The notes beneath the pieces were generated by a model. That model searched no databases, had not been told where the DNA came from, and was given only the letters and a program-made list of their open reading frames with translations. This document shows positions 1-64,000 of a stretch of DNA of 64,000 bases, one piece after another; the stretch's first letter is position 1; each line of letters begins with the position of its first letter. Both the position numbers and the translations under genes were made by a program. Origin of the DNA: Thermoplasmata archaeon (GTDB lineage: Archaea; Thermoplasmatota; Thermoplasmata; Sysuiplasmatales; Sysuiplasmataceae); contig JAKAVR010000001.1 of assembly GCA_021817225.1 (NCBI GenBank), positions 72,002 through 136,001 of the forward strand. The letters are read 5' to 3'.

Positions 1-89
1 CTGCAGAGAAGAGAAGGCAGGATAAGGACAGCAGCCATGTGCAGGGGGACATGAACCAGTCTTTTCAATACGCCTGTCAGATTGGCGAC

Positions 90-2216
90 TCACGTCCCAC
101 TGTCCGCTGTCTTGAACCCTTTTTCAACTGCCTTGTCGTAAGCAACCATGGCCTGCTTTGCCTGCTTTGCAGTCGGCTCTCTTCCTCTTTGAAGTAACTT
201 GCCTACCGAGTAGAGAATACCTCTTTGCCAGCTTTCCAGATTACCAGTGACTCTCGCCCAACTGGACATTTCAAGCCAGACATTCGCCGGTATAGCTTTT
301 GTTTTATCGATCACGGCGGTGTCGTTATGATCGCCAGCGTAATTGTCCTTTGTGCCGTCAGTATGCCCAGATGCCTGGACTCCTATGGGCACCAATTCCA
401 ATCTCAGCTCTGGTGTCAAGTCTATGTCCAGATCGGCTAGAGAAGTCCAGCACTTTTCCCTTTTGCACCACTCGGTTATATTCTGGCCGTCGGGAGGATT
501 TGTTATGTGAGTGTGGACTCGATGGCTAAGAACCCGGATTTCATTAACAAGGGCAGGCGTAATACCTTGGTTTTCCCATATCTTCTGCAGATTGATACGC
601 TGGCCCGAAATATGCGAAATCAGAGCCAACACATATGTAACTACATTTGCCCGGTATCCGCCAAATCTCTCCGCGCTCACTATTTTCTCCGCCTGTTTGA
701 ACATTATGGCCTTGGCCACTAGGTTTTCAAAATACTGCTGATCTACACTGAGATCATGCCACTCACGCAAAGCTATTGAGAATTCAGCAAAATTCTTCTG
801 AGCTCCTCTACTCACAATGTGTGGAAGTTGATTCCACGTATTCTCGAATTTCGCCAGATCCGTCTTAGTGAAAACCTGATTTCGGGGGTGCATCACTTCA
901 AACACCCTTTCCTTTGTGGGGGTTCCTGACCTGACCTTTTCATCTAGATACTGTCCCCTTGCTCTTTCATAAAACCAGCGAGTGAGCTCTTTTCCTCCAG
1001 ACGGATCAGGTGCCCAGACAGTACGGGATAAAGACTCAACTTCCCGATGGAAGGGATCATTGGCGGCGAAATCTGCCAGATTGACTTTGTTCTGTGTGTT
1101 CGCATATCTGCTTATCAATGGAACAATCCTCTCGATATCATCAGTCTTGTTCACAACTGTCAATTTCATCTGAACTTGGATTTTAGACAGCTCTGCGCTG
1201 TCCCTACGCTTTGCGTGAAACAGCGATGCTGTCGTCTGACCTCCGTTTACAATCTGGAAGTCGGTCACTTTGAAAATTGCGAATCCGTCGTTGCCCTGTG
1301 ATCTCACATCTATACCGCTGGCGGTAACCGAGATTCCATTGTTGTATGTAAGGAACATGTCCGGTTCCTCAAGGATGCTGTTGCGAATGCCTTGGTTGAC
1401 TTTACCACGCGCCTGAAGGAAAGATCTCACATTCTTTTCCAGAATACGCGTTCCCCACTTTTCATATATTCTTCCCAATGTCTCACCAGGCACGATGGAA
1501 AGATAAGTACTGCAAAGACCAGTCTGATCCTGGGCCTTGAGACATCTCACAGGTCCTCCAAGCTGTTCAAAATCGATGACAATTTCCTCACGCTTCATCC
1601 CAGACGTTGCGCATCTGTATATGCGGTCGAGATCCCATAATTGATAACTGATTACAACATTTCCGTAATGTTCCTCGGAAATGGGCTCTCCGGGTGCGAC
1701 GCCATCAGTCAGTATGAAAATCCGGACACTGTCCAAATCGTCCTTCAACTCGAACAACGTTTGTGCGAGATCGAAGGCTTGGCTGGCCTCTTCGATGCGG
1801 CGATGGAGTCCTGAAAAACTGGCAATCAGGAAATTCTTCGCCTGTTTAGCAGCCTGTGCTACTTCCGTTCTTGACACTTTGGCAGGGGGGACATCATGTT
1901 TAAGATGGGTGACAAGGAGGTCAAGCATCCTATTGTCTTCGCTGATACTGTAGGCGTTAATTTTCATATCTTTCTTCTGATAGAAACAGACAAAAGTATC
2001 ATTCAGTTCACCAAATTCCTGCAGGTATTCGGCTATATTTTGGGTGAAGACGTCTTCTGTTTGGACGCCCTCAGGATCGGATTCCGTTTCTGAAGCCACC
2101 TTCAAGCGTAGTTCTTCAGCAAATGCGACAAACGGATCCTCGGTGATGATCATAGTTGTAAACCGCCTAATATCGGAAGTAAGCTTGTTTCCAAGTCCAC
2201 TTGGAATCTCAGACAA
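90..2216 (-). CDS. AIPR family abortive-infection protein
   Basis: 708 aa with the conserved 'NGGQTT' motif typical of AIPR. Last gene of the dcm-vsr-HATPase-Z1-PDEXK-AIPR arrangement and overlaps the upstream gene by 67 nt. Confidence 0.55.
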   Translation of the reverse strand: MSEIPSGLGNKLTSDIRRFTTMIITEDPFVAFAEELRLKVASETESDPEGVQTEDVFTQNIAEYLQEFGELNDTFVCFYQKKDMKINAYSISEDNRMLDLLVTHLKHDVPPAKVSRTEVAQAAKQAKNFLIASFSGLHRRIEEASQAFDLAQTLFELKDDLDSVRIFILTDGVAPGEPISEEHYGNVVISYQLWDLDRIYRCATSGMKREEIVIDFEQLGGPVRCLKAQDQTGLCSTYLSIVPGETLGRIYEKWGTRILEKNVRSFLQARGKVNQGIRNSILEEPDMFLTYNNGISVTASGIDVRSQGNDGFAIFKVTDFQIVNGGQTTASLFHAKRRDSAELSKIQVQMKLTVVNKTDDIERIVPLISRYANTQNKVNLADFAANDPFHREVESLSRTVWAPDPSGGKELTRWFYERARGQYLDEKVRSGTPTKERVFEVMHPRNQVFTKTDLAKFENTWNQLPHIVSRGAQKNFAEFSIALREWHDLSVDQQYFENLVAKAIMFKQAEKIVSAERFGGYRANVVTYVLALISHISGQRINLQKIWENQGITPALVNEIRVLSHRVHTHITNPPDGQNITEWCKREKCWTSLADLDIDLTPELRLELVPIGVQASGHTDGTKDNYAGDHNDTAVIDKTKAIPANVWLEMSSWARVTGNLESWQRGILYSVGKLLQRGREPTAKQAKQAMVAYDKAVEKGFKTADSGT

Positions 2217-3157
2217 GCAGACAGAGATATCTTGTAGTTGACTTCTGAAACTCCTTCCGGAACTTCGACGACCGAAGGGAATCCCTTCTCAACTCTGAAG
2301 AGAAACTCCTCCACCGCTTCATATTGAGCGGTGTATTCGGCAGCGTGAATGTCTAAATATCCTGCTTCCATCAGCTTCTGACGGAATAAATCAAATCCTG
2401 CCTGTTCAGTTTCAAATTCGGCCCGAAGCTCAGAAACTAACTCAGGAAGCGTCATTCCACCAGAACCCTTGGTCGCAACAGACAAGACGTACAAGTGAAG
2501 AGAAGGAATCCCCGCCGTATCGAGTTGGTGCTCGCTTGATATCCTAAAGGCGCGTGGTTCCTTTGAGCCAGTAGCTTTGACCTCCACTGAACCCCCGGGG
2601 AGTTCGAAATCATGAACCTTTTCTTCCGGGCCCTTCCAGCACTTCACTGCCGCCAACTTCGGAAGTCTGTGGAGAATGTGATATAGCATAAACCACAACT
2701 CTCCAAACAATCCAAGCTGTTCTTCGTGTGATAGCCCCTCAGGACTGTGAGTCATGAAAAACCGGTGCCATTTCTCAAAACGCTCAGAAAGAACGTATGG
2801 AACGTCCGGTCGCTTGCCTATAGGCGATAGCGTTTTATACAAGTCATTCGCAAACGCCGTGAATACATCTGTGAACCTTTCCGATATCAATGCAATCTTG
2901 ACAAGGATGGCATCTGGACTTTCAACATCTGTGGCAAGTTCAATCCGAATTTCTCTCCAGTTAGGGATGTTTCGTGGCTTAAATTGAATATGTGGTGCAA
3001 GTTCTACAATGAAAAGCCGTTGTCCGTTTATTAAATCGAGACCCAAGAAAAGGCCATCATCGCGTTCGGCGGTCAGCCGACGCCGCAAGATGCCTCCTTT
3101 AGTTCCGGGGGCTTCCGATCGCATCGATGTCCACAATGACTCAAAATCATCGCTCAT
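2150..3157 (-). CDS. PD-(D/E)XK motif nuclease-like protein
   Basis: 335 aa. 'GLFGELW ... HDFELPGGSVEVKATG' fits an E..D..EXK core. 4-nt overlap with the Z1 gene; synteny with Z1/AIPR. Confidence 0.5.
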   Translation of the reverse strand: MSDDFESLWTSMRSEAPGTKGGILRRRLTAERDDGLFLGLDLINGQRLFIVELAPHIQFKPRNIPNWREIRIELATDVESPDAILVKIALISERFTDVFTAFANDLYKTLSPIGKRPDVPYVLSERFEKWHRFFMTHSPEGLSHEEQLGLFGELWFMLYHILHRLPKLAAVKCWKGPEEKVHDFELPGGSVEVKATGSKEPRAFRISSEHQLDTAGIPSLHLYVLSVATKGSGGMTLPELVSELRAEFETEQAGFDLFRQKLMEAGYLDIHAAEYTAQYEAVEEFLFRVEKGFPSVVEVPEGVSEVNYKISLSACLRFQVDLETSLLPILGGLQL

Positions 3158-5982
3158 AGGTATTCGTCTTCGTAAACTTTGTTGACCACATAGTCTATTG
3201 CACGAGCATCGGGATTCGATGGAAAACTGATCGCAAGACCAATCACAGGCTCAGCGTAATGATCCCAACATGAAGCATCCGGGTCGATTGGGTATATTAG
3301 TAAGAGCCCCCTTGTTCTTGGTCTGTGGAGCCGGATGCTGGTCGGGGAGGGTATGTCTGGCTGCTCCTTTGCCACCGGAGCCTTGCCAGCCCCGCCTGCA
3401 GTCGCCTTCCGCCATGCTTCAATCGTGTATTCCAGAGCTGCTCCATATTCCTCCTTTGTCAAGTCTGAAGCTTCATGCTTGGGAGCCACTATTCTTTTCA
3501 AACCAACTTTGTCTTGAAAAATCAAGTCTTGTTCAAGCTTCCTTACAAAGCAGGAGATTGTCAATCCGCCAATAACCGCTTCACGTCCTTTATCACCTGA
3601 TTCGCGGCTAAGAAGTGAGACACACCACTTTGTGAGGTCTCCCTGTTCGACTTGCGACCTAATATATCTTACTAACAATTCAGTCTTTGCCCTTCTTGCA
3701 TCCGGATGCATGACGAAAGCGGACAGAAATCCGATTACGTCGTCCGCTGAGACATCGTCCCATATATGGCCGGGAGAATATGCATAAACGTTGTTGTTAT
3801 CGGCACGAGTCGGTTCTCCGAGGTGGGAGACAAACCGGTCAGTAGTCTGGAAATTGCTCTTTACAACCGATGGGTCTCTGTGAAAAACTAGGGTTTCATT
3901 CATAGTGTTGGAATAAGAAAGCTTCATTCTGGTACCAGAGCGCATCTTATTGATTGAGGTTATCAGAAGGCCACCGGGGTGTTGTCTCACTCTCAGGCCG
4001 AAATCGTTAGGTGTTGCACCGATGCTTTCCATGTGAATGAAGTCACGTCGGAGCTCCTCACTGGCCATAGCGATCCATCTGTACCAGCTGATCAGTTCCG
4101 GCGTTGTGTATATCCTGCAGAGATCGATATAGGTGTCTTTGTAGCCGAACCATCTACCCATCTGCAGCAAGGTGTCATACATACGTGTAGCACGGAGATA
4201 ATAGCTCGTGGTCAGACCTTCCAAAGTCAGACCCCTAGAAAGCTTGTCGCCTCCGATAGCGATGACTGAAACACCCTCGCTAGCATGTCTTCTGTAATCC
4301 AGAATGTCATTTGTGCTGCCGTTTATTGTTCTGATAATTATTTTAGAAGATGCGGTCTCAATTTCAGTCTGAATCTCTTCCCATGTTCTCATCAGTGAAG
4401 GATTCACTTTCGATGTTGTTGGAATGAAATCAGTCTCCCAAAGTTGCTTCAGTTTGTCCGTGATACTGTCCGATGAATCTCCATCTCCGTACCGCACTCT
4501 CCGCTGTATACTTTTCAGCTCCTCCGTGACTAGGTCGTACATCTGATTCTGAACAGACACGTATTTGGAGACGTGAATAAGCATGGAATTGTGCACTCTT
4601 TGTTCACCGCGTGCTGATCTTGCTGCGCAACTGAGTATGAAAGACAATATCGCTTCTTTTAGGGAACCGGGTAACTCCCGTACTGACCATAACTTGTCAT
4701 GACTATCAGGTATCAGAGTTTCGTTATCGATCACAGGGCGAAGTACTGGCATAGATTCTCTCAGTTCAAAGCCTAGTTCGTCGTCTCTGTCTATTCCAAA
4801 TACTTCCAGTGGTCCGATGTAGTTAGAAGGGGTGGGAAGACTTATAATGAAACTCTCAGGGAAAATATCTTCACCAAATCTAGTGTGTGGATTGCTTGGA
4901 TGAATGAATATGCTGGCGAATGGGGTCGCGGTATAGCCAACATATGCGCATTTCTCGAAGGCTTTCAGGAGGTTTCTTATTTCGGCATTGATTTTGGTCA
5001 CATCATAATCGGGGGCATTAAGTTCCAACGGCTTGGTATTTATCGATGCCTGATCGCACTCGTCATCTATAACCAGCAAGGGTACGCCCCGAATTAGTCC
5101 GTCATCTCCAGCAAGAATAGATCTTGCCCAACCGTTCAGGTTTCTAAGGACGGACACGTTCTTTTTTACAACTAGGAGAATGGGATCACCACCTGGCATA
5201 ACACCCACCTGTCTAGCGACTCTCTGATTGAAGTCCCCTTTGTCGTTGCTGCTTGTCAGAGAATGGATTCTCAGGAGACGCTCCCCTGAAAGTCTTCCCA
5301 CACCCATTCTGATATTGCCTTCGTCAAACTTGAGATTCTTGTCAGTATCATATCCCAGAAATTCATCGTCGAGACGGAACTGAGTCTGACTCCTCAGATT
5401 ATTATGGAGACCTGTCAGAACGAATATGAGCTTATATCCAGCATCTACTGCCTTGGAAATGAGGCCAATATAGTTCGAAGTCTTTCCAGATTGAACGCTC
5501 CCCACTACCATTCCACGCCGATCCCATTTCCCTTCACGTTTTGGATCTTCCAGTCTTTTGAGAATAGCTGTAGTCGTACGATCCATTGACCGTAGGACAT
5601 TTGGAGGCCACAACCTGACTTCCTGAAGGAATCGCTCATAGCGTTTCCAGAAATCCCACTTGATCTGAGGGCGATCCTCAGATATCACTGACATAGTGTC
5701 AGACAACCAGTCGATGTGGTCCTCCTTAACATCCAAGACTGAAATCGCACCGACCCATACATTCAGGCTAGTTTCGATGTCGATACAAAGCCTATTCACA
5801 TCACTTTCCTCTGCGTCAACCTCACAAGCCTCGAATGCAGTCTCCACTTTCCTTCGGATGAGATCCCTAGGAGGAGCCTCAACCGTGCTCAAGAGCTGCA
5901 GAGCAACAATTATGGCACGTTGATACTCCTGATCACTTATCATGTCAGTTCCCCAATAACGACTCAAGTTTAGCCAAAACAC
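3154..5982 (-). CDS. Z1 domain P-loop NTPase
   Basis: 942 aa with Walker A 'GSVQSGKTSNYIGL' followed by 'IFVLTGLHNNL'. Conserved partner of HATPase and AIPR in Dcm-linked clusters. Confidence 0.6.
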   Translation of the reverse strand: MFWLNLSRYWGTDMISDQEYQRAIIVALQLLSTVEAPPRDLIRRKVETAFEACEVDAEESDVNRLCIDIETSLNVWVGAISVLDVKEDHIDWLSDTMSVISEDRPQIKWDFWKRYERFLQEVRLWPPNVLRSMDRTTTAILKRLEDPKREGKWDRRGMVVGSVQSGKTSNYIGLISKAVDAGYKLIFVLTGLHNNLRSQTQFRLDDEFLGYDTDKNLKFDEGNIRMGVGRLSGERLLRIHSLTSSNDKGDFNQRVARQVGVMPGGDPILLVVKKNVSVLRNLNGWARSILAGDDGLIRGVPLLVIDDECDQASINTKPLELNAPDYDVTKINAEIRNLLKAFEKCAYVGYTATPFASIFIHPSNPHTRFGEDIFPESFIISLPTPSNYIGPLEVFGIDRDDELGFELRESMPVLRPVIDNETLIPDSHDKLWSVRELPGSLKEAILSFILSCAARSARGEQRVHNSMLIHVSKYVSVQNQMYDLVTEELKSIQRRVRYGDGDSSDSITDKLKQLWETDFIPTTSKVNPSLMRTWEEIQTEIETASSKIIIRTINGSTNDILDYRRHASEGVSVIAIGGDKLSRGLTLEGLTTSYYLRATRMYDTLLQMGRWFGYKDTYIDLCRIYTTPELISWYRWIAMASEELRRDFIHMESIGATPNDFGLRVRQHPGGLLITSINKMRSGTRMKLSYSNTMNETLVFHRDPSVVKSNFQTTDRFVSHLGEPTRADNNNVYAYSPGHIWDDVSADDVIGFLSAFVMHPDARRAKTELLVRYIRSQVEQGDLTKWCVSLLSRESGDKGREAVIGGLTISCFVRKLEQDLIFQDKVGLKRIVAPKHEASDLTKEEYGAALEYTIEAWRKATAGGAGKAPVAKEQPDIPSPTSIRLHRPRTRGLLLIYPIDPDASCWDHYAEPVIGLAISFPSNPDARAIDYVVNKVYEDEYL

Positions 5983-7486
5983 TCGGCATGCGATCGAACG
6001 GCTCTATAGAAGCCACTCGTTCATATGCGTCATTTGCCTCCAATCCCTCTCTAGTAAGAGCGTTGAAAATGTCTATCGCTCTCCGCTCCAGCGCTGCCTT
6101 GAATTCCCAGTCGTCTGAATCCGTAAAACAATCCGGATGCTCTGCATTCTCCATTACAATTGTCTGCAAAGGCACTGTATTCTCAACAAGCTCTATCAGC
6201 TCCCTTACCTTTCTAGCTGAGTATGAAGGCAGGTCCAGCGCATCCCTGACAATCGGATGTGAGCGGTTTATCTTGAAGAATACAGAATTGTGCCTGGACC
6301 TTCGCTCCCAAACGAGTTCGTAATTCAAAGCATGTTTTCGCTTCAGGATCCTTCCTCTGTTCCTGTAAACCTCACTGGCTCGAGCGCGAGTGACTTTTGC
6401 GATCCTAATCATGGGTCCGATCAATGCACCAGGAGGATACGCTACTCCTTTCTTTACGTCCACACGCCATTCATGATCCAATGTATTGGGAATGTCCACC
6501 TGTATTCTTGCCAGTTTGTAGTGCTCTTCTTGTTTGAAACCCAGATCGAGCCAACTTCCGGGAACAATGAGTCTCTCGTTCCGGTAAATGTAGAAACCCT
6601 GTTGTGCATTCCATCCCCGCGGACCAGCAGCAAGTTCGTGAATCGTCTCATCCAGACGGGACTTGTGTGGTAGGACGAAAGGGTGGACATTAAGCGATTT
6701 CCCGAAGATTTCAAGCGCCTCTTTACTGAGCTCTTGTGTTGCATCTTCATTCTTCAGGAAGGGATCCCATGCCTTTACAGCTTTGTTGTTGATATGGATT
6801 CTAAGCCGATCCTTGCCAGAAATGAATCTGTGGAATGTCATCGCAATGTGGCGTTCCACGATTTCCACTTTGGATAGGAATCGGTTCTTGGCATCGCTGC
6901 TGTCAGTTCCACTTTGATCAACTACCCTATCCAATCGTTGCCAAATAACCAATGTTCCATGATCTTCAATATTATTGAGCATTGATAACAACGGTTCTGT
7001 TTCCGATAGGGGGTGTTTCCGTAGCTCCCAATCTTTGAGTTTATCAATTAGGTCAAGATCCCAGGAACGCGTAGTATCGTGACCAGACGCTGTCTTGGAT
7101 CTGACTGTGAGTAATCTGCATTGGGACAGGGATGCCGTTTTGAGCCCGAGACCAAATCTGCCGAGATCGTCTGCGTTTCGTTCTTCAAGGGGGCTCTTAC
7201 TGCCGACCCTCATTGCTTCTGTTAGTTCGTTAGTTGCCATTCCACGGCCATCGTCCAGAATTGTGATGTGAGATTGTGGTCCCGACCAGTGAAAATCTAT
7301 CCAGACATTCTTAGTGCCGGCATAAATGCTATTGTCTACAATGTCTGCGACAGCAGCTTCGAGTGTGTAGCCAAAAGCCCTCAATGCTTCGAACATAGCA
7401 TCTGCTCTTGGGGGAACTTTCTCAAATTCTGACAGATCTATCGTTTCCACCAATTCAACCTCCTCTCGTGCGAGGCTTCTGTCCAT
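5945..7486 (-). CDS. GHKL/HATPase_c-type ATP-binding protein
   Basis: 513 aa with an N-box-like 'DIVDNSIYAG' and 'ILDDGRGM' G1-box near the N-terminus. Overlaps the Z1 gene by 38 nt. Confidence 0.6.
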   Translation of the reverse strand: MDRSLAREEVELVETIDLSEFEKVPPRADAMFEALRAFGYTLEAAVADIVDNSIYAGTKNVWIDFHWSGPQSHITILDDGRGMATNELTEAMRVGSKSPLEERNADDLGRFGLGLKTASLSQCRLLTVRSKTASGHDTTRSWDLDLIDKLKDWELRKHPLSETEPLLSMLNNIEDHGTLVIWQRLDRVVDQSGTDSSDAKNRFLSKVEIVERHIAMTFHRFISGKDRLRIHINNKAVKAWDPFLKNEDATQELSKEALEIFGKSLNVHPFVLPHKSRLDETIHELAAGPRGWNAQQGFYIYRNERLIVPGSWLDLGFKQEEHYKLARIQVDIPNTLDHEWRVDVKKGVAYPPGALIGPMIRIAKVTRARASEVYRNRGRILKRKHALNYELVWERRSRHNSVFFKINRSHPIVRDALDLPSYSARKVRELIELVENTVPLQTIVMENAEHPDCFTDSDDWEFKAALERRAIDIFNALTREGLEANDAYERVASIEPFDRMPSVLAKLESLLGN

Positions 7487-7824
7487 CTTCTACGGATGGA
7501 GGCATAATTGCAGCATCCGGACTTATAAAGATTGGTTGCAGAATCTCCCCTTTATTACTCAAGAAACGGCAAGAGTGCAACTGCCATTAAATTGAATACT
7601 CAGAAATTATATTACGAAGAAGATGATTTGATAGTTCTCCAATTCTCATACAGACTTACTCACTTCGTTCCTTGAAAAGTAATCTGCCATCGGAGCAGAT
7701 GTCCTAGGATGAAATATTACTAACTAAAGATCCTATGCGTGAGAGGAATTCTATATTACCACTGCCGGCTTCCAGCTGCTTATATTGTTGACAGCCGCTG
7801 TCCTGTATTCGGAGTAGAATTGCG

Positions 7825-8607
7825 TCAAGACTGGTTTGCCTTAACAACAGCCGGCGTAACTCTTGGACCTATCAGATTGGCTGATTGGCTTACGGAACCT
7901 TTCTTGGTTGATACTTCGACTCTAAGGACAGAAATCTCTCTTGCCCTGCCATCCAATCTGAAGTACAACTCCTGTACAACTTCTTCATTTGTGTGCAAAT
8001 TGATTTTCTGTTCGTAGCGTCCATTAAGCTCCTCATGGCCATCAATTCTCATTTTCACGTTCAATGGTATGCTAATTGCCAGCTTGATCTCGGTTAACGA
8101 ATTCGTCTTATTTTGAATAAATAAGGTTATAGAATCCTCACTATACTCATTGTATATCTCAAACTCATGAGGAGTTAATTCAAATCGGAGCTTTCTCCAA
8201 TACCTAGAGTTAAGCATGCCCCTCCAAATAGGTATTGATGTGAATGCTGAAATCACCAAAGGGAATAATAGTCGTTCCCAGACAGCATTACTAAGGACAA
8301 ACAGTATCTGTTCAGATATGACAAAGACGCTTGCGACTGAAAACAACATCGTACTAACATCTAGGGCATCTTGCCCATACTTAAGAGTTGAGAATTGATC
8401 AAACGGCAATCTTGTGTAATTTCTGATGGTGGTTAGAAGCACCAGCTGGATTATGCCAAAAGAAAAAAACACTGCATAGGCCGCCAGATAAGCTTTGAAT
8501 CCAGCAGTTATAGCCCCAAAAACCATCACGAATATGGATATGGTCATCTGGAGCTCGAATTTGTAGTCTATCATAGGAATCAGGCCCTTATCGAAGGTAC
8601 TTCCCAA
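7825..8607 (-). CDS. hypothetical membrane protein (N-terminal ~4 TM helices, C-terminal soluble domain)
   Basis: 260 aa. Strongly hydrophobic N-terminal half ('ISIFVMVFGAITAGF', 'AVFFSFGIIQLVLLT', 'MLFSVASVFVISEQILFVL', 'LFPLVISAFTSIPIW') and a charged C-terminal half. AT-rich codon usage unlike its neighbours. 20-nt overlap with the upstream ORF. Confidence 0.45.
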   Translation of the reverse strand: MGSTFDKGLIPMIDYKFELQMTISIFVMVFGAITAGFKAYLAAYAVFFSFGIIQLVLLTTIRNYTRLPFDQFSTLKYGQDALDVSTMLFSVASVFVISEQILFVLSNAVWERLLFPLVISAFTSIPIWRGMLNSRYWRKLRFELTPHEFEIYNEYSEDSITLFIQNKTNSLTEIKLAISIPLNVKMRIDGHEELNGRYEQKINLHTNEEVVQELYFRLDGRAREISVLRVEVSTKKGSVSQSANLIGPRVTPAVVKANQS

Positions 8608-9595
8608 GCGTGTCGAGAAAGATTTTGCTAAGAATATCTATAACGTCACTCTTTATGGAGGGATCGCCTATACCGCTTCCCAACTCATTGATGTAAACCT
8701 CTGCAACGTATTGCCCGCTGATCAGTAAAACAAACCCTACTCTGAAAGCAAATCGAACGTCCTTGTAGATGAGACGACCTCCGATGTTCAGTATTTTGCC
8801 TCCGTGAACATCAATTTCCTCTCTCACATCCGGGTGGTTGAAAATATCCTCCCTACCTCTAAATGATTTCTCTTTTATCTTACCAGTGGGATAATAAAAT
8901 TTCATCGTGTTTATTTCTATAGAGCGCCCAAGACCTCCTGTGTTATGTGCACCACACCTGTTCGCCATTTCGCGAATGATGTGGCTGAATTTGTCTTCAA
9001 GAACCTTACTGTTTGCACTCAGAATTGTTGGTGAAGCATGCATTATACCCAAGTCTTTCATTGCGGAAAGAACGCTACAAGCCGCTGAAGAACTGCCCAT
9101 GAGTTGTGTCAATTTATCGTGAGTGCCAAATCGTAATCCGACATGCACATCTCTCTTCACGACCTGAAGATTGAAATTCGCATCCAAATCCGTGTTGGTG
9201 GACAAATACCAATATGTGGTCAATAATGCACCATCGGAGACGTGAGTCTCTTTTGTGTCAAATCCGTTCTCCTCCACGTGTTGGTCCTTGTCATCCAGTT
9301 TGAAGGGGTTTTTGTTAACTATTGAGTTTATAGCTCCCACTGTCTGTGGCTTCTCAAGGGCACACCACACAAGATTTACTGGCTCTAGCTCGTCGTTGAG
9401 ATATTCGTATGTCCTGACAAAGAGATTGACATCGTCTGGAGTAGAGCGACTAATCAATGATGCGATAATTTCCTGTCTGCTATTCAAACGGACACCCTCT
9501 AGCTTTCCCCGCCCCAACCTGAGTAACAATCTCAATGGAAGTGCTTTCAATAAATTGGTAAGTTGCTCTTCACTGAGGTCTTCATCCACGGTCAT
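8588..9595 (-). CDS. hypothetical protein (no recognisable motif)
   Basis: 335 aa in a clean ORF, translationally coupled to the membrane protein, in an AT-rich segment. No signature I can assign. Confidence 0.45.
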   Translation of the reverse strand: MTVDEDLSEEQLTNLLKALPLRLLLRLGRGKLEGVRLNSRQEIIASLISRSTPDDVNLFVRTYEYLNDELEPVNLVWCALEKPQTVGAINSIVNKNPFKLDDKDQHVEENGFDTKETHVSDGALLTTYWYLSTNTDLDANFNLQVVKRDVHVGLRFGTHDKLTQLMGSSSAACSVLSAMKDLGIMHASPTILSANSKVLEDKFSHIIREMANRCGAHNTGGLGRSIEINTMKFYYPTGKIKEKSFRGREDIFNHPDVREEIDVHGGKILNIGGRLIYKDVRFAFRVGFVLLISGQYVAEVYINELGSGIGDPSIKSDVIDILSKIFLDTLGKYLR

Positions 9596-10215
9596 TCACC
9601 TCACTAAGATCATTCTTTCCATTTAATCTATGGAATTCAGAATTGGAATCGTCCAAATGTTCATCCAAAACCTTTGTCAAAGATGCAAAACTTACTGAGA
9701 ACGACCACCTAATCATGCTACTGGCAGAGATTTCTAAATTCTCGCAAGATCACATTGCGAATCGAATGTCTATTCCCTTGGGCAATAAAATGCCAATAGA
9801 CGATAACCGTCTGCCTTTCCACCAAGCAAAGTAAGACAGTATGACCATTTAAAACTAATTCTTCGTCTCTGTTCCCAGACAAGTTCAATTCATTAGTGAC
9901 TTGTGTTTCAGATTCTTGCAAGCGATAGAATGGCAAAAGGTAAGTGAATTCCGCAGAGGTTCAATGTGGCATGTGGCCTAATTAACGCAAATGACATTAC
10001 AATTGCAAAGACATCACTTAAACCGCTTATTCCCCTTCTCATACCGGATTTCGCGAACAAGTAGACTGAAATGGCTTAGAAAGTCACGCACAGTCTAGCA
10101 TTGCTTTCACTCTTTGATATGAATTTGAACCGTCATCAAGATGGATTTCCTCTAAAGAAAAGCAACAATTAAGTTGAACACTCACTCAGAAGTCAAATGC
10201 AAAAGCGTGGCATCA

Positions 10216-10647
10216 TCAGATATTTCTTATGCCATGATTAGATGCTGGACCTATGACTTTCACAACTCTTGCTAACTCCCTCTCAAACTGCTCTTTGATT
10301 TCGCATTCCCACAAAGTGACCACCCTCCATCCCATTGCTTTTAACTGCCCATTTACTCTCTTGTCCCTATTCTTGTTGTTCCCAAGTTTCTCAGCCCAGA
10401 AATCATGCCTTGTGGTAGGAATAGTCGATAACTTGCAACCATGCGAGTGCCAAAAGCAGCCGTTAATGAATAATGCCACCCTTTTCTTAGGGAAGACAAT
10501 GTCTGGGTGGCCAGGCAACGAAGAACGTAATCTGTACCTGAAGCCTAATGCATGCAGAGCCTTTCTCACTTCCAATTCCAACGATGTGTTACTGGACCTT
10601 ATTCTTGACATATTCCAGCTTCGACGCTCTTTGCTTATCTTGTCCAC
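10216..10647 (-). CDS. vsr: very-short-patch repair endonuclease
   Basis: 143 aa with 'DIVFPKKRVALFINGCFWHSHGC' matching the Vsr core, immediately downstream of the C5-methyltransferase. Confidence 0.8.
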   Translation of the reverse strand: MDKISKERRSWNMSRIRSSNTSLELEVRKALHALGFRYRLRSSLPGHPDIVFPKKRVALFINGCFWHSHGCKLSTIPTTRHDFWAEKLGNNKNRDKRVNGQLKAMGWRVVTLWECEIKEQFERELARVVKVIGPASNHGIRNI

Positions 10648-10805
10648 GGCTTCAGTCTCCCCATTTTTCTATAAACTGCTATGAGATGAGCGGGTCAATA
10701 TAATTTCTGGATTAATTGTGGCCTTTACCGGATTTGAGTAGTGTCCTGGGGGCAGCGGTAGTTCAAATTAACCGAAACCAAGTGGGCAGGCAAAGACATG
10801 TGCCA

Positions 10806-12413
10806 CTAGGCATCCGCGATTCTCGATATTGGTTTTTGGTGATTTTCGGGGTCTTGACTACACGCTTTCGAAAGTATTCCGTACACAATCCCGGCTATCT
10901 GGTACGCGAGATAAGGCGGAACTGCATTTCCTATCTGTATGTACTGCTCCGTTCTGCTACCTTCGAAGTAATAATTATCTGGAAATGTCTGTATGCGAGC
11001 TGCCTCTCTGACTGTAAGGCTCCGACATTGCCTTGGATCGGGATGAATGTAGTAGTGGCCATCTTTGCTTATGTGAGACATTATTGTAGTCGCTGGTCTT
11101 GTACTCACTTGCACCCGGAACCTGTCAGTAAAACTGTTCTTGACTTTAGCTGACTTCTTCGCACTTTTATGTTTTGGTTTCAATTCCTTCGGAAAATCTC
11201 TCAGAGTTGGGCTTTTCTTGTTCACCTTGGCGTAACAGGCTGCATAAAAGTACCTGTAGAGATCCCTACGCATGTGAGATCGCGCAGTGTGATTGCACAC
11301 ACCTTGCATCCGGAGATCGCAATACCATTTATTGAGGTAGGCCGTAGGATATTGACCCTTAATGAAGTCACATCCGGTTCCTGCAGCGGGCGGCCGTATC
11401 ATTCTCAACTGGTTTACCATGTAATCCCTCAATTTGTTCCCACATGGTCTCTGGATTATTGACCCCATCCAAGAGCGATCTTCTTGATTCCTCAACAATT
11501 TCAGCCATTTTGCATCAGAATCCGCGCTCTGTGAATACATACTTCTCAACTTTGGTAATCCTCCAATAACCTTTGATATTGGAATTTCATCCTGTAAGGC
11601 TAGACCCCCCGGATTCTGGACATTCAGATCATTCCTTATTCCCAGCAGAATGACTCTGTGTCTCGATTGGGGGATACCGTGCAATTCGGATTTCACCACC
11701 GCAGTGTAGGGAGAATTGTCGTCAATTAGTCCCTCGCTGGTCAATGAGTATATGGAATATGTATGATGATAGCTTTCAAGCGTATCACGTCCCTCTCTTT
11801 CAAGTGCTTCAGCAGGATTGCGCAGATCGCCAAGCATTCTGCCGAATATTCCCTGTTCCTTGAAAGTTGCCGAGAGCAATCCCTTTACATTTTCCATAAT
11901 GAAAACAGCAGGTTTGTGATCTGACAATATCTGAAGGTATTCCACGTACAGTTTCTGTCTGACATCTTTTTCAGGATCATATTTGGGGTTGCCAGCGTTC
12001 CTAGATCTACCTGCGAGAGAATACGCCTGACAAGGTGGTCCGCCGATCAAAACACTATTGTCTGTCCGCTGCAATCGGTCGTTGATTTTACTGCGTATGT
12101 CCATTATCGTTTTTCGGTCGGCTCCTATTGAGGCTTTCAAGCTCCTTTCAGCTGCGGCTTTGGCTGCGACTGGATAAGATGCATAGAGGGCATCAATCCC
12201 GATTTCTCTACGTAAGTATTGATAATATTCTTCAGGTATATGGGGCCAAGAAAGGTGAAAAAACGATCTCAGCTTGAGAGTTCTGAAAGCATAATCTTCC
12301 TTCTCTATCGATAATACAATTTCAAATTTCCTATCTCCCTGTGCATCAGCAAACGACGAAAATCCCTCGCCGAGCCCGCCGGGGCCAGCAAAAAGGTCGA
12401 CAACTTTGAACAT
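10806..12413 (-). CDS. dcm: DNA (cytosine-5)-methyltransferase
   Basis: 535 aa. Motif I 'VVDLFAGPGGLGEGF', motif IV 'GGPPCQAYSLAGR', motif VI 'ENVKGL', motif X 'QIGNAVPPYLAYQI'. Confidence 0.85.
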   Translation of the reverse strand: MFKVVDLFAGPGGLGEGFSSFADAQGDRKFEIVLSIEKEDYAFRTLKLRSFFHLSWPHIPEEYYQYLRREIGIDALYASYPVAAKAAAERSLKASIGADRKTIMDIRSKINDRLQRTDNSVLIGGPPCQAYSLAGRSRNAGNPKYDPEKDVRQKLYVEYLQILSDHKPAVFIMENVKGLLSATFKEQGIFGRMLGDLRNPAEALEREGRDTLESYHHTYSIYSLTSEGLIDDNSPYTAVVKSELHGIPQSRHRVILLGIRNDLNVQNPGGLALQDEIPISKVIGGLPKLRSMYSQSADSDAKWLKLLRNQEDRSWMGSIIQRPCGNKLRDYMVNQLRMIRPPAAGTGCDFIKGQYPTAYLNKWYCDLRMQGVCNHTARSHMRRDLYRYFYAACYAKVNKKSPTLRDFPKELKPKHKSAKKSAKVKNSFTDRFRVQVSTRPATTIMSHISKDGHYYIHPDPRQCRSLTVREAARIQTFPDNYYFEGSRTEQYIQIGNAVPPYLAYQIAGIVYGILSKACSQDPENHQKPISRIADA

Positions 12414-12580
12414 TGCTCATGCAACCCAAACGCTGGAGCCTCTTGGCTTCATTCGGCGTTCGTACGCAAGCATAGGTAACATGCCACATTTTGGAATCCA
12501 GTCAACAAATAGGCTTGTCTGGTACTTGAGGGCTATATGATTAACGTGCAATGGCACTGATGCCGGATCAAGCAGAATGC

Positions 12581-12880
12581 TCACCCCATAAGGACTTCGT
12601 CCATCTTTTTCAGCAATTCGGCAACCTTCTTACCTTTTTGCGTCAGGTTCAACATGTTTCTTGGAGGGTACGAAGAGGTATCTCGCCGGACTGTAATCAC
12701 ACCCAATTCCTTTGCCTTTTCAACAGATGCATATAACGGGTTGGGATATAGATGATACTCGTCGATAAGTTTCTGGAAGTTTATCTCTCCTGCGTGGTTT
12801 AGAATCACCAGGAGCCGAAGCAGACTTGACTGGCGTTCAAAAGGTTTCAGGTTTTCTCCTAGCATAGGCATTGTTTCCAT
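12581..12880 (-). CDS. small winged-helix DNA-binding protein (element-borne regulator)
   Basis: 99 aa with HTH-like 'NFQKLIDEYHLYPNPLYASVEKAKELGVITV'. Sits between dcm and the integrase. Confidence 0.35.
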   Translation of the reverse strand: METMPMLGENLKPFERQSSLLRLLVILNHAGEINFQKLIDEYHLYPNPLYASVEKAKELGVITVRRDTSSYPPRNMLNLTQKGKKVAELLKKMDEVLMG

Positions 12881-13173
12881 AAGTAATTAGTATTTAATTA
12901 CCCTTGCTTACTTATCGGATATGTTAGTGATAAGTATTTATAGAGAATGGATATTACTTATAGTAGTGATAAGTACGGCAAGAAGCCAGATACGGAATTG
13001 GCTCCTCATTCTTGAAGACGAATATCAGCTAGACGTTTCATCATACCCTGAGAGAATAGAGCTCAAGAAATCGATAAATCAAATTCGTCTGAGAGAACTG
13101 TGCCAGACCCTCAGAATTTACGGGTACCTCTACACGGATCCACTGAAGGCCTTTCTGAAGGGGGAGTCTGCTC

Positions 13174-13428
13174 GTGAAGTTTGATCGAACGCTTCAGAGG
13201 AGTTGCAGGGGATGTGGCTTCTATTACCTTTCACCGGCTGAGAAATGGTGTTGTTCATGGTTGAGTGATTTCACGGTCACAGCCATGATTACTGATGGAG
13301 GTAACGCTGTATACTATCTGGGACTGGATGATGACAGACCCTGGTTGAAGTTGAAAGACCTCAAATTCTGTCCTTTTTGCGGAGATCGATTCGAACTTTC
13401 ATCCAACAGGGTAGAAATTGAGAGGTGA
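13174..13428 (+). CDS. small Zn-ribbon protein
   Basis: 84 aa with 'CRGCGFYY' and 'CPFCGDRF' CxxC pairs. 4-nt overlap with the integrase start. Confidence 0.35.
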   Translation: MKFDRTLQRSCRGCGFYYLSPAEKWCCSWLSDFTVTAMITDGGNAVYYLGLDDDRPWLKLKDLKFCPFCGDRFELSSNRVEIER

Positions 13429-14429
13429 ACAAAATGGACACGCCGAATGATCATGCGCAGTTCAGGCAAAAACTCAATGAATTCCGATTGTGGGCTTCAG
13501 GGTGCGGCCGATTCTCATTCTCGACAGTTGCCCGCCAGGTGAGACGCCTTCAATATATATCAAAACATATGGACCTCCTAGAATTCAATCTGTCTGATAT
13601 TTACACCTACATTGAAGCAGAACTCAAGAAAGGAAAGAAGAAGAAGTCTGTAAACAACGACATGAAGGATGTCCAGGCATGGCTCGATTTCCTTGGCAAG
13701 CATATAGACCTTCCACGGTTCAAGGGAGAACCAGCTCCAGAACCCTGGATGCCCACGGATGACCAGCTCTCACAGATAATCCGTTACTGCCGGAAGAATT
13801 CAAACAAGGGCTTGGCAAAACGCAACGAACTGATGTTTGAAATACTTGCATTCGGGGGTCTGCGTATTGGCGAGATGCTTGGGCTGAATATCGAGGATGT
13901 TACTCAAAGAGGCATCTATGTACGTTCAGAGAAAGGTGAACGGGATCGGACCGTAGGCCTTCCGGATGGCCTAATCATCTCCCTCGAGGAATACATTCAT
14001 GCATACCGCTACAACACGGATCCCAAAGCCCTGTTTACAAGCAGTCGCGGGAGAATAGAATACAATTACACAAGGAACCTGATCAAGAGAATTGGCATCG
14101 CGCTGGGTATGCCTCTTCTTCACGCACATGCACTAAGACATTATTGTGCCACAAGCCTGTTGAAAGGCTTCTTTGGCTCTGAACCGCTCGACATCAGGGA
14201 GGTTCAAATCCATCTGGGACATGCCCGCATCGAGACGACAGCAATTTATACTCATATTTCGCAAAAGGAGGTGGCGGAGCATGTGCGACTCCGCTACAAT
14301 TCCTTCTTTCCAGACAGTCACGGGCAAGGAGAAACGGAAATCGTAATTGCAGAAGAGGTGACAGGTTCGTATCCCAGTGAATCCGAACCAGAACTATGTG
14401 CGGCTGCCGGGATTCGAACCCGAGTTTGA
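13425..14429 (+). CDS. int: tyrosine recombinase / integrase
   Basis: 334 aa with catalytic-region motifs 'ARHYCATSLL', 'HLGHARIETTAIYTHIS' (R..HxxR..Y). The last ~31 nt overlap the 3' half of tRNA-Gly. Confidence 0.85.
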   Translation: MNKMDTPNDHAQFRQKLNEFRLWASGCGRFSFSTVARQVRRLQYISKHMDLLEFNLSDIYTYIEAELKKGKKKKSVNNDMKDVQAWLDFLGKHIDLPRFKGEPAPEPWMPTDDQLSQIIRYCRKNSNKGLAKRNELMFEILAFGGLRIGEMLGLNIEDVTQRGIYVRSEKGERDRTVGLPDGLIISLEEYIHAYRYNTDPKALFTSSRGRIEYNYTRNLIKRIGIALGMPLLHAHALRHYCATSLLKGFFGSEPLDIREVQIHLGHARIETTAIYTHISQKEVAEHVRLRYNSFFPDSHGQGETEIVIAEEVTGSYPSESEPELCAAAGIRTRV

Positions 14430-14469
14430 AGCTTGGGAAGCTTCAGTCCTACCACTAGACTACAGCCGC
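14399..14469 (-). tRNA. tRNA-Gly(CCC)
   Basis: The minus-strand read GCGGCTGTAGTCTAGTGGTAGGACTGAAGCTTCCCAAGCTTCAAACTCGGGTTCGAATCCCGGCAGCCGCA folds as a canonical cloverleaf. 7-bp acceptor, D-arm GTCT/GGAC, anticodon loop TTCCCAA, T-loop TTCGAAT. Confidence 0.85.
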
Positions 14470-15042
14470 TTGACTTCCCATGGGGGTCAGGCACTGTTAG
14501 GCGCTGAACCAAAAGATGTGAAACGTAGCTCTCTATTTAAATCCAGTCAGCATGAACGCTTCGCTGAATTGATGAAACAATACTGCCCATCAGCCGCCAA
14601 GAAGTCGCTCATATTCGCGAGGCTTGTAATCTTCACAATCTGGCGCTTTGCGTGCCTGTAGCACATTTGTGTAACGGTACGCGGGATGATGGCCAGAGTC
14701 ATATTGATAGGGCCCGCATCGAGACAGGGGAAATCCCTCGTGGTACTTTGGCCTGACTCATTGTTGCCATGGGAGCTTTGGTCAGAATCGGCAGTGCGAC
14801 AGCCGATATTAAGCGGATGTGAGTCATGTGTGAAATTCAGTGGCTCGTTATAGGAACATTGATGCCCGGGGCACTGTAGCAGCGCACCGGGAGACTCGTA
14901 TACAGTGCAGCTCAACTCGTTACCTCGATGCTTCGGACACATGCCAGGAGGCTTTATGAAAAAAGCGCATACATCGAAACAGGAGAGTGATTGATAATGG
15001 ACATGCAGGCTGCGTACTCCGGCACACAGCCTTAAATGCCGT

Positions 15043-15315
15043 TTATTTCAGCGTTTCAAGCTGGCTCATTATGTTCCAGATTATTGTCCTGCCGTGAAGC
15101 GGAATATTCGGGTCGTTTGCAAGTTCATCCAGAATTATGTTTGCACTCGCCGAACGCACGTCGAGAGCTTCCGTCTTTGACATGAGTTTGTTGATTGCCT
15201 CGGTTGCGCCCTTTCTTATGTTTCTGGGGACAGAAGTGTCTTCTGCAAGCTGGTTCAGTACGTCAATTATCTGCTTGAGCCTCTCATCATTGGTCATGAT
15301 CAGTTCACCGTCCAT
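15043..15315 (-). CDS. UPF0147-family small conserved archaeal protein
   Basis: 90 aa helical protein resembling the UPF0147 family ('LKQIIDVLNQLAEDTSVPRNIRKGATEAINKL'). Confidence 0.5.
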   Translation of the reverse strand: MDGELIMTNDERLKQIIDVLNQLAEDTSVPRNIRKGATEAINKLMSKTEALDVRSASANIILDELANDPNIPLHGRTIIWNIMSQLETLK

Positions 15316-15476
15316 GGGGGAGTCCTTCCTTCTACTGTTCGTTCAAATGTAAAGTCTCTCTCTATATTAGCTTTCCATCTGACACACAGTTCCGATGAAG
15401 ACCTGGCGGCTTATTAAAAGGCTTCCGAGGCTGACAACGCCCTGGCCAGCCCGGCATTCTCCGGACTTCGGCCCTG

Positions 15477-15806
15477 TTATCTGGGGACTCCTATGTCTTC
15501 GATTTGCCCGTTCTCCTTGAAGGCCGTGACAACCATCATTGTTTTTGTTTCCTTGACACCCTTTATCGCACCAAGCGTGTCGACAAGGAAACGTTTGACA
15601 TTCGAATAGTTCTTGAATTTCGCCTTTACCACTATGTCTGCGTCGCCAGTTACCATGTAGACGTCAAATATCGCCTCGTGCTTTGCAACAGTCATTGCAA
15701 TGCTGTCGGCCTCCTTTGTGTCAACCTTGAGCTGTACAATGGCTGTGACCGCTTCGTCGCCGTAGAATGAACTCATCACTTCTTCTATGTCCGGTTTATC
15801 CTTCAA
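15477..15806 (-). CDS. stand-alone Lrp/AsnC-type RAM (ligand-binding) domain protein
   Basis: 109 aa. 'YMVTGDADIVVKAKFKNYSNVKRFLVDTLGAIKGVKETKTMMV' matches the AsnC C-terminal domain. No HTH is present. Confidence 0.5.
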   Translation of the reverse strand: MKDKPDIEEVMSSFYGDEAVTAIVQLKVDTKEADSIAMTVAKHEAIFDVYMVTGDADIVVKAKFKNYSNVKRFLVDTLGAIKGVKETKTMMVVTAFKENGQIEDIGVPR

Positions 15807-15816
15807 GTTATGCGCC

Positions 15817-16092
15817 TCACTTCTTCTTCAAGGCATCCTTCGCTCTCTTGACCGCTGCCTTTTCCATATTCCTGAGATCCTTTGTCATTTCAGGAATAGC
15901 TTTCTCAAAGGCCGCCGCAATGGCGTCCGCCAGATTCATCAGATCCTTTCCCAGAGGCTTGGCATCCCTTGCCATCACTACGGCGCCCTCAGAGGCTTTT
16001 TTCAGCGCATTGATACCTTTTTTTACCTGCTTCTGGGCATCCTCGACAGACTTCTTGAGCATCTTAACCGTTCTGTCTTCGCGTGCTGTCAT
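15817..16092 (-). CDS. hypothetical small coiled-coil protein
   Basis: 91 aa, K/A/E-rich helical sequence, translationally coupled with the RAM-domain gene. Confidence 0.3.
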   Translation of the reverse strand: MTAREDRTVKMLKKSVEDAQKQVKKGINALKKASEGAVVMARDAKPLGKDLMNLADAIAAAFEKAIPEMTKDLRNMEKAAVKRAKDALKKK

Positions 16093-16184
16093 ATCCCCTC
16101 CATATGACCTCCGTCACTTTATCTCTTTTGCATGCATTTTGCCCATGTAACAAACTTTAACTGATAATGCACATTTAATCACCA

Positions 16185-17249
16185 ATGGTCGCGATATTCC
16201 AGAAGAGCGCAGCAGTCATAAACGATGAATCCGAGGCAAGCAGGATACATAACAAGGGCTGTTACGGGGAACCACAGAGCGGCGGCTCACTCAAACTGAA
16301 CCTCCTGGAGACGCTCTATCTCTTCGAAAGTGAAAGACTCAGCGTAGCCGACCAGGAGGGTCAAGTCATGGACTTCGGCCAGCTGCTTACCTATGCTTCG
16401 AGGAGAATCTCGAATTTTGAGGTCCGTTACATTGCATACTGTGACATGAGGAAAAGAGGGCTGATTGTCAATCTTGCCGAGGGCAAGCCGGAGGGCATAG
16501 ATTTCCTTCTTTACGGCCGCGGGGAGACGCCGAAGAATTCATCGCCCAGGGCATTTGTCCTTACGATTTCGGAGCGCTCTCTTTTTGATCTCGACGATCT
16601 CTTTTCAATCTGCGAAGGCGCAGAGGGAACAGGCAAGGATGTAATCCTGTCAGTTGTGGATGAAGAGGGGGATATCACTTACTACAGGATCAAGATAGCC
16701 CAGCCATCAGCAAGGATGCGGGAGAGCTTCGATGCAGTCTTTCAGGGAATAGCTCTCGTCGACAGGGTTGTTGTAAGCGATGCCGAGGCGGCGGACAAGA
16801 TAAGGAAGACAGGGTTCTATGGAAACGCCATGGGTCCCGGTCTGCAGATTTCACTGCTCGAAGCAGTCCATCTGATGATGAAGAAGGCGCTGAAGGTACG
16901 AAGTGCAAAGACCGGGAAAAACGCGACCCTTGGTTCAGTCACTGAGGCGGCAGCAAGGATTGATCCAGAATTTGAACAGAAGCTGGGGGTATACCAGGAC
17001 CTGAAGGATCGCGGTTTTGCGGTCAAGACAGGTTTCAAGTACGGCTCGCATTTCAGGGCATACGATTCCGATCCTGAGAAAGCACACGCCCGCTTCCTTG
17101 TTCATGCTGTGACCAGGGGATTCATGTCCACATGGCCCGAGATATCGAGGGCGGTTAGGGTCGCCCACGGTGTCCGGAAGGAAATACTGTTTGCAAGGGT
17201 GGGAAATTCAGGCGTGCAGTATCTGGAGCTGAGTCGCCATTTGCCCTGA
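16185..17249 (+). CDS. endA: tRNA-splicing endonuclease (two-repeat single polypeptide)
   Basis: 354 aa. N-terminal 'KGCYGE...LETLYLF' and C-terminal 'GFKYGSHFRAYDSDPEKAHARFLVHAV' catalytic region. Confidence 0.8.
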   Translation: MVAIFQKSAAVINDESEASRIHNKGCYGEPQSGGSLKLNLLETLYLFESERLSVADQEGQVMDFGQLLTYASRRISNFEVRYIAYCDMRKRGLIVNLAEGKPEGIDFLLYGRGETPKNSSPRAFVLTISERSLFDLDDLFSICEGAEGTGKDVILSVVDEEGDITYYRIKIAQPSARMRESFDAVFQGIALVDRVVVSDAEAADKIRKTGFYGNAMGPGLQISLLEAVHLMMKKALKVRSAKTGKNATLGSVTEAAARIDPEFEQKLGVYQDLKDRGFAVKTGFKYGSHFRAYDSDPEKAHARFLVHAVTRGFMSTWPEISRAVRVAHGVRKEILFARVGNSGVQYLELSRHLP

Positions 17250-17257
17250 ATTCTCAA

Positions 17258-18241
17258 TCAGAGTTCCACTTCTATGCCCAGCTTCTCTGTCAGTTCCTTG
17301 TACCTGTTCCTGATTGTCACCTCGGTGACACCAGCCACATTTGCAACTTCACGCTGCGTCCTCCTCTCATTGGCTATTATGGAGGAAACGTAGATTGCAG
17401 CAGCGGCGACCCCTGTCGGTCCCCTTCCAGAGGTAAGCTCCCTCTTTCCAGCTTCCTTCAGTATCTCCGCCGCCTTCGACTGCACGTCCCCGCTGAGTTT
17501 AAGCTCGCTGCAGAACCTGGATACATAGTCCTGCGGCTTGGTTGGCATGAGCTTGAGTTTCAGTTCCCTTGTCATGAACCTGTAGGTCCTTCCTATTTCC
17601 TTCCTTCCGACCCTGCTTGATCCAGCGACTTCATCCAGCGTCCTTGGAACATTGCACTGCCTGCAGGCTGCGTAAAGCGATGCTGCCACAACCCCTTCAA
17701 TGCTTCTTCCCCTGATCAGATTGTTAGTGACAGCCTTCCTGTAGATCATTGCAGCCGTCTCCCTGACATTCCTGGGAAGTCCCATTGACGAGGCCATTCT
17801 GTCAAGTTCACCAAGGGCAAAGGCAAGGTTCCGCTCCGTCGCGTTGCTTACCCTGATTCTTCTCTGCCACTTCCTGAGTCTGTATAACTGCGCCCTGTTC
17901 CTGGTGGGTATGCTCTTTCCATAGCTGTCCTTGTTCTTCCATGAAATTTCAGTAGAGAGACCCTTGTCGTGTATCGTATATGTCATCGGGGCACCAGTTC
18001 GGGCCCTCTTTTCCCCTTGCTCGACGTCGAAAGCCCTCCATTCAGGTCCCTGGTCGATCAGCTGGTCATCTATCACCAGACCGCATTCCTCGCAGATGAG
18101 TTCGCCCCGCTCGTAGTCTCGAACCAGGTGAGTGCTACCGCACTCAGGGCATCTCTCAACTTCTTCCGTGCCTTCTCTTGTCTCCCTTGCTCTTGCCATC
18201 GGTCTCCCTTTCCTTGATGTAAAGTTCCAGGCCGCCGACAT
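17258..18241 (-). CDS. tfb: transcription initiation factor IIB (TFB)
   Basis: 327 aa with Zn ribbon '[24 protein letters not shown]' followed by two cyclin-like repeats. Confidence 0.9.
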
Positions 18242-18434
18242 GCTCCTTTCTGATCAGCCTGCTCGCACTGACGGAGATATATGGTTTGTCGACATTCCCG
18301 AAAATCTCGGCAACATAGCCTATTTCAGATCCTTTTCTGTCGTACACTCTCTCCCTTTCCTCAGGAGTGAAAGTGCCTGCAACCAAGACACGCCCCGAAG
18401 GGCTCTTGCACTTAGCTATTCCTAGGAGGCGCAT
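18156..18434 (-). CDS. gar1: H/ACA RNP protein Gar1
   Basis: '[22 protein letters not shown]...[21 protein letters not shown]' with a basic tail. The start was chosen at the internal Met. Overlaps the tfb 5' end. Confidence 0.65.
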
Positions 18435-18439
18435 CGGTT

Positions 18440-18470
18440 CACAACTTGTATTTAAAAGATACGGCAAGTA
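18440..18470. promoter_or_regulatory. TATA-like elements in the divergent gar1-tfb / por intergenic region
   Basis: 'TATTTAAAAGATACGGCAAGTATAAAAGC' lies immediately upstream of gar1 (minus). A further 'CAGTATAAAG' at ~18820 lies ~45 nt upstream of porGD. Confidence 0.35.
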
Positions 18471-18871
18471 TAAAAGCTTAACCATCAACTTTTTTCTCAA
18501 CAGGTCTGAGGACCGGTTTCCGTTCGAAATCAGGCCAGACGAAGGCCATGTTGACGTGCATCATGCTTTCAAGTGACAGTGCCCTCTGCCGAGTGAAGCG
18601 TTGCATATCCCTGACATTTGCTATTCAGGCACCAGCAGCTCGGGATGGTGTGCTATCAATGCACAGACTTCCAGGCATGACAACATGTTGCTAAGAACTC
18701 GAATTGCCCACAGACACTCCTCATGACTCCTGCATCTCCAATGGGAAGTTGGAAACACTGTCACAGTTTGACATAAAATTCTGCTGCATCATAAAAAACT
18801 GTACGAACAAAAGACATACAGTATAAAGACAATATGTATAACCGATAATTTCCCATATAAATACGACTCGT

Positions 18872-19765
18872 ATGTTGTTACGTATACGATTCCACGGCAG
18901 AGGAGGGCAGGGTGGAAAGACAGCAAGCAGGATTCTCGGGAGCGCTGCCTTTGATGAGGGACTCAATGTCCAGGATTCGCCGGTCTATGGAGCCGAAAGA
19001 AGGGGAGCTCCTGTCACCGCGTTCACGCGTATCTCCGACGGAGAGATTCTGGAACGGGGATTCATATTCGACCCGGATGTTGTCATTGTCATGGACGAAA
19101 CGCTTCTCGAAGACCCTACAGCGAGTCCGCTTTCGGGCCTCAGGGAGGGCGGGATACTTTTTGTCAACAGTTCCAGAAAGCCCGATGAACTGAACGTGAA
19201 CCTTGACGGAGTGGAGGTGGTAACACTGAATATCACCGATATGGCTCTGGAACTGCTTGGAAAACCCATCCTGAGCACTGCTTCTGCGGCCGTGGCAGCC
19301 AAACTCATCTCGGTCGTTTCACCAGATGCCGTTACCTCAGCAGTGAGGGGCGAGCTTGGCGAGGGCAGTCTTTCTCCGGAAGCGATTCAAATGAATGTGG
19401 CGCTTGCCGGGAGGGCCTTCAGTCTGGTACCATCGTTCAAACTGTCAACGAAAGAGAACTACTCCCCCGGAACAGTGGTGCCTATAGGTGTGATAAGCGG
19501 AATGGAGGGAAGCGAGGACATACTGCTTGTCGGCAACTCTGCCCTGAGAAAGACCGGAGACTGGAGGATATATGCTCCCACGATCGACTATGAGAAGTGC
19601 ACAAACTGCATGATATGCTATGCCTACTGTCCCGAGTCGGCAATGGTCATAGAGACGGATGGAAGGCCAGTCATAGACATGGAGAATTGCAAGGGCTGTC
19701 TCATATGCTACAGGGAGTGTCCGACTAAGGCAATTTCGATTACAAGGGAGGTGCGTGCATTATGA
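18872..19765 (+). CDS. porGD: 2-oxoacid:ferredoxin oxidoreductase gamma-delta fusion subunit
   Basis: 297 aa. N-terminal 'IRFHGRGGQGG' gamma domain and C-terminal 2x[4Fe-4S] 'CTNCMICYAYCPE ... CKGCLICYRECP'. Confidence 0.8.
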   Translation: MLLRIRFHGRGGQGGKTASRILGSAAFDEGLNVQDSPVYGAERRGAPVTAFTRISDGEILERGFIFDPDVVIVMDETLLEDPTASPLSGLREGGILFVNSSRKPDELNVNLDGVEVVTLNITDMALELLGKPILSTASAAVAAKLISVVSPDAVTSAVRGELGEGSLSPEAIQMNVALAGRAFSLVPSFKLSTKENYSPGTVVPIGVISGMEGSEDILLVGNSALRKTGDWRIYAPTIDYEKCTNCMICYAYCPESAMVIETDGRPVIDMENCKGCLICYRECPTKAISITREVRAL

Positions 19766-20997
19766 AGAGTTTGTCTCTCATGACAGGAAACGCAGCTGCA
19801 GCCTGGGGAGCAAGGCTTGCGCGCGTTGATTACATCCCCGCTTACCCTATCACTCCACAGACTGAAATTATAGAGACACTTTCCAGTTGGATAAGGAACG
19901 GCGAAATGGATGCAAAGCTGGTTCAGCTTGAATCGGAGCATTCCATGCTCACCGCCGCCGGTGCCGCGTCCTCCACAGGCGCTAGGGTGTTCACGGCCAC
20001 GTCAAGCCAGGGGCTTCTGTATGGCATGGAGATGCTGTATAACATAACGGGCTGGAGGACTCCGCTTGTTCTTGTGAACGTCTCAAGGGCGCTGGCCGCT
20101 CCAATAACACTTGAGCCTGACCACAATGATGTTCTTGCTGCAAGGGACAGTGGTTTCCTTCAGCTCCACGCTGAGAACTGCCAGGAGATAGTTGACATGA
20201 TCCTTCTCTCATACAGGCTCGCCGAAGACAGGAAGGTCATGCTGCCGGCCATTGTGAATCTCGACGGTTTCTACCTGTCTTTTACAAGGGAAAGGGTCGC
20301 GCTGCCTGACATGAAGAAGGTGGCAGAGTTCCTGCCTGAATACAATGGGTCCAATCCGTTCCGCGCGTCACGACCTGTTGCCAAAGCCTCTTCAGTCCTG
20401 TCAAGCAACCTCTACAGCTACTTCAGGTATCAGATGCACATCTCATCCCTCAATGCCCTTTCACTGCTTGGCAGAATATCGGGCGAATTTGAATCCCTCT
20501 TCGGCAGGTCATACGGACCGGTGGAGGAATTCATGACTGATGATGCAGACTATGTCCTTGTCATGACAAACTCATTCTCCACCATTGGAAAGCAGGCAGT
20601 TGTCAGGATGAGGTCAAGAGGCGTCAGGGCCGGGCTGCTCAGGATACGGATGCTGAGGCCATTCCCCGCTGACGCCATCGCCTCTGTGCTTGCCGGAAAA
20701 AGAGCTGTTGCCGTATTCGATCAGAACATCGCCCCTGGTTCAGGCGGAATAATCTACCCGGAGATTGTCTCTTCCCTGTATCACCTGAAGAACCGGCCCG
20801 AAGATGTATTCCCTGTCATCGGCGGCCTTGGAGGCAAGCAGATAACAATGGGAGAAATGGAGATGATATTCGAAATGATGCACAAGGGTCACTGGTCCGC
20901 TGAAGGGCCGCACAGTCCCCTGTACCTGATGAGGAATGATGAAATAGAATCGGTCAAGAAGAACCTTCAGATTGCAGGACAGGTGGTGAGACAATGA
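19762..20997 (+). CDS. porA: 2-oxoacid:ferredoxin oxidoreductase alpha subunit
   Basis: 411 aa, typical POR alpha sequence, 4-nt overlap with the upstream gene. Confidence 0.85.
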   Translation: MKSLSLMTGNAAAAWGARLARVDYIPAYPITPQTEIIETLSSWIRNGEMDAKLVQLESEHSMLTAAGAASSTGARVFTATSSQGLLYGMEMLYNITGWRTPLVLVNVSRALAAPITLEPDHNDVLAARDSGFLQLHAENCQEIVDMILLSYRLAEDRKVMLPAIVNLDGFYLSFTRERVALPDMKKVAEFLPEYNGSNPFRASRPVAKASSVLSSNLYSYFRYQMHISSLNALSLLGRISGEFESLFGRSYGPVEEFMTDDADYVLVMTNSFSTIGKQAVVRMRSRGVRAGLLRIRMLRPFPADAIASVLAGKRAVAVFDQNIAPGSGGIIYPEIVSSLYHLKNRPEDVFPVIGGLGGKQITMGEMEMIFEMMHKGHWSAEGPHSPLYLMRNDEIESVKKNLQIAGQVVRQ

Positions 20998-21959
20998 TGT
21001 CAGATGAGGCATACCGGACGGTAAAGGACCTGCCCACCGAGGAGTTCATGGTTCCTGGGAATCCGCTGTGTGCAGGCTGCGGGGGCCTTCTGGCCGTCAG
21101 ACTGTTTCACAAGGCGTTGGGAGGAAAGGTTGTCTGGGTCAATGCTGCCGGATGCATGACTATGCTGTCAGTCTATCCGTATTCACCACTTCAGTCAAGC
21201 TGGCTCTATACCGCTTTTGCGAGCGCGCCCGCGGGCGCTCAGGGAATAAGGGATGCTCTGGACCTGCTGATGAAGAAAGGGAAGATTTCACCAGACGAGG
21301 ATTTGAAGGTTGTAGTTGTCACAGGGGATGGAGCGGCCTACGACATTGGTTTGCAGTCTACGCTTGGTGCAGTGCAGAGGAATCTGGACTTCTACTACCT
21401 TTGCTACGACAACGAGGCTTACGGTAATACGGGCTTCCAGATGTCCTCAGCCACACCATACGGTTCGTCGTCTGCAACCACGGAACCGACGGGCTCTTTT
21501 CCGGAGGGTAACACCGGGCATAAGAAGGACCTGTTCGAGGTCTGGAAGTCTCAGAAACCCGCCTATCTCGCAACCATCTCGGCTGCGCGCACTGTGGACT
21601 TCCTCCAGAAGGTGGAGAAGTCCATGAAGATATCCGGTCCGAAGCTGTTCATCTCTCCCGTTGGCTGCCCGACAGGCTGGGGGTACGATCCGCAGGATAC
21701 GATAAGGATCGAGAAGCTGGGCATAGAAACAGGCATGTGGCCGCTGAAGGAGTACATTGATGGCAAGGTGAAGCACACGTACGTGCCACGTGCATTGAAG
21801 CCTGTTGAACAGTATCTGGAGACACAGTCGCGCTACAGGCATCTCTTCAAACCGGCCAGGAATGAAGATGCGCTGGCAATCATCCAGGAGGATATCAACA
21901 GATACTGGGCGGAGGCTTCCAAGGCAGAGGGATTCGAGATAAGGCTGATAGGCACCTGA
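20994..21959 (+). CDS. porB: 2-oxoacid:ferredoxin oxidoreductase beta subunit (TPP-binding)
   Basis: 321 aa with a 'CAGCGG...' Cys cluster and TPP motif 'VVTGDGAAYDIG'. Confidence 0.85.
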   Translation: MMSDEAYRTVKDLPTEEFMVPGNPLCAGCGGLLAVRLFHKALGGKVVWVNAAGCMTMLSVYPYSPLQSSWLYTAFASAPAGAQGIRDALDLLMKKGKISPDEDLKVVVVTGDGAAYDIGLQSTLGAVQRNLDFYYLCYDNEAYGNTGFQMSSATPYGSSSATTEPTGSFPEGNTGHKKDLFEVWKSQKPAYLATISAARTVDFLQKVEKSMKISGPKLFISPVGCPTGWGYDPQDTIRIEKLGIETGMWPLKEYIDGKVKHTYVPRALKPVEQYLETQSRYRHLFKPARNEDALAIIQEDINRYWAEASKAEGFEIRLIGT

Positions 21960-21971
21960 TTGACTGCATGG

Positions 21972-22472
21972 CTAACTGCCACCAGGAGGAAGGTTGAATC
22001 TGTGCCCCATGAGCAGTGCCTTCCATGCGGATGTTATCACGACAAACTCCAGGGCCGCCAGTCCAGCCAATCCAAGGAAGCCTGGAAGCGGGTTGCCGTA
22101 TGTCGCCGGAGGAAAGGTCCTCAAGCCGCTGGTCAGGAAAAGGTAGAGCGCCATGGAGACAGCTGCGAGTACCATCCCCGAAGGCAGCGTAATCAGCGTC
22201 CTGCCACGTGTCATGGCGAAGACACCCATTCCCAGAAGCAGCGAGGCACCGACTATCACTCCAACCGGTACGAACTGAAGATTACCGTAAAGGAAAACGT
22301 ACTCCGGCCCGTGAGGCCGGTAAACGGAGAGCACAAGCGCCGCGGCGTTCATCAGCAAACCTGCGGCCGCAAGTATTCTGCCCTCCTGCTGTGTGGGAAT
22401 AACGGTGCGTGTCCTCCCGACGCGAATCCTGACAATCGTCCTGAAAGTCCATTTTGGCTGTCCGTCTTCCAT
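21972..22472 (-). CDS. hypothetical membrane protein
   Basis: 166 aa with 4-5 hydrophobic helices. Confidence 0.35.
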   Translation of the reverse strand: MEDGQPKWTFRTIVRIRVGRTRTVIPTQQEGRILAAAGLLMNAAALVLSVYRPHGPEYVFLYGNLQFVPVGVIVGASLLLGMGVFAMTRGRTLITLPSGMVLAAVSMALYLFLTSGLRTFPPATYGNPLPGFLGLAGLAALEFVVITSAWKALLMGHRFNLPPGGS

Positions 22473-22517
22473 TAGCGCCCGCCACCGCGGTGCATTCCGA
22501 TGTGATGCACAGTGCGC

Positions 22518-23315
22518 TCAGGCATCTAATAGTTTTCTTCTGAAATGCAGCTCTGAGCCGACACGCCTGAAGCCTGCCCTCAGGAGTATGGGCATCGAGG
22601 TGGATTCTCTGGCGGTTACAACGGCATATCTGGCGCCGAGTCTGAAACCTTCGGAACACCTTGCCTGCACCAGCGCGCCGTACATGCCTCTGTTCCTGCA
22701 GTCAGGATGGGTGCCCCCGCCCCAGAGTTTGAGTATGTTTCCATCTAATGTGGCACCCCCGCTCGCGACTGTCTTTCCATTGCAGGAAACTGTCATGGAA
22801 ATGCTCTTTTCCTCCTCAGATTCCTTTACAATGTTCTCCGCCCTCTCCTTCGTCTCCTCGTCGCTGGATGCAGTACGCTGGAAGGCCCACTCACTTACTT
22901 TCAGTGACTCCATTGCGTCCTGGACGGTCCTGATCCTTTTCACCTCTACGCCATCGGCGATCCTCATGCGCGGCAGGACAGGCCACCTTCCTTCTCCCAT
23001 GTCAAAGTAAAGGTAGTCCAGTCTGTCATCCGGGACATACCCGTGCCCGATGAGCACCTGCCCCATATCAGCCGGTACGCTGCCTGGCTTGCACTGCCAT
23101 GTCACCACATTCCTCTCATTGCTCTTTACAAGCTTCTCGACATCCGCAATCAGGACATCAGTATCTCTGTCGTTGAACCTGTCAACTATGTTACTCTCCG
23201 TTGAAAGTTTCCAGAGCGTGAGCCTGAAGCGGTTGCTTTCAAAAACGATGGAACCGGGCGGACACCAGTACCAGGCTGCGATGACAGCCGCGAGCTCTTC
23301 TTCGCTCATTTCCAT
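22518..23315 (-). CDS. GNAT-family acetyltransferase (probable)
   Basis: C-terminal 'RNRGMYGALVQARCSEGFRLGARYAVV' resembles GNAT motif A. Confidence 0.45.
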   Translation of the reverse strand: MEMSEEELAAVIAAWYWCPPGSIVFESNRFRLTLWKLSTESNIVDRFNDRDTDVLIADVEKLVKSNERNVVTWQCKPGSVPADMGQVLIGHGYVPDDRLDYLYFDMGEGRWPVLPRMRIADGVEVKRIRTVQDAMESLKVSEWAFQRTASSDEETKERAENIVKESEEEKSISMTVSCNGKTVASGGATLDGNILKLWGGGTHPDCRNRGMYGALVQARCSEGFRLGARYAVVTARESTSMPILLRAGFRRVGSELHFRRKLLDA

Positions 23316-23394
23316 CGGCGTGCGCCCACCATTGTGTTTAGAAGCACGGCTGGACCGTGCCTCGTTTCGAGATTTTCAGGAAACAGCCCGGCGC

Positions 23395-23700
23395 TCAGCC
23401 AAACAGGGCGCCCAGACCAGCTGCAGCTTCTTCTTCGGAAACAGCCTCTTCCTTCTTCTCTTCCTTTTTCTTCTCTTCCTTCTTCTCGGCTGGCGCTGCT
23501 GCCTGCGGTGCGGGTGCTGCCATCATGGCTGCACTTGCAATTGCTTCCTCTATGTTGACGCCGCTAAGGGAGGCGGTAAGAGCCTTTATTCTTGCCTGAT
23601 CTGGCTCAAGACCGGCCGCCTTGATGATGTTCGCAACACTCTCGTCGTTTATCTCCTTGCCAGCGCTGTGCAGCAGCAAAGCACTGTATATGTACTCCAT
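23395..23700 (-). CDS. rpl12: 50S ribosomal stalk protein P1 (L12)
   Basis: 101 aa. '[18 protein letters not shown]', KE-rich hinge, C-terminal 'GLGALFG'. Confidence 0.9.
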
Positions 23701-23730
23701 TCCTATACCTCCGTTTTTCCGTTTGATATT

Positions 23731-24594
23731 TCAGGCATCCCCTGTCTTCTTCTTGAGCGCGGATGCCTGTGCAGTTGCCTTTGAAAGGAGCAGTTTCACC
23801 GTCTCCTTCGTCGGTATTTCTGCGTACACGCTCAGGTTGACTGCGTTCTTGTGCGCGTCTCCAAGCAGGTGTCTCACACTTAAGGGCGTGAAGTATCTGC
23901 TCTTGACTGCAAGCGATAGAGCCTGCCGGGAAGCAGTGGCCAGGTCTGACAGCATTCTGGCGTCGTCGACCTGAAGCACATCCTTCCTGAACAGCAGCCC
24001 CTCTTCGAACATTGCCTTGACTTCGAGTCCGGCCACCAGAGGGAATATCTCCATTCTTGTCAGTGCGGATGCGATCGCGGGAGCAATCACGTCCCCTTTC
24101 TTGACAAGCAGCTTGTCCTTCTTGATTACCACCTTGCCGCCCTCGATGCTTGCCGGCAATCCCGCCTTCTGGAGCTCGCCCACGATCGGTCCGGGCTTGA
24201 ACGAGGTCTCGCCGGCCTTGATTTCTATATCCTCGGGGGATATCTCGCCGCCCCTGGCTGCCAGGCGCGTCTTGTTCTTTTCAAGCGTCCTGTAGAGGGC
24301 GAAGGGATTCTGGTTTGAGCATATGAGCGCCGTCTGGTCGTGGGAAACAAGTTCTTCAAGCTGGCCCAGACCCTTGACGTCCTTTCCGACCTGATCCAGT
24401 GCCATCTTGATAAGCTTGCCCCTCGATACGTGTATCTGTGCCACACCGCTCAGTTTCTTTCGAATCTGCTGGAACTGGGCTGCCGGGAGTCCCCTGATGC
24501 TTACCACTCCTACAACCTTCGAGGTTCTCAAGCTGTCAGCCAGCACTTTCAAGTTTTCCGTTTTCCAACTTCTTGAGTGAGCCATTGACAGCAC
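23731..24594 (-). CDS. rplP0: 50S ribosomal protein P0 (L10)
   Basis: 287 aa, typical acidic ribosomal P0. Conserved order after L1. Confidence 0.9.
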   Translation of the reverse strand: MLSMAHSRSWKTENLKVLADSLRTSKVVGVVSIRGLPAAQFQQIRKKLSGVAQIHVSRGKLIKMALDQVGKDVKGLGQLEELVSHDQTALICSNQNPFALYRTLEKNKTRLAARGGEISPEDIEIKAGETSFKPGPIVGELQKAGLPASIEGGKVVIKKDKLLVKKGDVIAPAIASALTRMEIFPLVAGLEVKAMFEEGLLFRKDVLQVDDARMLSDLATASRQALSLAVKSRYFTPLSVRHLLGDAHKNAVNLSVYAEIPTKETVKLLLSKATAQASALKKKTGDA

Positions 24595-25293
24595 CTACAT
24601 GATCCTCACTGCGGGCCCCATTGTCGTCTTGACATAGGCCGATTCGAGGTTTATCCTTCCCTTCTCCAGCCTTCCGATCACCCTGTTCAGAACAGTATCA
24701 ATGTTATCTGCCAGATCTTCAGGGTTCATAGACCTGGTGCCTACATGAGCCTGAAATGTCTTCTTCTCCCTGGTTCTCACAGAAGTTGTTCTCTTGAGGG
24801 TGTTAATTATGGGCGCCGGGTCGGAACCAGGCTGTATCGGCTTCGGCATTTTTCCCCTGGGACCGAGAACAACTCCCATTTTTCTTCCAATCGTTGCCAT
24901 CAGCGGGGCTTCGGCTATGAAATAGTCATACTGCCTTGCCAGGCTCTTCGCATTCTTCTTGTCATCCATGTACTTGTTGAACTCATCCGGCGAGATGACG
25001 AGATCTGCTGCCGCCCGTGCCTTGATCGCCATTTCCCCTCCACCGAACAGGCAGACCCTGATGGCCTTGCCTCTTCCCTTGGGGAGTATGATGTCCTCCT
25101 GTATCCTGTTCTTCGGAACAGACAGGTCTACATCCCTCAGATTGATGGCAACTTCAACGCTCTCCTCAAACTTCCTCTGAGGTGCTATCGTGATTGCCTT
25201 CTTGACAGCTTCTACTGTTTCCTTGTTTGCCAAATAATCATCCTCTTGTAGTGCAGCGAACCTTTCCGGTTCTCCTACAACGGCAGACCACAC
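24595..25293 (-). CDS. rpl1: 50S ribosomal protein L1
   Basis: 'GVVLGPRGKMPKP' signature. Position between L11 and P0. Confidence 0.85.
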   Translation of the reverse strand: MWSAVVGEPERFAALQEDDYLANKETVEAVKKAITIAPQRKFEESVEVAINLRDVDLSVPKNRIQEDIILPKGRGKAIRVCLFGGGEMAIKARAAADLVISPDEFNKYMDDKKNAKSLARQYDYFIAEAPLMATIGRKMGVVLGPRGKMPKPIQPGSDPAPIINTLKRTTSVRTREKKTFQAHVGTRSMNPEDLADNIDTVLNRVIGRLEKGRINLESAYVKTTMGPAVRIM

Positions 25294-25416
25294 TTAAGGC
25301 GACCAAGATTTAAAGTTTTGCCCGCTCCCCATCAGCTGCCATTGCCTTACGGTGTGCCATGGCTCATGTTTTGCACTTGAACCGGGAAGATCCATGTTGT
25401 GACGGAGTGCCTGCTT

Positions 25417-25890
25417 TCACTTCAGCTTGCTGTCCCAGGTGCCCTTGTTGATTTCATCAATAACTGCTTTGGGCTCCTTGCCCTCCACTGTTACACCTAC
25501 AGACACGCACGTGCCAACGACTTCCTTCGCTCTTGTCTTCACAGTTGCACCCAGGGACGACTCCTTCTTCATATCGGCTATCTTGAGAACCTGTGCCATT
25601 GACAGGTTGCCGGCCTTAGTGCCTTTGGGGTTTCCAGAGCCCTTCTCCACTCCCAGCTCCTTGAGTATAAGGGCAGTAGTGGGCGGCGTTCCGACAAGTA
25701 TGTTGAACGTCTTGTCCGCGTTTACCTCTATAGTAACCGGGACCTTCATCCCTGAAAACTGCCTGGTTTTTTCATTTATTTCCTGCACGATCTTCGCAAC
25801 GTTGACACCCAAGGGTCCCAGTGCAGGTCCGAGCGGGTTTCCGGGTGTTGCCTTTCCAGCATCAATGAGTGCATTTATCCTGTCAGCCAT
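25417..25890 (-). CDS. rpl11: 50S ribosomal protein L11
   Basis: 157 aa with 'PPTTALILKELG' and 'KIADMK' L11 motifs. Confidence 0.9.
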   Translation of the reverse strand: MADRINALIDAGKATPGNPLGPALGPLGVNVAKIVQEINEKTRQFSGMKVPVTIEVNADKTFNILVGTPPTTALILKELGVEKGSGNPKGTKAGNLSMAQVLKIADMKKESSLGATVKTRAKEVVGTCVSVGVTVEGKEPKAVIDEINKGTWDSKLK

Positions 25891-25918
25891 CAGTCATCAC
25901 CATCTCTTGTGAATCAAT

Positions 25919-26845
25919 TCACTTATCCTTCTCAATAACTCTGACATGGTCCCCTCTGACCGTCACCGGTATGGGGACAACTGCCTCGAATAACTCGACC
26001 GTTATTTCCTCTTTGCCGTGATCAATGCGCTGAACACGTGCCTTTTCACCCTTGAACGGTCCAGACACGAGCTCCACAATATCGCCTTCGACAATTCCAC
26101 TGACCGTTGGTTTCGGCGTAAGGAAATGGCTTACCTCATCAAGCGAAGTTTCGCCTTTGACGAGGCCGTGGGTCTTCCTTATCCCGCGGACAGCGTTCTC
26201 TATCTTGTCGCTGTTCATGGCCTCGATAAGCACGTAACCCCTTATTGTGGATGGGAGAAGAATTGAATATATGCCGAGCTGGCCGTCCTTTGCCCTTGCG
26301 CCAATGGAGTCAGCAACCTCTCTTTCCTGGCCTATGGCTGTCTTCACAGCAAGTATGGATGGCCTGACAGCAACCTTGAACCTGGGAGTCTGCGTGGCCC
26401 CCTTCGATGTAATGGAAACGCCGACTTCCGTTGCATCCCCAAATGATGCACCGGGCGCAACTGACACGCCCACTGTGACCCAGTGATCCCCCGTGCTTAG
26501 GTTTGCATCAAATTCAGCAGGAAGGCTTGTGTAGCTGTCCCATTTGACCACGCCGTCAAGGTATACCTTCACCTGCCAGTCGGGCGATCCCTCAACCTCG
26601 GTTATGAGTCTTGGTTCCGCCTTGAAATGAAACGAACTGTCACTTTCCACCTTGAGTTTGGCGCTGAACTCTGCATTTCCGCCAACGGGTACGACGGCCT
26701 CCTTCTCACCAGGCACTTCCATTACGAATGACTTTATACCCTGTCCCTGCGAGACGCTGCTTCCAGTTTCATAGGATGACACTTTCAAAGACCCCCAGAG
26801 GTTCAACCGAATATTCCCGAACTGATTGACGGGAAGTATGTCCAT
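25919..26845 (-). CDS. spt5: transcription elongation factor Spt5 (NusG) with an in-frame ~150-aa N-terminal extension
   Basis: The C-terminal 150 aa are the NGN domain ('ILAVKTAIGQEREVA') plus KOW ('GDIVELVSGPFKGEKARV'). The frame stays open upstream through a beta-rich region to near the secE stop. Confidence 0.75.
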   Translation of the reverse strand: MDILPVNQFGNIRLNLWGSLKVSSYETGSSVSQGQGIKSFVMEVPGEKEAVVPVGGNAEFSAKLKVESDSSFHFKAEPRLITEVEGSPDWQVKVYLDGVVKWDSYTSLPAEFDANLSTGDHWVTVGVSVAPGASFGDATEVGVSITSKGATQTPRFKVAVRPSILAVKTAIGQEREVADSIGARAKDGQLGIYSILLPSTIRGYVLIEAMNSDKIENAVRGIRKTHGLVKGETSLDEVSHFLTPKPTVSGIVEGDIVELVSGPFKGEKARVQRIDHGKEEITVELFEAVVPIPVTVRGDHVRVIEKDK

Positions 26846-27063
26846 ACCAGGTAAAGGAGAAAGCCAAGTCCTCCGATGAGGAAAAGGCCAAGAGCGACCA
26901 TCTTCACTACCCTGACATATTCATCCATGGTTGGCTTTCTGGCCATTTTGAATATTCTTCCATACTTTCCCTTACCGATGTTTCTGAACCGTTCCTCAAG
27001 CTTCCGCTGGGCCTGGTAGGTTGTCTCGGTAAAGTCGAAGTTGGTTATCGAATTGCTCATCAC
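26803..27063 (-). CDS. secE: preprotein translocase subunit SecE (Sec61 gamma)
   Basis: 'ARKPTMDEYVRVVKMVALGLFLIGGLGFLLY' is a single C-terminal TM. Position upstream of spt5. Confidence 0.7.
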   Translation of the reverse strand: MMSNSITNFDFTETTYQAQRKLEERFRNIGKGKYGRIFKMARKPTMDEYVRVVKMVALGLFLIGGLGFLLYLVWTYFPSISSGIFG

Positions 27064-27233
27064 ACGTTCCCTTCTTCACGATGCGCTTTGGTGTGGCGCA
27101 TTCGCTGTAAACTGGAGTCAATTCGGTCTACTACTTAATATTTCTTTGCAATAACAGGTTCTGGTCCTGCCCCTGACCATGAAGAAGTCACTCCGCCTGC
27201 CAGCGCAGGGACCAGTCCGGCAAGGTGCCTGTA

Positions 27234-28373
27234 TCACCTTATGAAGTCCATGTCGAGGGACTTTGTCTCGACATTGTCTGCCGGGCCAAGGATATGCTTG
27301 GACTTGACTCCTGTGAGGACAACCATGACTCTTACCTTCTTCTCCATGGCTGGGTCGATGGCAGCACCCCATATCAGCCTGGCCGAAGGGCTGATCTTTG
27401 TCTGGATCATCTCAGCCACCTTTTCAGCCTCGCTTACCGTCATGTCCGGGCCACCCACAACATTGACAAGTGCGCCGTTTGCTCCCGATATGTCCACATC
27501 AATCAGCGGAGAATTTATCGCCTCCATGACAGCGTCGCTGGCTCTTTCCTCGCCTTCGCCCTCACCCAGGCCAATCATGGCAACTCCCCCGCCCTTCATT
27601 ATTGTCTTGAGATCGTTGAAGTCAAGGTTGACCAGGCCGGGCTTGGTAATAACCTCGGTTATTCCCTTTATGCTCCTGACAAGCACTTCGTCCGCAACCT
27701 TGAATGCAGCATTGAGGGAGAGTCTCGGCACCAGTTCGAGCAGTTTGTCATTCGGTATTACAATGACTGTGTCAGCCACATTCCTTAACCTCTCCAGTCC
27801 CCATTCGGCGTTCTCAGCCCTTATTGCGCCTTCGGCTTTGAATGGTGAAGTGCATATGGCGATTGTGAGCGAGCCCATTTCCTTGGCCAGCTGTGAAACA
27901 AAAGGAGCCGCGCCGGTGCCTGTGCCGCCGCCAAGTCCTGCAGTGACAAAAACAATATCCGCTCCCTGAATTGACTTCCTGAGGTCGTCCTCGGCTTCTC
28001 TGGCAGCTTCCTCGCCAACCTGTGGCAGCGCACCTGCACCGAGTCCCCGCGTGCTTCTCCTGCCGAGCAGTATCTTGTGGGGTGCCCTGACAATAAGGAG
28101 GTGCTGCGCATCCGTGTTGGCGGCATACATTTCTGCCCCCGTTATGCCTGTTTCGACAAGCCTGTCTATGGTGTTTGTTCCGCCGCCGCCACAACCGACG
28201 ATCTTTATGTTTGTCTTCAGCCCGGAAAGAATCTTTATTAACTCATCGTCTTCCGCGCTGTACCCGTCCCCTGCCAGTTCAGGCTCCTCTGAGCCTTCAT
28301 CCTGTGACACTCTCGATATTGCATCATTCACTAACGATTTCATAAGGCTGACCTCGCATCCCACCCATCCCAA
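27234..28373 (-). CDS. ftsZ: cell division GTPase FtsZ (paralogue 1)
   Basis: 'VGCGGGGTNTI', 'AANTDAQHL', 'GLGGGTGTGAAP'. Confidence 0.9.
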   Translation of the reverse strand: MGWVGCEVSLMKSLVNDAISRVSQDEGSEEPELAGDGYSAEDDELIKILSGLKTNIKIVGCGGGGTNTIDRLVETGITGAEMYAANTDAQHLLIVRAPHKILLGRRSTRGLGAGALPQVGEEAAREAEDDLRKSIQGADIVFVTAGLGGGTGTGAAPFVSQLAKEMGSLTIAICTSPFKAEGAIRAENAEWGLERLRNVADTVIVIPNDKLLELVPRLSLNAAFKVADEVLVRSIKGITEVITKPGLVNLDFNDLKTIMKGGGVAMIGLGEGEGEERASDAVMEAINSPLIDVDISGANGALVNVVGGPDMTVSEAEKVAEMIQTKISPSARLIWGAAIDPAMEKKVRVMVVLTGVKSKHILGPADNVETKSLDMDFIR

Positions 28374-28589
28374 GGATCAGGAATTATAGGTATTGTATAG
28401 GTCTATCGTTTTGAAACATTAATAAGTTTCCATAGGTGATCGCCTCATCCCTGATTCTCGACTCGTGCTTCACACCCGCCCTCCATGCTCTCCGGTTCCA
28501 AGCCTGGAATCAGCGTTCTGATTCACAGGCAGCTGCTGACAGGGCAGGAAGCAGTTTTAACAACACGATGCGATTCGCGGGCGTTGTAG

Positions 28590-29312
28590 ATGCCTAAGTT
28601 CAGAGTAATCCTTGTCAGGCCCGAGGTGGAGGGCAACATAGGTGCGGTGGCAAGATCGATGGCGAATTTCGGTTTCGATGAATTGTACATGGTCTCGCCT
28701 GTGGGAATAGGCACCGAAGCACGCAACAGGGCGAAACATGGCAACTTCATCCTCGACGGTGCCATCCTGACGAAATCACTGGAGGACGCCCTGGAAGGCT
28801 GCGATATGGTCATCGGAACAACAGGAATAAGGAATCTCGGAGAAAAGAAATTTCTCAGGAATTTTGAGACGCCAAGGGAGTTTGCTGATAGGGTCTCAAA
28901 GACCAGGAGGAAATACGCACTGATTTTTGGGCCGGAAGGTCTGGGACTTTTCAACGAGGAACTCGCGAGATGCGACGCGCTGGTAAGCATTCCAGGTTCC
29001 CCCGAATACCCAGTGCTCAACCTGTCCCATGCAGTCACAGTGGTGCTGTACGAACTCTTTCTGACAGGCTATGTGAAAGACTCGGTTAAACTCTCTGTCG
29101 CATATGAAAAGGAGAAACTAAACAATCATTACTCAAACCTGCTGGATGCCATCTCTTACCCCGAGCACAAGAAGGAGAAGGCAAGGCTGATGTTTCGGCG
29201 GCTGGTTGGCAGGTCCGGCTTATCCAAGTGGGAGTTTTTCATCATGATGGGTGTGATCACCAGAACACTCTACTCACTCAGGCATTCCAGCGGAAGATAT
29301 GCGAAGAAGTGA
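28590..29312 (+). CDS. SpoU/TrmH-class RNA 2'-O-methyltransferase (TrmJ-like)
   Basis: 'FRVILVRPEVEGNIGAVARSMANFGF' and 'ALIFGPEGLGL ... SIPGSPEYPVLNLSHAV'. Confidence 0.7.
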   Translation: MPKFRVILVRPEVEGNIGAVARSMANFGFDELYMVSPVGIGTEARNRAKHGNFILDGAILTKSLEDALEGCDMVIGTTGIRNLGEKKFLRNFETPREFADRVSKTRRKYALIFGPEGLGLFNEELARCDALVSIPGSPEYPVLNLSHAVTVVLYELFLTGYVKDSVKLSVAYEKEKLNNHYSNLLDAISYPEHKKEKARLMFRRLVGRSGLSKWEFFIMMGVITRTLYSLRHSSGRYAKK

Positions 29313-30266
29313 TCACCAGGATTCGGGCCTGACGCCGGCGACTATGGCAGTCACGCTCAGCACACCGTCGTTTCTGTCTACCTGCCTTGCTCCCATGATT
29401 ATATGAGCCCTGCTCCCGATGAAATCGGATATACCCTTGAGTATCCCGTGCGTCTTCTCAAGCGTAAGCGCCTCTCCTCCCGAGACATGGACGACAGCGC
29501 CTGAAGCCCGGGCCAGGTTTGTCTGAAGCAGAGGATGCCTTGCGGCATCGTCTACGAGCGCCCGGACATCCTCGTTTTCGCTGCATATTACCGTTGATGT
29601 GCCTCCGCCTCTGAAGATTGTCCTCATGTCCGCATAATCAATATTCATCAGGGATGGTTTCAGGAGGGATCCTGACACGTTTGTTACAATCTGGGAAGTA
29701 AGCGTGTCCATGACGGCAAAAGCCTGCTGCATTGTCAATTCGGGAAACTGTCTGACAAGCCTGCTGTTCTCCATAATGACGGTGCTGTCCGACTCGTGTA
29801 TGAGTTCCCTCACATAATCCCTGGCTCTCTCGACCCTTCCCCTTTCAAAATCGAAGGGCATCGATGTTATCGAGACTGCAAGCGCGCCCGTCTCTCTGGC
29901 GACAGAAGCCACTACCGGAGCCGTTCCTGTTCCAGTGCCACCGCCCATGCCCGAGAGTATGAATACAAGGCTGCTTCCGAGCAGCTCTGTTTTCAGACGG
30001 TCGCGGCTCAGTTCGGCAGCTCTCCTTGCCAGCGCGACGTTTCCGCCCGCTCCGCGCCCGCCTGTAAATTCCCTCCCGATGAGTATCTTCCTGTTCGCCT
30101 TTACCCTCACAAGGTGGCCGGCATCCGTATTCAGGGCTATTGTTTTCAGGTTGTCTGTGCCCTCAAAGTCCAGGTTGTTCAGAGCATTGTTGCCTGCACC
30201 ACCGCATCCCACGACTGCTACTCCAAGTCTCGGAGCAACAATCTCATCTCTCTCAGAAATGATCAT
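29313..30266 (-). CDS. FtsZ paralogue 2 (FtsZ2/CetZ-like tubulin-family GTPase)
   Basis: 'VGCGGAGNNALNNL', 'ALNTDAGHL', 'GMGGGTGTGTAP'. Confidence 0.85.
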   Translation of the reverse strand: MIISERDEIVAPRLGVAVVGCGGAGNNALNNLDFEGTDNLKTIALNTDAGHLVRVKANRKILIGREFTGGRGAGGNVALARRAAELSRDRLKTELLGSSLVFILSGMGGGTGTGTAPVVASVARETGALAVSITSMPFDFERGRVERARDYVRELIHESDSTVIMENSRLVRQFPELTMQQAFAVMDTLTSQIVTNVSGSLLKPSLMNIDYADMRTIFRGGGTSTVICSENEDVRALVDDAARHPLLQTNLARASGAVVHVSGGEALTLEKTHGILKGISDFIGSRAHIIMGARQVDRNDGVLSVTAIVAGVRPESW

Positions 30267-30284
30267 GCATGTTCCGCGTGCCGT

Positions 30285-30608
30285 CTACTTTCTCTTTTCG
30301 GACGGCTTCGGTGTCAGTCTCCGTCTTAGGTACTCTCTTACCGCATTCCTGATGGCATCGTCAACAGAAACAGAGTCTCCCTTCTTGACGAGTTTCTGCA
30401 ATTCAACAGCGTTGCCCTTTGGCAGTTCAACCGTGACCTTCTGGATATGCTTCGGAGAGAAGTTCCTGTCGATGAACTGTTCGATTGCGGCCCTCATCAC
30501 CTCAGATATGTTCGCATATTTGCCGCTTGAAACAAGCGACTCGAGAGTCGTAAGACTCTCCTGATCAAGTCTTATTGTAACCCTCTCCGATTCTACCATG
30601 ACATTCAC
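30285..30608 (-). CDS. ribbon-helix-helix (CopG-like) DNA-binding protein
   Basis: 107 aa. The N-terminal 'RVTIRLDQESLTTLESLVSSGKYANISEVMRAAIEQF' is RHH-like. Immediately downstream of ftsZ2. Confidence 0.5.
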   Translation of the reverse strand: MNVMVESERVTIRLDQESLTTLESLVSSGKYANISEVMRAAIEQFIDRNFSPKHIQKVTVELPKGNAVELQKLVKKGDSVSVDDAIRNAVREYLRRRLTPKPSEKRK

Positions 30609-30885
30609 CTCATCGTACGCTGCTGTCTGACGATTTCCTTTATAACCGCTGACAGTAATATGCCACGGCTAATATATATGATTATGGTCAGGTTGCTCGT
30701 AAACAATCCAGCGTCTCACCTTGTGACTGCAATGATGCTTGATTGAGTCAAGCCTTGTCCCGGCCCGACCGGATGCGCCTTTAGTTTGCTGTTGAAACCG
30801 AATGATGCGAAGAAGGGACGGGAAACGGTGCCCTGGCTCGATCACTCAGAGGCCAGTATGCAATCTTGCCCGGATGCTTCAACAC

Positions 30886-31836
30886 TCAGACTGCCTTTTC
30901 CACCATCTGCAGGTAGACCGGAGTGAGCCAGGAGGCAAATCTTCTGTCCTTCCCTCTGATGACAGCCTCAAACGCATTGATCAGTTTTTCGGTCACATTC
31001 CCGATCTTGCCATCGCCGACTGTTCTTCTGTCAACGCTGCCAATCGGTGTGATCTGCGCCGCTGTGCCGCACAGGAACAGCTCGTCGCATGTGTAGAGTT
31101 CGGTCCTCGAAATGTCTCTTTCCACCACAGGTATGTTGTGGTCCTCTGCCAGTCTTATTACCGAATCCCTTGTAATGCCCTCCAGTATATCCGCGGAAAG
31201 TGGTGGTGTGACCAGGACACCATTCTTGACCATGAATATGTTCTCACCCGAACCCTCACAGACATAGCCGTTCTGCGTAAGGAAGAGCGCTTCGTCGAAG
31301 CCCGACTGTGCAGCTTCTGCGGAGGCAATCATGCTGTTCACGTACGCACCTGTCACCTTGGCACTTGGCGGAAGTGAGTTGTTTGTTATCCTTGTCCATG
31401 ATGAGACGCAGACGTTCAGCGGTTTTACGCTTGCGAAGTAGCCGCCCATCGCCTGCGAGAATATGAAGTAGTCAGTCGACTGCTTAGCAGGCCTTATCCC
31501 TATGCCGCCCGCTCCGAAATAAATCATTGGTCTGATGTAAACATCACTCTTGTGATTATTTACTCTTAGCAGCTCGACTATCTTGTCTACAAGTTCCTTT
31601 TCACCGATCGCCGGTTTGAGGTTCAGTATCTTGGTGTTGTTCAACATCCTTCTTACATGTTCCTTCAGCCTGAAAACAGACAGCTGCTTTCCTTCGTGGT
31701 CCATGTATGCCCTAATGCCCTCAAAAACACCCGAGCCGTAGAGAAGTCCGTGCGTGGAAACATGCACTTTTGCATCTTTCCAGTCTACAAAGTTGCCGTT
31801 CATTACAACTTTTCTTATTTCCTCTACCATTTGCAC
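30886..31836 (-). CDS. ilvE: branched-chain amino acid aminotransferase (class IV)
   Basis: 316 aa with 'GSGVFEGIRAY' and 'LFLCGTAAQITPI'. Confidence 0.8.
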   Translation of the reverse strand: MQMVEEIRKVVMNGNFVDWKDAKVHVSTHGLLYGSGVFEGIRAYMDHEGKQLSVFRLKEHVRRMLNNTKILNLKPAIGEKELVDKIVELLRVNNHKSDVYIRPMIYFGAGGIGIRPAKQSTDYFIFSQAMGGYFASVKPLNVCVSSWTRITNNSLPPSAKVTGAYVNSMIASAEAAQSGFDEALFLTQNGYVCEGSGENIFMVKNGVLVTPPLSADILEGITRDSVIRLAEDHNIPVVERDISRTELYTCDELFLCGTAAQITPIGSVDRRTVGDGKIGNVTEKLINAFEAVIRGKDRRFASWLTPVYLQMVEKAV

Positions 31837-31924
31837 TACCGATTCACTAACGGTCGACCCGTGATTTAATCCTATTCAGAATTAATTTCTCTTAGACAAA
31901 TCATTGCACGGAGCGGGATTGGTT

Positions 31925-32042
31925 CGGGGCCGAGGGGAAATCCGGCTTGCGCTTTCGGACCCCTGACCTTCTGGTTAAAAGCCAGTTGCTCTGTCCAGGG
32001 AGTTCAGCGTGTGAGCCTCCTACCTAGCTGAGCTACGGCCCC
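31925..32042 (-). tRNA. tRNA-Lys(UUU) with two putative non-canonical introns (~28 nt in D-arm, ~15 nt in T-loop)
   Basis: The minus-strand read GGGGCCG-TA-GCTC-AGCTAGGTAG-[GAGGCTCACACGCTGAACTCCCTGGACA]-GAGC-A-ACTGG-CTTTTAA-CCAGA-AGGTC-AGGGG-T..[15-nt insert]..-CCCCT-CGGCCCC-G. Acceptor, D, anticodon and T stems are all complementary, and the anticodon loop has U33/UUU/A37. Total 118 nt, mature ~75 nt. Confidence 0.6.
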
Positions 32043-32398
32043 TGTCCATCAGCAAGGCACCTTCTTTATTAAAAGATTGGTCAACGCGGCATTGCCCATG
32101 CAGACCTTTGTTCCAACTTTGCTCTTCCTCTGTTGGTGCAAACAGGGATGTATGTGCGGCCCACCTGACTGACCTCGTACCCTTGCATCTAATGAAAGAG
32201 AGGGATTTGAATCCCGGAGGATGTGGATTGCAGCTTTCGGAGAAGATGGCCATGTGCAAAGCGCATGGCCTTCCCTCGTTTGCACAACCCCTACAAGGAA
32301 AGGATGAGGTGCACGCAACAGGGCAGCATATCCGCTGCGGTATGCAGTGCGAAACTGGTTGCCTCAGGAGGGTTGATTGAAACCCGTCGACCTGCCCG

Positions 32399-32698
32399 TC
32401 AATGGGTTTTCATTGCCTTCTTTGCCGCCCTCGCAATCATGATGGTCATTATCACCGCAATTATGGTCACAACGACCGCATATGCTAGGTTCGGTGCAAT
32501 GCCGCTGGTGGTCCCAAAGATCTGCTGGAACAGGGCAAGAATGAATCCATTCCATGCCAGTGCTGCCACCAGACCGAAGGCTGCCGTTATGAGCGCCGCC
32601 ATCTTGTCAATTACTTCTTCCCTGAGACTTTTATTTTCGTCGGCCATTTTTACCAAATCTGCTATATTCGTAAAGTCATATATCAATGGACTATGCAT
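32399..32698 (-). CDS. hypothetical small membrane protein
   Basis: 99 aa with two hydrophobic helices ('AALITAAFGLVAALAWNGFILALF', 'AYAVVVTIIAVIMTIMIA'). Confidence 0.35.
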   Translation of the reverse strand: MHSPLIYDFTNIADLVKMADENKSLREEVIDKMAALITAAFGLVAALAWNGFILALFQQIFGTTSGIAPNLAYAVVVTIIAVIMTIMIARAAKKAMKTH

Positions 32699-32800
32699 AG
32701 AATTCAGATGTAGGCGATTGCATGCTATTAATTGTCATGCAGTCTTCCCTTTCAACAACTGTATAGCTTATATACGTGGAAATTCTCCGAATCAAAGTCT

Positions 32801-32971
32801 ATGATGGCAGAAGAGGTAAACTGCAGTTCATGCGGGATCATGCTTGTCGGTCATGCCGTCACATCTTTCCCGTGCCCGAATTGTGGTGAAACGAGGATAG
32901 GCAGATGCGCGCAGTGCCGGGATCAGAGCGTGAGCTACACCTGCCCTGCTTGCGGATTTTCAGGACCATGA
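32801..32971 (+). CDS. Zn-ribbon protein (COG2888-like, translation-associated)
   Basis: 'MMAEEVNCSSCGI ... FPCPNCGETRIGRCAQCRDQSVSYTCPACGF' has four CxxC pairs. Directly upstream of aEF-1beta. Confidence 0.55.
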   Translation: MMAEEVNCSSCGIMLVGHAVTSFPCPNCGETRIGRCAQCRDQSVSYTCPACGFSGP

Positions 32972-32980
32972 GGTGTTCCT

Positions 32981-33247
32981 TTGGGTAAGGTCGCGATGAC
33001 TTACAGAATGATGCCCGAGTCGACAGACTTTGTTTTTGACGGACTTGAGTCAACAATCAGGTCAAGACTTCCAAAAGGTTCTGAATTCAGGGACAGCAGG
33101 ATCGTCCCAATAGCTTTCGGCCTCAAGTCATTTGAAGTCATGATTGTTGCCACGGATGAGGAAGGGGCGGCAGACAGGGTAGAAGGCGTTCTTGCTTCCA
33201 TAGAGGGCATACAGAGCGTCGAGGCGACAGAGACAACTCTCCTCTGA
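32981..33247 (+). CDS. ef1b: elongation factor 1-beta (aEF-1B)
   Basis: 88 aa. 'MTYRMMPES ... RIVPIAFGLKSFEVMIVATDEEG ... SIEGIQSVE'. Confidence 0.85.
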   Translation: MGKVAMTYRMMPESTDFVFDGLESTIRSRLPKGSEFRDSRIVPIAFGLKSFEVMIVATDEEGAADRVEGVLASIEGIQSVEATETTLL

Positions 33248-33307
33248 CGATCCGGACCTCCTCTGCTCACTGTTATATTCAAGTATCCCGCTTCCACAGC
33301 AGTTGGT

Positions 33308-34372
33308 ATGCTCGGCTTCGAAACCCAGCCAAGACTTCTGGCGATATTCCCCTACACGGCAGAAGCAAGGTCCTATATCATTTCAAGCAATTTCGACCTT
33401 GACGCAATATTGACCAACTCTCTGTTCGAGAGGGTGAGGGAGAAGGGAAAGGAACGTGTTCTTTCATCGCTTCGGGACATGAAGCTCGGGGAGCAGAAGC
33501 TGTACAACAGCGAGGAGTGCAAGGTTGAGATTCTTTCATTCATTGTCTCAAGAATGATGGCCTCTGTCATCGGTGACAGATTCCTCATCAACAGGCTCGC
33601 CGTAACCGAGGGCAAAGCTGCTGAAGAAAGACTCAACGGAGAATACTCCTCCATGCTTGTTCCGCTTGCACGGGAATTTGGAATCGACCCACAGCCCTTC
33701 GGCGATGCCTACAGACTCAAATTCACCGCCTTTCTGAAATACTCGTCGAAGATGAGATCGCCGGAATGGAAGCTGCTCTACCAGAAAATGGACCACGGGT
33801 ATGTTGTTGTTGAGAAGCACAGGCTGACAAGGCTCGTGGAGCAGGCGATAACCGATTACCTCTCAGAAAGGCTCCCTCCTTACACCGATGCCATAAGGAA
33901 CTCTCTGAGGAGGGAGATAGCGGAGGTAACAGAAGCTCTTGAATCAATAAAGAAGGAATATCAGAGGGACACGCTCGGAGAGATAGAGCCCGCAAGATAT
34001 CCGCCATGCATGCGTGAAATACTCAGGCAGATTCAGAATTCTGAGAATGTCCCTCAGATGGGGCGTTTTGCCATAGTCACTTTCCTGCATGCCATAGGCA
34101 TGACTCCGGAACAGATATTCGAAGTATTCAGCTCAGTCCCAGATTTCAGGGCAGAGAAGACAAGGTACCAGATAGAGCACATCACGGGCAAGATATCCTC
34201 TACCGAATATTCGGTGCCAGAGTGCAGCACAATGAAGTCGTACGGCATTTGCTATAATCCCGACACGCTCTGTGCGCAGCCATGGATGAAACATCCTCTC
34301 ACATACTACAAACAAAAGGGAAAGAAGACTAGAGCTGCTTCCAGGAAGCAACCGCCCGATAAACGGCAGTGA
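33308..34372 (+). CDS. priL: DNA primase large subunit PriL
   Basis: 354 aa. The C-terminal Fe-S domain has 'YPPCMREIL', 'VPECSTMKSYGICYNPDTLCAQ'. Confidence 0.7.
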   Translation: MLGFETQPRLLAIFPYTAEARSYIISSNFDLDAILTNSLFERVREKGKERVLSSLRDMKLGEQKLYNSEECKVEILSFIVSRMMASVIGDRFLINRLAVTEGKAAEERLNGEYSSMLVPLAREFGIDPQPFGDAYRLKFTAFLKYSSKMRSPEWKLLYQKMDHGYVVVEKHRLTRLVEQAITDYLSERLPPYTDAIRNSLRREIAEVTEALESIKKEYQRDTLGEIEPARYPPCMREILRQIQNSENVPQMGRFAIVTFLHAIGMTPEQIFEVFSSVPDFRAEKTRYQIEHITGKISSTEYSVPECSTMKSYGICYNPDTLCAQPWMKHPLTYYKQKGKKTRAASRKQPPDKRQ

Positions 34373-34961
34373 TGTTTCCGAGCACTGCAAAGACAAGAAG
34401 CAGCCAGTCGAATGTTGTAAGTGAAAGGAGTTCCGGCCCATGCGTGCCGTACGCAGGGGAACTCAGTGCAAGCTGGATGATGAGTGCAATGAGCATAAGG
34501 ACAATCCTGTCCGCCCTTCCAAGCACGCCGCCGTAGTTCCTTTTCAGGCCAACAGCCTGGGCCTGTGTGCCGAGGTAGCTCGTCATGAACACGCCGACAA
34601 GCGCCATTATGCCTATCGGAACGCTCGTCGTGAATACACTGAATGTGAAACCGAGGACCAGCGCTATGTCCGAATACCTGTCGAGCACGTGGTCCATGAA
34701 ATCTCCCCTCGGGCCGCTTGTTCCTGTCACATGGGCGACTGCCCCGTCAAGTGCATCCAGAAATCCGCTGAAGACTATCAGCACCAGGGCAGCGAGAAGG
34801 AGATCAGTGCTGTGAACTGTGGAGAAAAGGATGGATGCGGCAGCAAGCACCGCGAGCACGAAGGAGGCGAATGTGAGCAGATTTGGCGAAACGCCCTTCA
34901 GCCTGATGGCAAGCGGATCAAGAATGCGCCTTGTTCCTGTTCTTGCCCTGTCTAGAACCAT
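34329..34961 (-). CDS. CDP-alcohol phosphatidyltransferase family protein
   Basis: 'FLDALDGAVAH ... GDFMDHVLDRYSD' is the D-G..A-R..G...G...D...D motif. Multi-TM. Confidence 0.75.
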   Translation of the reverse strand: MVLDRARTGTRRILDPLAIRLKGVSPNLLTFASFVLAVLAAASILFSTVHSTDLLLAALVLIVFSGFLDALDGAVAHVTGTSGPRGDFMDHVLDRYSDIALVLGFTFSVFTTSVPIGIMALVGVFMTSYLGTQAQAVGLKRNYGGVLGRADRIVLMLIALIIQLALSSPAYGTHGPELLSLTTFDWLLLVFAVLGNITAVYRAVASWKQL

Positions 34962-35566
34962 TCTTCGATCTCACCTGTCCAGTTTATCCTTCCCGGCCTG
35001 AGAGAGTCAGGCATTTTCCCGACAGCGTCCAGCACAATGTCCGTGGCAGAGGTTACTTCCCTGCCTGTCGTGTCAACCTCAAACACATCCTTTATTCTTT
35101 CCGACGCTTCCACGAGTATGACATCAAGTATTTCCGCCCTGACATTCTCCAGTATCTTCGCCTCGTTCCATCCTCTTCGCCTCAGTCTTTCATGCAGCGT
35201 ATGCGGCTCGCACCTTAGAACAACAGCGGTGCCGCATGTGGCGAAGTGAGAGAGGTGTCCCGAAAGGAATAGCATGGCCGGCTTCATTGACGAGAGATGC
35301 CCATCCACCTTTGTTCTCAGTTCGTCCGTGTCCACCTCCCTGCTACTGTATTCAGGATTGAAGCTTGTGCGCACGTGCAGGCTGTCTATGAGCGCCGCGA
35401 TCTCAAGGACCGCATATCCCCTTTTTTCCAGCTCGGCCGAGATGCCGCTTTTCCCGGTTCCGGGCGTTCCTGTTAACGCCACGACCCTCAAGTCATCGAC
35501 CCCCGGGCGGCAAGCATTCCCTCCAGGACGGCAAGTGCCCTGCTTGTGTTCATGCTTTCTGACCAC
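34952..35566 (-). CDS. Fap7/adenylate-kinase-6-like P-loop kinase
   Basis: Walker A 'LTGTPGTGKSG'. ~180-aa core; the true start is probably downstream of the listed ORF start. Confidence 0.55.
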   Translation of the reverse strand: MVRKHEHKQGTCRPGGNACRPGVDDLRVVALTGTPGTGKSGISAELEKRGYAVLEIAALIDSLHVRTSFNPEYSSREVDTDELRTKVDGHLSSMKPAMLFLSGHLSHFATCGTAVVLRCEPHTLHERLRRRGWNEAKILENVRAEILDVILVEASERIKDVFEVDTTGREVTSATDIVLDAVGKMPDSLRPGRINWTGEIEEWF

Positions 35567-36297
35567 CTGACCGCACTTTCTCCTTTCAGCGGCACGGGAC
35601 GGAATGTCATTCCATAGTCGACATCCATGAGGATAAGATACTGCGGAGGGGCGAGACCGAAGCTTTTCGAGCCTTCGCCATTCAATGCTCTCAGCACATC
35701 ATCTTCCTCGACAAGTCCGTTCGCCAGGGCCTGAGCCGCAGCAACCACCCTCCTGATCATGTTGTGCAGAAAACTTCTGCCGTAGAAGTCTATGAGCAGG
35801 CACCCGTCTCCCTCCGAAATGAGTATCCTGTCAATGCTCCTGTAACGCCCCTTTGACCCGCTCTTGGAGAAATTCTTGAAATCCCTCCGTCCAACGAAAT
35901 GGGAGAAAGCGCTGTTCAGTCTTTCCCTGTCGATCCTGTCGTAGAAGAGGTAACGGTACTGCCTCATTCTCGCTCTCCTGGGACTGAATGTTGCGCTGAC
36001 ATCCAGGTACGAGTGGAAGAGTATATTCCTGCACTTCGCGTTCAGGCCGTCAATCAGCTCATCCGGATTGAAGTGGGTGTTGAATGCAACTACATTTCCA
36101 AGTGCATGGACACCCCTGTCAGTTCTGCTTGCGCTTGCAAAATCTGCGCCTTCAGCACTCTCGAATGCATGCATCCCGAGACATGCGGATATTATGTCCC
36201 CTTCCACAGTCCTTACGCCTGGCTGCCTCTGGTAACCGTAGAAGGCTGAGCCGTTATATCCGAACTTCAAAGCCAGTCTTTGCATTTCATCTGCCAT
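35488..36297 (-). CDS. truA: tRNA pseudouridine synthase A
   Basis: 'LKFGYNGSAFYGYQRQPGVRTVEGDI' is the TruA N-terminal signature. Confidence 0.8.
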   Translation of the reverse strand: MADEMQRLALKFGYNGSAFYGYQRQPGVRTVEGDIISACLGMHAFESAEGADFASASRTDRGVHALGNVVAFNTHFNPDELIDGLNAKCRNILFHSYLDVSATFSPRRARMRQYRYLFYDRIDRERLNSAFSHFVGRRDFKNFSKSGSKGRYRSIDRILISEGDGCLLIDFYGRSFLHNMIRRVVAAAQALANGLVEEDDVLRALNGEGSKSFGLAPPQYLILMDVDYGMTFRPVPLKGESAVRWSESMNTSRALAVLEGMLAARGSMT

Positions 36298-36358
36298 TAT
36301 TGCTCAACTGTAATAACAATTATCTTGTCGTCTGCAATCATGTTACCTGCTCAGTGGT

Positions 36359-36640
36359 GTGTCTGTGTCCAGTATGGCTCTCAAGGTTAAATTCAGGGGT
36401 CATGTTCAGGGAGTTTCTTTCAGGTTCTATGCCAAGCGATTTGCAGACGCAAATGATGTCAAGGGGTGGGTGCGGAACCTGAGCGACGGAACGGTTGAGG
36501 CTCTCTTTGAAGGCGAGGAGGGACCCGTGATGCGTGTTGTAGAACAGTGCAGGACAGGAAATCCCTATGCAGGCGTGACACAGGTGGAGACGGTCGAAGT
36601 GGATTACACCGGCAGGTACCAGTCATTCATAATCAGGTGA
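36359..36640 (+). CDS. acyP: acylphosphatase
   Basis: 93 aa. 'VQGVSFRFYAKRFADANDVKGWVRNLSDGTVEA'. Confidence 0.8.
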   Translation: MSVSSMALKVKFRGHVQGVSFRFYAKRFADANDVKGWVRNLSDGTVEALFEGEEGPVMRVVEQCRTGNPYAGVTQVETVEVDYTGRYQSFIIR

Positions 36641-36642
36641 AT

Positions 36643-37491
36643 TCACGCGGTCTTCCTGAACCATTCCTTTCCGTACAGTTTTGCGGGATTTTCATAATTG
36701 ACCTTCCAGATGTCCTCTTCGGAGAATATGCCGGCCCCGAGCAGTTCCCTCGTCCTTTTTGGAACAGTTGCAATGCCCAGGACTGCCCCTGGTCTGGCGG
36801 GATCGTCGATGTAGTCTGTTTCCATCACAAAGCGCTTTCCCTTTTTCGCAGCCGATAACACAAGTTCCCTTGTCGCCTTCACCGAGGGGAAGATGCCCGA
36901 ATTCTCATCGTCGTATACCAGGTCGGTGCAATGGTGCTTGATAACCCTGCCTCTTTCCATACCGACTGCATCTGCAATGCCAGCTATTTCGGCAAGACTT
37001 GACGGCGATGGGTCTTCGGTGTGGAGTATTACCGAGCAACCAGCGCTCTTTGCCTGTCTGAAGCATGCCTCCATAATCCTGTTGCTTGCGGCCAGGAGTT
37101 CCTCACTGACCGGGAAATGAGGCCGTCCCACTTCGCCGATTGCATTGGCCTTCCCTTCCATAATGAACTCTCCTGCAAGTTCGACTCCGCGCACCATTCT
37201 TTCTTCGGCCTGCTCAATTCCAAGCTGCCCGGCAAGCCCGAGAAGAGTCACTGGATATGGCCCGATGGCGAGGAGGGCGTCAACATCTGCAGCTTCCTCC
37301 GCTTCCTTTTTTATGGACACTCCCTCATCGTACATCCTGAGGAAAAAATCATCGTTCAGCAGCCCTTCGTCCGGTGGAAGGGCGACAAGCATGAAACCAG
37401 TGCCTCCCTTCCTCTCGAACTCTTTTACGGCGTCGGTGAAACGCCCTTTCCGCTGCAGATGGACGTGATTGTCAAAAACGGGATATGCCAT
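36643..37491 (-). CDS. TatD-related metal-dependent hydrolase
   Basis: N-terminal 'VFDNHVHL' and later His residues consistent with an amidohydrolase/TatD fold. Confidence 0.5.
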   Translation of the reverse strand: MAYPVFDNHVHLQRKGRFTDAVKEFERKGGTGFMLVALPPDEGLLNDDFFLRMYDEGVSIKKEAEEAADVDALLAIGPYPVTLLGLAGQLGIEQAEERMVRGVELAGEFIMEGKANAIGEVGRPHFPVSEELLAASNRIMEACFRQAKSAGCSVILHTEDPSPSSLAEIAGIADAVGMERGRVIKHHCTDLVYDDENSGIFPSVKATRELVLSAAKKGKRFVMETDYIDDPARPGAVLGIATVPKRTRELLGAGIFSEEDIWKVNYENPAKLYGKEWFRKTA

Positions 37492-37493
37492 GA

Positions 37494-38048
37494 TCAGTGG
37501 AGCAGGCCAGCTCCCTGCAGCTCTTCCATGATCTTCTGCACCGCATCGCCGACATCGGATGGTTTCCGCGCACCTGTGCAGACAAGCTTGCCGCTGCCGA
37601 AGAGAAGGACCACGACCTTCGGCGAATCAAGCCTGTAGACAAGACCGGGGAACTGTTCAGGTTCGTACTCGACCTTCTCGAGACCGAGACTGATGGCAAT
37701 TGCATTGAGGTTTATTTCCTGCCCGAGATCGGATGAAGCGACAATGTTCTGCACCTCGATCTTGGGTTCTATCTTGATTTCAATGCCTGCCCTTCCAATC
37801 TGCTTTGAAACCTTGCTGATTGCGAGCTTGACTTCCTCAAGGCTCTTGGCACCGGTGCAGACGACTTTTCCACTCCTGAAAAGAAGAGTCGCCGTCTTCG
37901 GCTCCTTCAGTCTGTAAATCAAACCGGGGAACTGCTCAGGCTCATATTCCGCACCGTCGAGTGCAAGGGCAATAGCCTGCAGATCAAGTTGTTCGCCAAG
38001 AGATGTCGATGCGACCACATTCTCTATCTTAATTGTTGGCATTTTCAT
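37494..38048 (-). CDS. tbp: TATA-box binding protein
   Basis: 184 aa with two direct repeats ('IENVVASTSLGEQLDLQAIA...FPGLIYRL' / 'VQNIVASSDLGQEINLNAIA...FPGLVYRL'). Confidence 0.9.
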   Translation of the reverse strand: MKMPTIKIENVVASTSLGEQLDLQAIALALDGAEYEPEQFPGLIYRLKEPKTATLLFRSGKVVCTGAKSLEEVKLAISKVSKQIGRAGIEIKIEPKIEVQNIVASSDLGQEINLNAIAISLGLEKVEYEPEQFPGLVYRLDSPKVVVLLFGSGKLVCTGARKPSDVGDAVQKIMEELQGAGLLH

Positions 38049-38110
38049 TCCCCTGTAAACGGAAACAATCTAAAGATGTTTAAATACCTATTTAAAAGAT
38101 TATATAAGGT
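38049..38110 (-). promoter_or_regulatory. tbp promoter region with TATA-like boxes
   Basis: The minus-strand read has 'TTTTAAATAGGTATTTAAAC' ~25-45 nt upstream of the tbp ATG. Confidence 0.4.
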
Positions 38111-38963
38111 TAACAACGGAAATGGCTTTGTGACAAAAGTCCTCTTCTGTGATTAAACTTCATTTTCTGTGACAAAACTCTCCTCGATCAGCGTCCTCTA
38201 GCCGTCCTCTCATACTGGGGAGGAATCATGATTTCGTCATGGCTCTGGTGCGTTCTGCCCCGTCTATTCTTGGTACTCGTCATTCGCGAAGTCGAGAAAT
38301 AGCTTCTCGATGTCGTATAGCACAATTGGTTCATAGCCATCAAGGTGATCCACATTAAACATAACCTCAGACGCACAGTTACTCAGGAGAATGTCACCCG
38401 TAATCTCACTATCACATTTTGCGCAATACCAAGTAGCTGCAAGTGCAGTGTCAACGTCTGCGCCCGTCTCTCTTTCTTCCCACTCCCGATATGAGGTCGT
38501 CCATTATCAGAAACTGCAATCTGCCACCATAGAGTGTCACAGTCGCGCCCGTGAGCGCCGACGATGCCCCGCTGATATAGAAGAAATCGCCGACTTCGAG
38601 TCAGGTAGCGCTGTTGCCGCTAAGTGTACCGAAGTTCACTCCTACGCTTGAACATGCTATGGATAGATTCATCACTTTCCCGCCGGGAGTTGGCACCGTG
38701 CTATGTTAATCTGCACCGAAGTTCCTGCTACTGTGAGCTTTATGCTGGTCAGCGCTATGCTGGACGCTGAGACACTTGATACCGACACAGGTGTCACTTA
38801 TCATGTACCTGAGTCCGGCCCTCCGTTGGGGGGCTTTCGCCAACATTTCTTGCAGAATTGTGTGATTTCTCAATACGCATCAATGGCGATGGGCTGTTTC
38901 CGGCGCTCTCCTTTTGATATTCTCAAATATCTATACTGAACTGTGTGATAGAGGCTAACAGGA

Positions 38964-39515
38964 ATGGTAGACGCGGCGCTTCATATGTTTGTGGATACCG
39001 AGACGACTGGTCTCGGGCATATAGGTAAACCTCCCAGGACAGACGGAATTGTGCAGATAGCATTTGCATGGCGGGATTCGGGTAGGAAGGTGAAGAAACA
39101 ATCTTGGCTCTGTAATCCTGGAAAGATAATGCTGGCGGACAACAGGGCTTTGGAGGCATTTTCAAAGAGTAATCTGAAAATGAAGGATATCCAGTCAGCC
39201 CCGGCAGCCAGGGAGGTGGCGGCTGAAGTCCGTCACTTCCTGAAGGAAAACGTCGACTCGCGAGTCGTCTTCCATGCCTACAACCAGGCATTTGATCAGC
39301 CCTTCCTGGAGGCAAGTCCTTGGAGACTGAAATTGAATTGGGGCGACGATGTCATGATTACGGCGTCGAGGTATCTTGGCTACACCTACGACTGCCTGGC
39401 GCTGGAGAAGGCCATAACCAGATTGGGGTTGGATAGACGTGTAAATGGACCGCGGCACAGAGCGGACAGCGATGCTTATGCGGCCCTTCTTGTTTGGGAA
39501 GAAATAAACAAATGA
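38964..39515 (+). CDS. DEDD-family 3'-5' exonuclease (DnaQ-like)
   Basis: Exo I 'FVDTETTGL', then 'HAYNQAFDQPFL' and C-terminal 'HRADSDAYA'. Confidence 0.7.
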   Translation: MVDAALHMFVDTETTGLGHIGKPPRTDGIVQIAFAWRDSGRKVKKQSWLCNPGKIMLADNRALEAFSKSNLKMKDIQSAPAAREVAAEVRHFLKENVDSRVVFHAYNQAFDQPFLEASPWRLKLNWGDDVMITASRYLGYTYDCLALEKAITRLGLDRRVNGPRHRADSDAYAALLVWEEINK

Positions 39516-40510
39516 TTGTAGATATCCCTCTTCATGTCGCACTTCCAGATAAGCTGCGCCGACTGTGGCTGTTTCCCCAAAGAGTGCAGGAAAAGCGCTT
39601 CAACTGAAACTTGTCCCAACTGCAGGCTTGCCGTCTGCTGTTGCTGGCCCGTTACCTGAATCATTCCGGTTAACCTTTTGGTGCAAGGCTCATAAGGCCC
39701 TCAACAGGATAGCACACCGCCACACATGGCGGCGGTGCCGAATGGTGTGCCCGGCATGAATGGAGGTCAGAAGGTGAAAGTCCTTTACGGGGTTGCAGCA
39801 GCGACCGTTAGCCGAACGACAAGGGTGTCAGCCGCGAGGCTGAATCCGAAGGAAGTCGCAGGCAAAGTCCCGGCCCGACGAACAGAAACCGTATATGAGG
39901 CGGAGAACAGACAGGGTGAGTTCGCCATCCAGAACAAAACACAATCGCCGCAAGTGTCTGTTTGCGTATATGCGGCGGGTATATGGGATGAAGGCATCCG
40001 TTCTTACCCGGGGAGATCTGGCATCATGCGGCAGCATGTGAAACGGACCGGAGTTTCGTCCGTACAAGCATGTTGCGGTAAACAGTGCAGCAATGCACTG
40101 CCGAGATGCCAGAAGTCAGCAGAAGCCATAGTACATGCGGGAGCATGGAAGGGCAGAAGGTCAGTAATGGAGTGACAACGTTGAGTTCGAGTTCAGGGCA
40201 GAGAAGACAGAAAACCTCGAATGAGGGCCGCCATGCGGGAGGAACGGTGAAACCGCTCGAACTGCATGGGGCGTCCAGTCCTGAGACGGCACGAGACGCA
40301 GTGTCAACCAGAGCAGACAGCATCTGCTTCAAAACTGACTAACCGCTGTATGCCGGACGGTACGTACAGTGGTGTGGGAGGTCGGGAGTTAATCACTCCC
40401 TCCTGCCCGATATATTCGGCCAATAACATCTGTTTTCAACAGACCGACCTGTTACTCTGCATTTCCACTTCCGGGCAATAATATATATCGGCGCAACGAT
40501 CCGAATTGAT

Positions 40511-40990
40511 ATGGTATCGGGCACCCATGTTTCCCCTCGTCCGGAAACCGCAGTGCTTTACTCGACGACCGTTGCCCAACTTGCACTGCTCATCATTCAA
40601 CTCGTTCTGGGATTTTGGCTTGCGTTATTTGCCGTCTTTCCTCCATACCGCCAGACCGCCCCATTTTCCATGTGGTACATGATGAACTCCATGTTCGGAA
40701 TTCCAGCCCTGGCGCTGCACATGTGGCTTGGAATGGTGATAACATTAGTTTCTGTGATGATCCTGATAGTGTCGTTGCTCTCGGGGCGAACCAGCTACAT
40801 TGTGATGAGCGTCGTTGCGATGGCAGCGATCCTCTTTGCAGGGACAGGTGGCATGGGCTTCGTCTGGTCAGGTTTCGGAAATGATGCGTTTTCCTTTATC
40901 ATGGCAATCGGGGCACTGGCAGCAGTTGTTGCATACTCTATACAGTTCGGAAGCATCTCGGCGAGTGCGGGAAAGAAGGCAATACCGTGA
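40511..40990 (+). CDS. hypothetical membrane protein
   Basis: 159 aa with 4-5 TM helices. Confidence 0.4.
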   Translation: MVSGTHVSPRPETAVLYSTTVAQLALLIIQLVLGFWLALFAVFPPYRQTAPFSMWYMMNSMFGIPALALHMWLGMVITLVSVMILIVSLLSGRTSYIVMSVVAMAAILFAGTGGMGFVWSGFGNDAFSFIMAIGALAAVVAYSIQFGSISASAGKKAIP

Positions 40991-41259
40991 TATCCTTCCG
41001 GTTAATCTTCGGAACACAAAAGTTAACTTTTCACTAGTTCCGGCTGGCATTTCCGCCCGTTTTCCTTGCGGCGATCCTGGGAAAAAGTTAATCATTCCGA
41101 AAAAGTGTTAACATGCAGCTGAGGCAGGCGGAGCAGATGTCACACACGAAACTGTGCAGGTGCGGAAGGCCTGTTGACGGCATCGGAGCATGCCCGATGT
41201 GTGCGCGTCCTCCCTCATTCTGCAAATGTGAGCATGTCGGGCCGCCGCCGAGGGGTTGA

Positions 41260-41826
41260 TTGTCGATGGACAGGCTGGCATTGTATTCCCGGAACGCGCT
41301 CAGGCTCAAGGAATATGACAAGCTGCCCCCGCATATCACCAGGGTACAGTATCTCGATATGCTCGATGCAGTTGAAAGGAAACACTCAGCTGCCGGACAA
41401 TGGGCGAAGAAGGCGCGATATTACAGGGACAGGGACAAACTGCTCCTGCGCCTGATGCGGGAGGCTGGAGGCAGGATTGGCGACATACTCAACATCGCAC
41501 CGGTCGATTTCGATTTTGACAGGAAGATTCTCAACCTGAAGGTCAGGAAGAGGAGGGATGTCAACTCGATTCTGCTCGGGGACGGCATTCTCCTTGATGT
41601 GAGCAACTACCTCAGAAATTACAATCCAGGAGCCAAGCTCTGCGATTTCTCGAAGGTTCAAGGGCGGAAGATTGTGAGGCAATACGGCAGGCTGACGGGC
41701 ATCGACGTGCATCCACACATGTTCAGGCATGGTCTGGCAATACACCTGCCCGAGAACAACGTGCCGATACCGATAATCTCAGCGAGACTCGGCCACTCGA
41801 GCGTGTTGACGACGATAAGATACTAA
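41260..41826 (+). CDS. short tyrosine recombinase (catalytic domain only; possibly truncated)
   Basis: 188 aa. 'MFRHGLAIHL ... ARLGHSSVLTTIRY' is the R/H-x-x-R ... Y C-terminal box. Confidence 0.6.
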   Translation: MSMDRLALYSRNALRLKEYDKLPPHITRVQYLDMLDAVERKHSAAGQWAKKARYYRDRDKLLLRLMREAGGRIGDILNIAPVDFDFDRKILNLKVRKRRDVNSILLGDGILLDVSNYLRNYNPGAKLCDFSKVQGRKIVRQYGRLTGIDVHPHMFRHGLAIHLPENNVPIPIISARLGHSSVLTTIRY

Positions 41827-41903
41827 CTTGTGATCACTCCAGAAGTGCAGAGGCAATTCATTGCGGGCAAACTATAACATGGAGACGAGGTGAGAAGGAA
41901 CAA

Positions 41904-42245
41904 ATGATAGACTGGGTCGCGGTGTCGATTTCAATAATAGCGGTAGGATTCACGATTCTTATCTGGCTGGAAAGTAGAAAACAAAGTCAGCTGCTTCAGG
42001 TCATGTTGAAGGGCTTACCATACGTGCAGAGAACAAGAAGAAAGAAACCAGATCAAGCCAAGGCAACACACCCAGCCAGTTCGATGCCCAAAATGTCAAC
42101 AAGCGCGGCCGAAGAAAGACGAAGGCTAAAGTTGGAGCTTGAAAAGGAGAAACTCCAATGGCAGAAAAACAAGGACATCGCCAAAGGAATCGCGTGGTTC
42201 ATCGATCGACTTGGAGAGTCCGATGAGGAGTATGAAGATGAATAG
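41904..42245 (+). CDS. hypothetical small protein (N-terminal TM, K/E-rich coiled coil)
   Basis: 113 aa next to the recombinase. Confidence 0.3.
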   Translation: MIDWVAVSISIIAVGFTILIWLESRKQSQLLQVMLKGLPYVQRTRRKKPDQAKATHPASSMPKMSTSAAEERRRLKLELEKEKLQWQKNKDIAKGIAWFIDRLGESDEEYEDE

Positions 42246-42744
42246 AGGTTCTGGGCGGTAAACAAGTGACATGAAATACCCCAAGTGAAACTGGAGCCTG
42301 ATATGGGTACGAAGGGTCCCTGTCACACACGGATTTGTTTGCGGGGCCGTCAGAATGAAGGAAGAAGACCAAAGAATTAGAGGAATGAGTTGTGAGACCG
42401 CCTCTGCGCAAACTGGACTGAATTGAGGGATGCTGCTGCACGGAATAATCGTAAAGATTCATAGTGTGTAATGGGGGGAATGGCTGATTCCTTCCGCAGG
42501 CGGCTTTCTCGCTTCAGTATTGGAATCACAGGAGAGTTCCCCGTAAGGGGAAAGGCAGTTACTTTCTCGAGTCGAGCGGCAGGAGAGTCAAGAACTGTTT
42601 TAAGACGGAGAAGATTGACCGAGTCTGCATTCAAGGGGGCGAACGTCCATTGGCGTTCTGAAAAACAGAAACTTTCTCCGGCTGTATCTGGCATCTGCCA
42701 CCTCTGCCGGTGGCGCCTCGATAGCACTCGTTTCGATTTCATGG

Positions 42745-43869
42745 GTGGTCTATAACTCAACCAGGAGTGCCATTGCAGTCACTTATGTCGGCCTCGCTGG
42801 CATTGTACCCGGCCTGGCGCTCGGTCTCGTTGCAGGTGTTCTCGCGGACCGTTACAACAGGCGGCGGACGATGATTGTCTCCGATGTCTCAAGGGCGCTA
42901 ATAATGGCTTTCCTCGCAGGTTTCCTGTATCTCCGCGGATTCAATCTTCTGCTCATACTGGGTGTGTTTGTAATTGTGAACAGCTTCACAGCCATCTTCT
43001 TTCCTGCCAGCTCTGCTATGCTGCCGAAGCTAGTCCAGAAGAGCGAACTGACACAGGCCAACGGCTTTCTTCAGGGCACGACACAGGGGGCGCAGATGAT
43101 CGGGTCTGCCGCAGGTGGGGCGGCGATTGCCTTTGTTGGTGTTGTTCCAGGTCTGGCTGTCAACGCAATCACTTACGTAATCTCTGCGGTGCTGCTGCTC
43201 CAGATAGCCTCGACATTTGGCCGGACAGGTGGCGCCGATGTCAAGGGTGCGGCCCGCCCTCCATTTCGAACGGAAATTGTAGAGGGCCTTTCCTACATGA
43301 GGGCCAATCTGCCGATAATGGAAGTGACTCTTGGTTTCCTGCCGGGAAATCTCCTCTGGGTGATGGTCACTAATTTCACCGTTGTCTATGTCGCATCATA
43401 TTTTCCCGGTTCCCCGGCAGCCTACGGATATCTTGTTGCCGGACTTGGCGGCGGTTTTGCACTTGGCGCCTTCCTTGCCACAAGGCTGCACCTGAGCAGG
43501 CATTCTGGCATTGCAATGGCTTCCATGGTCGTGATGGAGGGAGCGGCTGCGCTTGGGCTGAGTGTTTCCCACTCATACGCTCTCTCCCTTGGGCTGTCCG
43601 CATCCCTTGGTGCGGAAGCAGGGGTAATCAACGCGGTCTATTATTCAACGATGCAGGCCATAGTTCCCGACAACGTCCTGAACCGCGTGCTGAGCGTGGA
43701 CCAGGTAGGCAGCTTTGCGGGCATACCTGCCGGTTTGCTCATTGGAGGTGTGCTGGCAGGCAAGTTCGGAATCGGTCTCGACTACGCTGTCGCAGGACTT
43801 GGACTGCTTGCCAATGGCGCTTTGATGCTTTCTCTCCGCGACCTCCGCTCCCTCCGCTACACCGGTTGA
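42745..43869 (+). CDS. MFS transporter
   Basis: 374 aa, ~12 TM, 'GVLADRYNRRRTM' MFS loop motif. Confidence 0.75.
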   Translation: MVYNSTRSAIAVTYVGLAGIVPGLALGLVAGVLADRYNRRRTMIVSDVSRALIMAFLAGFLYLRGFNLLLILGVFVIVNSFTAIFFPASSAMLPKLVQKSELTQANGFLQGTTQGAQMIGSAAGGAAIAFVGVVPGLAVNAITYVISAVLLLQIASTFGRTGGADVKGAARPPFRTEIVEGLSYMRANLPIMEVTLGFLPGNLLWVMVTNFTVVYVASYFPGSPAAYGYLVAGLGGGFALGAFLATRLHLSRHSGIAMASMVVMEGAAALGLSVSHSYALSLGLSASLGAEAGVINAVYYSTMQAIVPDNVLNRVLSVDQVGSFAGIPAGLLIGGVLAGKFGIGLDYAVAGLGLLANGALMLSLRDLRSLRYTG

Positions 43870-44750
43870 GGATCGGCTTCAAGCAGATTCGGATTGAGTC
43901 GGAAGCCATGCTCCAGGCAGGCTGCATTGAAGCGGCGCAGAGTACGAATCTGCATAAGCAACCGGCACAATTGCGGTCCGTGAACCAGCAGGACTCCGGT
44001 TCCCGGAAAGGGATTTCTGTGCGAAGAATAACGGAGTTGCCAGAACTTGAAAGTCTTCAGATCGAAGGCATATCCTTCTTCGATCCTTTCCTTAAGCAGT
44101 TTGCGCTGGAAACAATGCTTTCCGGCGGGGAAGTTCACGTCGCTCAATTTGGTGACGGCAATATAGGCGGAATGCTGCTCTACGACGATATTGAAAAGGC
44201 AGGCAGCATTTTCACAAGATCCGGGGAAACGCTCGAGGCGCTCTTCAAGCTCAAGGAAAAAATGGTATTTTTCTCCGAGCTTCAGCTTGAACTCAGAAAG
44301 GAGGACTATCTCATATACACCATAGACATGACCGGCTACTCCTTTTCCCACCGCTTCAATCATGAAGTCAGCGTCGCAGGCGAGGATGACCTGGCTGAAA
44401 TTCTCGGTCTGATGACTTCTTCATACTCCAGGATCAACACACGCTGGATCAAGATTGCAATTGCTGCCGGTGAAAAGTGTTTCATTGTCCGGACCCATCA
44501 TGGAATAGAGGGAGTCGCATGGCTGTCGGTGGTTGGAGGGAAGGGCAGACTCCACTCGCTGGTTGTCTCTCCCCAGTTCAGGAAGCAGGGAGTCGGGACT
44601 GACCTGCTGTTTGCGAGGCTGCTGTGGCTCAGGACCATAGGCGGAAGGTTTGCATTTTCCGAGATCGCAGAATCAAACAGGCACTCCCGGGCGATTGCCC
44701 TCAGCGGCGGGATGCGAGAGTCCGGAGTCATGTATCAGTACCGCAGCTGA
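43866..44750 (+). CDS. GNAT-family acetyltransferase domain protein
   Basis: C-terminal 'LHSLVVSPQFRKQGVGTDLL' motif A. 4-nt overlap with the MFS gene. Confidence 0.45.
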   Translation: MRIGFKQIRIESEAMLQAGCIEAAQSTNLHKQPAQLRSVNQQDSGSRKGISVRRITELPELESLQIEGISFFDPFLKQFALETMLSGGEVHVAQFGDGNIGGMLLYDDIEKAGSIFTRSGETLEALFKLKEKMVFFSELQLELRKEDYLIYTIDMTGYSFSHRFNHEVSVAGEDDLAEILGLMTSSYSRINTRWIKIAIAAGEKCFIVRTHHGIEGVAWLSVVGGKGRLHSLVVSPQFRKQGVGTDLLFARLLWLRTIGGRFAFSEIAESNRHSRAIALSGGMRESGVMYQYRS

Positions 44751-44789
44751 CTCCCCGTCCCTTTCATGGGTTCATGGAGAACTCCGAAA

Positions 44790-45857
44790 TCAGCTTCTCG
44801 GGGCACCGCACACCGGACATCTGAGGGCCGTCGAGTCAATGAGCGTACCGCAAAACTGGCATTTTACCTTAACCACTTCCTTGACAACAATCTGCTGCAC
44901 CGGCGGCTGCTCCGGGGTGAAGCTTATCGGCGGCGGTCCCGGAGGCTGCTGCGGGGGTGCACCCTGCTGCGGCGGCACGGGCGCATAACCGTACCCAACT
45001 TTCCCCCCGCCAGGGTGCTGAGGCAGCTTTGCCCTCCTTCTTCTGGAGAGCGAACGCAAGACAAGCGCAGTAATAACCAGCATGACAATGATCACCAGGA
45101 CGGCAATGACCAGTATGTCGTTCAGGTTCAGGGATGGAGGCTGGGATGGTGCCTGGCCTGGCGTCAGGCTGTAGGTTGTGTGTGTCACATACAGAATCTC
45201 TGTGTAGGTGAATCCGTCACCGAAACTGTTAGCGTCGTGCTCGGTGTAAACGTAGCCGACAATATAACCGGTCGATGTGTCAAAATATGCCTTCCAGTTG
45301 TATGTCGCTGTGAAGCTTCCGTAGACGTCATTTCTCAGGTAGGATCCGTTCCCCTCGGAGAATATCGTCTTCACATACGATCCGGTGGAGGGGAGTTTGT
45401 AGCTGTAGCCTGTTGAGACAACTTTCATCTGAGTGTTCAGCAGGTAGAACTGACTTCCCTGGGCGAGAGAGTTGTTCATGTAAAACCAGACATATGGATT
45501 TGAGTAACCAGTCTGGCTGTCTGTCCCGTTCACGTATCTGTATGTCTCGTAAGAGAAGGTGAAATTGCCTGCTGAGCTTCCGCTGCTCGAGCTGCCTGTG
45601 TTGTTGCTGAATGTCCAGAAATACTGATAGAACGAGGATGCAACATTTCCCGGGAGAAGGGATGTTATGTGCTCCGTGCCGTTGACGTACTGCTGCTCTG
45701 TATACCCCGTGTAGTTGCCCTGTCCGCCGTTGACCGTTATCGTCTCGTAGTAGTTGAAGTAGTCACCAGACTTCGGCGTGTAGTGTGCCGTCGCAGCCGA
45801 CGGCATGAGCAGCACTGAAACAAGCGCTAATGCAATCAGACCCTTCCACAAAATCAT
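44790..45857 (-). CDS. type-I membrane protein: N-glycosylated Y/S/T-rich ectodomain, TM, PQ-rich linker, C-terminal Zn ribbon
   Basis: Signal/TM 'LIALALVSVLLMPSAATA', many N-x-S/T sequons, TM 'ILVIAVLVIIVMLVITALVL', and a C-terminal 'CQFCGTLIDSTALRCPVCG'. Confidence 0.5.
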   Translation of the reverse strand: MILWKGLIALALVSVLLMPSAATAHYTPKSGDYFNYYETITVNGGQGNYTGYTEQQYVNGTEHITSLLPGNVASSFYQYFWTFSNNTGSSSSGSSAGNFTFSYETYRYVNGTDSQTGYSNPYVWFYMNNSLAQGSQFYLLNTQMKVVSTGYSYKLPSTGSYVKTIFSEGNGSYLRNDVYGSFTATYNWKAYFDTSTGYIVGYVYTEHDANSFGDGFTYTEILYVTHTTYSLTPGQAPSQPPSLNLNDILVIAVLVIIVMLVITALVLRSLSRRRRAKLPQHPGGGKVGYGYAPVPPQQGAPPQQPPGPPPISFTPEQPPVQQIVVKEVVKVKCQFCGTLIDSTALRCPVCGAPRS

Positions 45858-47386
45858 CCGTAAAACCCTCCAAGGGCATGTATGTGTCCGGGGTGGGCCC
45901 CGCCGATGCCGCTGAAGGTCGAGTAATACGAGGAATGCACTATGATCATGGGCATGAACAGAGGCACGAACGGGCGTGAGGCCGCATATGTGAACTGGAC
46001 GGGCGTCTCCGCGATGCGTGCGGTGCTGTCCAGGTCCCTGACAAGCTCATTCTTTATTCCGTGAATCATCCTGACTGCAAGCGCAATCAGTTCCGACTGC
46101 TCAAGTCCCCCGGCCTTTGAACCTATGATTGAATATGTCTTCTCAAGCAGGTTGAGCGTCTCGTTCGCCTCCATGACAGGGATGGAAGTGAGTATCGCTG
46201 CCGCAACGAGCGGGTATTCCAGATAGTGCTTGATCCCTTCCGTTATTATCGCAAGCTTGCTCTGAAAACCATCGGCCGGTAGATCGGATGCTGCCAGGTA
46301 TGCCGACGAAAGCTCCGTATCCTCGGACACTTCAAAGCCCCATGAATTGAAAAGGGTTTTCGTCGACATGAATTTCCTCTTTATATCATCCGGGGGGCTG
46401 TTGATTATCGACATCAGGGCCGCGGATTCGTATGAATTTGTGAGCTGTCTGAAATCACGGAACGAGTCAAGCGGGAATGTGCCGTCATACCTCTTCCCGA
46501 AGAAGAGAATGGAACTGACACCCGCAGAGATCTCCTTGGGAACATCAAGGTGATGCCTGACCTGGTGGTCAAGGTCGAACAGCTCAGGGATTGTGCTGTT
46601 GAGGTCTGCGCCTGAACATGCGAGCACCTCGGCAGCGGTCATCCTGTTTTCCATGTTGTGAGATATCTTCTCAATCCCCTGAAACGCCTGAAAGAACCTG
46701 TTGTCAAGGTCCCCCGGGTTCCCCTGAATCTTGGCGAGGCCGATTGAAGTGCTCCATCTTTCCGATATATCGGCCTCTCCCAGTATCTGGGCAAGATAAC
46801 GGAAATGGTTCACCCCCCTGACGGCTATTCCGTCAAGCTCGCCGAGAGTCTGGTTCAGCTGCTGCACGTATGCGGTGAAGTCGGTATCCGATACCCTGTA
46901 CATCCTTATTCCAAGGTCTTTCATCGAAAGGAGACCGGTCTCGGTCAGCGCCACATATCCATCCGAGTAGGAGACGAGCTTGTCCAGCAGCGTCTTCTTG
47001 CCTATGAAAGAGGCAAGCGTTGACTCCTTGCCTGATATGTCTGCACCAAGCTTACCAAGCGTTTCCCTCTCCTGCTGTGCCTTCTGCATTTCAGCCTGTT
47101 CCTGCTCCCTGGTGTGCGCGATTCGGAAGAATATGGACTGGACTTTCTTGAAATCAGGCTCGAATTCCCTTGACTCCTGCTCCTCGGCCGTTTTCTGCTG
47201 GGCAATATCTCTTGTGAGCTGCTCCATCTGTCCAACATCGGCCGTCAGCTTGCTGTAGTCGTCTTTTGTGAGGGTCTGTATGTAGCCTGCTGTCTTCAAT
47301 GATTCAATGTCCGCGGGTGCCACATTGACAGTTATCGTTCTAGCTGCAATCTGGTTGAAAAAATAATACACTTCAGAGCACTTCAT
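45854..47386 (-). CDS. hypothetical protein (510 aa)
   Basis: Clean ORF with a 4-nt overlap at both ends, so it sits in an operon. No motif assignable. Confidence 0.5.
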   Translation of the reverse strand: MKCSEVYYFFNQIAARTITVNVAPADIESLKTAGYIQTLTKDDYSKLTADVGQMEQLTRDIAQQKTAEEQESREFEPDFKKVQSIFFRIAHTREQEQAEMQKAQQERETLGKLGADISGKESTLASFIGKKTLLDKLVSYSDGYVALTETGLLSMKDLGIRMYRVSDTDFTAYVQQLNQTLGELDGIAVRGVNHFRYLAQILGEADISERWSTSIGLAKIQGNPGDLDNRFFQAFQGIEKISHNMENRMTAAEVLACSGADLNSTIPELFDLDHQVRHHLDVPKEISAGVSSILFFGKRYDGTFPLDSFRDFRQLTNSYESAALMSIINSPPDDIKRKFMSTKTLFNSWGFEVSEDTELSSAYLAASDLPADGFQSKLAIITEGIKHYLEYPLVAAAILTSIPVMEANETLNLLEKTYSIIGSKAGGLEQSELIALAVRMIHGIKNELVRDLDSTARIAETPVQFTYAASRPFVPLFMPMIIVHSSYYSTFSGIGGAHPGHIHALGGFYG

Positions 47387-48558
47387 TCATTTTCCCAGTC
47401 AACGATCGGAAACGACTTATAAAGACTTTCTTCGTTTAATTTATTCCTGATATTCAATATTAGGGAGTTGCTGCTTTCAGACACATCTATGAATGGATCG
47501 CTCCTGAGGGCTTCGGCCACAAGAGTTCCAAACTGTATCTTCCTGTCGTTTCCGCCACCGAAACGTGCCGCCCGCTCCCGCTCTATCTGCTCGTATGCAA
47601 ACATGAATTCATACAGGGAACGGTGCAGCTGCTCCTCTATCTTGTCCGCGACTCTTTCCCTTTCCACATTCCTTTCTTCTATTCCTTCAAGGTCAACAAA
47701 GTAGACTGTGCCGTCGGGGGATATAACCGCATCCTTGTCAAGCCAGACGTCGTTGAAGTCGAGCCCTTCATATCTCCCGTCGTCCCGCATGGACATTGTT
47801 CTTGGAAACAGTGTGAGGAGTGCTATGCAGCTTCTGATGAAGTTGCATTCGAACAGGTATGCTTTGTCGTTGCTGTCTATGTGGAACATGTCGAATATTC
47901 TCTTCATGTTCCGGCCAATGACGTTCCCAGCATGGAAATAGACTCTTATGTTGGAGGGGACAAGACGCAGCTCCTGGACAATCCTTCCGGTAAACCTCCT
48001 GTACCAGTATATCTTTTTCAGCTGCTTCTCCAGCTCCTCCGGAAGAAATGCTATGCTGACTACAGGCGCGATTCTGAAACCGTTTATCGATGTGATGTTC
48101 GCCATCTCGGAGACCCTCATCGCAGTGGCCGCATGTTCAAGGCCCTGTCCTCCGTAAGGTGAGCCTCTGAGCCACAACTCTCCTGTTATGAAACGGGCGG
48201 GACCCCCGGCCGAGCCTCTGAGTATCTTTTCCCTGAGGTTCATGTCCCGGACCAGCGACGAAACATACTCGCCATTGAGAAGTTGCATGGAGAACGGGTC
48301 GGTTGTGGAACCTATTCCTTTCACAGAGAGATGGAATTCGGTTCCATCGATGGTTGCTACGGGTTCAGGAGAGATGGCTCCCCTGTTGTCGTCCTCCACA
48401 AATTCCCTTTTCCCTTCACTCTCAGCCCTCATCAGTGGAACGACCGACTCGGGCAGGTAGACTGAATTGAACCCCTGAACGGATGAAAAATGCCTGCTTG
48501 TCGAAACGCCATCGGCCGCATACGAGTACAGGTCAAGCCGTGTCCCGAGCATCTCCAT
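47383..48558 (-). CDS. hypothetical protein (391 aa); weak kinase/ATP-grasp-like motifs
   Basis: 'VYFHAGNVIG ... YLFECNF ... VYFVDLEGIE' may correspond to nucleotide-binding catalytic motifs. Unverified. Confidence 0.45.
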   Translation of the reverse strand: MEMLGTRLDLYSYAADGVSTSRHFSSVQGFNSVYLPESVVPLMRAESEGKREFVEDDNRGAISPEPVATIDGTEFHLSVKGIGSTTDPFSMQLLNGEYVSSLVRDMNLREKILRGSAGGPARFITGELWLRGSPYGGQGLEHAATAMRVSEMANITSINGFRIAPVVSIAFLPEELEKQLKKIYWYRRFTGRIVQELRLVPSNIRVYFHAGNVIGRNMKRIFDMFHIDSNDKAYLFECNFIRSCIALLTLFPRTMSMRDDGRYEGLDFNDVWLDKDAVISPDGTVYFVDLEGIEERNVERERVADKIEEQLHRSLYEFMFAYEQIERERAARFGGGNDRKIQFGTLVAEALRSDPFIDVSESSNSLILNIRNKLNEESLYKSFPIVDWENE

Positions 48559-48743
48559 TGCATGTCTCCGCGAATTTCATACAAATAGAGGACATGGGGC
48601 TATTAACTCTTACACAAATTGCGATGTCCCAGAAAGGCTCTCTGTTGCTTCCGACTGACTTTCAGCGTCTGCCGGTCGAAATAGGTCCGGTGCGTTAGTG
48701 CTTCACCCTTGAAATCTTCTGTTTCGAGTGCACATTCGGCCCC

Positions 48744-49526
48744 TCAATCCCTCGTGAACCTGAGTTTCACCAGGAATTTCAGGTTGTTCCATCCGTCTTT
48801 CCAGGTCCTGAGCTTCTTCTCTCCCTGCCTGAGGCTGAACTCCACTGGAATCTCCTTGAAGCGGACGTGCTTCGCCGCCTTGATCTTTATTTCCTCCGAG
48901 AACGGAAATCCGTTGCTTCTCACATTCAGCTTTTCGAAGACGGACTTCTTCAGTATCCACATACCGCTCTGCGTGTCGCTCAACCTTACACCGAACAGAA
49001 CTCTCGTTGTCACATTCAGTATCCAGTTGCCGAACCGGTGAGTCCTGTTCATCGCTCCTTCCCTCATCTGGCCGAATCTGTTCGCTGTAATGAAGTCAAG
49101 CTGTTCCCTGTTGAATATGCCAAGCAGAAATGGTATAGCCTCGGGCGGGTATGATGCGTCGGCATCCATTGTTATAATTGTCTCCCCCGCGGCAGCTCCA
49201 AAACCGGTCTTGTATGCCCTGCCATAGCCTCTCTCCGGCTCCCTTACGACCCTGCATCCCTTCTGCTGCGCTATCTCTGTGGTCCTGTCCCTGGAGTTGG
49301 TATCCACTATGATGATTTCGTAGTCTCTTGTCACCGAGTCCAGATTTGCTCTGATCCTGTCCACTACGGGGCCTATGGACTTTTCTTCGTTTATCGTGGG
49401 TATGATTACCGATATCACGGTGCTACAACGAGGATTGAACGTTCCTCCCCTAATAATCATTGTCGTTATATTCGCAGCCCTGCGCATGCTTGGGCAGGCC
49501 GATCTTCCGGGTCCAGGTGACGCCAT
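48744..49526 (-). CDS. family-2 glycosyltransferase (Dpm1-like)
   Basis: 'ISVIIPTINEEKSIGPVV ... YEIIIVDTNSRDRT'. Confidence 0.8.
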   Translation of the reverse strand: MASPGPGRSACPSMRRAANITTMIIRGGTFNPRCSTVISVIIPTINEEKSIGPVVDRIRANLDSVTRDYEIIIVDTNSRDRTTEIAQQKGCRVVREPERGYGRAYKTGFGAAAGETIITMDADASYPPEAIPFLLGIFNREQLDFITANRFGQMREGAMNRTHRFGNWILNVTTRVLFGVRLSDTQSGMWILKKSVFEKLNVRSNGFPFSEEIKIKAAKHVRFKEIPVEFSLRQGEKKLRTWKDGWNNLKFLVKLRFTRD

Positions 49527-49573
49527 TCATAAAGGCACGTGGTTTCGGTCCCGAATCACTGCACAGGGCAGAA

Positions 49574-50359
49574 TCAGGTCTCGATCCTTCCTTCTCCGAA
49601 CAGTTTGTACGCCACATAACCCATGAGGGCCGCGAATACCCTGATCATGGAATACATTGTCATCTTCCTCTTGAAGAGCTCCAGCGGTCTGTAGCTTGAC
49701 CAGAGCCTGCCGTATTTCAATGTGAGCTGCTTTCTTCCGGCACCATTCCAGAAAGCCTGTTTTGCAAAGGAATAGAGGTTCTCCCTGGTCTTGTGGTAGA
49801 CAACAGCCTCCTCGTTGAACATGACCGGAAAGTGGCCGTCGACGGCCCTGATGTTCAGGTCGATATCCTCCGCCGTTATGAACCACCTGTCGAAGAATCC
49901 TATCCCGTCAACAACACTCCTGTGATACACGAGGTTGCAGGAAGGGTAAGTAACATCCATCCCTCGTCTGTACAGTTCGACTCTTTCCAGCCCGATATAC
50001 GGTCCCTGGCCTATGTAAACGGTCTTGCCTGCGACCACTCCAGGTGAATTCATTTTCTTCTGCACTTCGGGCAACCAGTTGCTGTCTGCAATGCAGTCTC
50101 CGTCTATGAAAGCAAAGGCATCACCCCTGGCCAGGTTGATGCCTATGTTACGACCTTCCCCCCTCTTGCAGCCCTGGACGACCAGATGTACGTAGTCATA
50201 CTTTCCCGCAAACTCCCTGACCGTGTCCGCTGTGCCGTCCTCACTGTCGGAATCTACAACAATGATCTCCTTGTCCACACCCTGCCTCACGAGGCTGTCT
50301 AGGAGGTCCCTTATGTTTTCCCCCTCGTTTCTCACTGTTATGATGACGCTGAACAGCAC
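49574..50359 (-). CDS. family-2 glycosyltransferase
   Basis: 'FSVIITVRNEGENIRDLLDSL ... IIVVDSDSEDGT'. Confidence 0.75.
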   Translation of the reverse strand: MLFSVIITVRNEGENIRDLLDSLVRQGVDKEIIVVDSDSEDGTADTVREFAGKYDYVHLVVQGCKRGEGRNIGINLARGDAFAFIDGDCIADSNWLPEVQKKMNSPGVVAGKTVYIGQGPYIGLERVELYRRGMDVTYPSCNLVYHRSVVDGIGFFDRWFITAEDIDLNIRAVDGHFPVMFNEEAVVYHKTRENLYSFAKQAFWNGAGRKQLTLKYGRLWSSYRPLELFKRKMTMYSMIRVFAALMGYVAYKLFGEGRIET

Positions 50360-50401
50360 AACTGGGCATTTGTGTTACGCTTAATAAACTGACACCCCTG
50401 A

Positions 50402-50971
50402 TCATGCGGACCGGGGCGCGCTGCGCAGGTAATCGTCAACAGCCTGCAGTATGCCCTGCTTCCCAACAATTGCATACTTCAGGCCAGCCCTTCTTGCCAT
50501 CTCACCGTCAATGTCATCCCTGTCACCTATGACATATTCGTCGGAGGAGCCATGGTCCTTCCTTGCCTGGGCAATCAGTCCGCTGAGCGGCTTCCTGCAT
50601 CCGCAGCCGTCATCAGGTTTGTGCGGGCAGTAGTATATCCCGTCAATGTGGGCATCATGTCCAGCAAGCTGCCTCTTCATCTCGTCATTCACCTCAGCCA
50701 TCTGGGTGACGTTGAAGTATTCCCTCCCTATGCCAGACTGGTTCGTCAGCACTATCACCGTGACACCACTTCTGTTCAGCCTGCTGATGGCTTCGCCTGC
50801 TCCTTTCATCAGCCTCACCTGCTCCCTGCTGCTGCAGTAGGGGCAGTCTTCGATTATCGTATTGTCCCTGTCCAGGTATACTGTCCTCTTTCCCATGTCT
50901 CCTGCTGTGATCGGAATCATCCCACATGCATGAATGTTTTCCAGGTGAAAACATTTTACAGCACCCCGCAA
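50402..50971 (-). CDS. HAD-family phosphatase (GmhB / histidinol-phosphatase type)
   Basis: 'VYLDRDNTIIED', 'CGCRKP' signature, 'GDRDDIDGEMA'. Confidence 0.7.
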   Translation of the reverse strand: MRGAVKCFHLENIHACGMIPITAGDMGKRTVYLDRDNTIIEDCPYCSSREQVRLMKGAGEAISRLNRSGVTVIVLTNQSGIGREYFNVTQMAEVNDEMKRQLAGHDAHIDGIYYCPHKPDDGCGCRKPLSGLIAQARKDHGSSDEYVIGDRDDIDGEMARRAGLKYAIVGKQGILQAVDDYLRSAPRSA

Positions 50972-51423
50972 TGCCTGTGGTCATGGCAGACGACAAGCTG
51001 AGTGCGTTGCTCAACACTCTGCATGTGCCTCTCCCCGAGCTCAAGAAGGAAGAGAATTTCGGCCTGAAGATGCGCATCCAGCATGTTGCATACATGCTCC
51101 AGTTTGTCGGGGAGGAGGGCTTCAGCTTCTCATTCTCAACCTACTTCAGGGGACCGTATTCGGTTGATCTTGCCAGGAAATGCTCTCTCATGACAGAGAA
51201 TCCGGAGGGGGCGATAGGCAGAAGCGAGCTTGCAAGATGGTTCTTCGATCATGACCTTGAATGGCTCAATGCCGCCGTTACAATAATGATGCTCAGTTCT
51301 TCCCGCAGCGGCGGGGAGAGGGAGTGGTTCGAAGCTGCCCGTCAATACAGGGAAAGGCTGAGTGAGGAGGACTTCAAATCCATCCTCGTGGAACTCCGGG
51401 AAAGGAAGATAATCGCCGACTGA
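50970..51423 (+). CDS. hypothetical protein
   Basis: ~150 aa with protein-like composition. Start uncertain. Confidence 0.3.
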
Positions 51424-51425
51424 AT

Positions 51426-54329
51426 TCAGCTGTTTTTCCCGGCCGCTGTCACCCTGCTCAGCTGGAGCCCGGCTGATCTCGCAAGCAGCAGAAGTGTCAT
51501 CTCGGGCGCCCGTCCCGTCGCCTGCTCTATCTGGAGCGCACACTCTTCACCGTCAGTGACAAGCACAGTGCCCTCATCCATTTCCCTGCCCGCCTCAACA
51601 AACACCTTCTTGCCTATCTCCATCGACAGATTGAAGGTCTCCTTTGCAAAACCGTAGCTTCCGCCTGCGCCGCAGCATCCTGCGTGTATCTCCTCAATCT
51701 CTGCACCGGGAATCATGTTCAGCAGCTCAACGACCTTCCTGTCCGTGCCGAGCGCCCTTGAATGGCAGGAGGGATGATACAGTATTCTTCTCGCTACGGG
51801 CTGGAAATCAAGGCCCGTCTCCTCCTCCCTTATGACATCGAGCAGGAATTCGTGAACGTCCACTACCCTCCTTGCCACTGTCCTGGATCGTTCATCGTCG
51901 ACAACGCTCAGGTAGTCGTTCCGGAGGGCCATCACAGCCGATGGCGAGGAGCAGACAACGGGCGTCCCCCTTACGGCGAACGGATAGAGGTAGCTTACAT
52001 TCTCAAGCACGTATTTGCCTGCCTCCCTGAGCATGCCAAGATATATCAGCGGCAGGCCGGTGAAGTGCTGTTTGGGGAAGAGTGTCGCGTAGCCCGCCTC
52101 CTCCAGAATGCCTACAACCGCCCTGCCAATCCTCGAGTCGAAGTAATTTGCATACATGTCGGAGAAGTAGGCAACCTCCCCCTTCTTTCCTGGCCTGGAG
52201 ACATGTTTCTCGAACCACTCGCTGAATGGCTCGAGGTCAAACTCAGGGATCTTCCTCCGCCTGTCGATTCCGAATGCGTGCTCAAGAGCAGATCTCGCAT
52301 TCCTTGATTTTATCAGCCTGTTTGAGAGCCTGGCCACGCTTGAGGCAATCATCGTGTACAGCTCGTAATCCGAGAAGAACCTGGAAGTTCTCCCGACTGT
52401 TCCAGCGCCGGTACGTTTGACATGCTGTGCCCTCGCCTCAATCATGATCTTAGGCGTATTGACATGGCTCGGGCACTCGGCCGCACACATCTTGCATTCA
52501 ATGCAGTAATCGTAGATGGAACGTGCGTACTCGCCGCTGTACATCGCGATTGTGGGCACACCTCCCATGTTGCTCAGCAGCCTGACAAGGTTGTTCAGGC
52601 CCCGCGGAGAAGTGAGTTCACTGCCTGTTGTCTTGTACACCGGGCACTGCGTCTCAATGAATGAAAGCGTTCTGCACTCTCCGCATCCGTGGCATGCCTC
52701 TATTTCATCTATCATTGACAGGGGTCGCTCGTCGAATCTGGAGATTACATCAGGAGTGTTCCAGTTGAGCCTGGGCCTGAATGGCCTTCTCTCGTGCTCG
52801 GGGCCAAACCTGTATGGCTGCTCTTCCTCGGTGTCTGGCTGTCTCTGCCCGCCAAGTATGTTCAGTGGATCGAAACTCTTTTTCAGAAGCTCGAAAGCAG
52901 TTGTGAGTCTTTCATCCATGGCATAACGGACGTAGGGCAGAAGCTGCAGTCCTATTCCATTCTCCGATGATATCCTTCCCCCCTCCGCCTTCAGTGCGGT
53001 TGCGAGCTCGGTCATGAATGATGCGAGCTTTTCTCTGTCGTCGGATCTCCTGAGGTTGAGGAACGGCCTGATGTACATTATGCCCTCCGCCGCATGTCCG
53101 AACACGAGCGACCTGAGGGCATAGCGCCTCGAAATCTCTTCCACCGCAATCATCAGGTCGGGTATTTTTGCAGGCGGGACCTCCACTCCCTCTGCCGCGA
53201 CAACGTACCTTCCGGAGGGAGACGGCCTCTGAAGCCCGTGTATCGCATCCTTGAGGCTCTGCACGACTTCTTCCGGGCTACCCCCGACATCAACGATCTC
53301 CGCTGCTCCCCTGCCTGCAAGATCTTCTTTCGAAAGACCGTCTGATTTGAATATTGCCAGAAGCCAGTGCATCACGTTCCGTGGAAAGGTGAACCCCTGG
53401 TGGACGGACCTGAACGCGGATGCAAGTGTCTGGTCAATGTATTCCAGGCAGACCGCATCCTCCCCGGCAGTGGCTGCAAATCTGAATGCATCCTTCGCAG
53501 TCCCGAATCCTATCAGCACGGAGCGAGCCGTGTCAAGCCTGTCAACTATCCTCATTGTTGCAGAGGTGAATATGGTGAGTGAACCCTCTGAACCGATCAT
53601 AAGGTCAACGAAGTCGATGCTGTCCTCTTTGAGCGAAGAAATCCTGTAGCCGCACGTTCCACGGAATGGCGCAGTGGTCTCCTTCAGCAGCGGCAGCAAC
53701 TTTGACTTCAGAATATCAATATCCGGATGCTGTATCTCGCCCGCTCCCCTCTTCAGCTCTAGTCTCCTGCCTTCCGCGTTTACAGTTTCTATTGCAACAA
53801 CAATGTCGTGCATTCTGCCGAAACCAGTCGAAAGAAAACCGCCCGCATCATTCGATATGCATCCACCCACTGTGCACTTCCAGCCCTTGACAGGGAAAAT
53901 GGGAACCATCTTTCCGTATTTCTTAAGTTCAAGATTCAGTGCCTCTATGGTTATCCCTGCACTTGCTGTGACGAGACCGTTTGCTATATCCAGCGCGAGG
54001 ATGGAATTCATGTTGCGGCTGAAATCAAGAACAATGCCGTGGCCAAGGGCTGCATCCGTCACGCTTGTTCCGGCACCCCTCGGAGTCACTGGTATTGCGT
54101 ATCTGCGGCAGAACTGGAGAGTCTCGACGACATCGTCCGCCCCCTCTGGTGCAATGACGGCCAGCGGCTCAATCTCGAAGTTTCCCGCATTTGTCGAATA
54201 GGAGCTTTTCTCTATCGCCGAATCGGCGATCTTGCCGCTTATCCTTCCTTCGAGTTCGGCTCTGTGCCTCCTCCAGACCTCCTCGAATCCGCCAGATGTG
54301 AGAAGTGTCATTATTACAGCTGGAAACAA
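51426..54329 (-). CDS. FAD-linked oxidase fused to Fe-S (CCG-domain) oxidoreductase (GlcD-GlcF-like)
   Basis: 967 aa. N-terminal FAD-binding PCMH-type region and C-terminal Cys clusters 'CHGCGEC ... CIECKMCAAECP'. Confidence 0.75.
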   Translation of the reverse strand: MFPAVIMTLLTSGGFEEVWRRHRAELEGRISGKIADSAIEKSSYSTNAGNFEIEPLAVIAPEGADDVVETLQFCRRYAIPVTPRGAGTSVTDAALGHGIVLDFSRNMNSILALDIANGLVTASAGITIEALNLELKKYGKMVPIFPVKGWKCTVGGCISNDAGGFLSTGFGRMHDIVVAIETVNAEGRRLELKRGAGEIQHPDIDILKSKLLPLLKETTAPFRGTCGYRISSLKEDSIDFVDLMIGSEGSLTIFTSATMRIVDRLDTARSVLIGFGTAKDAFRFAATAGEDAVCLEYIDQTLASAFRSVHQGFTFPRNVMHWLLAIFKSDGLSKEDLAGRGAAEIVDVGGSPEEVVQSLKDAIHGLQRPSPSGRYVVAAEGVEVPPAKIPDLMIAVEEISRRYALRSLVFGHAAEGIMYIRPFLNLRRSDDREKLASFMTELATALKAEGGRISSENGIGLQLLPYVRYAMDERLTTAFELLKKSFDPLNILGGQRQPDTEEEQPYRFGPEHERRPFRPRLNWNTPDVISRFDERPLSMIDEIEACHGCGECRTLSFIETQCPVYKTTGSELTSPRGLNNLVRLLSNMGGVPTIAMYSGEYARSIYDYCIECKMCAAECPSHVNTPKIMIEARAQHVKRTGAGTVGRTSRFFSDYELYTMIASSVARLSNRLIKSRNARSALEHAFGIDRRRKIPEFDLEPFSEWFEKHVSRPGKKGEVAYFSDMYANYFDSRIGRAVVGILEEAGYATLFPKQHFTGLPLIYLGMLREAGKYVLENVSYLYPFAVRGTPVVCSSPSAVMALRNDYLSVVDDERSRTVARRVVDVHEFLLDVIREEETGLDFQPVARRILYHPSCHSRALGTDRKVVELLNMIPGAEIEEIHAGCCGAGGSYGFAKETFNLSMEIGKKVFVEAGREMDEGTVLVTDGEECALQIEQATGRAPEMTLLLLARSAGLQLSRVTAAGKNS

Positions 54330-54390
54330 ACGGTGGCGCGTATTTAAACGAATTCGACGCTGTCGCTTTACCGCGGAACAAACGATTTAA

Positions 54391-54882
54391 TTGAAGCAGG
54401 CAGTTATGTTCATTCCCGGAGGCAATGGAATGGTAAGCGTAGGTGACAAAGCACCCGATTTCAAACTGAGAGCGGACGACGGCAGGGAATACAGTCTCGG
54501 ATCGATGAAGGGCAAGAAGGTTGTCCTCTACTTCTATCCGAAGGACGACACGCCCGGATGCACCGTGGAGGCCTGCGGCTTCAGAGACGGCATTTCCGCA
54601 ATATCGGGGAAGAATGCTGTTGTCCTCGGCGTAAGCAGGGACACTGTCGATTCGCACAGGAAGTTCAAGTCGAAGTACAGTCTCAATTTCCCTCTTCTTG
54701 CAGACACCGAATCGAAGGTATGCGAGGCATACGGTGTCCTAAAGGAAAAGACGATGTACGGCAAGAAATCAATCGGCATCGTCAGGAGCACGTTTGTCAT
54801 AGATGAGGCAGGCAAAATAGCCGGTGTTATTTCGCCCGTGAAACCCGAGGGGCACGAGAAGGAAGTGCTTCAGTACCTGTGA
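54391..54882 (+). CDS. bcp: peroxiredoxin Bcp
   Basis: 'VGDKAPDF ... KKVVLYFYPKDDTPGCTVEAC'. Confidence 0.85.
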   Translation: MKQAVMFIPGGNGMVSVGDKAPDFKLRADDGREYSLGSMKGKKVVLYFYPKDDTPGCTVEACGFRDGISAISGKNAVVLGVSRDTVDSHRKFKSKYSLNFPLLADTESKVCEAYGVLKEKTMYGKKSIGIVRSTFVIDEAGKIAGVISPVKPEGHEKEVLQYL

Positions 54883-54893
54883 AGTTGCAGGTG

Positions 54894-55589
54894 TCAGGCA
54901 TCATCAAGGATGTGCCCCATTTTCCTTTTCTTTGTGCTGAGGTAACGGGAGTTGACCCTGTTGCCCTTGACTCTCAGGGGCTCCCTTCCGGTCACCTTCA
55001 CGCCCAGTGTCTTCAGCTGGACTACCTTGTCAGGATTGTTTGTAAGGAGCACGATTGACTTCACGCCGAGATCGTTGAGGATGTATGCAGCGCCGTCGTA
55101 GCTTCTCTCATCCGGCTCGAAGCCAAGGAGCAAATTTGCCGCGACTGTGTCAATGCCCTGATCCTGCATGTGGTAAGCCCTCACCTTGTTCAGCAGCCCA
55201 ATCCCCCTTCCCTCCTGCCTGAGGTACAGTATTATTCCTCTCCCCTTCTTCTCAATGGCACGCATCGACTTCCTCAGCTGCTCACCGCAATCGCACCTGA
55301 GCGAACCAAGCGCATCACCCGTGAGGCATTCACTGTGGACCCTTACAAGCACATCCTCCCTTCCCCTGACGTCCCCTTTGATGATCGCCAGATGATCCCT
55401 CCCGTCCACTGCATCCTCGTATGCAATGGCACGGAAATTGCCGTAACGCGTGGGCAGCTTTGCCTCTACCGTCCTGATGAAGTCGCGTTTCCTCCCGGAA
55501 GCACTTCCATTTCGAGCCCCTTTTGCCATCGGTCTTCTTCTCCCTTGTAACAGCTGCGTACAGCACTTAAGCCTGACGGATCTGCACAT
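54894..55589 (-). CDS. ribA: GTP cyclohydrolase II
   Basis: 'VRVHSECLTGDALGSLRCDCGEQL'. Confidence 0.8.
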   Translation of the reverse strand: MCRSVRLKCCTQLLQGRRRPMAKGARNGSASGRKRDFIRTVEAKLPTRYGNFRAIAYEDAVDGRDHLAIIKGDVRGREDVLVRVHSECLTGDALGSLRCDCGEQLRKSMRAIEKKGRGIILYLRQEGRGIGLLNKVRAYHMQDQGIDTVAANLLLGFEPDERSYDGAAYILNDLGVKSIVLLTNNPDKVVQLKTLGVKVTGREPLRVKGNRVNSRYLSTKKRKMGHILDDA

Positions 55590-55634
55590 TCAGCAGGTTG
55601 GCAACTGGATTCAGTTTATTTATCCCCTCAATGT

Positions 55635-56702
55635 TTGACACCCGATACGATGGCGAGACAGGCAGTGTCCAGGAAGTCGCTTCTTTCCAAGCCGGTGAAG
55701 AGCATTGACCTCGAGGATGCGGACAGCATCACAAAACTTGTTGATGCCTTCAAGTCGGCCTCAATCCAGGCAAGGAACATCGGCAAGGCTGCCGAGGTCT
55801 ACGAAAACATGCTGACCGATGACGACAGGCCTACAGTGATTCTTGGCCTTTCTGGTGCGCTAATCGCCGCGGGACTGAGGAAGGTCATCAGGGACATGGT
55901 GAAAAGAGGACTCGTGGATGTCATTGTCTCGACGGGAGCAGTGCTGTACCAGGACATGTACCAGGCGAGGGGGTACAAGCATTACGTCGGCAGCCCATAT
56001 GCGGATGACACGGTGCTCAGGGACATGGCCATCGACAGGATATATGATACCTACGTGGATGAGCTGAAATTCGAGGAAACAGACAGGTACATAGCCTCCG
56101 TGATAGAGTCGATGGGTCCTGGCGTCTACTCCTCGAGGGAGGTAATGGCCGCTCTCTCATCCAGGCTCAGGGACGAACAATCCATACTCTACACTGCGCA
56201 CAGGCTCGGTGTCCCTGTTTTCAGCCCGGCGCTGAACGACAGCTCGATCGGCATAGGCCTCACGCTGCTTCATTTCAGGCAGTTAGGCTTGAAGGACAGC
56301 TTTGTCCTCGATTCAATCAAGGACAATTACGAGCTTGTTGAGATAATACTCAAGTCGAAGAAGACAGGGGTCATTTACATAGGGGGCGGCACCCCGAAGA
56401 ACTGGATCAATGATGCAGAGGTCATGGCCGGATACGCTTTCAACACCGACATCAAGGGTCACAGTTACGCTCTGCAGCTTACAACCGACGTGCCCCACTG
56501 GGGAGGTCTCAGCGGAAGCACCCTGGAGGAGGCGAGATCATGGGGGAAGATACAGAAGAAGGCAACAACGGCCACCGCATATGTCGAGGCCAGCGTGTCA
56601 CTCCCTCTCATCGCAGGCTATGTGCTCGGAAAGAAACTTTACAGGGGAAGGAAGAGGCTCCGGTTCAAATGGGACAGGAATGGCAGTCTTGAGCTCTCCT
56701 GA
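55635..56702 (+). CDS. dys: deoxyhypusine synthase
   Basis: 'ILGLSGALIAAGLR', 'VDVIVSTGA', 'IGGGTPKNWI', 'GGLSGSTLEEARSWGKI'. Confidence 0.75.
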   Translation: MTPDTMARQAVSRKSLLSKPVKSIDLEDADSITKLVDAFKSASIQARNIGKAAEVYENMLTDDDRPTVILGLSGALIAAGLRKVIRDMVKRGLVDVIVSTGAVLYQDMYQARGYKHYVGSPYADDTVLRDMAIDRIYDTYVDELKFEETDRYIASVIESMGPGVYSSREVMAALSSRLRDEQSILYTAHRLGVPVFSPALNDSSIGIGLTLLHFRQLGLKDSFVLDSIKDNYELVEIILKSKKTGVIYIGGGTPKNWINDAEVMAGYAFNTDIKGHSYALQLTTDVPHWGGLSGSTLEEARSWGKIQKKATTATAYVEASVSLPLIAGYVLGKKLYRGRKRLRFKWDRNGSLELS

Positions 56703-56767
56703 GCACCTGAGTATCAGGCAAAGTTTATCTACACAACCATTTTCATAATCAGCTTGAGAAGTGAAGT

Positions 56768-57106
56768 ATGGCAGGCAATGGTACGATTGACAAACCGATG
56801 GAAGTGACAGACGACACGTTCAGCGATACAATCAAGAAATACCCAATGGTGGTCGTCGACTGCTGGGCGGGATGGTGCCAGCCCTGCAAGATGATAGCAC
56901 CCTCGGTGGAACAGCTGGCAAAGGAATTGAGCGGCAAGGTCGTCTTCGGGAAACTGGACGTGGACGCAAACGCTTCAACACCGGCGGAATACGGTATAAT
57001 GAGCATACCGACGCTACTTATTTTCAAGAACGGCAAGCATGTTGACACGATCATTGGCGCAGTCCCCAAGTCGATGATAAAGGACGCAATTGACAGACAC
57101 ATGTGA
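56768..57106 (+). CDS. trx: thioredoxin
   Basis: 'VVVDCWAGWCQPCKMIAP'. Confidence 0.85.
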   Translation: MAGNGTIDKPMEVTDDTFSDTIKKYPMVVVDCWAGWCQPCKMIAPSVEQLAKELSGKVVFGKLDVDANASTPAEYGIMSIPTLLIFKNGKHVDTIIGAVPKSMIKDAIDRHM

Positions 57107-57801
57107 GAAACATGTGCAGGATGATGGGTGCAATTTCTTCAGGCAGCCTTCCTGTTGAGGAGTTTGAGCTGTTCGGCAATTATGCCATTTCCGAATGGTC
57201 ACCCAATGGAAAGGGGCATGCTGACGGCTGGGGCATATACACCAGTGACGGCCAGAGCGGCGGGTATGCAGGACGCGACTCGTCCAGTGCGTACGGCAAT
57301 CTGAGATTCCTTGCCTCTGCCGAGAAGCTGAGGGGAAAGCACGGAATTGCCATGGTCCACATAAGGAACGCCTCCTGCGGCACCGTCAGGACAGAAAATT
57401 CACATCCATTTGTTCAGGGAAGGTACGCCCTCGCCCACAACGGTACAATCAAGTTCCCGAAGGGTTCTGAGGATGTCACGGACAGCGAGCTTCTTTTCAG
57501 GCACATTCTTGGCAAAGTCCCGGCGATGGGTTTCCGCGATGCCCTCGTGGATGGAATAAACACGGCAAGGGAAGCAGGCTTCTCCGGCCTTGTCCTGCTT
57601 GCAACAGACGGTGAGACGCTTTACGGCTTCAGGGACTACTCCGAACGTCCGGATTACTACACGCTCAGCTACTGTGGCATAGATGGCGGAGCAATGATAT
57701 CACAGGTCAGAAGCAGCGGTCACGACTGGACCGACCTTCGGAAGGGGCAGCTTCTTTCCGTTCGTTCCGACGGAACTCTGCTTGTTGAAGATTTGGCGTG
57801 A
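57103..57801 (+). CDS. class-II (Ntn) glutamine amidotransferase domain protein
   Basis: N-terminal Cys after Met ('MRNMCRMMG'), 'HIRNASCGTVRTENSHPF', 'ALAHNGTI'. Confidence 0.55.
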   Translation: MRNMCRMMGAISSGSLPVEEFELFGNYAISEWSPNGKGHADGWGIYTSDGQSGGYAGRDSSSAYGNLRFLASAEKLRGKHGIAMVHIRNASCGTVRTENSHPFVQGRYALAHNGTIKFPKGSEDVTDSELLFRHILGKVPAMGFRDALVDGINTAREAGFSGLVLLATDGETLYGFRDYSERPDYYTLSYCGIDGGAMISQVRSSGHDWTDLRKGQLLSVRSDGTLLVEDLA

Positions 57802-57803
57802 AT

Positions 57804-58064
57804 CTACTCCTTGGTTGGAAGCATTTCAAGGCCGAGATGCTTGTTACGGCTCTCTTCCCTGCAGTGCATCTGCCAAGCTCGCTCAACGTGTTCGCAGGTT
57901 GCAAGTCTTTCGAACGCAGGGCAGTCGCAGAAAGTCCTGTCCTTGACTATGCTGACCGTCCTTGTCCTGCCCGTGGACTCGGCCCTTATTGCATAGACGA
58001 AAATCCATTCGTCCCCTTTTCCCTTGATAGCCATCAATGTGCATCCCGACAACCATGATATCAT
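57804..58064 (-). CDS. small SWIM-type zinc-finger protein
   Basis: 'FCDCPAFERLATCEHV' is a CxC...CxH pattern. Confidence 0.4.
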   Translation of the reverse strand: MISWLSGCTLMAIKGKGDEWIFVYAIRAESTGRTRTVSIVKDRTFCDCPAFERLATCEHVERAWQMHCREESRNKHLGLEMLPTKE

Positions 58065-58101
58065 TTCTCATTCTTAAGCCTTGTGAAGAAATGCCATTTT
58101 G

Positions 58102-58578
58102 TCATGCATCTGTCTGACGATTATCCTCTTCGGAAGATGTGAACCAGGCCGGCATGAAGGGGAACAATTGCGCATCATGCTCCTCGAGCGCGATGCTGTT
58201 TCCGTCTGTGTCGCGCAGCAGGGCATATCTTCCCCAGAATGTCTCCCCGATGGTGCCTTTTGCTATGGTGCCGTCTGCCCTCATGCCTATCTCTATTTCC
58301 TCGAAAACCGCTCCCCTGCCTTTCAGAGTTGCCACAGCCTCGTCCATGCCGTAGACTTCAAACTTCAGCTCCTGGCTGCCGCTCGCCTGGCCATAAGAAA
58401 TCTCAAGCGAAACTCCCCTGCAGTCAAGCACCACATACATTTCCTCTCTCCTTAGCGCTCTCAGGCCGAGGACATGCGAGTAGAAGTCACCGAGTCTGGC
58501 TGGATTGGCGCTCCTGATTGTCATGACGGCAATGCACAGATTCATGGAAGAGGAATCTCCCGGCGGGTTATCAACCAT
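58102..58578 (-). CDS. VOC/glyoxalase-family protein
   Basis: 158 aa with beta-alpha-beta-beta-beta-like repeats typical of the glyoxalase fold ('FYSHVLGL', 'ALLRDTDGNSIAL'). Confidence 0.5.
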   Translation of the reverse strand: MVDNPPGDSSSMNLCIAVMTIRSANPARLGDFYSHVLGLRALRREEMYVVLDCRGVSLEISYGQASGSQELKFEVYGMDEAVATLKGRGAVFEEIEIGMRADGTIAKGTIGETFWGRYALLRDTDGNSIALEEHDAQLFPFMPAWFTSSEEDNRQTDA

Positions 58579-58589
58579 GCTCCGTCACA

Positions 58590-59087
58590 ATGTACCTATA
58601 TTTTTATATCTTTGACATCGATTCGGTACGGATGTCATTCGAAATTACAGTTGTTTCAAACACTCCTCTCACACCGCTTGCCGACATGGATGAGATACTC
58701 TCGATATTCCTCTCCCAGGTCGGGTACATTCCACCGGGATATACCCCAAGGAATGCGGCCGCGGATGTCGAAAGCAGCATTCCATTCAGGATATTCCGTG
58801 ACTACTTTCTCAGGAAGCCTGACAGGGTCTGGCTCATAGACGAGATTGCCGCAGACATTGAGGCCACCAAGGCCTCGGTGTACAGGCACATAAACAAGCT
58901 CAAGTCGCTCGACCTCCTGGAGGAGGGATACATCGACAGGAAGGGAAGCCAGAAGAAAGGGTACAGAATCAGGTACGGCAATCTCAGCAAGGCATGGAAT
59001 TTCACAGAATCCAATGTCCAGGCTGCAATGGATTCGTACAGGAAGACAGTTGATCACATCCAGCGTCTTTCGGAGGGATCAAAGTGA
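58590..59087 (+). CDS. winged-helix transcriptional regulator (putative)
   Basis: 'LIDEIAADIEATKASVYRHINKLKSLDLLEE' is an HTH. Confidence 0.4.
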   Translation: MYLYFYIFDIDSVRMSFEITVVSNTPLTPLADMDEILSIFLSQVGYIPPGYTPRNAAADVESSIPFRIFRDYFLRKPDRVWLIDEIAADIEATKASVYRHINKLKSLDLLEEGYIDRKGSQKKGYRIRYGNLSKAWNFTESNVQAAMDSYRKTVDHIQRLSEGSK

Positions 59088-59362
59088 ACGAAGATGAGAA
59101 CTACTCGCTCGTGAAGGGGTCAGTCTACAGGGTCAGCAGCGCAAGCCCCGCCGACGCAGCGGTCGAAACGGAAGGCGTGTTTCTCGGTTACCAGCAGTTC
59201 GGCGAGGAGAGTGCGCTTGCAATAAGGATGACGGGAAAAGGAAAGACGGAGTCAGTGAGGATAATACCGTGCAGCGCTGTGCTCTATGTTGACGTGATTA
59301 AGCAGGAGAAGGAAGCAAAGAAACAGAAGGCAAAGCCCGAAAAGGTTGAATTCTACGGGTGA
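59084..59362 (+). CDS. hypothetical protein
   Basis: 92 aa, 4-nt overlap with the regulator gene. Confidence 0.3.
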   Translation: MNEDENYSLVKGSVYRVSSASPADAAVETEGVFLGYQQFGEESALAIRMTGKGKTESVRIIPCSAVLYVDVIKQEKEAKKQKAKPEKVEFYG

Positions 59363-59572
59363 ATGCAGGAGACTCCCGCGCACATCGGGATTGGCATGGA
59401 TGAACCGGCAGGGTGAACGCCCATATGCGGCAGAAAAGGCTCATCGGGGCAGAAGTCGAGAGAAGGCTGAAAGACATTCGGGGATGGTCGCCGGAGGAAG
59501 GGAAGCTCACAGTGCTTTTTGTTTTCAGCCATATGATGCACTGGCAAGTTTCTTAGTCTTATCACTCATAGA

Positions 59573-60649
59573 GTGGTTTGGATGATCGAGGAGCAATTCA
59601 CAAAAGTAAAGGCAATGGTCTTCCCCAGGATGGTTCTTGCCGGCCATGGTGTGATCAGGAAGGTGGGAGATGTTGTCGTCGAACTGAAGCTGGGCAGAAA
59701 GGCATTGCTCGTCACGGGCGGAAGAACATCTGCAATAGCGGGCCGAAGAGTCGCCAGACTGCTGGAGAAATCATCGAAGACGGTGCGAATCGAACTCAGC
59801 GGCCAGGCCACCAAATCAAACCTTGATTTGCTTGTGGAGAAGGCCAGGGCATTCGCACCCGATGTGGTTCTTGGGGTTGGCGGAGGAAGCAAGATTGATC
59901 TGGCGAAGATGACAGCCAGGATTGTGGGTTCCGAATTTGTGAGCGTTCCCACATCCGCATCGCATGACGGCATATCCTCCCCGAGGGCATCAATAAAGGT
60001 TGACGGCATCAGCTCCTCACTTGAGGGAGCTCCGCCAATTGCGATCATCGCCGACACGCAGGTAATTTCCCGTGCTCCGTACAGGATGCTTGCCGCAGGT
60101 TGCGCCGATGTGCTCAGCAATGCAAGTGCATTGAGGGACTGGGAGATCGCTGTAAAGGCAGGCAGGGAAAGCATGAGCACCACAGCCTACGCCCTGTCGA
60201 GCTATGCAGGCAACTCCATTATGCGCGATGCGGGCCGGATAAGGAAGAACCACGAGACATCGACCTGGCTTGCCGTCAGGCCCATAATTGCATCGGGACT
60301 TGCGATGGGCGTAGCCGGCTCCTCAAGGCCGGCCAGTGGCTCTGAGCATCTGTTCTCACATGCACTGGACTCGATGCAGTCGGGCGGCGCAATGCATGGT
60401 GAGCAGTGTGGCGTCGGGGCTATCATGATGACAGCCTATCAGGGTGGCGACTGGAAGGGAATCAGGGAGGCGCTCAGGAAACTCGGGTGCCCTACAGATG
60501 CCAAGGGCCTTGGAGTAACGCCCGAGACGGTAGTGGAAGCGCTTCTCAGGGCAAGATCGATACGGGAAGACAGGTATACCATACTCGACAGAAAACCATT
60601 CACAAGGCAGTCGGCGATGAGACTTGCCAGGCGGACAATGGTCATCTGA
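59573..60649 (+). CDS. egsA: sn-glycerol-1-phosphate dehydrogenase
   Basis: 358 aa. 'LLVTGG ... LGVGGGSKIDLAKM'. Iron-ADH-like fold; archaeal lipid hallmark. Confidence 0.8.
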   Translation: MVWMIEEQFTKVKAMVFPRMVLAGHGVIRKVGDVVVELKLGRKALLVTGGRTSAIAGRRVARLLEKSSKTVRIELSGQATKSNLDLLVEKARAFAPDVVLGVGGGSKIDLAKMTARIVGSEFVSVPTSASHDGISSPRASIKVDGISSSLEGAPPIAIIADTQVISRAPYRMLAAGCADVLSNASALRDWEIAVKAGRESMSTTAYALSSYAGNSIMRDAGRIRKNHETSTWLAVRPIIASGLAMGVAGSSRPASGSEHLFSHALDSMQSGGAMHGEQCGVGAIMMTAYQGGDWKGIREALRKLGCPTDAKGLGVTPETVVEALLRARSIREDRYTILDRKPFTRQSAMRLARRTMVI

Positions 60650-60900
60650 CAAGTGCGCCTGCATTCATCATCCCGCGGAAGCGCAGCAGAATTCGAGACA
60701 GCGCTCCCGGACACCGTCTCATTCTCAGGTTGGATTGCTGACAAATAAACCGCGAGCGCATGCCCGCGATTTCGATCGTGGGATGAAGTCAGGCCATGTG
60801 TGCCCGGGTTGAGTTACGAAGACACATTCATGTATTCGAGAAGCAATAGCCAGTTCCATGTCACGATCATTCTATCTGATTTCGAAAGGAGCTGGTTTTT

Positions 60901-61323
60901 GTGGCAGGCATCACACTGATAGGAGAGCATATAGCAAGGGTAGGTACGCAGTTTGTCTTCAACGGCGGTGCACCTGAGTGCAGGGAGTGCAAACTCAAGA
61001 TCGCGTGTCTTAATCTCGAACCCGGTCAGCACTACAGGGTAGTCGAGGTAAGGCCAAAGCATCATGACGAATGCGTCATACACGAACAGGGAGTGCGCAT
61101 TGTCAGGGTGGAGGAAATACAGAGTCGGATTGCAGTAAGGCGCAGGCAGGCGTTCGAGGGTTCAATCATAACACCCGACGAGAGGAAGTGCCACGTGAAA
61201 AGCTGCCCCAATTACAGGCTGTGCTTCCCGCTTGGTGCAAAGAGGGGAAAATACAAGGTGCTCAAGGACCTCGGGTCCGTCCAGTGCGCCATAGGCGAGG
61301 ATCTCCGCCTGATAGAGGTATGA
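60901..61323 (+). CDS. UPF0179-family conserved archaeal protein
   Basis: 140 aa, Cys-rich ('ECRECKLKIACLNLEPGQHYRVVEV ... CHVKSCPNYRLC'). Confidence 0.45.
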   Translation: MAGITLIGEHIARVGTQFVFNGGAPECRECKLKIACLNLEPGQHYRVVEVRPKHHDECVIHEQGVRIVRVEEIQSRIAVRRRQAFEGSIITPDERKCHVKSCPNYRLCFPLGAKRGKYKVLKDLGSVQCAIGEDLRLIEV

Positions 61324-61340
61324 AAGCACCGGGCGGCAGG

Positions 61341-62537
61341 TCACTGCAGCATTTCGACAAGGACCTTTTCGCCGTTGCGTACTGCAATGCCGCTTGGCTG
61401 CATCACAATTCCATCCGCTTCAGAGATGCTCGTGATCGCACCCGATTCCTTGAAAACGGGATAGCATTTCTCGCCCTCGAGTCTGACGGGCAGCAGGTGG
61501 GCCATGTGCTCATCCGCTCTCTCTGCGCCGCAATACCGGGCAGCAACAATTCGATGGGCGCGAATCTCTGGAATGCCTGCCATCTTTCTTACCGAAGGTC
61601 CAACAAGATAGTGGGCGCCGAGGAAGGATGAGACCGGATGCCCGGCAAGCCCGAATACAGGCTTTCGCTTCACGACGCCCAGCATTGTCGGTCTCCCCGG
61701 CCTTATCCGTACCCCGTGGAAGAGAAGTCTGCCTTCCTCCCTGATTACGCCCGAAACAAAATCCCTCTGCCCGACGGAGCTGCCGCTGGCAAACACACAT
61801 GCATCATACTTCAGCGCATTGCGCAGGGACGACCTTATGGATTCCCTGTCATCCGCTGCCGGCGGAAGCATTATCGCGCTTCCACCTGCTCTCTCTATCA
61901 CAGAAGAGATTGTGTGAGAATTGACATCGTATATCTGTCCCCTGCCAGCCTTTTTCCCGAGGGGCGCTATCTCATCTCCCCCCGGTATCACTGCAACAAC
62001 CGGTTTTCTGGTGACAGCAACATGTGTCATGCCCTGAGAGGCAAGCGCTCCTAACAGACCTGTCGTCAAGACACTCTCTCTTTCAGCTATGACTGCACCT
62101 TTCTTTATGTCAACGCCCTTTTTCGAGACTTCCTCCCATCTCTGAATGCGGCGCCTGAATGAAATCATTCCTTCCGCTTCGTCTGTGTGCTCGAACATGA
62201 CTGACGCATCTGTGCCTTCGGGCATTGGCGCCCCCGTGGCAATCCTGACGCACTTACCCCTTCCGACCCTTCCCTTGAAGAACGTTCCTGCCCTTGCTTC
62301 CCCTATAACCCTTAACCTGCTCTCTCCGTCTGATGTGTCTCCGCTCCTCAGTGCGAAACCGTCAACGGTCGATCTGTTCCATGGAGGCACATCCACCTTG
62401 CCTTTCACAGTGGCAGAAATCACCCTCCCCCAGGCGCTGTCCAGAGCAACCCGCTCAACTCCTCTGACACGGACTGAATTTGCGATCGATGCACTGACTG
62501 CTTCCTCGAGCGTCCTGTAGTTCCACCTGCTGCTCAT
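61341..62537 (-). CDS. moeA: molybdopterin molybdenumtransferase
   Basis: 398 aa. 'IATGAPMPEGTDA', 'FASGSSVGQRDF'. Confidence 0.85.
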   Translation of the reverse strand: MSSRWNYRTLEEAVSASIANSVRVRGVERVALDSAWGRVISATVKGKVDVPPWNRSTVDGFALRSGDTSDGESRLRVIGEARAGTFFKGRVGRGKCVRIATGAPMPEGTDASVMFEHTDEAEGMISFRRRIQRWEEVSKKGVDIKKGAVIAERESVLTTGLLGALASQGMTHVAVTRKPVVAVIPGGDEIAPLGKKAGRGQIYDVNSHTISSVIERAGGSAIMLPPAADDRESIRSSLRNALKYDACVFASGSSVGQRDFVSGVIREEGRLLFHGVRIRPGRPTMLGVVKRKPVFGLAGHPVSSFLGAHYLVGPSVRKMAGIPEIRAHRIVAARYCGAERADEHMAHLLPVRLEGEKCYPVFKESGAITSISEADGIVMQPSGIAVRNGEKVLVEMLQ

Positions 62538-63020
62538 CTGTTCACTTCTCTGACAATGTGTCTGATTTCAGGCAGAATGATTCTTTCTGTCGCCAGTCTT
62601 GCTGCTTCAGGGGAACCGGGAAGGCAGAACACAATTTTCCTGCTTATCACACCCGCAATAGCCCTTGACATTACAGCAGCAGTCCCTATTTCCTTGTAGC
62701 TGAGGTATCTGAAAACCTCTCCAAAACCGTCCAGCACCTTGTCCATCAGCGGCCGGAGTGTTTCGTATGTCACATCCCTTGATGTTATTCCTGTCCCGCC
62801 GGTGAAAACGATTGCGTCGCTACCCTTCTCGATTGACTCCTTCAGCGCAGTGAGTATCTGTGACGGCTCGTCCCTGACAATGCTTCTTGCCGCAACCGCA
62901 TGCCCCTCCCCCCTGACAAGTCCTTCAATCACATCCCCGGAAGAATCAGTTTTAGCATGCCTGCTGTCACTGACGGTGACAATGCCGAAGGTGATTTTCC
63001 GAGGGGAGGTTTCCCTGTGC
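62534..63020 (-). CDS. moaB: molybdenum cofactor biosynthesis protein B (MogA/MoaB)
   Basis: 'ITFGIVTVSDS', 'VFTGGTGITSRD'. The start was trimmed to avoid overlap with moaC. Confidence 0.8.
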
Positions 63021-63035
63021 TCATGGACCGCCAAA

Positions 63036-63497
63036 CTATCCCGCCTTTTTCTTCCTGACCACCGATATGCCACCGATAAGCGTCGACGGATATTGTCCGC
63101 CTTCGTCCTTCTCCGTCTTCTTGACCATGTCCCAAACTGTAAGCAGTGCAACGCTCACAGCCGTCAGTGCCTCCATTTCAACACCCGTCTTCCAGTCTGC
63201 CTCTACCCTGCATGTGCATGACACGCTGCCCCCCTTAATCCCGAGTTTCACATCAACAACATTCAAAGGTATCTGGTGGCAAAGGGGTATGAGTTCCGAG
63301 GTCCTCTTCGCTGCATTTATGCCTGCAATCTCGGCGACTGCCAGCACATCCCCCTTCGCGCTCCCGTCCCTTATGGCCCTGATGCTTTTTCCGCTCAGGC
63401 TGATGCTGCCCTCCGCGACTGCAATCCTGTGCACTGATTTCTTTGGTGTTATGTCCACCATTGAGATCTCAGGCATCAGTTTCTTTCTGACTGCCAC
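63036..63497 (-). CDS. moaC: cyclic pyranopterin monophosphate synthase accessory protein
   Basis: 'ELIPLCHQIPL', 'GVEMEALTAVSVALLTVWDM'. Confidence 0.85.
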   Translation of the reverse strand: MAVRKKLMPEISMVDITPKKSVHRIAVAEGSISLSGKSIRAIRDGSAKGDVLAVAEIAGINAAKRTSELIPLCHQIPLNVVDVKLGIKGGSVSCTCRVEADWKTGVEMEALTAVSVALLTVWDMVKKTEKDEGGQYPSTLIGGISVVRKKKAG

Positions 63498-63886
63498 TGT
63501 GTCCTCTCCCCGATATCCTTCTTCCAGATAGGTACTTCCTGCTTAATCCTCTCGATTATATCGGCACATCCTCCAAACGCATTCTTCCTCCGCTCGGAGG
63601 ATACAGCGACAACAACGCTCAGCTCGCCTGCTGGCACGTCTCCCACCCTGTGCAGCACCGTGGCATCTGTCAGCTTCCATTTTTCAACAGATTCTGAGAC
63701 AATCTCCGCCATTCTCTTTGTTGCCATCTCCGGATAGTGCTCGTAGTGCAGCTTTTCTATCCTGTCCTTCCCTTCCCACGGTCTCACGGCGCCGGAGAAC
63801 ACTACCACAGCTCCAGAATCAACTTTGCTCAGTCGTGCCATCGCCTGTTCCACATCTATCTTCTTTTCTGTAACTTCTATGTGCAT
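63476..63886 (-). CDS. moaE: molybdopterin synthase catalytic subunit
   Basis: 136 aa with an 'HYEHYPEM' region typical of MoaE. Confidence 0.75.
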   Translation of the reverse strand: MHIEVTEKKIDVEQAMARLSKVDSGAVVVFSGAVRPWEGKDRIEKLHYEHYPEMATKRMAEIVSESVEKWKLTDATVLHRVGDVPAGELSVVVAVSSERRKNAFGGCADIIERIKQEVPIWKKDIGERTQWQSERN

Positions 63887-64000
63887 TATCCACCACTCAC
63901 CGGCGGCAGCGCGGCCACCCTGTCGCCTGCCTTGAAAATGTAAATGTCCCTTGCGATTGTCTCATTCACCGCGAACATGGTGCTGCCCATTCGTCCGGAG
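63887..64000 (-). CDS. moaD: MoaD/ThiS-type sulfur carrier (3' end only; gene continues beyond the window)
   Basis: The minus-strand frame ends '...ARDIYIFKAGDRVAALPPVSGG*', i.e. a C-terminal Gly-Gly. Immediately upstream of moaE. Confidence 0.6.

Follow-up and report, generated by a model that had tools for sequence, protein, structure and literature searches.

What has been inserted at a tRNA-Gly gene whose 3' part is shared with an integrase gene, and how did it come to be there? The locus lies in a Thermoplasmata archaeon of the family Ca. Sysuiplasmataceae from an acid mine, and the window analysed here (the whole 64-kb stretch) contains one tRNA gene, tRNA-Gly(CCC), placed at 14398-14469 on the minus strand by ARAGORN and at 14399-14469 by Rfam (68.3 bits). 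An initial annotation had proposed a single element integrated at the 3' end of this gene. Comparison of metagenomic contigs and MAGs, on which the evidence rests, upholds integration at this site; the notion of a single element gives way to that of the newest unit of an array with six further att sites, and positions 1-14469 are very probably the tRNA-proximal end of a 27.4-kb, multi-unit island in the tRNA-Gly(CCC) 3' end. The features at its right end are as follows.

12581-12880, minus strand: small winged-helix protein, divergent from the integrase operon (PF13601, E=2e-4, below the curated cut-off)
12921-13428, plus strand: two small ORFs of 87 aa and 84 aa (CxxC...CxxC), from the ORF list
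13434-14429, plus strand: Xer-like tyrosine integrase (int), 331 aa (PF00589; PDB 4a8e, XerA; conserved catalytic residues)
14363-14394, plus strand: left arm of attR, AGGTTCGTATCC...GAATCCGAACCAGAAC, inside the int 3' end and aligned with all att sites
14395-14413, plus strand: att core TATGTGCGGCTGCCGGGAT, tRNA positions 59-73 plus four trailer nucleotides
14398-14469, minus strand: tRNA-Gly(CCC), the putative integration target, regenerated intact (ARAGORN and Rfam)

The ORF list, ARAGORN, Rfam and PF00589 bear out the earlier description of an intact integrase ORF (13425-14429, plus strand; GTG start, 334 aa) reading into the minus-strand tRNA-Gly gene; on public contigs the start is ATG 13434, and 331 aa are called. 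The overlap covers 32 nt (14398-14429) of the 3' part of the tRNA gene, with the int TGA stop inside it, and because the ORF crosses the att site, the last 11 codons and the stop are supplied by the tRNA gene when the unit is integrated. The protein matches PF00589 (E=1e-27), with no other Pfam domain, and PDB 4a8e (XerA; E=1e-18). In a 33-member family alignment R144, K167, R235, H263 and Y272 show no variation and H232 hardly any, and the integrase appears to be catalytically complete and to stay whole after integration. In an AF2 model (mean pLDDT 84.4) the catalytic domain extends to about residue 292 and is followed by a disordered tail (residues 296-331, pLDDT <50). Its tRNA-encoded part is non-conserved and predicted to be disordered, so that close linkage of int and att most likely brought about the overlap as a by-product, not as a functional domain. 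The arrangement itself goes beyond chance: within a small family (18 representatives at E<=1e-30 among 1.84 billion), int runs antisense into a tRNA gene at no fewer than 14 loci and in five tRNA species, the overlap with a minus-strand tRNA being seen in L005, L090, L091, L092, L095, L097, L103, L119, L099, L106, L115, L117 and L120.

The 84-aa ORF shares 4 nt with the longer int ORF at its GTG start (13425) and stops 5 nt short of ATG 13434, which makes co-transcription with int likely; neither of the small ORFs at 12921-13428 gave a family match. The winged-helix protein is a possible regulator or recombination accessory factor, and a similar small ORF lies upstream of a related integrase in L091. 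Positions 13019-14467 are 92% identical to L005 9586-11034, with the remaining cargo unrelated, and an int variant of 94% identity adjoins unrelated cargo.

The initial annotation had likened the overlap to integrases of the pT26-2 type, a comparison that fails because those split on integration. The Thermococcales pT26-2 and pTN3 and the SSV integrases are "suicidal" enzymes with PF16795 that are split into two pseudogenes (PMC8371274). They share with the present case an archaeal host, a tRNA target, an att site inside the int ORF and a compact int-att module; the integrase here, in contrast, is unsplit, Xer-like and of PF00589 only, without PF16795, keeps all catalytic residues, and lets only its disordered tail cross the site. 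For the gene overlap, myxophage Mx8 IntP/IntX seems a closer analogue, likened by arrangement, not homology: as relayed in the Islander paper (PMC4383910, citing Tojo et al. 1996), its int ORF extends across attP, and integration at the tRNA locus swaps the C-terminal end of the integrase while the catalytic domain is kept. Mx8 is a bacterial phage, and the part swapped here is a short, non-conserved, predicted disordered tail, so that an IntX-like regulatory role is not indicated. The SNJ2-type haloarchaeal integrases (PMC5861418) are likewise classical, non-suicidal and tRNA-targeting, and have co-transcribed, small, overlapping accessory ORFs, one of them winged-helix, as is likely here; their att core, however, lies downstream of int rather than inside the ORF, and no sequence relationship to the present integrase was found.

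The left boundary had been predicted upstream of position 1, as a repeat of 30-45 nt. Within the window, the tRNA 3' half is not repeated at <=3 mismatches (0 expected by chance). A search of the contig does locate an exact 19-nt repeat of TATGTGCGGCTGCCGGGAT at window coordinates -3697..-3679, 3.7 kb upstream of position 1 (seen on L001/L009/L130); the position of attL is thereby borne out, but the identical core is only 16-19 nt. The repeat spacing of 18,092 bp defines unit C1 (18.09 kb). As read from these sequences, the crossover must lie within or next to the core, and a host-specific SNP at 14454, in the tRNA, bounds the region on the right. In an alignment of the att sites and the native flank, the left arm of attR and the corresponding arms left of the other cores show homology to the native tRNA trailer; each core is followed on its right by a conserved arm, ATACGCATTAAGGTTCGAATCC. 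The sequence GGTTCGAAT is absent from the plus strand of the window and occurs only inside the upstream att sites. Neither a circular attP junction (GAATCCGAACCAGAACTATGTGCGGCTGCCGGGATATACGCATTAAGG) nor an empty attB junction (GAATGAACCGGGTGCGGCTGCCGGGATTCGAACCCGAG) was seen among the metagenomic contigs and MAGs. Upon excision of C1, the integrase is predicted to gain a 104-codon read-through tail (430 aa in total), an awkward outcome for an element that excises routinely, and one that speaks against the main reading.

The island spans window coordinates of about -12,953 to 14,413 and consists of head-to-tail units, with the final 16-19 nt of the tRNA repeated at every junction. The six upstream att sites share one orientation, are all intergenic and are detected by nhmmer at E=6.5e-28 to 9.5e-09, with sites outside the model-building set scoring E=1e-17 to 2.6e-07. 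Besides C1 there are five further units, all small (about 0.9-3.3 kb) and without an integrase, carrying mostly MazE-PIN or Fic genes; the compact ones (~0.9-1.2 kb) each comprise a single operon together with both att halves. With degenerate sequence in two internal cores (s2 and s3) and IS insertions in units C4 and C5, the array may in part consist of fixed relics. In the Y-type cassettes the att sites are 68-84% conserved, versus 80-90% for adjacent coding sequence, giving no sign of extra constraint on the sites. Around relatives at other tRNAs no att repeats were found within 10 kb, and the cassette array is therefore, so far, specific to the tRNA-Gly locus.

Unit C1 itself appears to be the newest unit. 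Its 18,092 bp hold int, two or three small companion ORFs, Mza-type genes, Dcm and Vsr, together with an Mrr-like gene and an IS630 element. To the left of the winged-helix gene the window contains the following.

1-14394, no strand: in-window part of unit C1, tRNA-proximal and integrase-bearing (the unit starts at -3678, outside the window)
90-2153, minus strand: MzaE-like AIPR protein, 687 aa as called, ORF to 2216 (PF10592, E=3e-101; PF22879; PADLOC MzaE, E=1e-100)
2150-3157, minus strand: MzaD-like DUF4420 protein, a putative PD-(D/E)XK nuclease (PF14390, E=1.5e-64; PADLOC MzaD, E=5e-27)
3154-5943, minus strand: MzaC-like Z1-domain protein, 929 aa as called, ORF to 5982 (PF10593, E=2.5e-81; PADLOC MzaC, E=5e-194)
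5945-7486, minus strand: MzaB-like GHKL (HATPase_c_3) ATPase (PF13589, E=2.6e-32; PADLOC MzaB, E=1.5e-106)
7825-9595, minus strand: two uncharacterised genes from the ORF list, ~249-260 aa (probably a membrane protein) and ~333-335 aa
10216-10647, minus strand: Vsr very-short-patch mismatch endonuclease (PF03852, E=2.9e-28; PADLOC Vsr, E=6.5e-30)
10806-12413, minus strand: C-5 cytosine DNA methyltransferase, Dcm (PF00145, E=2.3e-48; PADLOC methyltransferase models up to E=6.6e-93)

From these matches, C1 is predicted to encode an Mza-type, restriction-like anti-virus defence system, with the methyltransferase as the likely methylation partner of the Mza genes. As in Mza (PADLOC-DB MzaB-E), all four signature proteins are present in canonical order alongside a cytosine methyltransferase; unlike Mza, the methyltransferase fits general type II/DrmMII models, no MzaA model is among the best 25 matches, and vsr and the two uncharacterised genes are interposed. 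The latter (7825-9595) have the lowest G+C of the window (41-42%) and no match in Pfam, PADLOC or NCBIfam.

That cargo lies left of the tRNA and host genes to its right, as first annotated, is supported by a shift in G+C (41-49% in 1-14000 vs about 50-57% to the right; means of 45.9% for the island and 52.7% for the host part), by the right flank (UPF0147, an AsnC-type regulator, the tRNA-splicing endonuclease endA, TFB and Gar1) and by variation among relatives. In five of the six most closely related genome loci the tRNA-Gly gene remains beside UPF0147 and endA, and related Sysuiplasmataceae genomes retain the tRNA and both host flanks while occupancy varies; the genes at this position differ among them. 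A second contig is 99.98% identical to the window up to the tRNA and then only 74-82% identical; between two contigs there are 0-2 mismatches over 16-21 kb but only 72-82% identity in the right flanks, and the SNP at 14454 segregates with the host flank, not the array. These observations suggest that the whole array is mobile and present in two host backgrounds, as read from one MEGAHIT contig with its junction in the conserved tRNA. The terminal attL and the left host flank are seen in L130, where positions 18925-20924 share 97.55% identity with L132 and 93.7% with L133; in both of the latter, the flank is joined at an att core to different cassettes. L132 lacks units C3-C6 (7.96 kb), with breakpoints inside an att site, and the order of Fic and MazE80-PIN132 is reversed between L130 and L133-L137 (five samples). 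Cassette X has a different left neighbour in each of L014, L005 and L133, and in the first two of these its homology begins right at the core. Between strains, cassettes are 85-92% identical, versus 94-97.5% for the flank.

Could C1 be a single, conventional integrative element of 18 kb, with inert, decayed elements upstream that once bore integrases and persist as toxin-antitoxin modules that resist deletion? The degenerate cores, the IS elements and att sites no better conserved than coding sequence fit such an account, as does the archaeal precedent for both integrase loss after integration and tandem integration (PMC8371274). Integrases are indeed lost, since an internal junction of L014 preserves ~30 nt of an integrase 3' end. 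On the other hand, tblastn found no integrase fragments beside any internal site, the compact single-operon units keep both att halves, and four of the six upstream cores carry the 14-nt GTGCGGCTGCCGGG without a mismatch. Units cannot be rearranged by erosion alone, yet order is swapped and an att-bounded indel occurs between strains with 94-97.5% identical flanks, and in L014 and L005 one cassette is joined to different neighbours precisely at the core. Wholesale decay is accordingly considered unlikely.

Considerably less probable still are chimeric joins at att or tRNA repeats, by which both the array and its presence in two hosts would be artefacts of metagenome assembly. The contigs are MEGAHIT k141 products that frequently break at the tRNA or in IS copies, L133 terminates in an 85-nt inverted artefact, and in L132 an unrelated tRNA-Ala region, not tRNA-Gly, follows the Fic cassette, which also counts against the multi-unit reading. 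Against this, the att repeats (~60-100 nt, with 16-19 nt identical cores) are shorter than k=141, the window's arrangement is present in four contigs from at least two samples, the L133-type array appears in five further samples, and identity continues for only ~40 nt past the right end of the element, up to the host-specific SNP in the tRNA. Almost no credence can be given to a core-genome region with a resident chromosomal Xer-type recombinase or an integron integrase: the best family models are indeed XerA, XerD and XerC, then the integron integrase, but the scores (123.7 bits vs a cut-off of 220 for XerA; 66.4 vs 265 for the integron integrase) fall far short, int is missing from the tRNA-Gly site in L011, L012 and L014, the 94% identical variant has unrelated cargo, G+C is 7 points under that of the host, and folding of the att sites gives no attC-like hairpins (z-scores of -0.7 to -1.4).

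For the multi-unit island, tandem tDNA islands with cis-mobilizable members may be the closer analogue, as in the Dehalococcoides ssrA genomic islands (PMC3146451) and ICE/IME-CIME accretion in streptococci (PMC5704250). Common to these systems and the present array are tandem islands downstream of one small-RNA gene, ~20-nt 3'-end repeats between them, insertion in the T-loop region, and units both with and without an integration module, for which composite multi-unit transfer has been proposed. Those islands are bacterial and multi-kb, and the Dehalococcoides enzyme is a serine recombinase; here an archaeal host and a tyrosine recombinase are involved, and the units without an integrase are mostly ~1-kb, single-operon cassettes whose order varies between strains. 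Integrons, among them toxin-antitoxin-rich chromosomal arrays and the integrons reported in archaeal MAGs (PMC9668308), similarly consist of small, recombinase-less cassettes bounded by recombination sites, many of them toxin-antitoxin cassettes, with strain-variable order and content. The present array differs in lacking an IntI-type integrase, in having double-stranded repeats derived from the tRNA as its sites rather than folded attC hairpins, in the location of the integrase inside the newest unit, and in cassettes that carry whole operons in either orientation. Prochlorococcus tycheposons, in the available portion of their description (bioRxiv 10.1101/2020.12.28.424599), are tyrosine-recombinase elements with cargo at tRNA genes, where successive integrations displace older elements inward and leave partial tRNAs and degenerate remnants, as here; replication modules are usual there and none is seen here, and compact integrase-less cassettes and their reordering do not figure in that portion.

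Taken together, the Xer-like tyrosine integrase would recombine the att site of a circular unit with the tRNA 3' end, thereby regenerating the tRNA and pushing earlier units away from it. Since the integrase-less units keep both att halves, the same integrase of C1 could excise, re-insert or co-transfer them, and these units may thus resemble, by analogy, cis-mobilizable elements or integron cassettes.

The sole tRNA gene that ARAGORN finds in the window, tRNA-Gly(CCC), lies on the minus strand at 14398-14469 (14399-14469 in Rfam, at 68.3 bits), and a tyrosine integrase gene ends inside it. The integrase ORF (13425-14429, plus strand) was confirmed and matches PF00589 in a Pfam scan (E=1e-27). 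Public gene calls start it at the ATG at 13434, giving 331 aa; in an exact look-up, this form was matched and the 334-aa GTG-start form had no record. The final 32 nt of the ORF are the 3' part of the tRNA, with the TGA stop inside the tRNA gene, and the 331-aa protein of the integrated form ends in ...CAAAGIRTRV*. The overlap reported in the initial annotation is real. The contribution of the att core or tRNA to the protein starts at about residue 321, and the integrated ORF retains both the complete catalytic set and the last helix (277-291).

A second copy of the tRNA 3' half was not found inside the window, either at up to 3 mismatches or in a seed-12 repeat search. Through exact-protein look-ups, the window sequence was matched to a 110,772-bp ENA metagenome contig, with 2 mismatches in 13,157 nt. 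On the same contig, a 19-nt exact repeat, TATGTGCGGCTGCCGGGAT (window 14395-14413), occurs at -3697..-3679, 18,092 bp upstream (negative coordinates lie upstream of window position 1), where the initial annotation had supposed that a left repeat might be found. The att core corresponds to tRNA positions 59-73 plus four trailer bases.

This upstream site (site B) and attR, the att site at the integrase 3' end, delimit the integrase-bearing unit C1. The part of C1 outside the window comprises an unknown gene of 408 aa, an insertion of IS630 type and a gene with weak likeness to Mrr. Inside the window, C1 holds mzaE, mzaD, mzaC and mzaB of the Mza defence system (AIPR, DUF4420, Z1 and HATPase), two unknown genes, Vsr, a Dcm methyltransferase matching PF00145, a small winged-helix gene, two small ORFs and the integrase. 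The Mza genes form one cluster with the DNA methyltransferase (PADLOC E-values of 1.5e-106 for MzaB, 5.4e-194 for MzaC, 5.2e-27 for MzaD and 1.2e-100 for MzaE), and no replication, conjugation or virion genes were found in C1. Two genes without a family match, at 7825-9595 on the minus strand between mzaB and vsr, have the lowest G+C of the window (41-42%) and could serve the Mza cluster as additional defence or accessory genes. Before the 14-kb mark G+C is 41-49%, and beyond it about 50-57%. To the right follow UPF0147, an AsnC-type regulator, the tRNA-splicing endonuclease, TFB and Gar1; the division into cargo on the left and host genes immediately to the right holds. The host part also carries group II intron domains at 39828-40154 on the plus strand (D1-D4-3 at 137.7 bits, D1-D4-1 at 63.4 bits; Rfam). 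The longest direct repeat of the window (37570-37670 and 37849-37949, 101 nt, 70% identical) is just the ordinary internal two-fold duplication of the TATA-box-binding protein gene (37494-38048, minus strand).

The initial annotation had described one integrated element. Instead, a profile built from the repeats identified further att sites, with five core copies beyond site B, out to -12,953, and the island is a tandem array of units spanning 27,367 bp. All of its att sites are intergenic and share one orientation.

Att sites of the array, distal to tRNA-proximal
Terminal site, -12,975..-12,910, core perfect
Site s5, -11,940..-11,860, core perfect
Site A, -8,602..-8,505, core perfect
Site s3, -6,004..-5,922, core degenerate
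Site s2, -5,036..-4,947, core degenerate
Site B, -3,738..-3,638, core perfect
attR, 14,363-14,413, reference core

Units of the array, distal to tRNA-proximal
C6, distal-most unit, MazE-PIN
C5, a 307-aa gene, a 71-aa gene and an IS
C4, MazE-PIN interrupted by an IS
C3, MazE-PIN, 0.9 kb
C2, Fic, 1.2 kb
C1, 18.09 kb, carries the integrase

Units C2-C6 lack integration genes, keep both att sites and stand in tandem with C1 at one target; no integrase remnants were found at the internal junctions of the window's array. Each junction consists of a tRNA-trailer-like arm, the core and then ATACGCATTAAGGTTCGAATCC. The 9-mer GGTTCGAAT has 0 copies on the plus strand of the window and is confined to the upstream att sites. 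The att sites matched no Rfam family, and the right-arm pattern GATATRYRCATYAAGGTTCRAAT gave 0 matches in JGI metagenomes and IMG/VR. Site A (-8.56 kb) was ruled out as the island end, as L130, a contig carrying the window's array and its far flank, shows two more sites and then host flank. Three IS copies lie inside the island (L130 12526-13866, L130 14754-16190 and L009 13241-14337), one belonging to IS630 and two to the DDE_Tnp_1 type. G+C of the two DDE_Tnp_1 copies is about 53%, like that of the host, and one splits a MazE-PIN operon.

The host is assigned to the Thermoplasmata, Ca. Sysuiplasmataceae, from the splicing endonuclease adjoining the tRNA, which is 97% identical to a protein of MAG YF1.bin95, 84% to that of a Sysuiplasmataceae MAG and 65% to that of Ca. 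Sysuiplasma superficiale. In five of the six closest related loci, tRNA-Gly(CCC) stands beside UPF0147, the sixth (L015) being too short to reach the tRNA. Comparison with related genomes, as the initial annotation had proposed, shows that the same genes are not core at this site: the tRNA-Gly/UPF0147/endA synteny is kept and the contents beyond the tRNA vary.

Contents beyond the tRNA at related loci (L-numbers denote compared contigs or loci from related genomes or metagenomes)
L010 and L013, integrase 3' end
L012, one VapBC-type cassette
L011 and L014, glyoxalase-like cassette
L014, additionally a MazE-PIN cassette behind a junction with about 30 nt of integrase 3' end

At L011 1855-2022, a roughly 100-nt "empty" unit lies between the glyoxalase-like cassette and the tRNA: a degenerate core is followed at once by a further trailer-like arm, a core and the tRNA, as might be left by the loss of a cassette.

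The far (left) flank of the island, an 880/902-aa gene followed by MFS, NUDIX and haem-synthesis genes, was found at 97.55% identity in L132 (MAG GCA_027314305.1) and at 93.7% in five further samples (L133-L137). In L132 this flank is joined directly to the Fic cassette and the similarity switches inside an att site, so that the presence or absence of C3-C6 (7.96 kb) is precise to the att site. Reading from the flank, L133-L137 have a VapB cassette, cassette X (a small integrase-less unit), Fic and MazE80-PIN132; in the window's strain MazE80-PIN132 precedes Fic, the opposite order. Cassette X has three different left neighbours in L133, L005 and L014; in the last two, homology begins precisely at the core. 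Identity is 85-92% for the cassettes versus 94-97.5% for the flank. Reordering of this kind is beyond what erosion of old elements can do; the patterns require that single integrase-less units have been inserted or excised at att sites. On its tRNA-proximal side, the Fic cassette of L132 has no att site; beyond the cassette, the sequence (L132 8073-9867) has a 197-aa gene, a VapB-PIN pair and tRNA-Ala(GGC), then purF, L37e and LSM, and none of these occurs in the window. The join might result from rearrangement of the chromosome, reflect a second anchor tRNA or come from a chimeric MAG contig.

The array as a whole also seems to have moved. A 26-kb contig from another sample carries it up to the tRNA at 0 mismatches in 15,896 nt and 1-2 in 11-21 kb, while its right flank reaches only 72-82% identity with any of the other flanks, and a host-specific SNP lies in the tRNA at window 14454. 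From this single short-read contig, a recent move of at least 24 kb from one species to another is indicated, its right junction falling within the tRNA; even a chimeric join would need the second species to have at least 100 nt of the integrase 3' end in common. The second-host contig terminates within another IS copy. The tRNA-UPF0147 spacer (14470-15042) is not conserved: it is 359 bp shorter in the second host contig, the spacers of related loci do not align, and within it lies a doubtful 131-aa Cys-rich ORF (14547-14942, minus strand).

On profile and structural matches, the integrase is Xer-like. R144, K167, R235, H263 and Y272 are invariant in the family alignment and H232 nearly so, and P. 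abyssi XerA (4a8e) matches with E=1e-18. An archaeal XerA acting in chromosome dimer resolution was rejected, the score against NF040815 being 123.7 bits, below the equivalog cut-off of 220; the integron-integrase models also fall below theirs (TIGR02249 at 66.4 versus 265 bits, NF011946 at 47.3 versus 435). The AlphaFold model (mean pLDDT 84.4) ends its last helix at residue 291, with residues 296-331 below 50, and with the Pfam match it places the catalytic domain at 109-291 in a protein of apparently only two domains; a separate arm-binding domain seems to be absent. Since the left arms are homologous to the native tRNA trailer and such a domain seems to be lacking, the repeated AGGTTCGAAT motifs were downgraded as candidate arm-binding sites.

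The family is small: clustering at 90% leaves about 22 close relatives, and 1.84 billion sequences contain 18 representatives at E<=1e-30. No relatives were found in IMG/VR, and among phage and plasmid records the matches were Xer-like proteins at <=33% identity, with no described virus or plasmid holding a close relative. An ORF running into a minus-strand tRNA is a family trait, seen across five tRNA species.

tRNA genes overlapped by members of the integrase family
tRNA-Gly(CCC), the window, L005, L010 and L013
tRNA-Arg(CCT), L090, L091, L092, L095 and L103
tRNA-Ile(GAT), L097
tRNA-Pro(TGG), L119
Intron-containing tRNA-Trp(CCA), L099, L106, L115, L117 and L120

The tRNA-Trp(CCA) cases come from hot-spring-type JGI metagenomes, and ARAGORN finds these tRNAs in intron mode only. 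Translations of a T-arm (such as GIRT, GFEP, GDLNP or GI-stop) end about two thirds of the family's proteins. For 20 relatives at other tRNAs, no att repeats were found within 10 kb. The integrase of L005 is a 94% identical variant; its contig shares with the window only the 1.45-kb int module (13019-14467, 92% identical), and its cargo is wholly unlike. In L091 (1-11075), the ORF of a 47%-identical integrase spans nearly all of tRNA-Arg(CCT), and the cargo is another defence set: an OLD/TOPRIM ATPase with a UvrD helicase (Gabija-like), a PD-(D/E)XK protein and an N6/N4 methyltransferase. Finally, a relative in L006 has an attP-like configuration without a tRNA, the att core being followed by non-tRNA sequence, and may represent an episomal form. 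The integrases of L006 and L008 (39-42% identical) lie mid-contig in plasmid- or virus-like contigs with many small co-oriented ORFs; their neighbours include an MCM helicase, ParB-like proteins and a PolB-thumb protein, and no tRNA.

By the features that Islander uses for tDNA-targeting tyrosine-integrase islands (PMC4383910), the locus presents a tyrosine integrase with its complete catalytic set, an intact tRNA with a same-orientation displaced 3' fragment, and variable site content. The initial annotation's likeness to the pT26-2 type was not upheld. The "suicidal" integrases of SSV, pTN3 and pT26-2 carry PF16795 (Phage_integr_3) and have their gene split on integration (PMC8371274), whereas here the Pfam scan at E<=0.01 lists only PF00589 and the catalytic ORF stays whole. 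The closest precedent is phage Mx8, in which, according to Tojo 1996 as cited in PMC4383910, an ORF crosses attP with a change of C-terminus. Similarly, the present ORF crosses the att core and would have different C-termini when integrated (331 aa) and when excised, where, in the predicted form of C1 released via site B, it reads through to 430 aa. The predicted disorder of the tail weighs weakly against this change altering integrase activity, and the overlap with the tRNA probably reflects close int-att linkage, with a dispensable tail as the crossing segment.

Like integrons, the array has recombinase-less cassettes bounded by recombination sites, and their content and order vary between strains; unlike integrons, it has no IntI-type integrase and no attC-like hairpin sites. 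Folding of four att sequences as DNA gave z-scores of -0.7 to -1.4, and the repeated arm motifs are direct repeats, so attC-like folding was rejected. The tandem of integrase-less att-bounded units (C2-C6) with an integrase-bearing one also resembles cis-mobilizable or accretion systems. The integrase of the neighbouring element may excise or transfer such units, for which the near-identical array (at least 24 kb) beside two different right flanks and the att-precise indel give indirect support. In archaea, tandem integration and integrase loss are already known. Staphylococcal SCC composite islands with ccr-less pseudo-SCC units offer a further analogue. In bacteria, Dehalococcoides ssrA, CIME accretion and Tycheposon islands are known cases of tandem islands at one tDNA, with units that do and do not carry integration modules.

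Overall, the initial reading was essentially right in its interpretation and concerned a real feature. Two things are new: a Xer-like integrase family, not characterised before, in which the genes terminate within the tRNAs that they target, and, at one archaeal tRNA, a compact array whose integrase-less cassettes have been reshuffled. We tentatively suggest, as a possibility short of an even chance, that the Sysuiplasmataceae tRNA-Gly locus is a cassette-exchange platform, in which single-operon cassettes that lack an integrase are captured, excised and reshuffled by the Xer-derived integrase of the newest unit, and whole arrays can also move between species. Such a platform would hold toxin-antitoxin, Fic and defence cassettes, each bounded by a tRNA-derived att site, and would work like an integron or an SCC-type composite island built from different parts. 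The predicted products are an attP junction for C1 (...GAATCCGAACCAGAACTATGTGCGGCTGCCGGGATATACGCATTAAGGTTCGAATCCAATCAGGG), single-cassette circles such as that of the Fic unit, with trailer-like arm, core and its own right arm ATACGCATCAAGGTTCGAATCCTCGG, a circle of the whole array, and an empty attB of GGATGCCCAGTTGAATGAACCGGGTGCGGCTGCCGGGATTCGAACCCGAGTTTGAAGC.

If true, this would be an archaeal cassette system independent of IntI and attC. Archaeal integrases are currently sorted into "suicidal" (att inside the gene) and "classical" (att outside), and the Xer-like family sits between them: its ORF crosses att and only a disposable tail is exchanged, at five or more tRNA species, including an intron-containing tRNA-Trp. 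The locus also provides a sequence-defined archaeal case of island growth by the stacking of att-bounded units, with small integrase-less cassettes whose order and content differ between near-identical strains. Archaeal chromosomal gene capture becomes directly testable, since enzyme, att substrates and predicted junctions have all been defined. In addition, a bacterial-type Mza defence system is seen to travel on such an element in acid-mine-drainage Thermoplasmata.

Follow-up and report, generated by a model that had tools for sequence, protein, structure and literature searches.

In this study, we analysed a gene locus within a 64,000-nucleotide stretch of DNA from a Thermoplasmata archaeon (this whole stretch is referred to as the window) and found that it is almost certainly a Dcm/Vsr-linked, MORC-type member of the Mza systems, carried on an element of approximately 18.1 kb in the tRNA-Gly(CCC) gene of a euryarchaeon. 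The system has been described as mzaABCDE (Gao et al., 2020, Science, in the account cited in PMC10855318 and PMC9523054) and is listed as 'mza' in PADLOC, as 'Gao_Mza' in DefenseFinder and under NF041932-NF041935 in NCBIfam. Mza is widespread, with at least 567 loci among species-representative genomes, and is counted routinely in defence surveys, yet it has neither a solved structure nor an established mechanism. Apart from being in an archaeon and from carrying a rare insertion of two genes, the locus is an ordinary representative of a known kind of system. Our explanation as a whole, which comprises this identity, a restriction mechanism based on Dcm-marked self DNA and an account of the inserted genes, is given a probability of about 0.55.

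The initial annotation had recognised six components from their motifs, and the profile searches bear this out. All six ORFs were present on the minus strand in the ORF listing of the window where they had been placed. Counting Pfam assignments only above the gathering cut-offs, matches to AIPR, HATPase_c_3, DNA_methylase and Vsr, which are among the models with which it had proposed to check the assignments, were obtained together with DUF4420, and the remaining protein was identified by PADLOC as MzaC. MzaB (513 aa; 5945..7486, minus strand) is a MORC-type GHKL and S5 ATPase (HATPase_c_3, 2.6e-32; PADLOC MzaB, 1.5e-106), in which the GHKL motifs (DNS N-box, DDGRGM and GRFGLGLKTAS) and the S5 motif GFYIYRNERLI (residues 297-307) are kept when compared with three bacterial orthologs; the latter matches GhXhhpXXRhl, the S5-domain motif that defines MORC proteins (PMC2292703). 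MzaC (PADLOC MzaC, 5.4e-194) contains the Walker A motif GxVQSGKT and DDEAD and bears the helicase motifs set out in PMC2292703. MzaD (335 aa; 2150..3157, minus strand) is a PD-(D/E)XK nuclease (DUF4420, 1.5e-64; PADLOC MzaD, 5.2e-27) with an E-D-ExK constellation of E153, D183 and E192-V-K194 that is invariant across five sequences and whose catalytic residues also line up with those of enterobacterial homologs. In the alignment, enterobacterial D188-190 and P298-300 stand opposite D183 and P294 and are likely the equivalents of D187 and P297; purified E. coli MzaD has been reported to cleave DNA, with the D187A and P297A mutants being impaired (bioRxiv 10.1101/2022.06.16.496414). MzaE (687 aa; 90..2153, minus strand, from the called ATG, with the longest ORF reaching 2216) combines AIPR_N (3e-40) and AIPR (3e-101), matches PADLOC MzaE at 1.2e-100 and has the motif QIVNGGQTT, which is invariant among the compared sequences.

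The two remaining proteins form a C5-cytosine methyltransferase and repair endonuclease pair. Dcm (535 aa; 10806..12413, minus strand) matches DNA_methylase at 2.3e-48 and NCBIfam dcm TIGR00675 with 137.5 bits (cut-off 100.65); motifs I (FAGPGG), IV (GPPCQ), VI (ENV), VIII (QSRHR) and X (GNAVPP) are all present, a long variable region spans approximately residues 270-440, and along its whole length the protein shares 41% identity with the Dcm that is linked to Mza in Agrobacterium pDG3-1d. Vsr (143 aa; 10216..10647, minus strand), the very-short-patch endonuclease for T:G mismatch repair, matches Pfam Vsr at 2.9e-28 and NCBIfam vsr TIGR00632 with 148.5 bits (cut-off 97.85); its conserved residues are D49 and FINGCFWHSHGC, and both the catalytic aspartate (D49) and the histidine cluster (CFWHSHGC) are conserved. 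The pair thus resembles E. coli Dcm-Vsr in that the catalytic motifs of methylase and endonuclease are intact. However, the E. coli pair methylates CCWGG and is solitary, whereas a restriction-like module is linked to the pair described here, whose Dcm, with 535 aa and the long variable region, is matched only locally (62 bits) by the E. coli-type model NF007772.

The Pfam, PADLOC and NCBIfam matches span each model almost end to end. Scores against the NCBIfam equivalog models NF041932-NF041935, however, fall below the cut-offs (MzaB 436 of 850 bits, MzaC 728 of 1500, MzaD 151 of 420 and MzaE 436.9 of 1050), reaching approximately 36-51% of each. MzaB to MzaE are homologous over their full length and yet lie outside these narrow, enterobacteria-centred equivalogs, and because of these scores extrapolation from the tested enterobacterial systems would be a stretch. 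As no solved structural relative of MzaB, MzaC, MzaD or MzaE was found by sequence search, the earlier description of the system as poorly characterised holds for its mechanism, but not for its identity, which is known from both mzaABCDE and the MORC operons.

The genes mzaB, mzaC, mzaD and mzaE are co-oriented and adjacent in the Mza order B-C-D-E, and by the genes called on public contigs B and C are separated by 1 nt, while C-D and D-E overlap by 4 nt each. The initial annotation was correct on co-orientation, but its overlaps of 67, 4 and 38 nt are not retained; they arise because the longest-ORF starts (TTG or GTG) were used, whereas the called starts of MzaE and MzaC are downstream ATG codons. 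Similarly, the six-component locus is complete, but it is not the uninterrupted block that had been implied. The gap of approximately 2.7 kb between the end of mzaB (7486) and the start of vsr (10216) is occupied by two further co-oriented genes, U333 and TM249, which had gone unmentioned.

The gene neighbourhood is one described for the MORC/paraMORC restriction-modification operons (Iyer, Abhiman & Aravind, 2008; PMC2292703). Shared with those operons are the MORC GHKL and S5 ATPase, the SFII helicase with a C-terminal DThhQXuRhFG domain, the RE-fold E-D-ExK nuclease, the cytosine methylase, Vsr and AIPR, and there is no essential difference, although the copy described here adds defined element boundaries and the inserted pair. 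In that computational study, operons with DCM, VSR and AIPR and archaeal copies had already been described, three archaeal MORCs were reported and the neighbourhood was considered laterally mobile and occasional in archaea. The archaeal copy, presented earlier as notable, is therefore only modestly so, all the more as the nearest MzaC relative that we found is also archaeal, from a Methanoregula methanogen MAG. Compared with the Mza of Gao et al., the locus lacks the sigma-70/ankyrin MzaA, has a cognate Dcm and Vsr linked to it, resides in an archaeon and is broken by an unrelated gene pair. [quoted passage not shown]

That the system is methylation-linked, as had been proposed, is supported by a comparison of 80 related loci, in which linkage was counted within 10 kb. 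Dcm was found in 64 and Vsr in 52 of these loci, and 34 share with ours the unusual Dcm architecture of approximately 535 aa; Dcm/Vsr linkage is therefore normal for the Mza family. Of these 34 Dcms, 27 are 38-47% identical to the Dcm described here, a range equal to that of MzaC, and divergence is similar in both layouts, that is with Dcm upstream of mzaB or, in the sigma-factor-type loci, downstream of mzaE. In the core, MzaB is present in 79, MzaD in 72 and MzaE in 71 of the 80 loci, with constant B-C-D-E order and spacing. MzaA was found in just 25 loci, in Thalassospira as an ankyrin and sigma-70 fusion, and our locus has no ORF matching the sigma-70-like MzaA expected upstream of MzaB. 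A sigma-70/ankyrin MzaA could not act on archaeal RNA polymerase. Given these counts and the statement in PMC9523054 that 'only a few' related systems have MzaA, the protein is accessory to Mza and not a defining component. The ~535 aa Dcm family and Vsr are co-inherited with the Mza core not just across bacterial phyla but also in archaea, which provides a mechanistic lead and makes a restriction-modification reading directly testable.

Based on these data, we propose that Dcm marks self DNA and that MzaBCDE directly restricts the invader, a mechanism on which we would place even odds. Dcm would methylate cytosine C5 at a specific sequence of the host and thereby mark its DNA as self, and Vsr would nick beside the T in T:G mismatches arising from deaminated 5-methylcytosine and so offset the mutational cost of the methylase. 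Such Vsr repair of T:G mismatches resulting from Dcm methylation has been established for E. coli Dcm/Vsr. The nuclease MzaD, whose E. coli homolog is active in vitro, would be delivered to the DNA and then cleave it. MzaE may be a fourth, essential-looking subunit, for which target recognition or reading of the methylation state is our guess. A looping and translocation model has been proposed for the MORC operons (PMC2292703), and by inference a methylation mark, a DNA-moving or looping NTPase motor and a PD-(D/E)XK cleavage subunit would be the logic held in common with Type I, Type III and McrBC systems.

The co-inheritance supports a functional link between Dcm methylation and the Mza core (64 of 80 loci with Dcm, 34 with the same architecture), although several observations speak against the mechanism. 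The insertion parts dcm-vsr from mzaBCDE, and 16 of the 80 loci have no Dcm nearby, some of these being on truncated contigs. The tested enterobacterial systems carry a sigma-factor-like MzaA without an adjacent methylase (PMC9523054), and no toxicity of such a system in E. coli was reported. As far as the cited accounts go, virus resistance by Mza has been shown solely for enterobacterial systems (Gao et al., 2020, as cited in PMC10855318; bioRxiv 10.1101/2022.06.16.496414). E. coli mzaABCDE protected against T4(C) and T4(hmC) by a factor of 10^3 to 10^4 and worked against T4 with C, hmC or ghmC; in vitro, cleavage by MzaD was the same for C-, hmC- and ghmC-DNA (bioRxiv 10.1101/2022.06.16.496414), and any discrimination must therefore reside elsewhere. 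These findings might suggest that MzaBCDE is a methylation-independent, infection-triggered nuclease sensing a DNA structure, replication intermediate or protein of the phage, and that Dcm/Vsr is a solitary pair co-travelling in defence islands; neither Dcm nor Vsr was found within 10 kb of the two enterobacterial loci L066 and L083. We consider this possible, if rather doubtful. Enterobacteria carry a resident chromosomal dcm-vsr, which could stand in for a linked copy. Furthermore, Dcm is present in 80% of the loci, the Agrobacterium dcm gene overlaps mzaB by 11 nt, and a single Dcm architecture that is co-inherited across phyla in two gene orders, with MzaC-like divergence, is hard to square with hitch-hiking in islands.

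Under the proposed restriction mechanism the outcome would be direct restriction of the invader and not suicide of the host. The initial annotation had left the choice between a restriction-like and an abortive-infection-like system open. In the second case the AIPR protein, either alone or together with the nuclease, would kill or arrest the infected cell and the methylase would be an antidote or regulator; the family is named after abortive-infection proteins, and MzaE also matches PADLOC AbiU (5.1e-24), though only with part of its AIPR domain (residues 257-428). However, neither growth arrest nor collapse was observed for E. coli mzaABCDE at an MOI of 5 (bioRxiv 10.1101/2022.06.16.496414), the sole published growth data, and the conserved set of helicase, ATPase and nuclease suits DNA targeting (PMC2292703), so that we regard abortive infection by this system as very unlikely.

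The integration of the element into a tRNA gene, also noted earlier, was confirmed. A tyrosine integrase gene (XerA-like; 13425..14429, plus strand; Phage_integrase, 1.1e-27; XerA_Arch, 123.7 bits, below the cut-off of 220) overlaps with its last 32 nt the tRNA-Gly(CCC) gene (14398..14469, minus strand; ARAGORN; Rfam tRNA, 68.3 bits), and these nucleotides hold the att core. The proximal core TATGTGCGGCTGCCGGGAT (14395..14413) is a 19 nt exact direct repeat of the tRNA-Gly 3' end, compared with a longest match of 12 nt in 200 shuffles. Its exact distal copy lies at window coordinates -3697 to -3679 (16837-16855 of the source contig, L001), 3.7 kb beyond the window, and on this contig the two copies enclose the ~18.1 kb. 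The element also carries an IS630-type transposase and a small winged-helix protein (12581..12871, minus strand), probably its regulator (HTH_34, 2e-4, below the cut-off; PHROG transcriptional regulator, 2.8e-6). The host is archaeal, as had been claimed: TFB (541 bits, cut-off 384), Spt5 (182, cut-off 70) and G1P dehydrogenase (424, cut-off 413) exceed their cut-offs, and PriL, EndA, archaeal L10/P0 and PorA_Arch were matched as well. G+C drops to 0.42-0.48 inside the island as compared with 0.50-0.56 elsewhere in the window. The element was probably acquired from bacteria, directly or indirectly, and represents a cleanly bounded case of a bacterial-type defence system entering an archaeon.

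A recent bacterial import might be an inactive passenger, unexpressed or non-functional with archaeal transcription and chromatin and in decay. The island lies 5-10 points in G+C below the host flank, a foreign two-gene module interrupts the locus, a transposase is present on the element, and in the closest archaeal relative, the Methanoregula locus L015, Dcm is seemingly split into several ORFs. On the other hand, no truncation is seen in any of the six ORFs, whose catalytic motifs are all intact, the locus is near-identical across independent assemblies (1-2 mismatches in 13 kb), and approximately 40 nt upstream of the mzaB ATG we infer a candidate archaeal TATA box, TTTATAA (7523..7529, minus strand). 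We therefore consider an inactive passenger improbable. Downstream of the insertion, mzaBCDE may have a promoter of its own.

The inserted genes are the sole potentially new part of the locus. U333 (8588..9589, minus strand) encodes a soluble 333 aa protein with a conserved GRxDIFxHP motif and has only 23 matches among 1.84 billion representatives. Its AF2 model (pLDDT 88.7) gave no fold match in the PDB, and the protein weakly resembles phage RdgC/'exonuclease' models. TM249 (7825..8574, minus strand) encodes a 249 aa membrane protein, for which hydropathy and partner alignment predict four TM helices in the N-terminal part and a C-terminal domain rich in beta structure; it has one homolog (50%) among 5.8 billion proteins and no Pfam, PADLOC or PHROG match, and neither Pfam nor PADLOC nor PHROGs assigns the pair to a family. 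In contexts without Mza, a TM249 homolog always follows the U333 homolog, and the two genes are a very rare, independently mobile module separate from the Mza components. We tentatively suggest that the pair could be an undescribed archaeal defence or abortive-infection system or, alternatively, an accessory sensor or effector in a variable Mza slot and, as a smaller addition, that enterobacterial Mza may rely on resident Dcm. Archaeal-specific immunity has been called under-explored in recent surveys (PMC12988326), and the orphan pair is a small lead in this direction. In other archaeal contigs the pair is found near MmeI-type R-M and GmrSD genes, near HEPN_AbiV-like, NOV_C and RNase H-like genes, or within an integrase-bearing element.

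The open reading frames that the initial annotation had placed on the minus strand of the window (90-12413) are present, and each of the domains assigned to them (AIPR_N plus AIPR, DUF4420 PD-(D/E)XK, HATPase_c_3, Vsr and DNA_methylase) scores above its Pfam gathering cut-off; the NCBIfam vsr and dcm models both exceed their curated cut-offs. When the proteins were aligned with annotated bacterial orthologues, the motifs named at that stage were found to be intact and conserved, and the elements retained in this way include motifs I, IV, VI, VIII and X of Dcm, D49 and CFWHSHGC of Vsr, the GHKL N-box and both G-boxes of MzaB, E153, D183 and E192-V-K194 of MzaD and QIVNGGQTT of MzaE. Of the short overlaps reported between the genes, that of 4 nt stands, while those of 67 and 38 nt do not, as they belong to the longest possible ORFs, with TTG or GTG as start codons. 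On public contigs with this sequence, MzaE and MzaC are called from ATG codons further downstream, which leaves 1 nt between mzaB and mzaC and an overlap of 4 nt at each of the next two junctions, mzaC/mzaD and mzaD/mzaE. The six genes are interrupted by two more co-oriented genes between mzaB and vsr, and mzaBCDE may have an archaeal promoter of its own in a TTTATAA element that precedes the mzaB ATG by ~40 nt.

The locus is an instance of the mzaABCDE system (Gao et al. 2020, as cited in PMC10855318 and PMC9523054). PADLOC calls the four core proteins MzaB, MzaC, MzaD and MzaE (E-values between 5e-27 and 5e-194), and the NCBI equivalog models for these four align almost end to end, with scores of only ~36-51% of the cut-offs. 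The locus is a distant member of the Mza family and not of the tested enterobacterial type; sequence searches of solved structures with MzaB to MzaE gave no match. An earlier and fuller account of the neighbourhood is that of Iyer, Abhiman and Aravind (PMC2292703), who reported a laterally mobile set, with a few archaeal copies, of a MORC GHKL plus S5 ATPase, an SFII helicase with a C-terminal DThhQXuRhFG domain and a new RE-fold nuclease with an E-D-ExK core, frequently accompanied by cytosine methylases, Vsr endonucleases and AIPR. The MORC-defining GhXhhpXXRhl motif of that study is present in MzaB here as GFYIYRNERLI, and MzaC carries its helicase motif. The system has been known from computational work since 2008, and its anti-phage activity was validated in 2020. 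Two other assignments were considered and rejected. The methylase is not MzaA, which is a sigma-70-like protein (PMC9523054), is fused to ankyrin repeats in Thalassospira and is absent from the present locus; and MADS, the Methylation Associated Defence System, is an unrelated eight-gene system with other components, for which PADLOC makes no Mza call. The finding flagged at the outset is real and was read correctly. The archaeal copy on a cleanly bounded, tRNA-integrated element, described as notable, is of modest interest; at least one other methanogen metagenome-assembled genome (MAG) carries a related locus, and MORC operons in archaea had already been noted in 2008. In our literature searches we found no mechanistic work on Mza besides bioRxiv 10.1101/2022.06.16.496414, and no main text in which Mza in archaea is discussed.

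Canonical bacterial Mza loci were recovered by tblastn of plasmids, and an alignment of MzaC run against one genome per species yielded at least 567 loci; a genome scan with a single MzaC sequence gave no close relative. The best MzaC match in the species-representative scan was a Methanoregula MAG (45% identity), followed at near-equal identity by cyanobacteria, Chloroflexota, actinomycetes, Firmicutes, proteobacteria and Bacteroidota. Gene content was counted in the best 80 of the at least 567 loci. Homologues of MzaB were present in 79 of these 80, of MzaD in 72, of MzaE in 71, of Dcm in 64 and of Vsr in 52, and a sigma-like MzaA in 25, while U333 and TM249 (the two inserted genes, encoding a 333 aa soluble and a 249 aa membrane protein), the integrase and the Mrr-like gene of the present element were found in none. 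The full-length Dcm architecture, including its long variable region, is common to 34/80 loci, and 27 of these 34 methylases are 38-47% identical to the Dcm studied here, which is the same divergence as that of MzaC; the match is found for methylases upstream of mzaB as well as for those downstream of mzaE, and also in loci of the sigma-factor type. Linkage to Dcm and Vsr is therefore the normal state of the family, and the present locus shows the commonest Mza configuration. In these comparisons the Dcm family behaves as a cognate partner of Mza.

The slot between methylase and mzaB varies in content: it holds MzaA in some loci, the orphan U333/TM249 pair here or, on a Hymenobacter plasmid (L004, 1833-6515), a trio of a double-HATPase protein, a hypothetical protein and a NOV_C protein; in several loci 1.3-4.6 kb separate Dcm from mzaB. 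In the Methanoregula locus (L015, 3800-6200) the upstream Dcm seems to be split into ORFs of 242, 227 and 103 aa, with 71% query coverage, which could reflect a decaying methylase or assembly errors. The two enterobacterial loci of the set (L066 and L083) have MzaA, but neither has a Dcm or Vsr within a distance of 10 kb; most other sigma-type loci do have them. Enterobacteria possess a resident chromosomal dcm-vsr, so that, speculatively, enterobacterial Mza might rely on this resident pair.

Experimental data on the Mza mechanism come from E. coli only, and beyond these we infer. In that host, mzaABCDE gave 10^3- to 10^4-fold protection against T4 whose DNA carries C or hmC, and weaker protection against T4 with glucosylated DNA, with no growth arrest at high MOI, and purified MzaD cut DNA, the D187A and P297A mutants being impaired (bioRxiv 10.1101/2022.06.16.496414). 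D187 and P297 of the tested MzaD align with D183 and P294 here. We give roughly even odds (about 0.5) to the locus being an ATP-dependent restriction-modification system, in which Dcm would mark host DNA, Vsr would repair the T:G mismatches arising from 5mC deamination, MzaC as motor and MzaB as MORC clamp would translocate or loop unmarked DNA, MzaD would cleave it and MzaE would possibly serve in recognition. The main new support for such a system comes from the co-inheritance statistics. The main evidence against it is that the tested enterobacterial systems have no linked methylase, and in addition that MzaD shows no preference among its substrates in vitro. A methylation-independent nuclease triggered by infection is a rival that, set against the co-inheritance of Dcm, we regard as rather unlikely. 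The archaeal locus could be an inactive passenger, yet its motifs are intact, and we consider this improbable. Abortive infection, against which the lack of growth arrest in E. coli speaks, appears more improbable still.

The pair inserted between mzaB and vsr consists of U333 (window 8588-9589, minus strand) and TM249 (window 7825-8574, minus strand, four predicted transmembrane helices), the genes of which have the lowest G+C in the island (0.42). Pfam, PADLOC and PHROG searches gave no match for either protein, and relatives are rare, with 23 for U333 among 1.84 billion representative proteins and a single 50% homologue for TM249 among 5.8 billion proteins; a 45% identical U333 homologue was missed by the word-indexed search and was found only through the context of the TM249 homologue. 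In every recovered context the gene right after a U333 homologue (325-342 aa) encodes a TM249 homologue (237-273 aa) with three or four predicted N-terminal transmembrane helices and a beta-rich C-terminal domain, and Mza is absent from all of them. These are archaeal defence-island or integrated-element contexts: one includes HEPN_AbiV-like, NOV_C and RNase_H_2 genes, another an MmeI-type R-M system and GmrSD, and a third Orc1/Cdc6, a Halo_toxin gene and an integrase. We conclude that U333/TM249 is an independent mobile two-gene module that landed in the slot between methylase and mzaB; a role in defence is only suggested by the neighbouring genes. The AlphaFold model of U333 is confident (pLDDT 88.7, pTM 0.82) and has no convincing match among PDB folds (TM <= 0.26). 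Among predicted viral structures it weakly resembles phage proteins with an RdgC or 'exonuclease' annotation (E 1e-7, TM 0.40-0.50), a likeness that found no sequence-profile support in PDB or Pfam and no tblastn match in phages. U333 was also considered as a relative of MzaA and rejected, the two being unrelated. The pair is potentially the sole new element of the locus.

The island has a G+C of 0.42-0.48, as against 0.50-0.56 outside, and its XerA-like tyrosine integrase (window 13425-14429) ends within tRNA-Gly(CCC). No second att copy lies inside the window. In L001, a public metagenome contig of near-identical sequence that extends further left, the att core was found as an exact direct repeat, 19 nt long, of the 3' end of the tRNA, at window 14395-14413 and -3697 to -3679 (negative coordinates lie left of the window start); in 200 shuffles the longest match was 12 nt. 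The distal copy makes the element ~18.1 kb long, and as the core lies in the last 35 nt of the integrase ORF, excision would be expected to replace the last few integrase residues. From the distal att, the element comprises a 408 aa gene without assignment, an IS630-type transposase, a 299 aa protein, mzaE, mzaD, mzaC, mzaB, the two inserted genes, vsr, dcm, a winged-helix protein, two small ORFs, the integrase and the tRNA. The 299 aa protein (L001 13293-14192, starting ~135 nt left of window position 1), directly downstream of mzaE, is a marginal match to the restriction-endonuclease domain Mrr_cat (21.6 bits, cut-off 21), and in Thalassospira an AspBHI_N plus Mrr_cat enzyme occupies the corresponding position. 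AspBHI is a member of a 5mC-dependent enzyme family. The position of the 299 aa gene is maybe a coincidence, because none of the 80 related loci has a homologue. Beyond the distal att the low G+C persists, with Fic, MazE-PIN, PIN and IS4 genes. A 28 nt sequence overlapping the end of the distal att core and running outward (CGGGATATACGCATTAAGGTTCGAATCC; L001 16800-16900, window ~-3740 to -3640) recurs with 26/28 identity ~1.3 kb further out (L001 18098-18126, window ~-4970), bracketing the Fic gene, and the T-loop-like GGTTCGAAT occurs three times against 0.24 expected. These outer repeats, for which neither a tRNA nor an Rfam match was found, may be remnants of older or nested integrations; an Rfam search of the locus and the surroundings of the distal att also gave no match.

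The host is a euryarchaeon. The genes flanking the island are archaeal, with TFB (541 bits, cut-off 384), Spt5 (182 bits, cut-off 70) and G1P dehydrogenase (424 bits, cut-off 413), and further matches to PriL, the EndA splicing endonuclease, archaeal L10/P0, archaeal-type PorA, deoxyhypusine synthase and two FtsZ paralogues; rRNA genes were not found within the window. ENA metagenome contigs of 110.8 kb and 26 kb are near-identical to the window (1-2 mismatches in 13 kb) and join the island to the same archaeal genes, which makes an assembly chimera unlikely. The plus strand of the archaeal chromosome also carries group II intron RNA domains at window 39828-40154 (Rfam group-II-D1D4-3, 137.7 bits; D1D4-1, 63.4 bits), and the intron-encoded protein is possibly degraded, since the ORFs downstream are short (159 and 188 aa).

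Follow-up and report, generated by a model that had tools for sequence, protein, structure and literature searches.

A predicted two-intron tRNA-Lys(UUU) gene of Thermoplasmata, interrupted in the D loop and the T loop

The archaeal BHB motif runs in the order h, a 4-bp helix H, a 3-nt bulge and h', returns as h', H, a 3-nt bulge and h, and is cleaved between the second and third bases of each bulge. The splicing motif is defined in PMC5829648, and the two positions that concern us here, 20/21 and 59/60, are among the non-canonical intron sites of archaea listed in a review (PMC4090602, summarising Marck & Grosjean 2003 and Sugahara 2008). According to that review, euryarchaea with α4 or α2 enzymes have single introns at 37/38 only. 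The wild-type α'2 EndA of A. fulgidus "hardly cleaved" a proper D-loop BHB intron unless the Crenarchaea-specific loop (CSL) was grafted onto it (PMC3241643), and it was inefficient at removing the D-loop intron of Methanopyrus kandleri, which is an HBh' intron at 20b/21 in pre-tRNA-Glu(UUC) and is accompanied by a canonical intron (PMC5829648). In ARMAN-2 (Ca. Micrarchaeum), pre-tRNA-Cys(GCA) has an intron at 59/60 and pre-tRNA-Pro(GGG) has introns at 53/54 and 59/60 (PMC3239211). The tRNAscan-SE 2.0 survey of 2021 counted six non-canonical introns in three Methanomassiliicoccales genomes, with one gene having two, and one in five Thermoplasmatales genomes, and its table has no euryarchaeal gene with three introns (PMC8450103, Table S7). 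Our literature searches returned no explicit description of the Thermoplasmata tRNA-Lys gene, only intron counts at the level of clades. Archaea were already known to use both of these positions and this mechanism, cleavage by EndA and then ligation, and the T-loop intron that a preliminary description of this locus called rare is indeed uncommon, but not new, since 59/60 had been catalogued (PMC4090602, PMC3239211).

We analysed a stretch of DNA of 64,000 nucleotides, referred to here as the window. By reading the sequence and pairing the stems, a tRNA-Lys(UUU) gene was located on the minus strand, split by two inserts (Table 1). With the inserts in brackets, this strand reads GGGGCCG UA GCUC AGCUAGGU[AGGAGGCUCACACGCUGAACUCCCUGGAC]A GAGC A ACUGG CUUUUAA CCAGA AGGUC AGGGG UCCGAA[AGCGCAAGCCGGAUU]U CCCCU CGGCCCC G; CCA is not encoded.

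Table 1. Positions in the window of the parts of the tRNA-Lys(UUU) gene and of the other features discussed
Feature	Position	Strand	Remarks
pre-tRNA-Lys(UUU) coding region	31925..32042	-	118 nt, position 1 to discriminator G73
Exon 1	32022..32042	-	acceptor 5' strand, U8 A9, D stem 5' strand, D loop to U20; GGGGCCGUAGCUCAGCUAGGU
Intron 1 (predicted)	31993..32021	-	29 nt, D loop, Sprinzl 20/21
Exon 2	31954..31992	-	A21, D stem 3' strand, anticodon arm (anticodon UUU at 31979-31977), variable loop AGGUC, T stem 5' strand, T loop positions 54-59 (UCCGAA)
Intron 2 (predicted)	31939..31953	-	15 nt, T loop, Sprinzl 59/60
Exon 3	31925..31938	-	U60, T stem 3' strand, acceptor 3' strand, discriminator G
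TATA-box-like element TTTTAATAAA	32065..32074	-	-32 to -23 from mature 5' end
EndA, tRNA splicing endonuclease	16185..17249	+	354 aa, single polypeptide, two units
N-terminal unit of EndA	16185-16721	+	full-size copy of the fold
tRNA-Gly(CCC)	14398-14469	-	intron-less, canonical T loop UUCGAAU
Group II intron domains D1-D4, Rfam match	39828-40154	+	137.7 bits
Group II intron domains D1-D4, Rfam match	41260-41826	+	63.4 bits

The acceptor, D and T stems are fully paired (7/7, 4/4 and 5/5 bp), as the preliminary description had said of all four stems; the anticodon stem, however, has 4 bp and an A27:A43 mismatch. The anticodon loop CUUUUAA, with U33 and a purine at 37, is canonical as described, and there is likewise no insert at 37/38. 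Displacement of the 3' strand of the D stem had also been recognized, although its length is 29 nt and not about 28, and the T loop of 22 nt in place of 7 does contain an insert of 15 nt. The TATA-box-like element upstream is probably an archaeal promoter, and TTAATAA was present at the same upstream distance in 10/10 orthologs from the window's clade.

Folded together with its flanks, each insert gave a BHB-type motif, strict in the T loop and relaxed in the D loop. In intron 2, the T stem AGGGG/CCCCU provides h, UCCG/CGGA (31959-31956 / 31944-31941) provides H, the bulges are AAA (31955-31953) and UUU (31940-31938), and a GCAA tetraloop closes the h' helix GC/GC. The arrangement is of the strict hBHBh' form, having opposed 3-nt bulges, a 4-bp helix between them, and outer and inner helices, and the same structure, (((((((((...((....))))))...))))), is the minimum-energy fold of the T arm both in isolation and within the whole precursor.

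Intron 1, whose position could equally be given as 21/22 owing to a repeated A at the junction, has the H helix CUAG/CUGG (32027-32024 / 31998-31995), the 5' bulge GUA (32023-32021) between H and h' as the motif demands, and the h' helix GGAG/CUCC (32020-32017 / 32002-31999). At its 3' site the "bulge" ACA (31994-31992) abuts the D stem opposite A14 and G15, and since these two bases stay single-stranded between H and the D stem, what forms is a 2x3 internal loop rather than a bulge. From the fold of the arm, intron 1 falls outside strict hBHBh' and matches the relaxed HBh' class, with an ambiguous register: for the window sequence as free RNA, the minimum-energy fold is 5.6 kcal/mol more stable than the register with strict BHB spacing, and the preferred pairing is a slipped 5-bp register in which G20, not G23, pairs with C44. 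A strict hBHBh' arrangement of intron 1 was rejected, since an outer helix abutting H is impossible where G15 faces G52. We also rejected the alternative D-loop readings A|...|CCCUGGACAGAGC and AGC|...|CUGGACA, which have no BHB geometry and conflict with the intron-less orthologs, whose D loop is AGCUAGGUA. The z-score against shuffles was -2.8 for the fold of the whole precursor, a modest value when taken alone, and -1.3 to -1.4 at the level of the arms. The thermodynamics are weak by themselves, and the case rests on comparative data.

The unspliced locus was not called by ARAGORN, with or without the intron option, and showed no match to RF00005 of Rfam, either at the gathering threshold or at E<=10, since both programs model introns at 37/38 only. 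When both inserts were removed in silico, ARAGORN called a 76-base tRNA-Lys(ttt), which consists of the 74-nt tRNA and two flanking bases of the construct. This call, together with the stems, bears out the earlier assignment to a minus-strand Lys tRNA with the anticodon UUU. Removal of one insert alone, whichever it was, gave no ARAGORN call. In a brute-force deletion series, 1781 of 16,653 distinct variants were called as tRNA-Lys(ttt), several of them with the alternative D-loop junctions; the specific predicted junctions gave a normal cloverleaf.

Across the 64-kb window, ARAGORN and Rfam reported tRNA-Gly(CCC) alone, and a scan for T arms and acceptor stems revealed no further hidden tRNA beyond it. 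The two Rfam matches to group II intron domains (Table 1) had no domain V/VI match at E<=0.01 and no reverse-transcriptase ORF near them (39828-41826), and were followed downstream by broken ORFs, one of the phage-integrase family (E 6.6e-18). The appearance of this 5-kb stretch, which has no long ORFs, is that of a decayed group II intron fragment beside an integrase remnant.

PriL is encoded 1.3 kb from the tRNA gene, and we used it to follow the locus in other genomes. An identical PriL was found on DAICMY010000010.1 (MAG GCA_027369515.1) and on three read-assembly contigs, and the identical 118-nt gene was present in all three of these four loci that span the tRNA region. Those PriL homologs that carry names are labelled Thermoplasmata or Methanomassiliicoccales. 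The closest named relatives are Ca. Sysuiplasmataceae and Ca. Sysuiplasma superficiale, and the window itself stems from a Thermoplasmata MAG that is probably Sysuiplasma-like. The order IlvE-like, tRNA, DUF5654, EF-1β, PriL is kept, and the tRNA-Lys gene is syntenic in genomes whose PriL is 64, 63, 58 and 55% identical; at 45% (L013), the ortholog lies a few kb from PriL in a different gene order. On that last contig, the intron mode of ARAGORN reports a candidate tRNA-Ala(tgc) with a 149-nt intron at 37 (3946-4191, plus strand), adjoining the tRNA-Lys gene. In the closest relatives as judged by PriL (L005, L007), synteny is broken on the tRNA side of PriL with no tRNA near it, and the gene lies at another place of that contig (L020). 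Orthologs in this range of PriL identity (45-64%) have the two inserts at unchanged positions, though these differ in sequence and length, and show compensatory changes in h' (GGAG/CUCC to GGGA/UCCC), in H (U·G to U-A) and in the T stem at 49:65 (A-U to C-G).

The breadth of the interrupted gene was examined by scanning one genome per species with a pattern made of the D-arm insert junctions. This pattern matched at least 120 species genomes, and every match listed was a tRNA-Lys(UUU). Nearly all titles among the matches listed name Thermoplasmata, Thermoplasmatota, Methanomassiliicoccales, Ca. Sysuiplasma or the parent phylum, and a few bear a generic or differing label. Among the 126 copies parsed from the matches listed, 88 had the D and T introns, 19 had these and an intron at 37/38, 15 had the D intron alone, and four had the D intron with 37/38. 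Copies with all three introns (20/21, 37/38 and 59/60) include L017, L023, L034, L036, L037, L041, L050 and L054, as well as L063, L064, L097, L098, L104, L105, L108 and others.

The search pattern did not include the T-loop motif, which therefore provides an independent test. All four pairs of its helix H were formed in 66/66 non-redundant orthologs among the matches listed, with position 55 paired as C-G in 8, U·G in 16 and U-A in 42, and in these listed matches the 5' bulge was always AAN and the 3' bulge always NNU. The first four base pairs of the inner helix of the D intron were paired in 89% of cells, against 52-63% for slid registers, and the 37/38 introns were perfect BHB motifs in 18/18 (both among the matches listed). 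In the longer T-loop introns (about 30 nt) of Methanomassiliicoccales-type orthologs (for example L013, L021 and L022), the inner helix pairs better when slid by one base (69% versus about 56%), and H could gain a fifth pair (A58-U) from an extra U that precedes CGGA/CGAA. Because of this one-base slide and the extra U, these orthologs show the strict 4-bp spacing less clearly than the window's clade does.

Within that clade the sequence of exon 1 is identical throughout and exon identity to the window over positions 10-65 is 95-100%, while the introns differ in sequence and range from 17 to 29 nt (D) and from 14 to 15 nt (T); across the orthologs listed the two inserts measure 17-43 nt and 14-38 nt between fixed flanks. 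A metagenome scan with the predicted intron-less D arm returned at least 120 tRNA-Lys(UUU) genes with exactly GCUCAGCUAGGUAGAGC. Of those listed, 105 were plain 74-nt genes, at most 89% identical to the predicted mature tRNA of the window, and the remainder include genes with the T intron only, with 37/38 only, and with 37/38 and T. Orthologs without the D intron read GGU|AGAGC at the junction, and those without the T intron read UUCGAAU. Conserved exons, drifting introns, and presence or absence at exactly the predicted junctions are the signature of real, excised introns. The two-intron reading of the preliminary description has therefore held up, with inserts that are conserved in position and variable in sequence, with compensatory changes, and with exact intron-less junctions. 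The evidence that decides against chance is this comparative one, namely the occurrence of the same interrupted gene in at least 120 species genomes.

The predicted mature tRNA-Lys is 74 nt long, with the D loop AGCUAGGUA and the T loop UCCGAAU. This T loop departs from U54-U55-C56-R57-A58 by one base, the C at 55, and its fold is intact. U55 (Ψ55) is near-universal in tRNAs, so that the predicted tRNA-Lys would be without Ψ55 unless it is edited. All eight non-redundant sequences of the window's clade have C55, whereas 99 of the 107 other orthologs among the matches listed have UUCGAAU. Within this Sysuiplasma-like clade, C55 is found in the window (31956-31959, minus strand) and in L008, L010, L011, L012, L020, L086, L088, L090 and L094. 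In the precursor, C55 pairs with an intron G in helix H, where other Thermoplasmata have U55 with G or A. The A27:A43 mismatch is common to the closest relatives, is replaced by A-U in L011 and L012, and elsewhere by U·G or U-A. The intron-less tRNA-Gly(CCC) with its canonical T loop shows that C55 and the introns are peculiar to tRNA-Lys(UUU) rather than general in the tRNAs of this genome.

An endA gene lies 15 kb from the tRNA gene, and the same two-unit EndA is encoded near the tRNA gene in a Methanomassiliicoccales relative. The N-terminal and catalytic Pfam domains each occur twice in the protein, and in PDB alignments the homodimeric A. fulgidus enzyme covers almost the whole of it, which upholds the preliminary description of a single-polypeptide EndA with two repeats at this distance. 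The Tyr/His/Lys catalytic context is found in the C-terminal unit only, which is collinear with the α4 enzyme of M. jannaschii and keeps that context. The N-terminal unit lacks the deletion of the A. fulgidus enzyme and aligns with M. jannaschii EndA over residues 11-174, with only the His of the triad missing. It also keeps a segment, YGRGETPKNSSPRAF, that resembles part of the third unit of the ARMAN-2 enzyme. Against the α subunit of A. pernix there is a 10-residue gap at "dvekprGADfegp", which is the CSL. On these alignments the enzyme is of α'2-type architecture, a predicted homodimer, and its catalytic unit has no insert of the known broad-specificity kind (CSL/L1). No second EndA-like gene was found within the 64-kb window.

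We consider it highly probable, at about nine in ten, that the locus is a functional Thermoplasmata tRNA-Lys(UUU) gene whose two inserts, at 20/21 and 59/60, are introns of the BHB type. Such a gene would be transcribed as a 118-nt precursor, in which each intron and its adjacent exon bases would pair into a 4-bp helix with a 3-nt bulge on either side; EndA would cut each bulge between base 2 and base 3, an RtcB-type ligase would join the three exons, and the CCA-adding enzyme would complete the 3' end. Cleavage in the T loop would remove 15 nt (31953-31939), and cleavage in the D loop, in the 4-bp register, 29 nt (32021-31993). Transcription, the cleavage sites (placed in the bulges by the BHB rule), ligation and translational use are what we infer. 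Against this reading, the D-arm motif is non-strict and its BHB register is disfavoured in free RNA, an EndA of this type is said to cut D-loop introns poorly, and that of the window has no CSL to remedy this; C55 and A27:A43 are unusual for a functional tRNA, yet both appear to be conserved within the clade. The same two oddities, and the lack of a call by standard tRNA finders, would be expected of a pseudogene, that is, a former tRNA-Lys that was disabled by two insertions and is no longer expressed or processed. We regard this as very improbable, because the gene keeps its syntenic place and all of its stems in lineages whose PriL is 45-64% identical, occurs in at least 120 species, shows compensatory changes in both stems and BHB helices, and has a conserved TATA-like box upstream, and because 3-nt bulges and a 4-bp helix would not persist in 66/66 sequences (among the matches listed). 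It is scarcely credible, too, that the inserts are retained, giving a mature tRNA in which the enlarged D arm and T loop are lineage-specific expansion segments. Nothing speaks directly for retention, the relaxed D-arm motif being the one feature in its favour. Contacts between the D loop and the T loop (G18/G19 with 55/56) define the tRNA elbow, and retained inserts would destroy them; in addition, the inserts vary freely in length and sequence between fixed flanks, orthologs without an insert have exactly the canonical loop, and the geometry is that of an EndA substrate.

A possible, though doubtful, variant accepts both inserts as introns and supposes that the D-loop intron needs a helper beyond EndA (a chaperone protein, a modification, earlier excision of the T-loop intron, or another endonuclease subunit from a gene elsewhere), or that inefficient splicing limits the supply of tRNA-Lys(UUU). 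The D-arm motif is HBh'-like and slips its register in free RNA, the window EndA is without CSL, the α'2 EndA of A. fulgidus hardly cleaves D-loop introns (PMC3241643, PMC5829648), and the loop-less M. kandleri enzyme is slow in vitro on the HBh' intron at 20b/21 of a tRNA that nevertheless matures in vivo (PMC5829648). However, retention of the D intron throughout the class (at least 120 species) argues for reliable processing in vivo, the A. pernix EndA cuts a D-loop intron without any cofactor (PMC3241643), and the window lacks a second EndA-like gene. What does not fit the textbook picture is a D-loop HBh' intron that appears to be fixed across a class whose predicted EndA has no CSL. Returning to the two-intron gene spliced by EndA, we suggest tentatively that the loop-less two-unit EndA of Thermoplasmata may remove a relaxed D-loop HBh' intron efficiently, and that a tRNA-Lys with C55 would be in use in the Sysuiplasma-like clade. 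If such removal is efficient, an unrecognised determinant of broad substrate specificity exists, for which the full-size, non-deleted N-terminal unit of EndA or help from the folded tRNA body would be candidates, and the rule that α'2 and α4 enzymes cut strict canonical motifs only, with broad specificity requiring the loop, would fail for a whole archaeal class. If C55 is used, this tRNA-Lys would either be without the near-universal Ψ55 or require C-to-U editing.

Since standard tools miss the gene, genomes of the class will seem to be without tRNA-Lys(UUU), the sole dedicated decoder of AAA, and the conserved junction pattern offers a simple route for recovering it. The three introns are present or absent in a mosaic across copies of one orthologous gene, which also provides material for a study of intron gain and loss. 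Moreover, the class presents a natural set of substrates, with a strict BHB motif in the T loop, a relaxed HBh' motif in the D loop and a canonical intron in some members, and because these occur in organisms with an EndA type that is reported to be strict, the proposed co-evolution of EndA architecture and intron type becomes testable with one enzyme and one RNA.

The gene shares with the non-canonical introns of Thermoproteales, Thaumarchaeota and other archaea the 4-bp helix between 3-nt bulges, the listed positions, the occurrence of several introns per gene and the presumed use of EndA and a ligase (PMC4090602). The host is different, being a member of Thermoplasmata (Euryarchaeota sensu lato) with an α'2 EndA, and the introns are fixed in one tRNA across the class, whereas non-canonical introns elsewhere are scattered over many tRNAs. 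The counts in Table S7 of PMC8450103 were made on organisms of this class and on features of this kind; they very likely include orthologs of the window gene, although that table gives counts and not genes, and the 19 three-intron copies found here among the matches listed go beyond it. ARMAN-2 likewise has a T-loop intron at 59/60, and its tRNA-Pro case is also strict hBHBh', whereas its tRNA-Cys intron is of the relaxed hBH form (PMC3239211); its EndA, however, is a three-unit ε2 enzyme with a specificity loop of its own, and that of the window has two units and no loop. The case of M. kandleri is similar in its essentially identical D-loop site, its relaxed HBh' motif, its loop-less EndA and its more than one intron per gene. 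It differs in that its EndA is an (αβ)2 enzyme rather than a fused two-unit polypeptide, in that its second intron is at 37/38 rather than at 59/60, and in that its mature tRNA was confirmed by RNA-seq, while the mature tRNA of the window is predicted.
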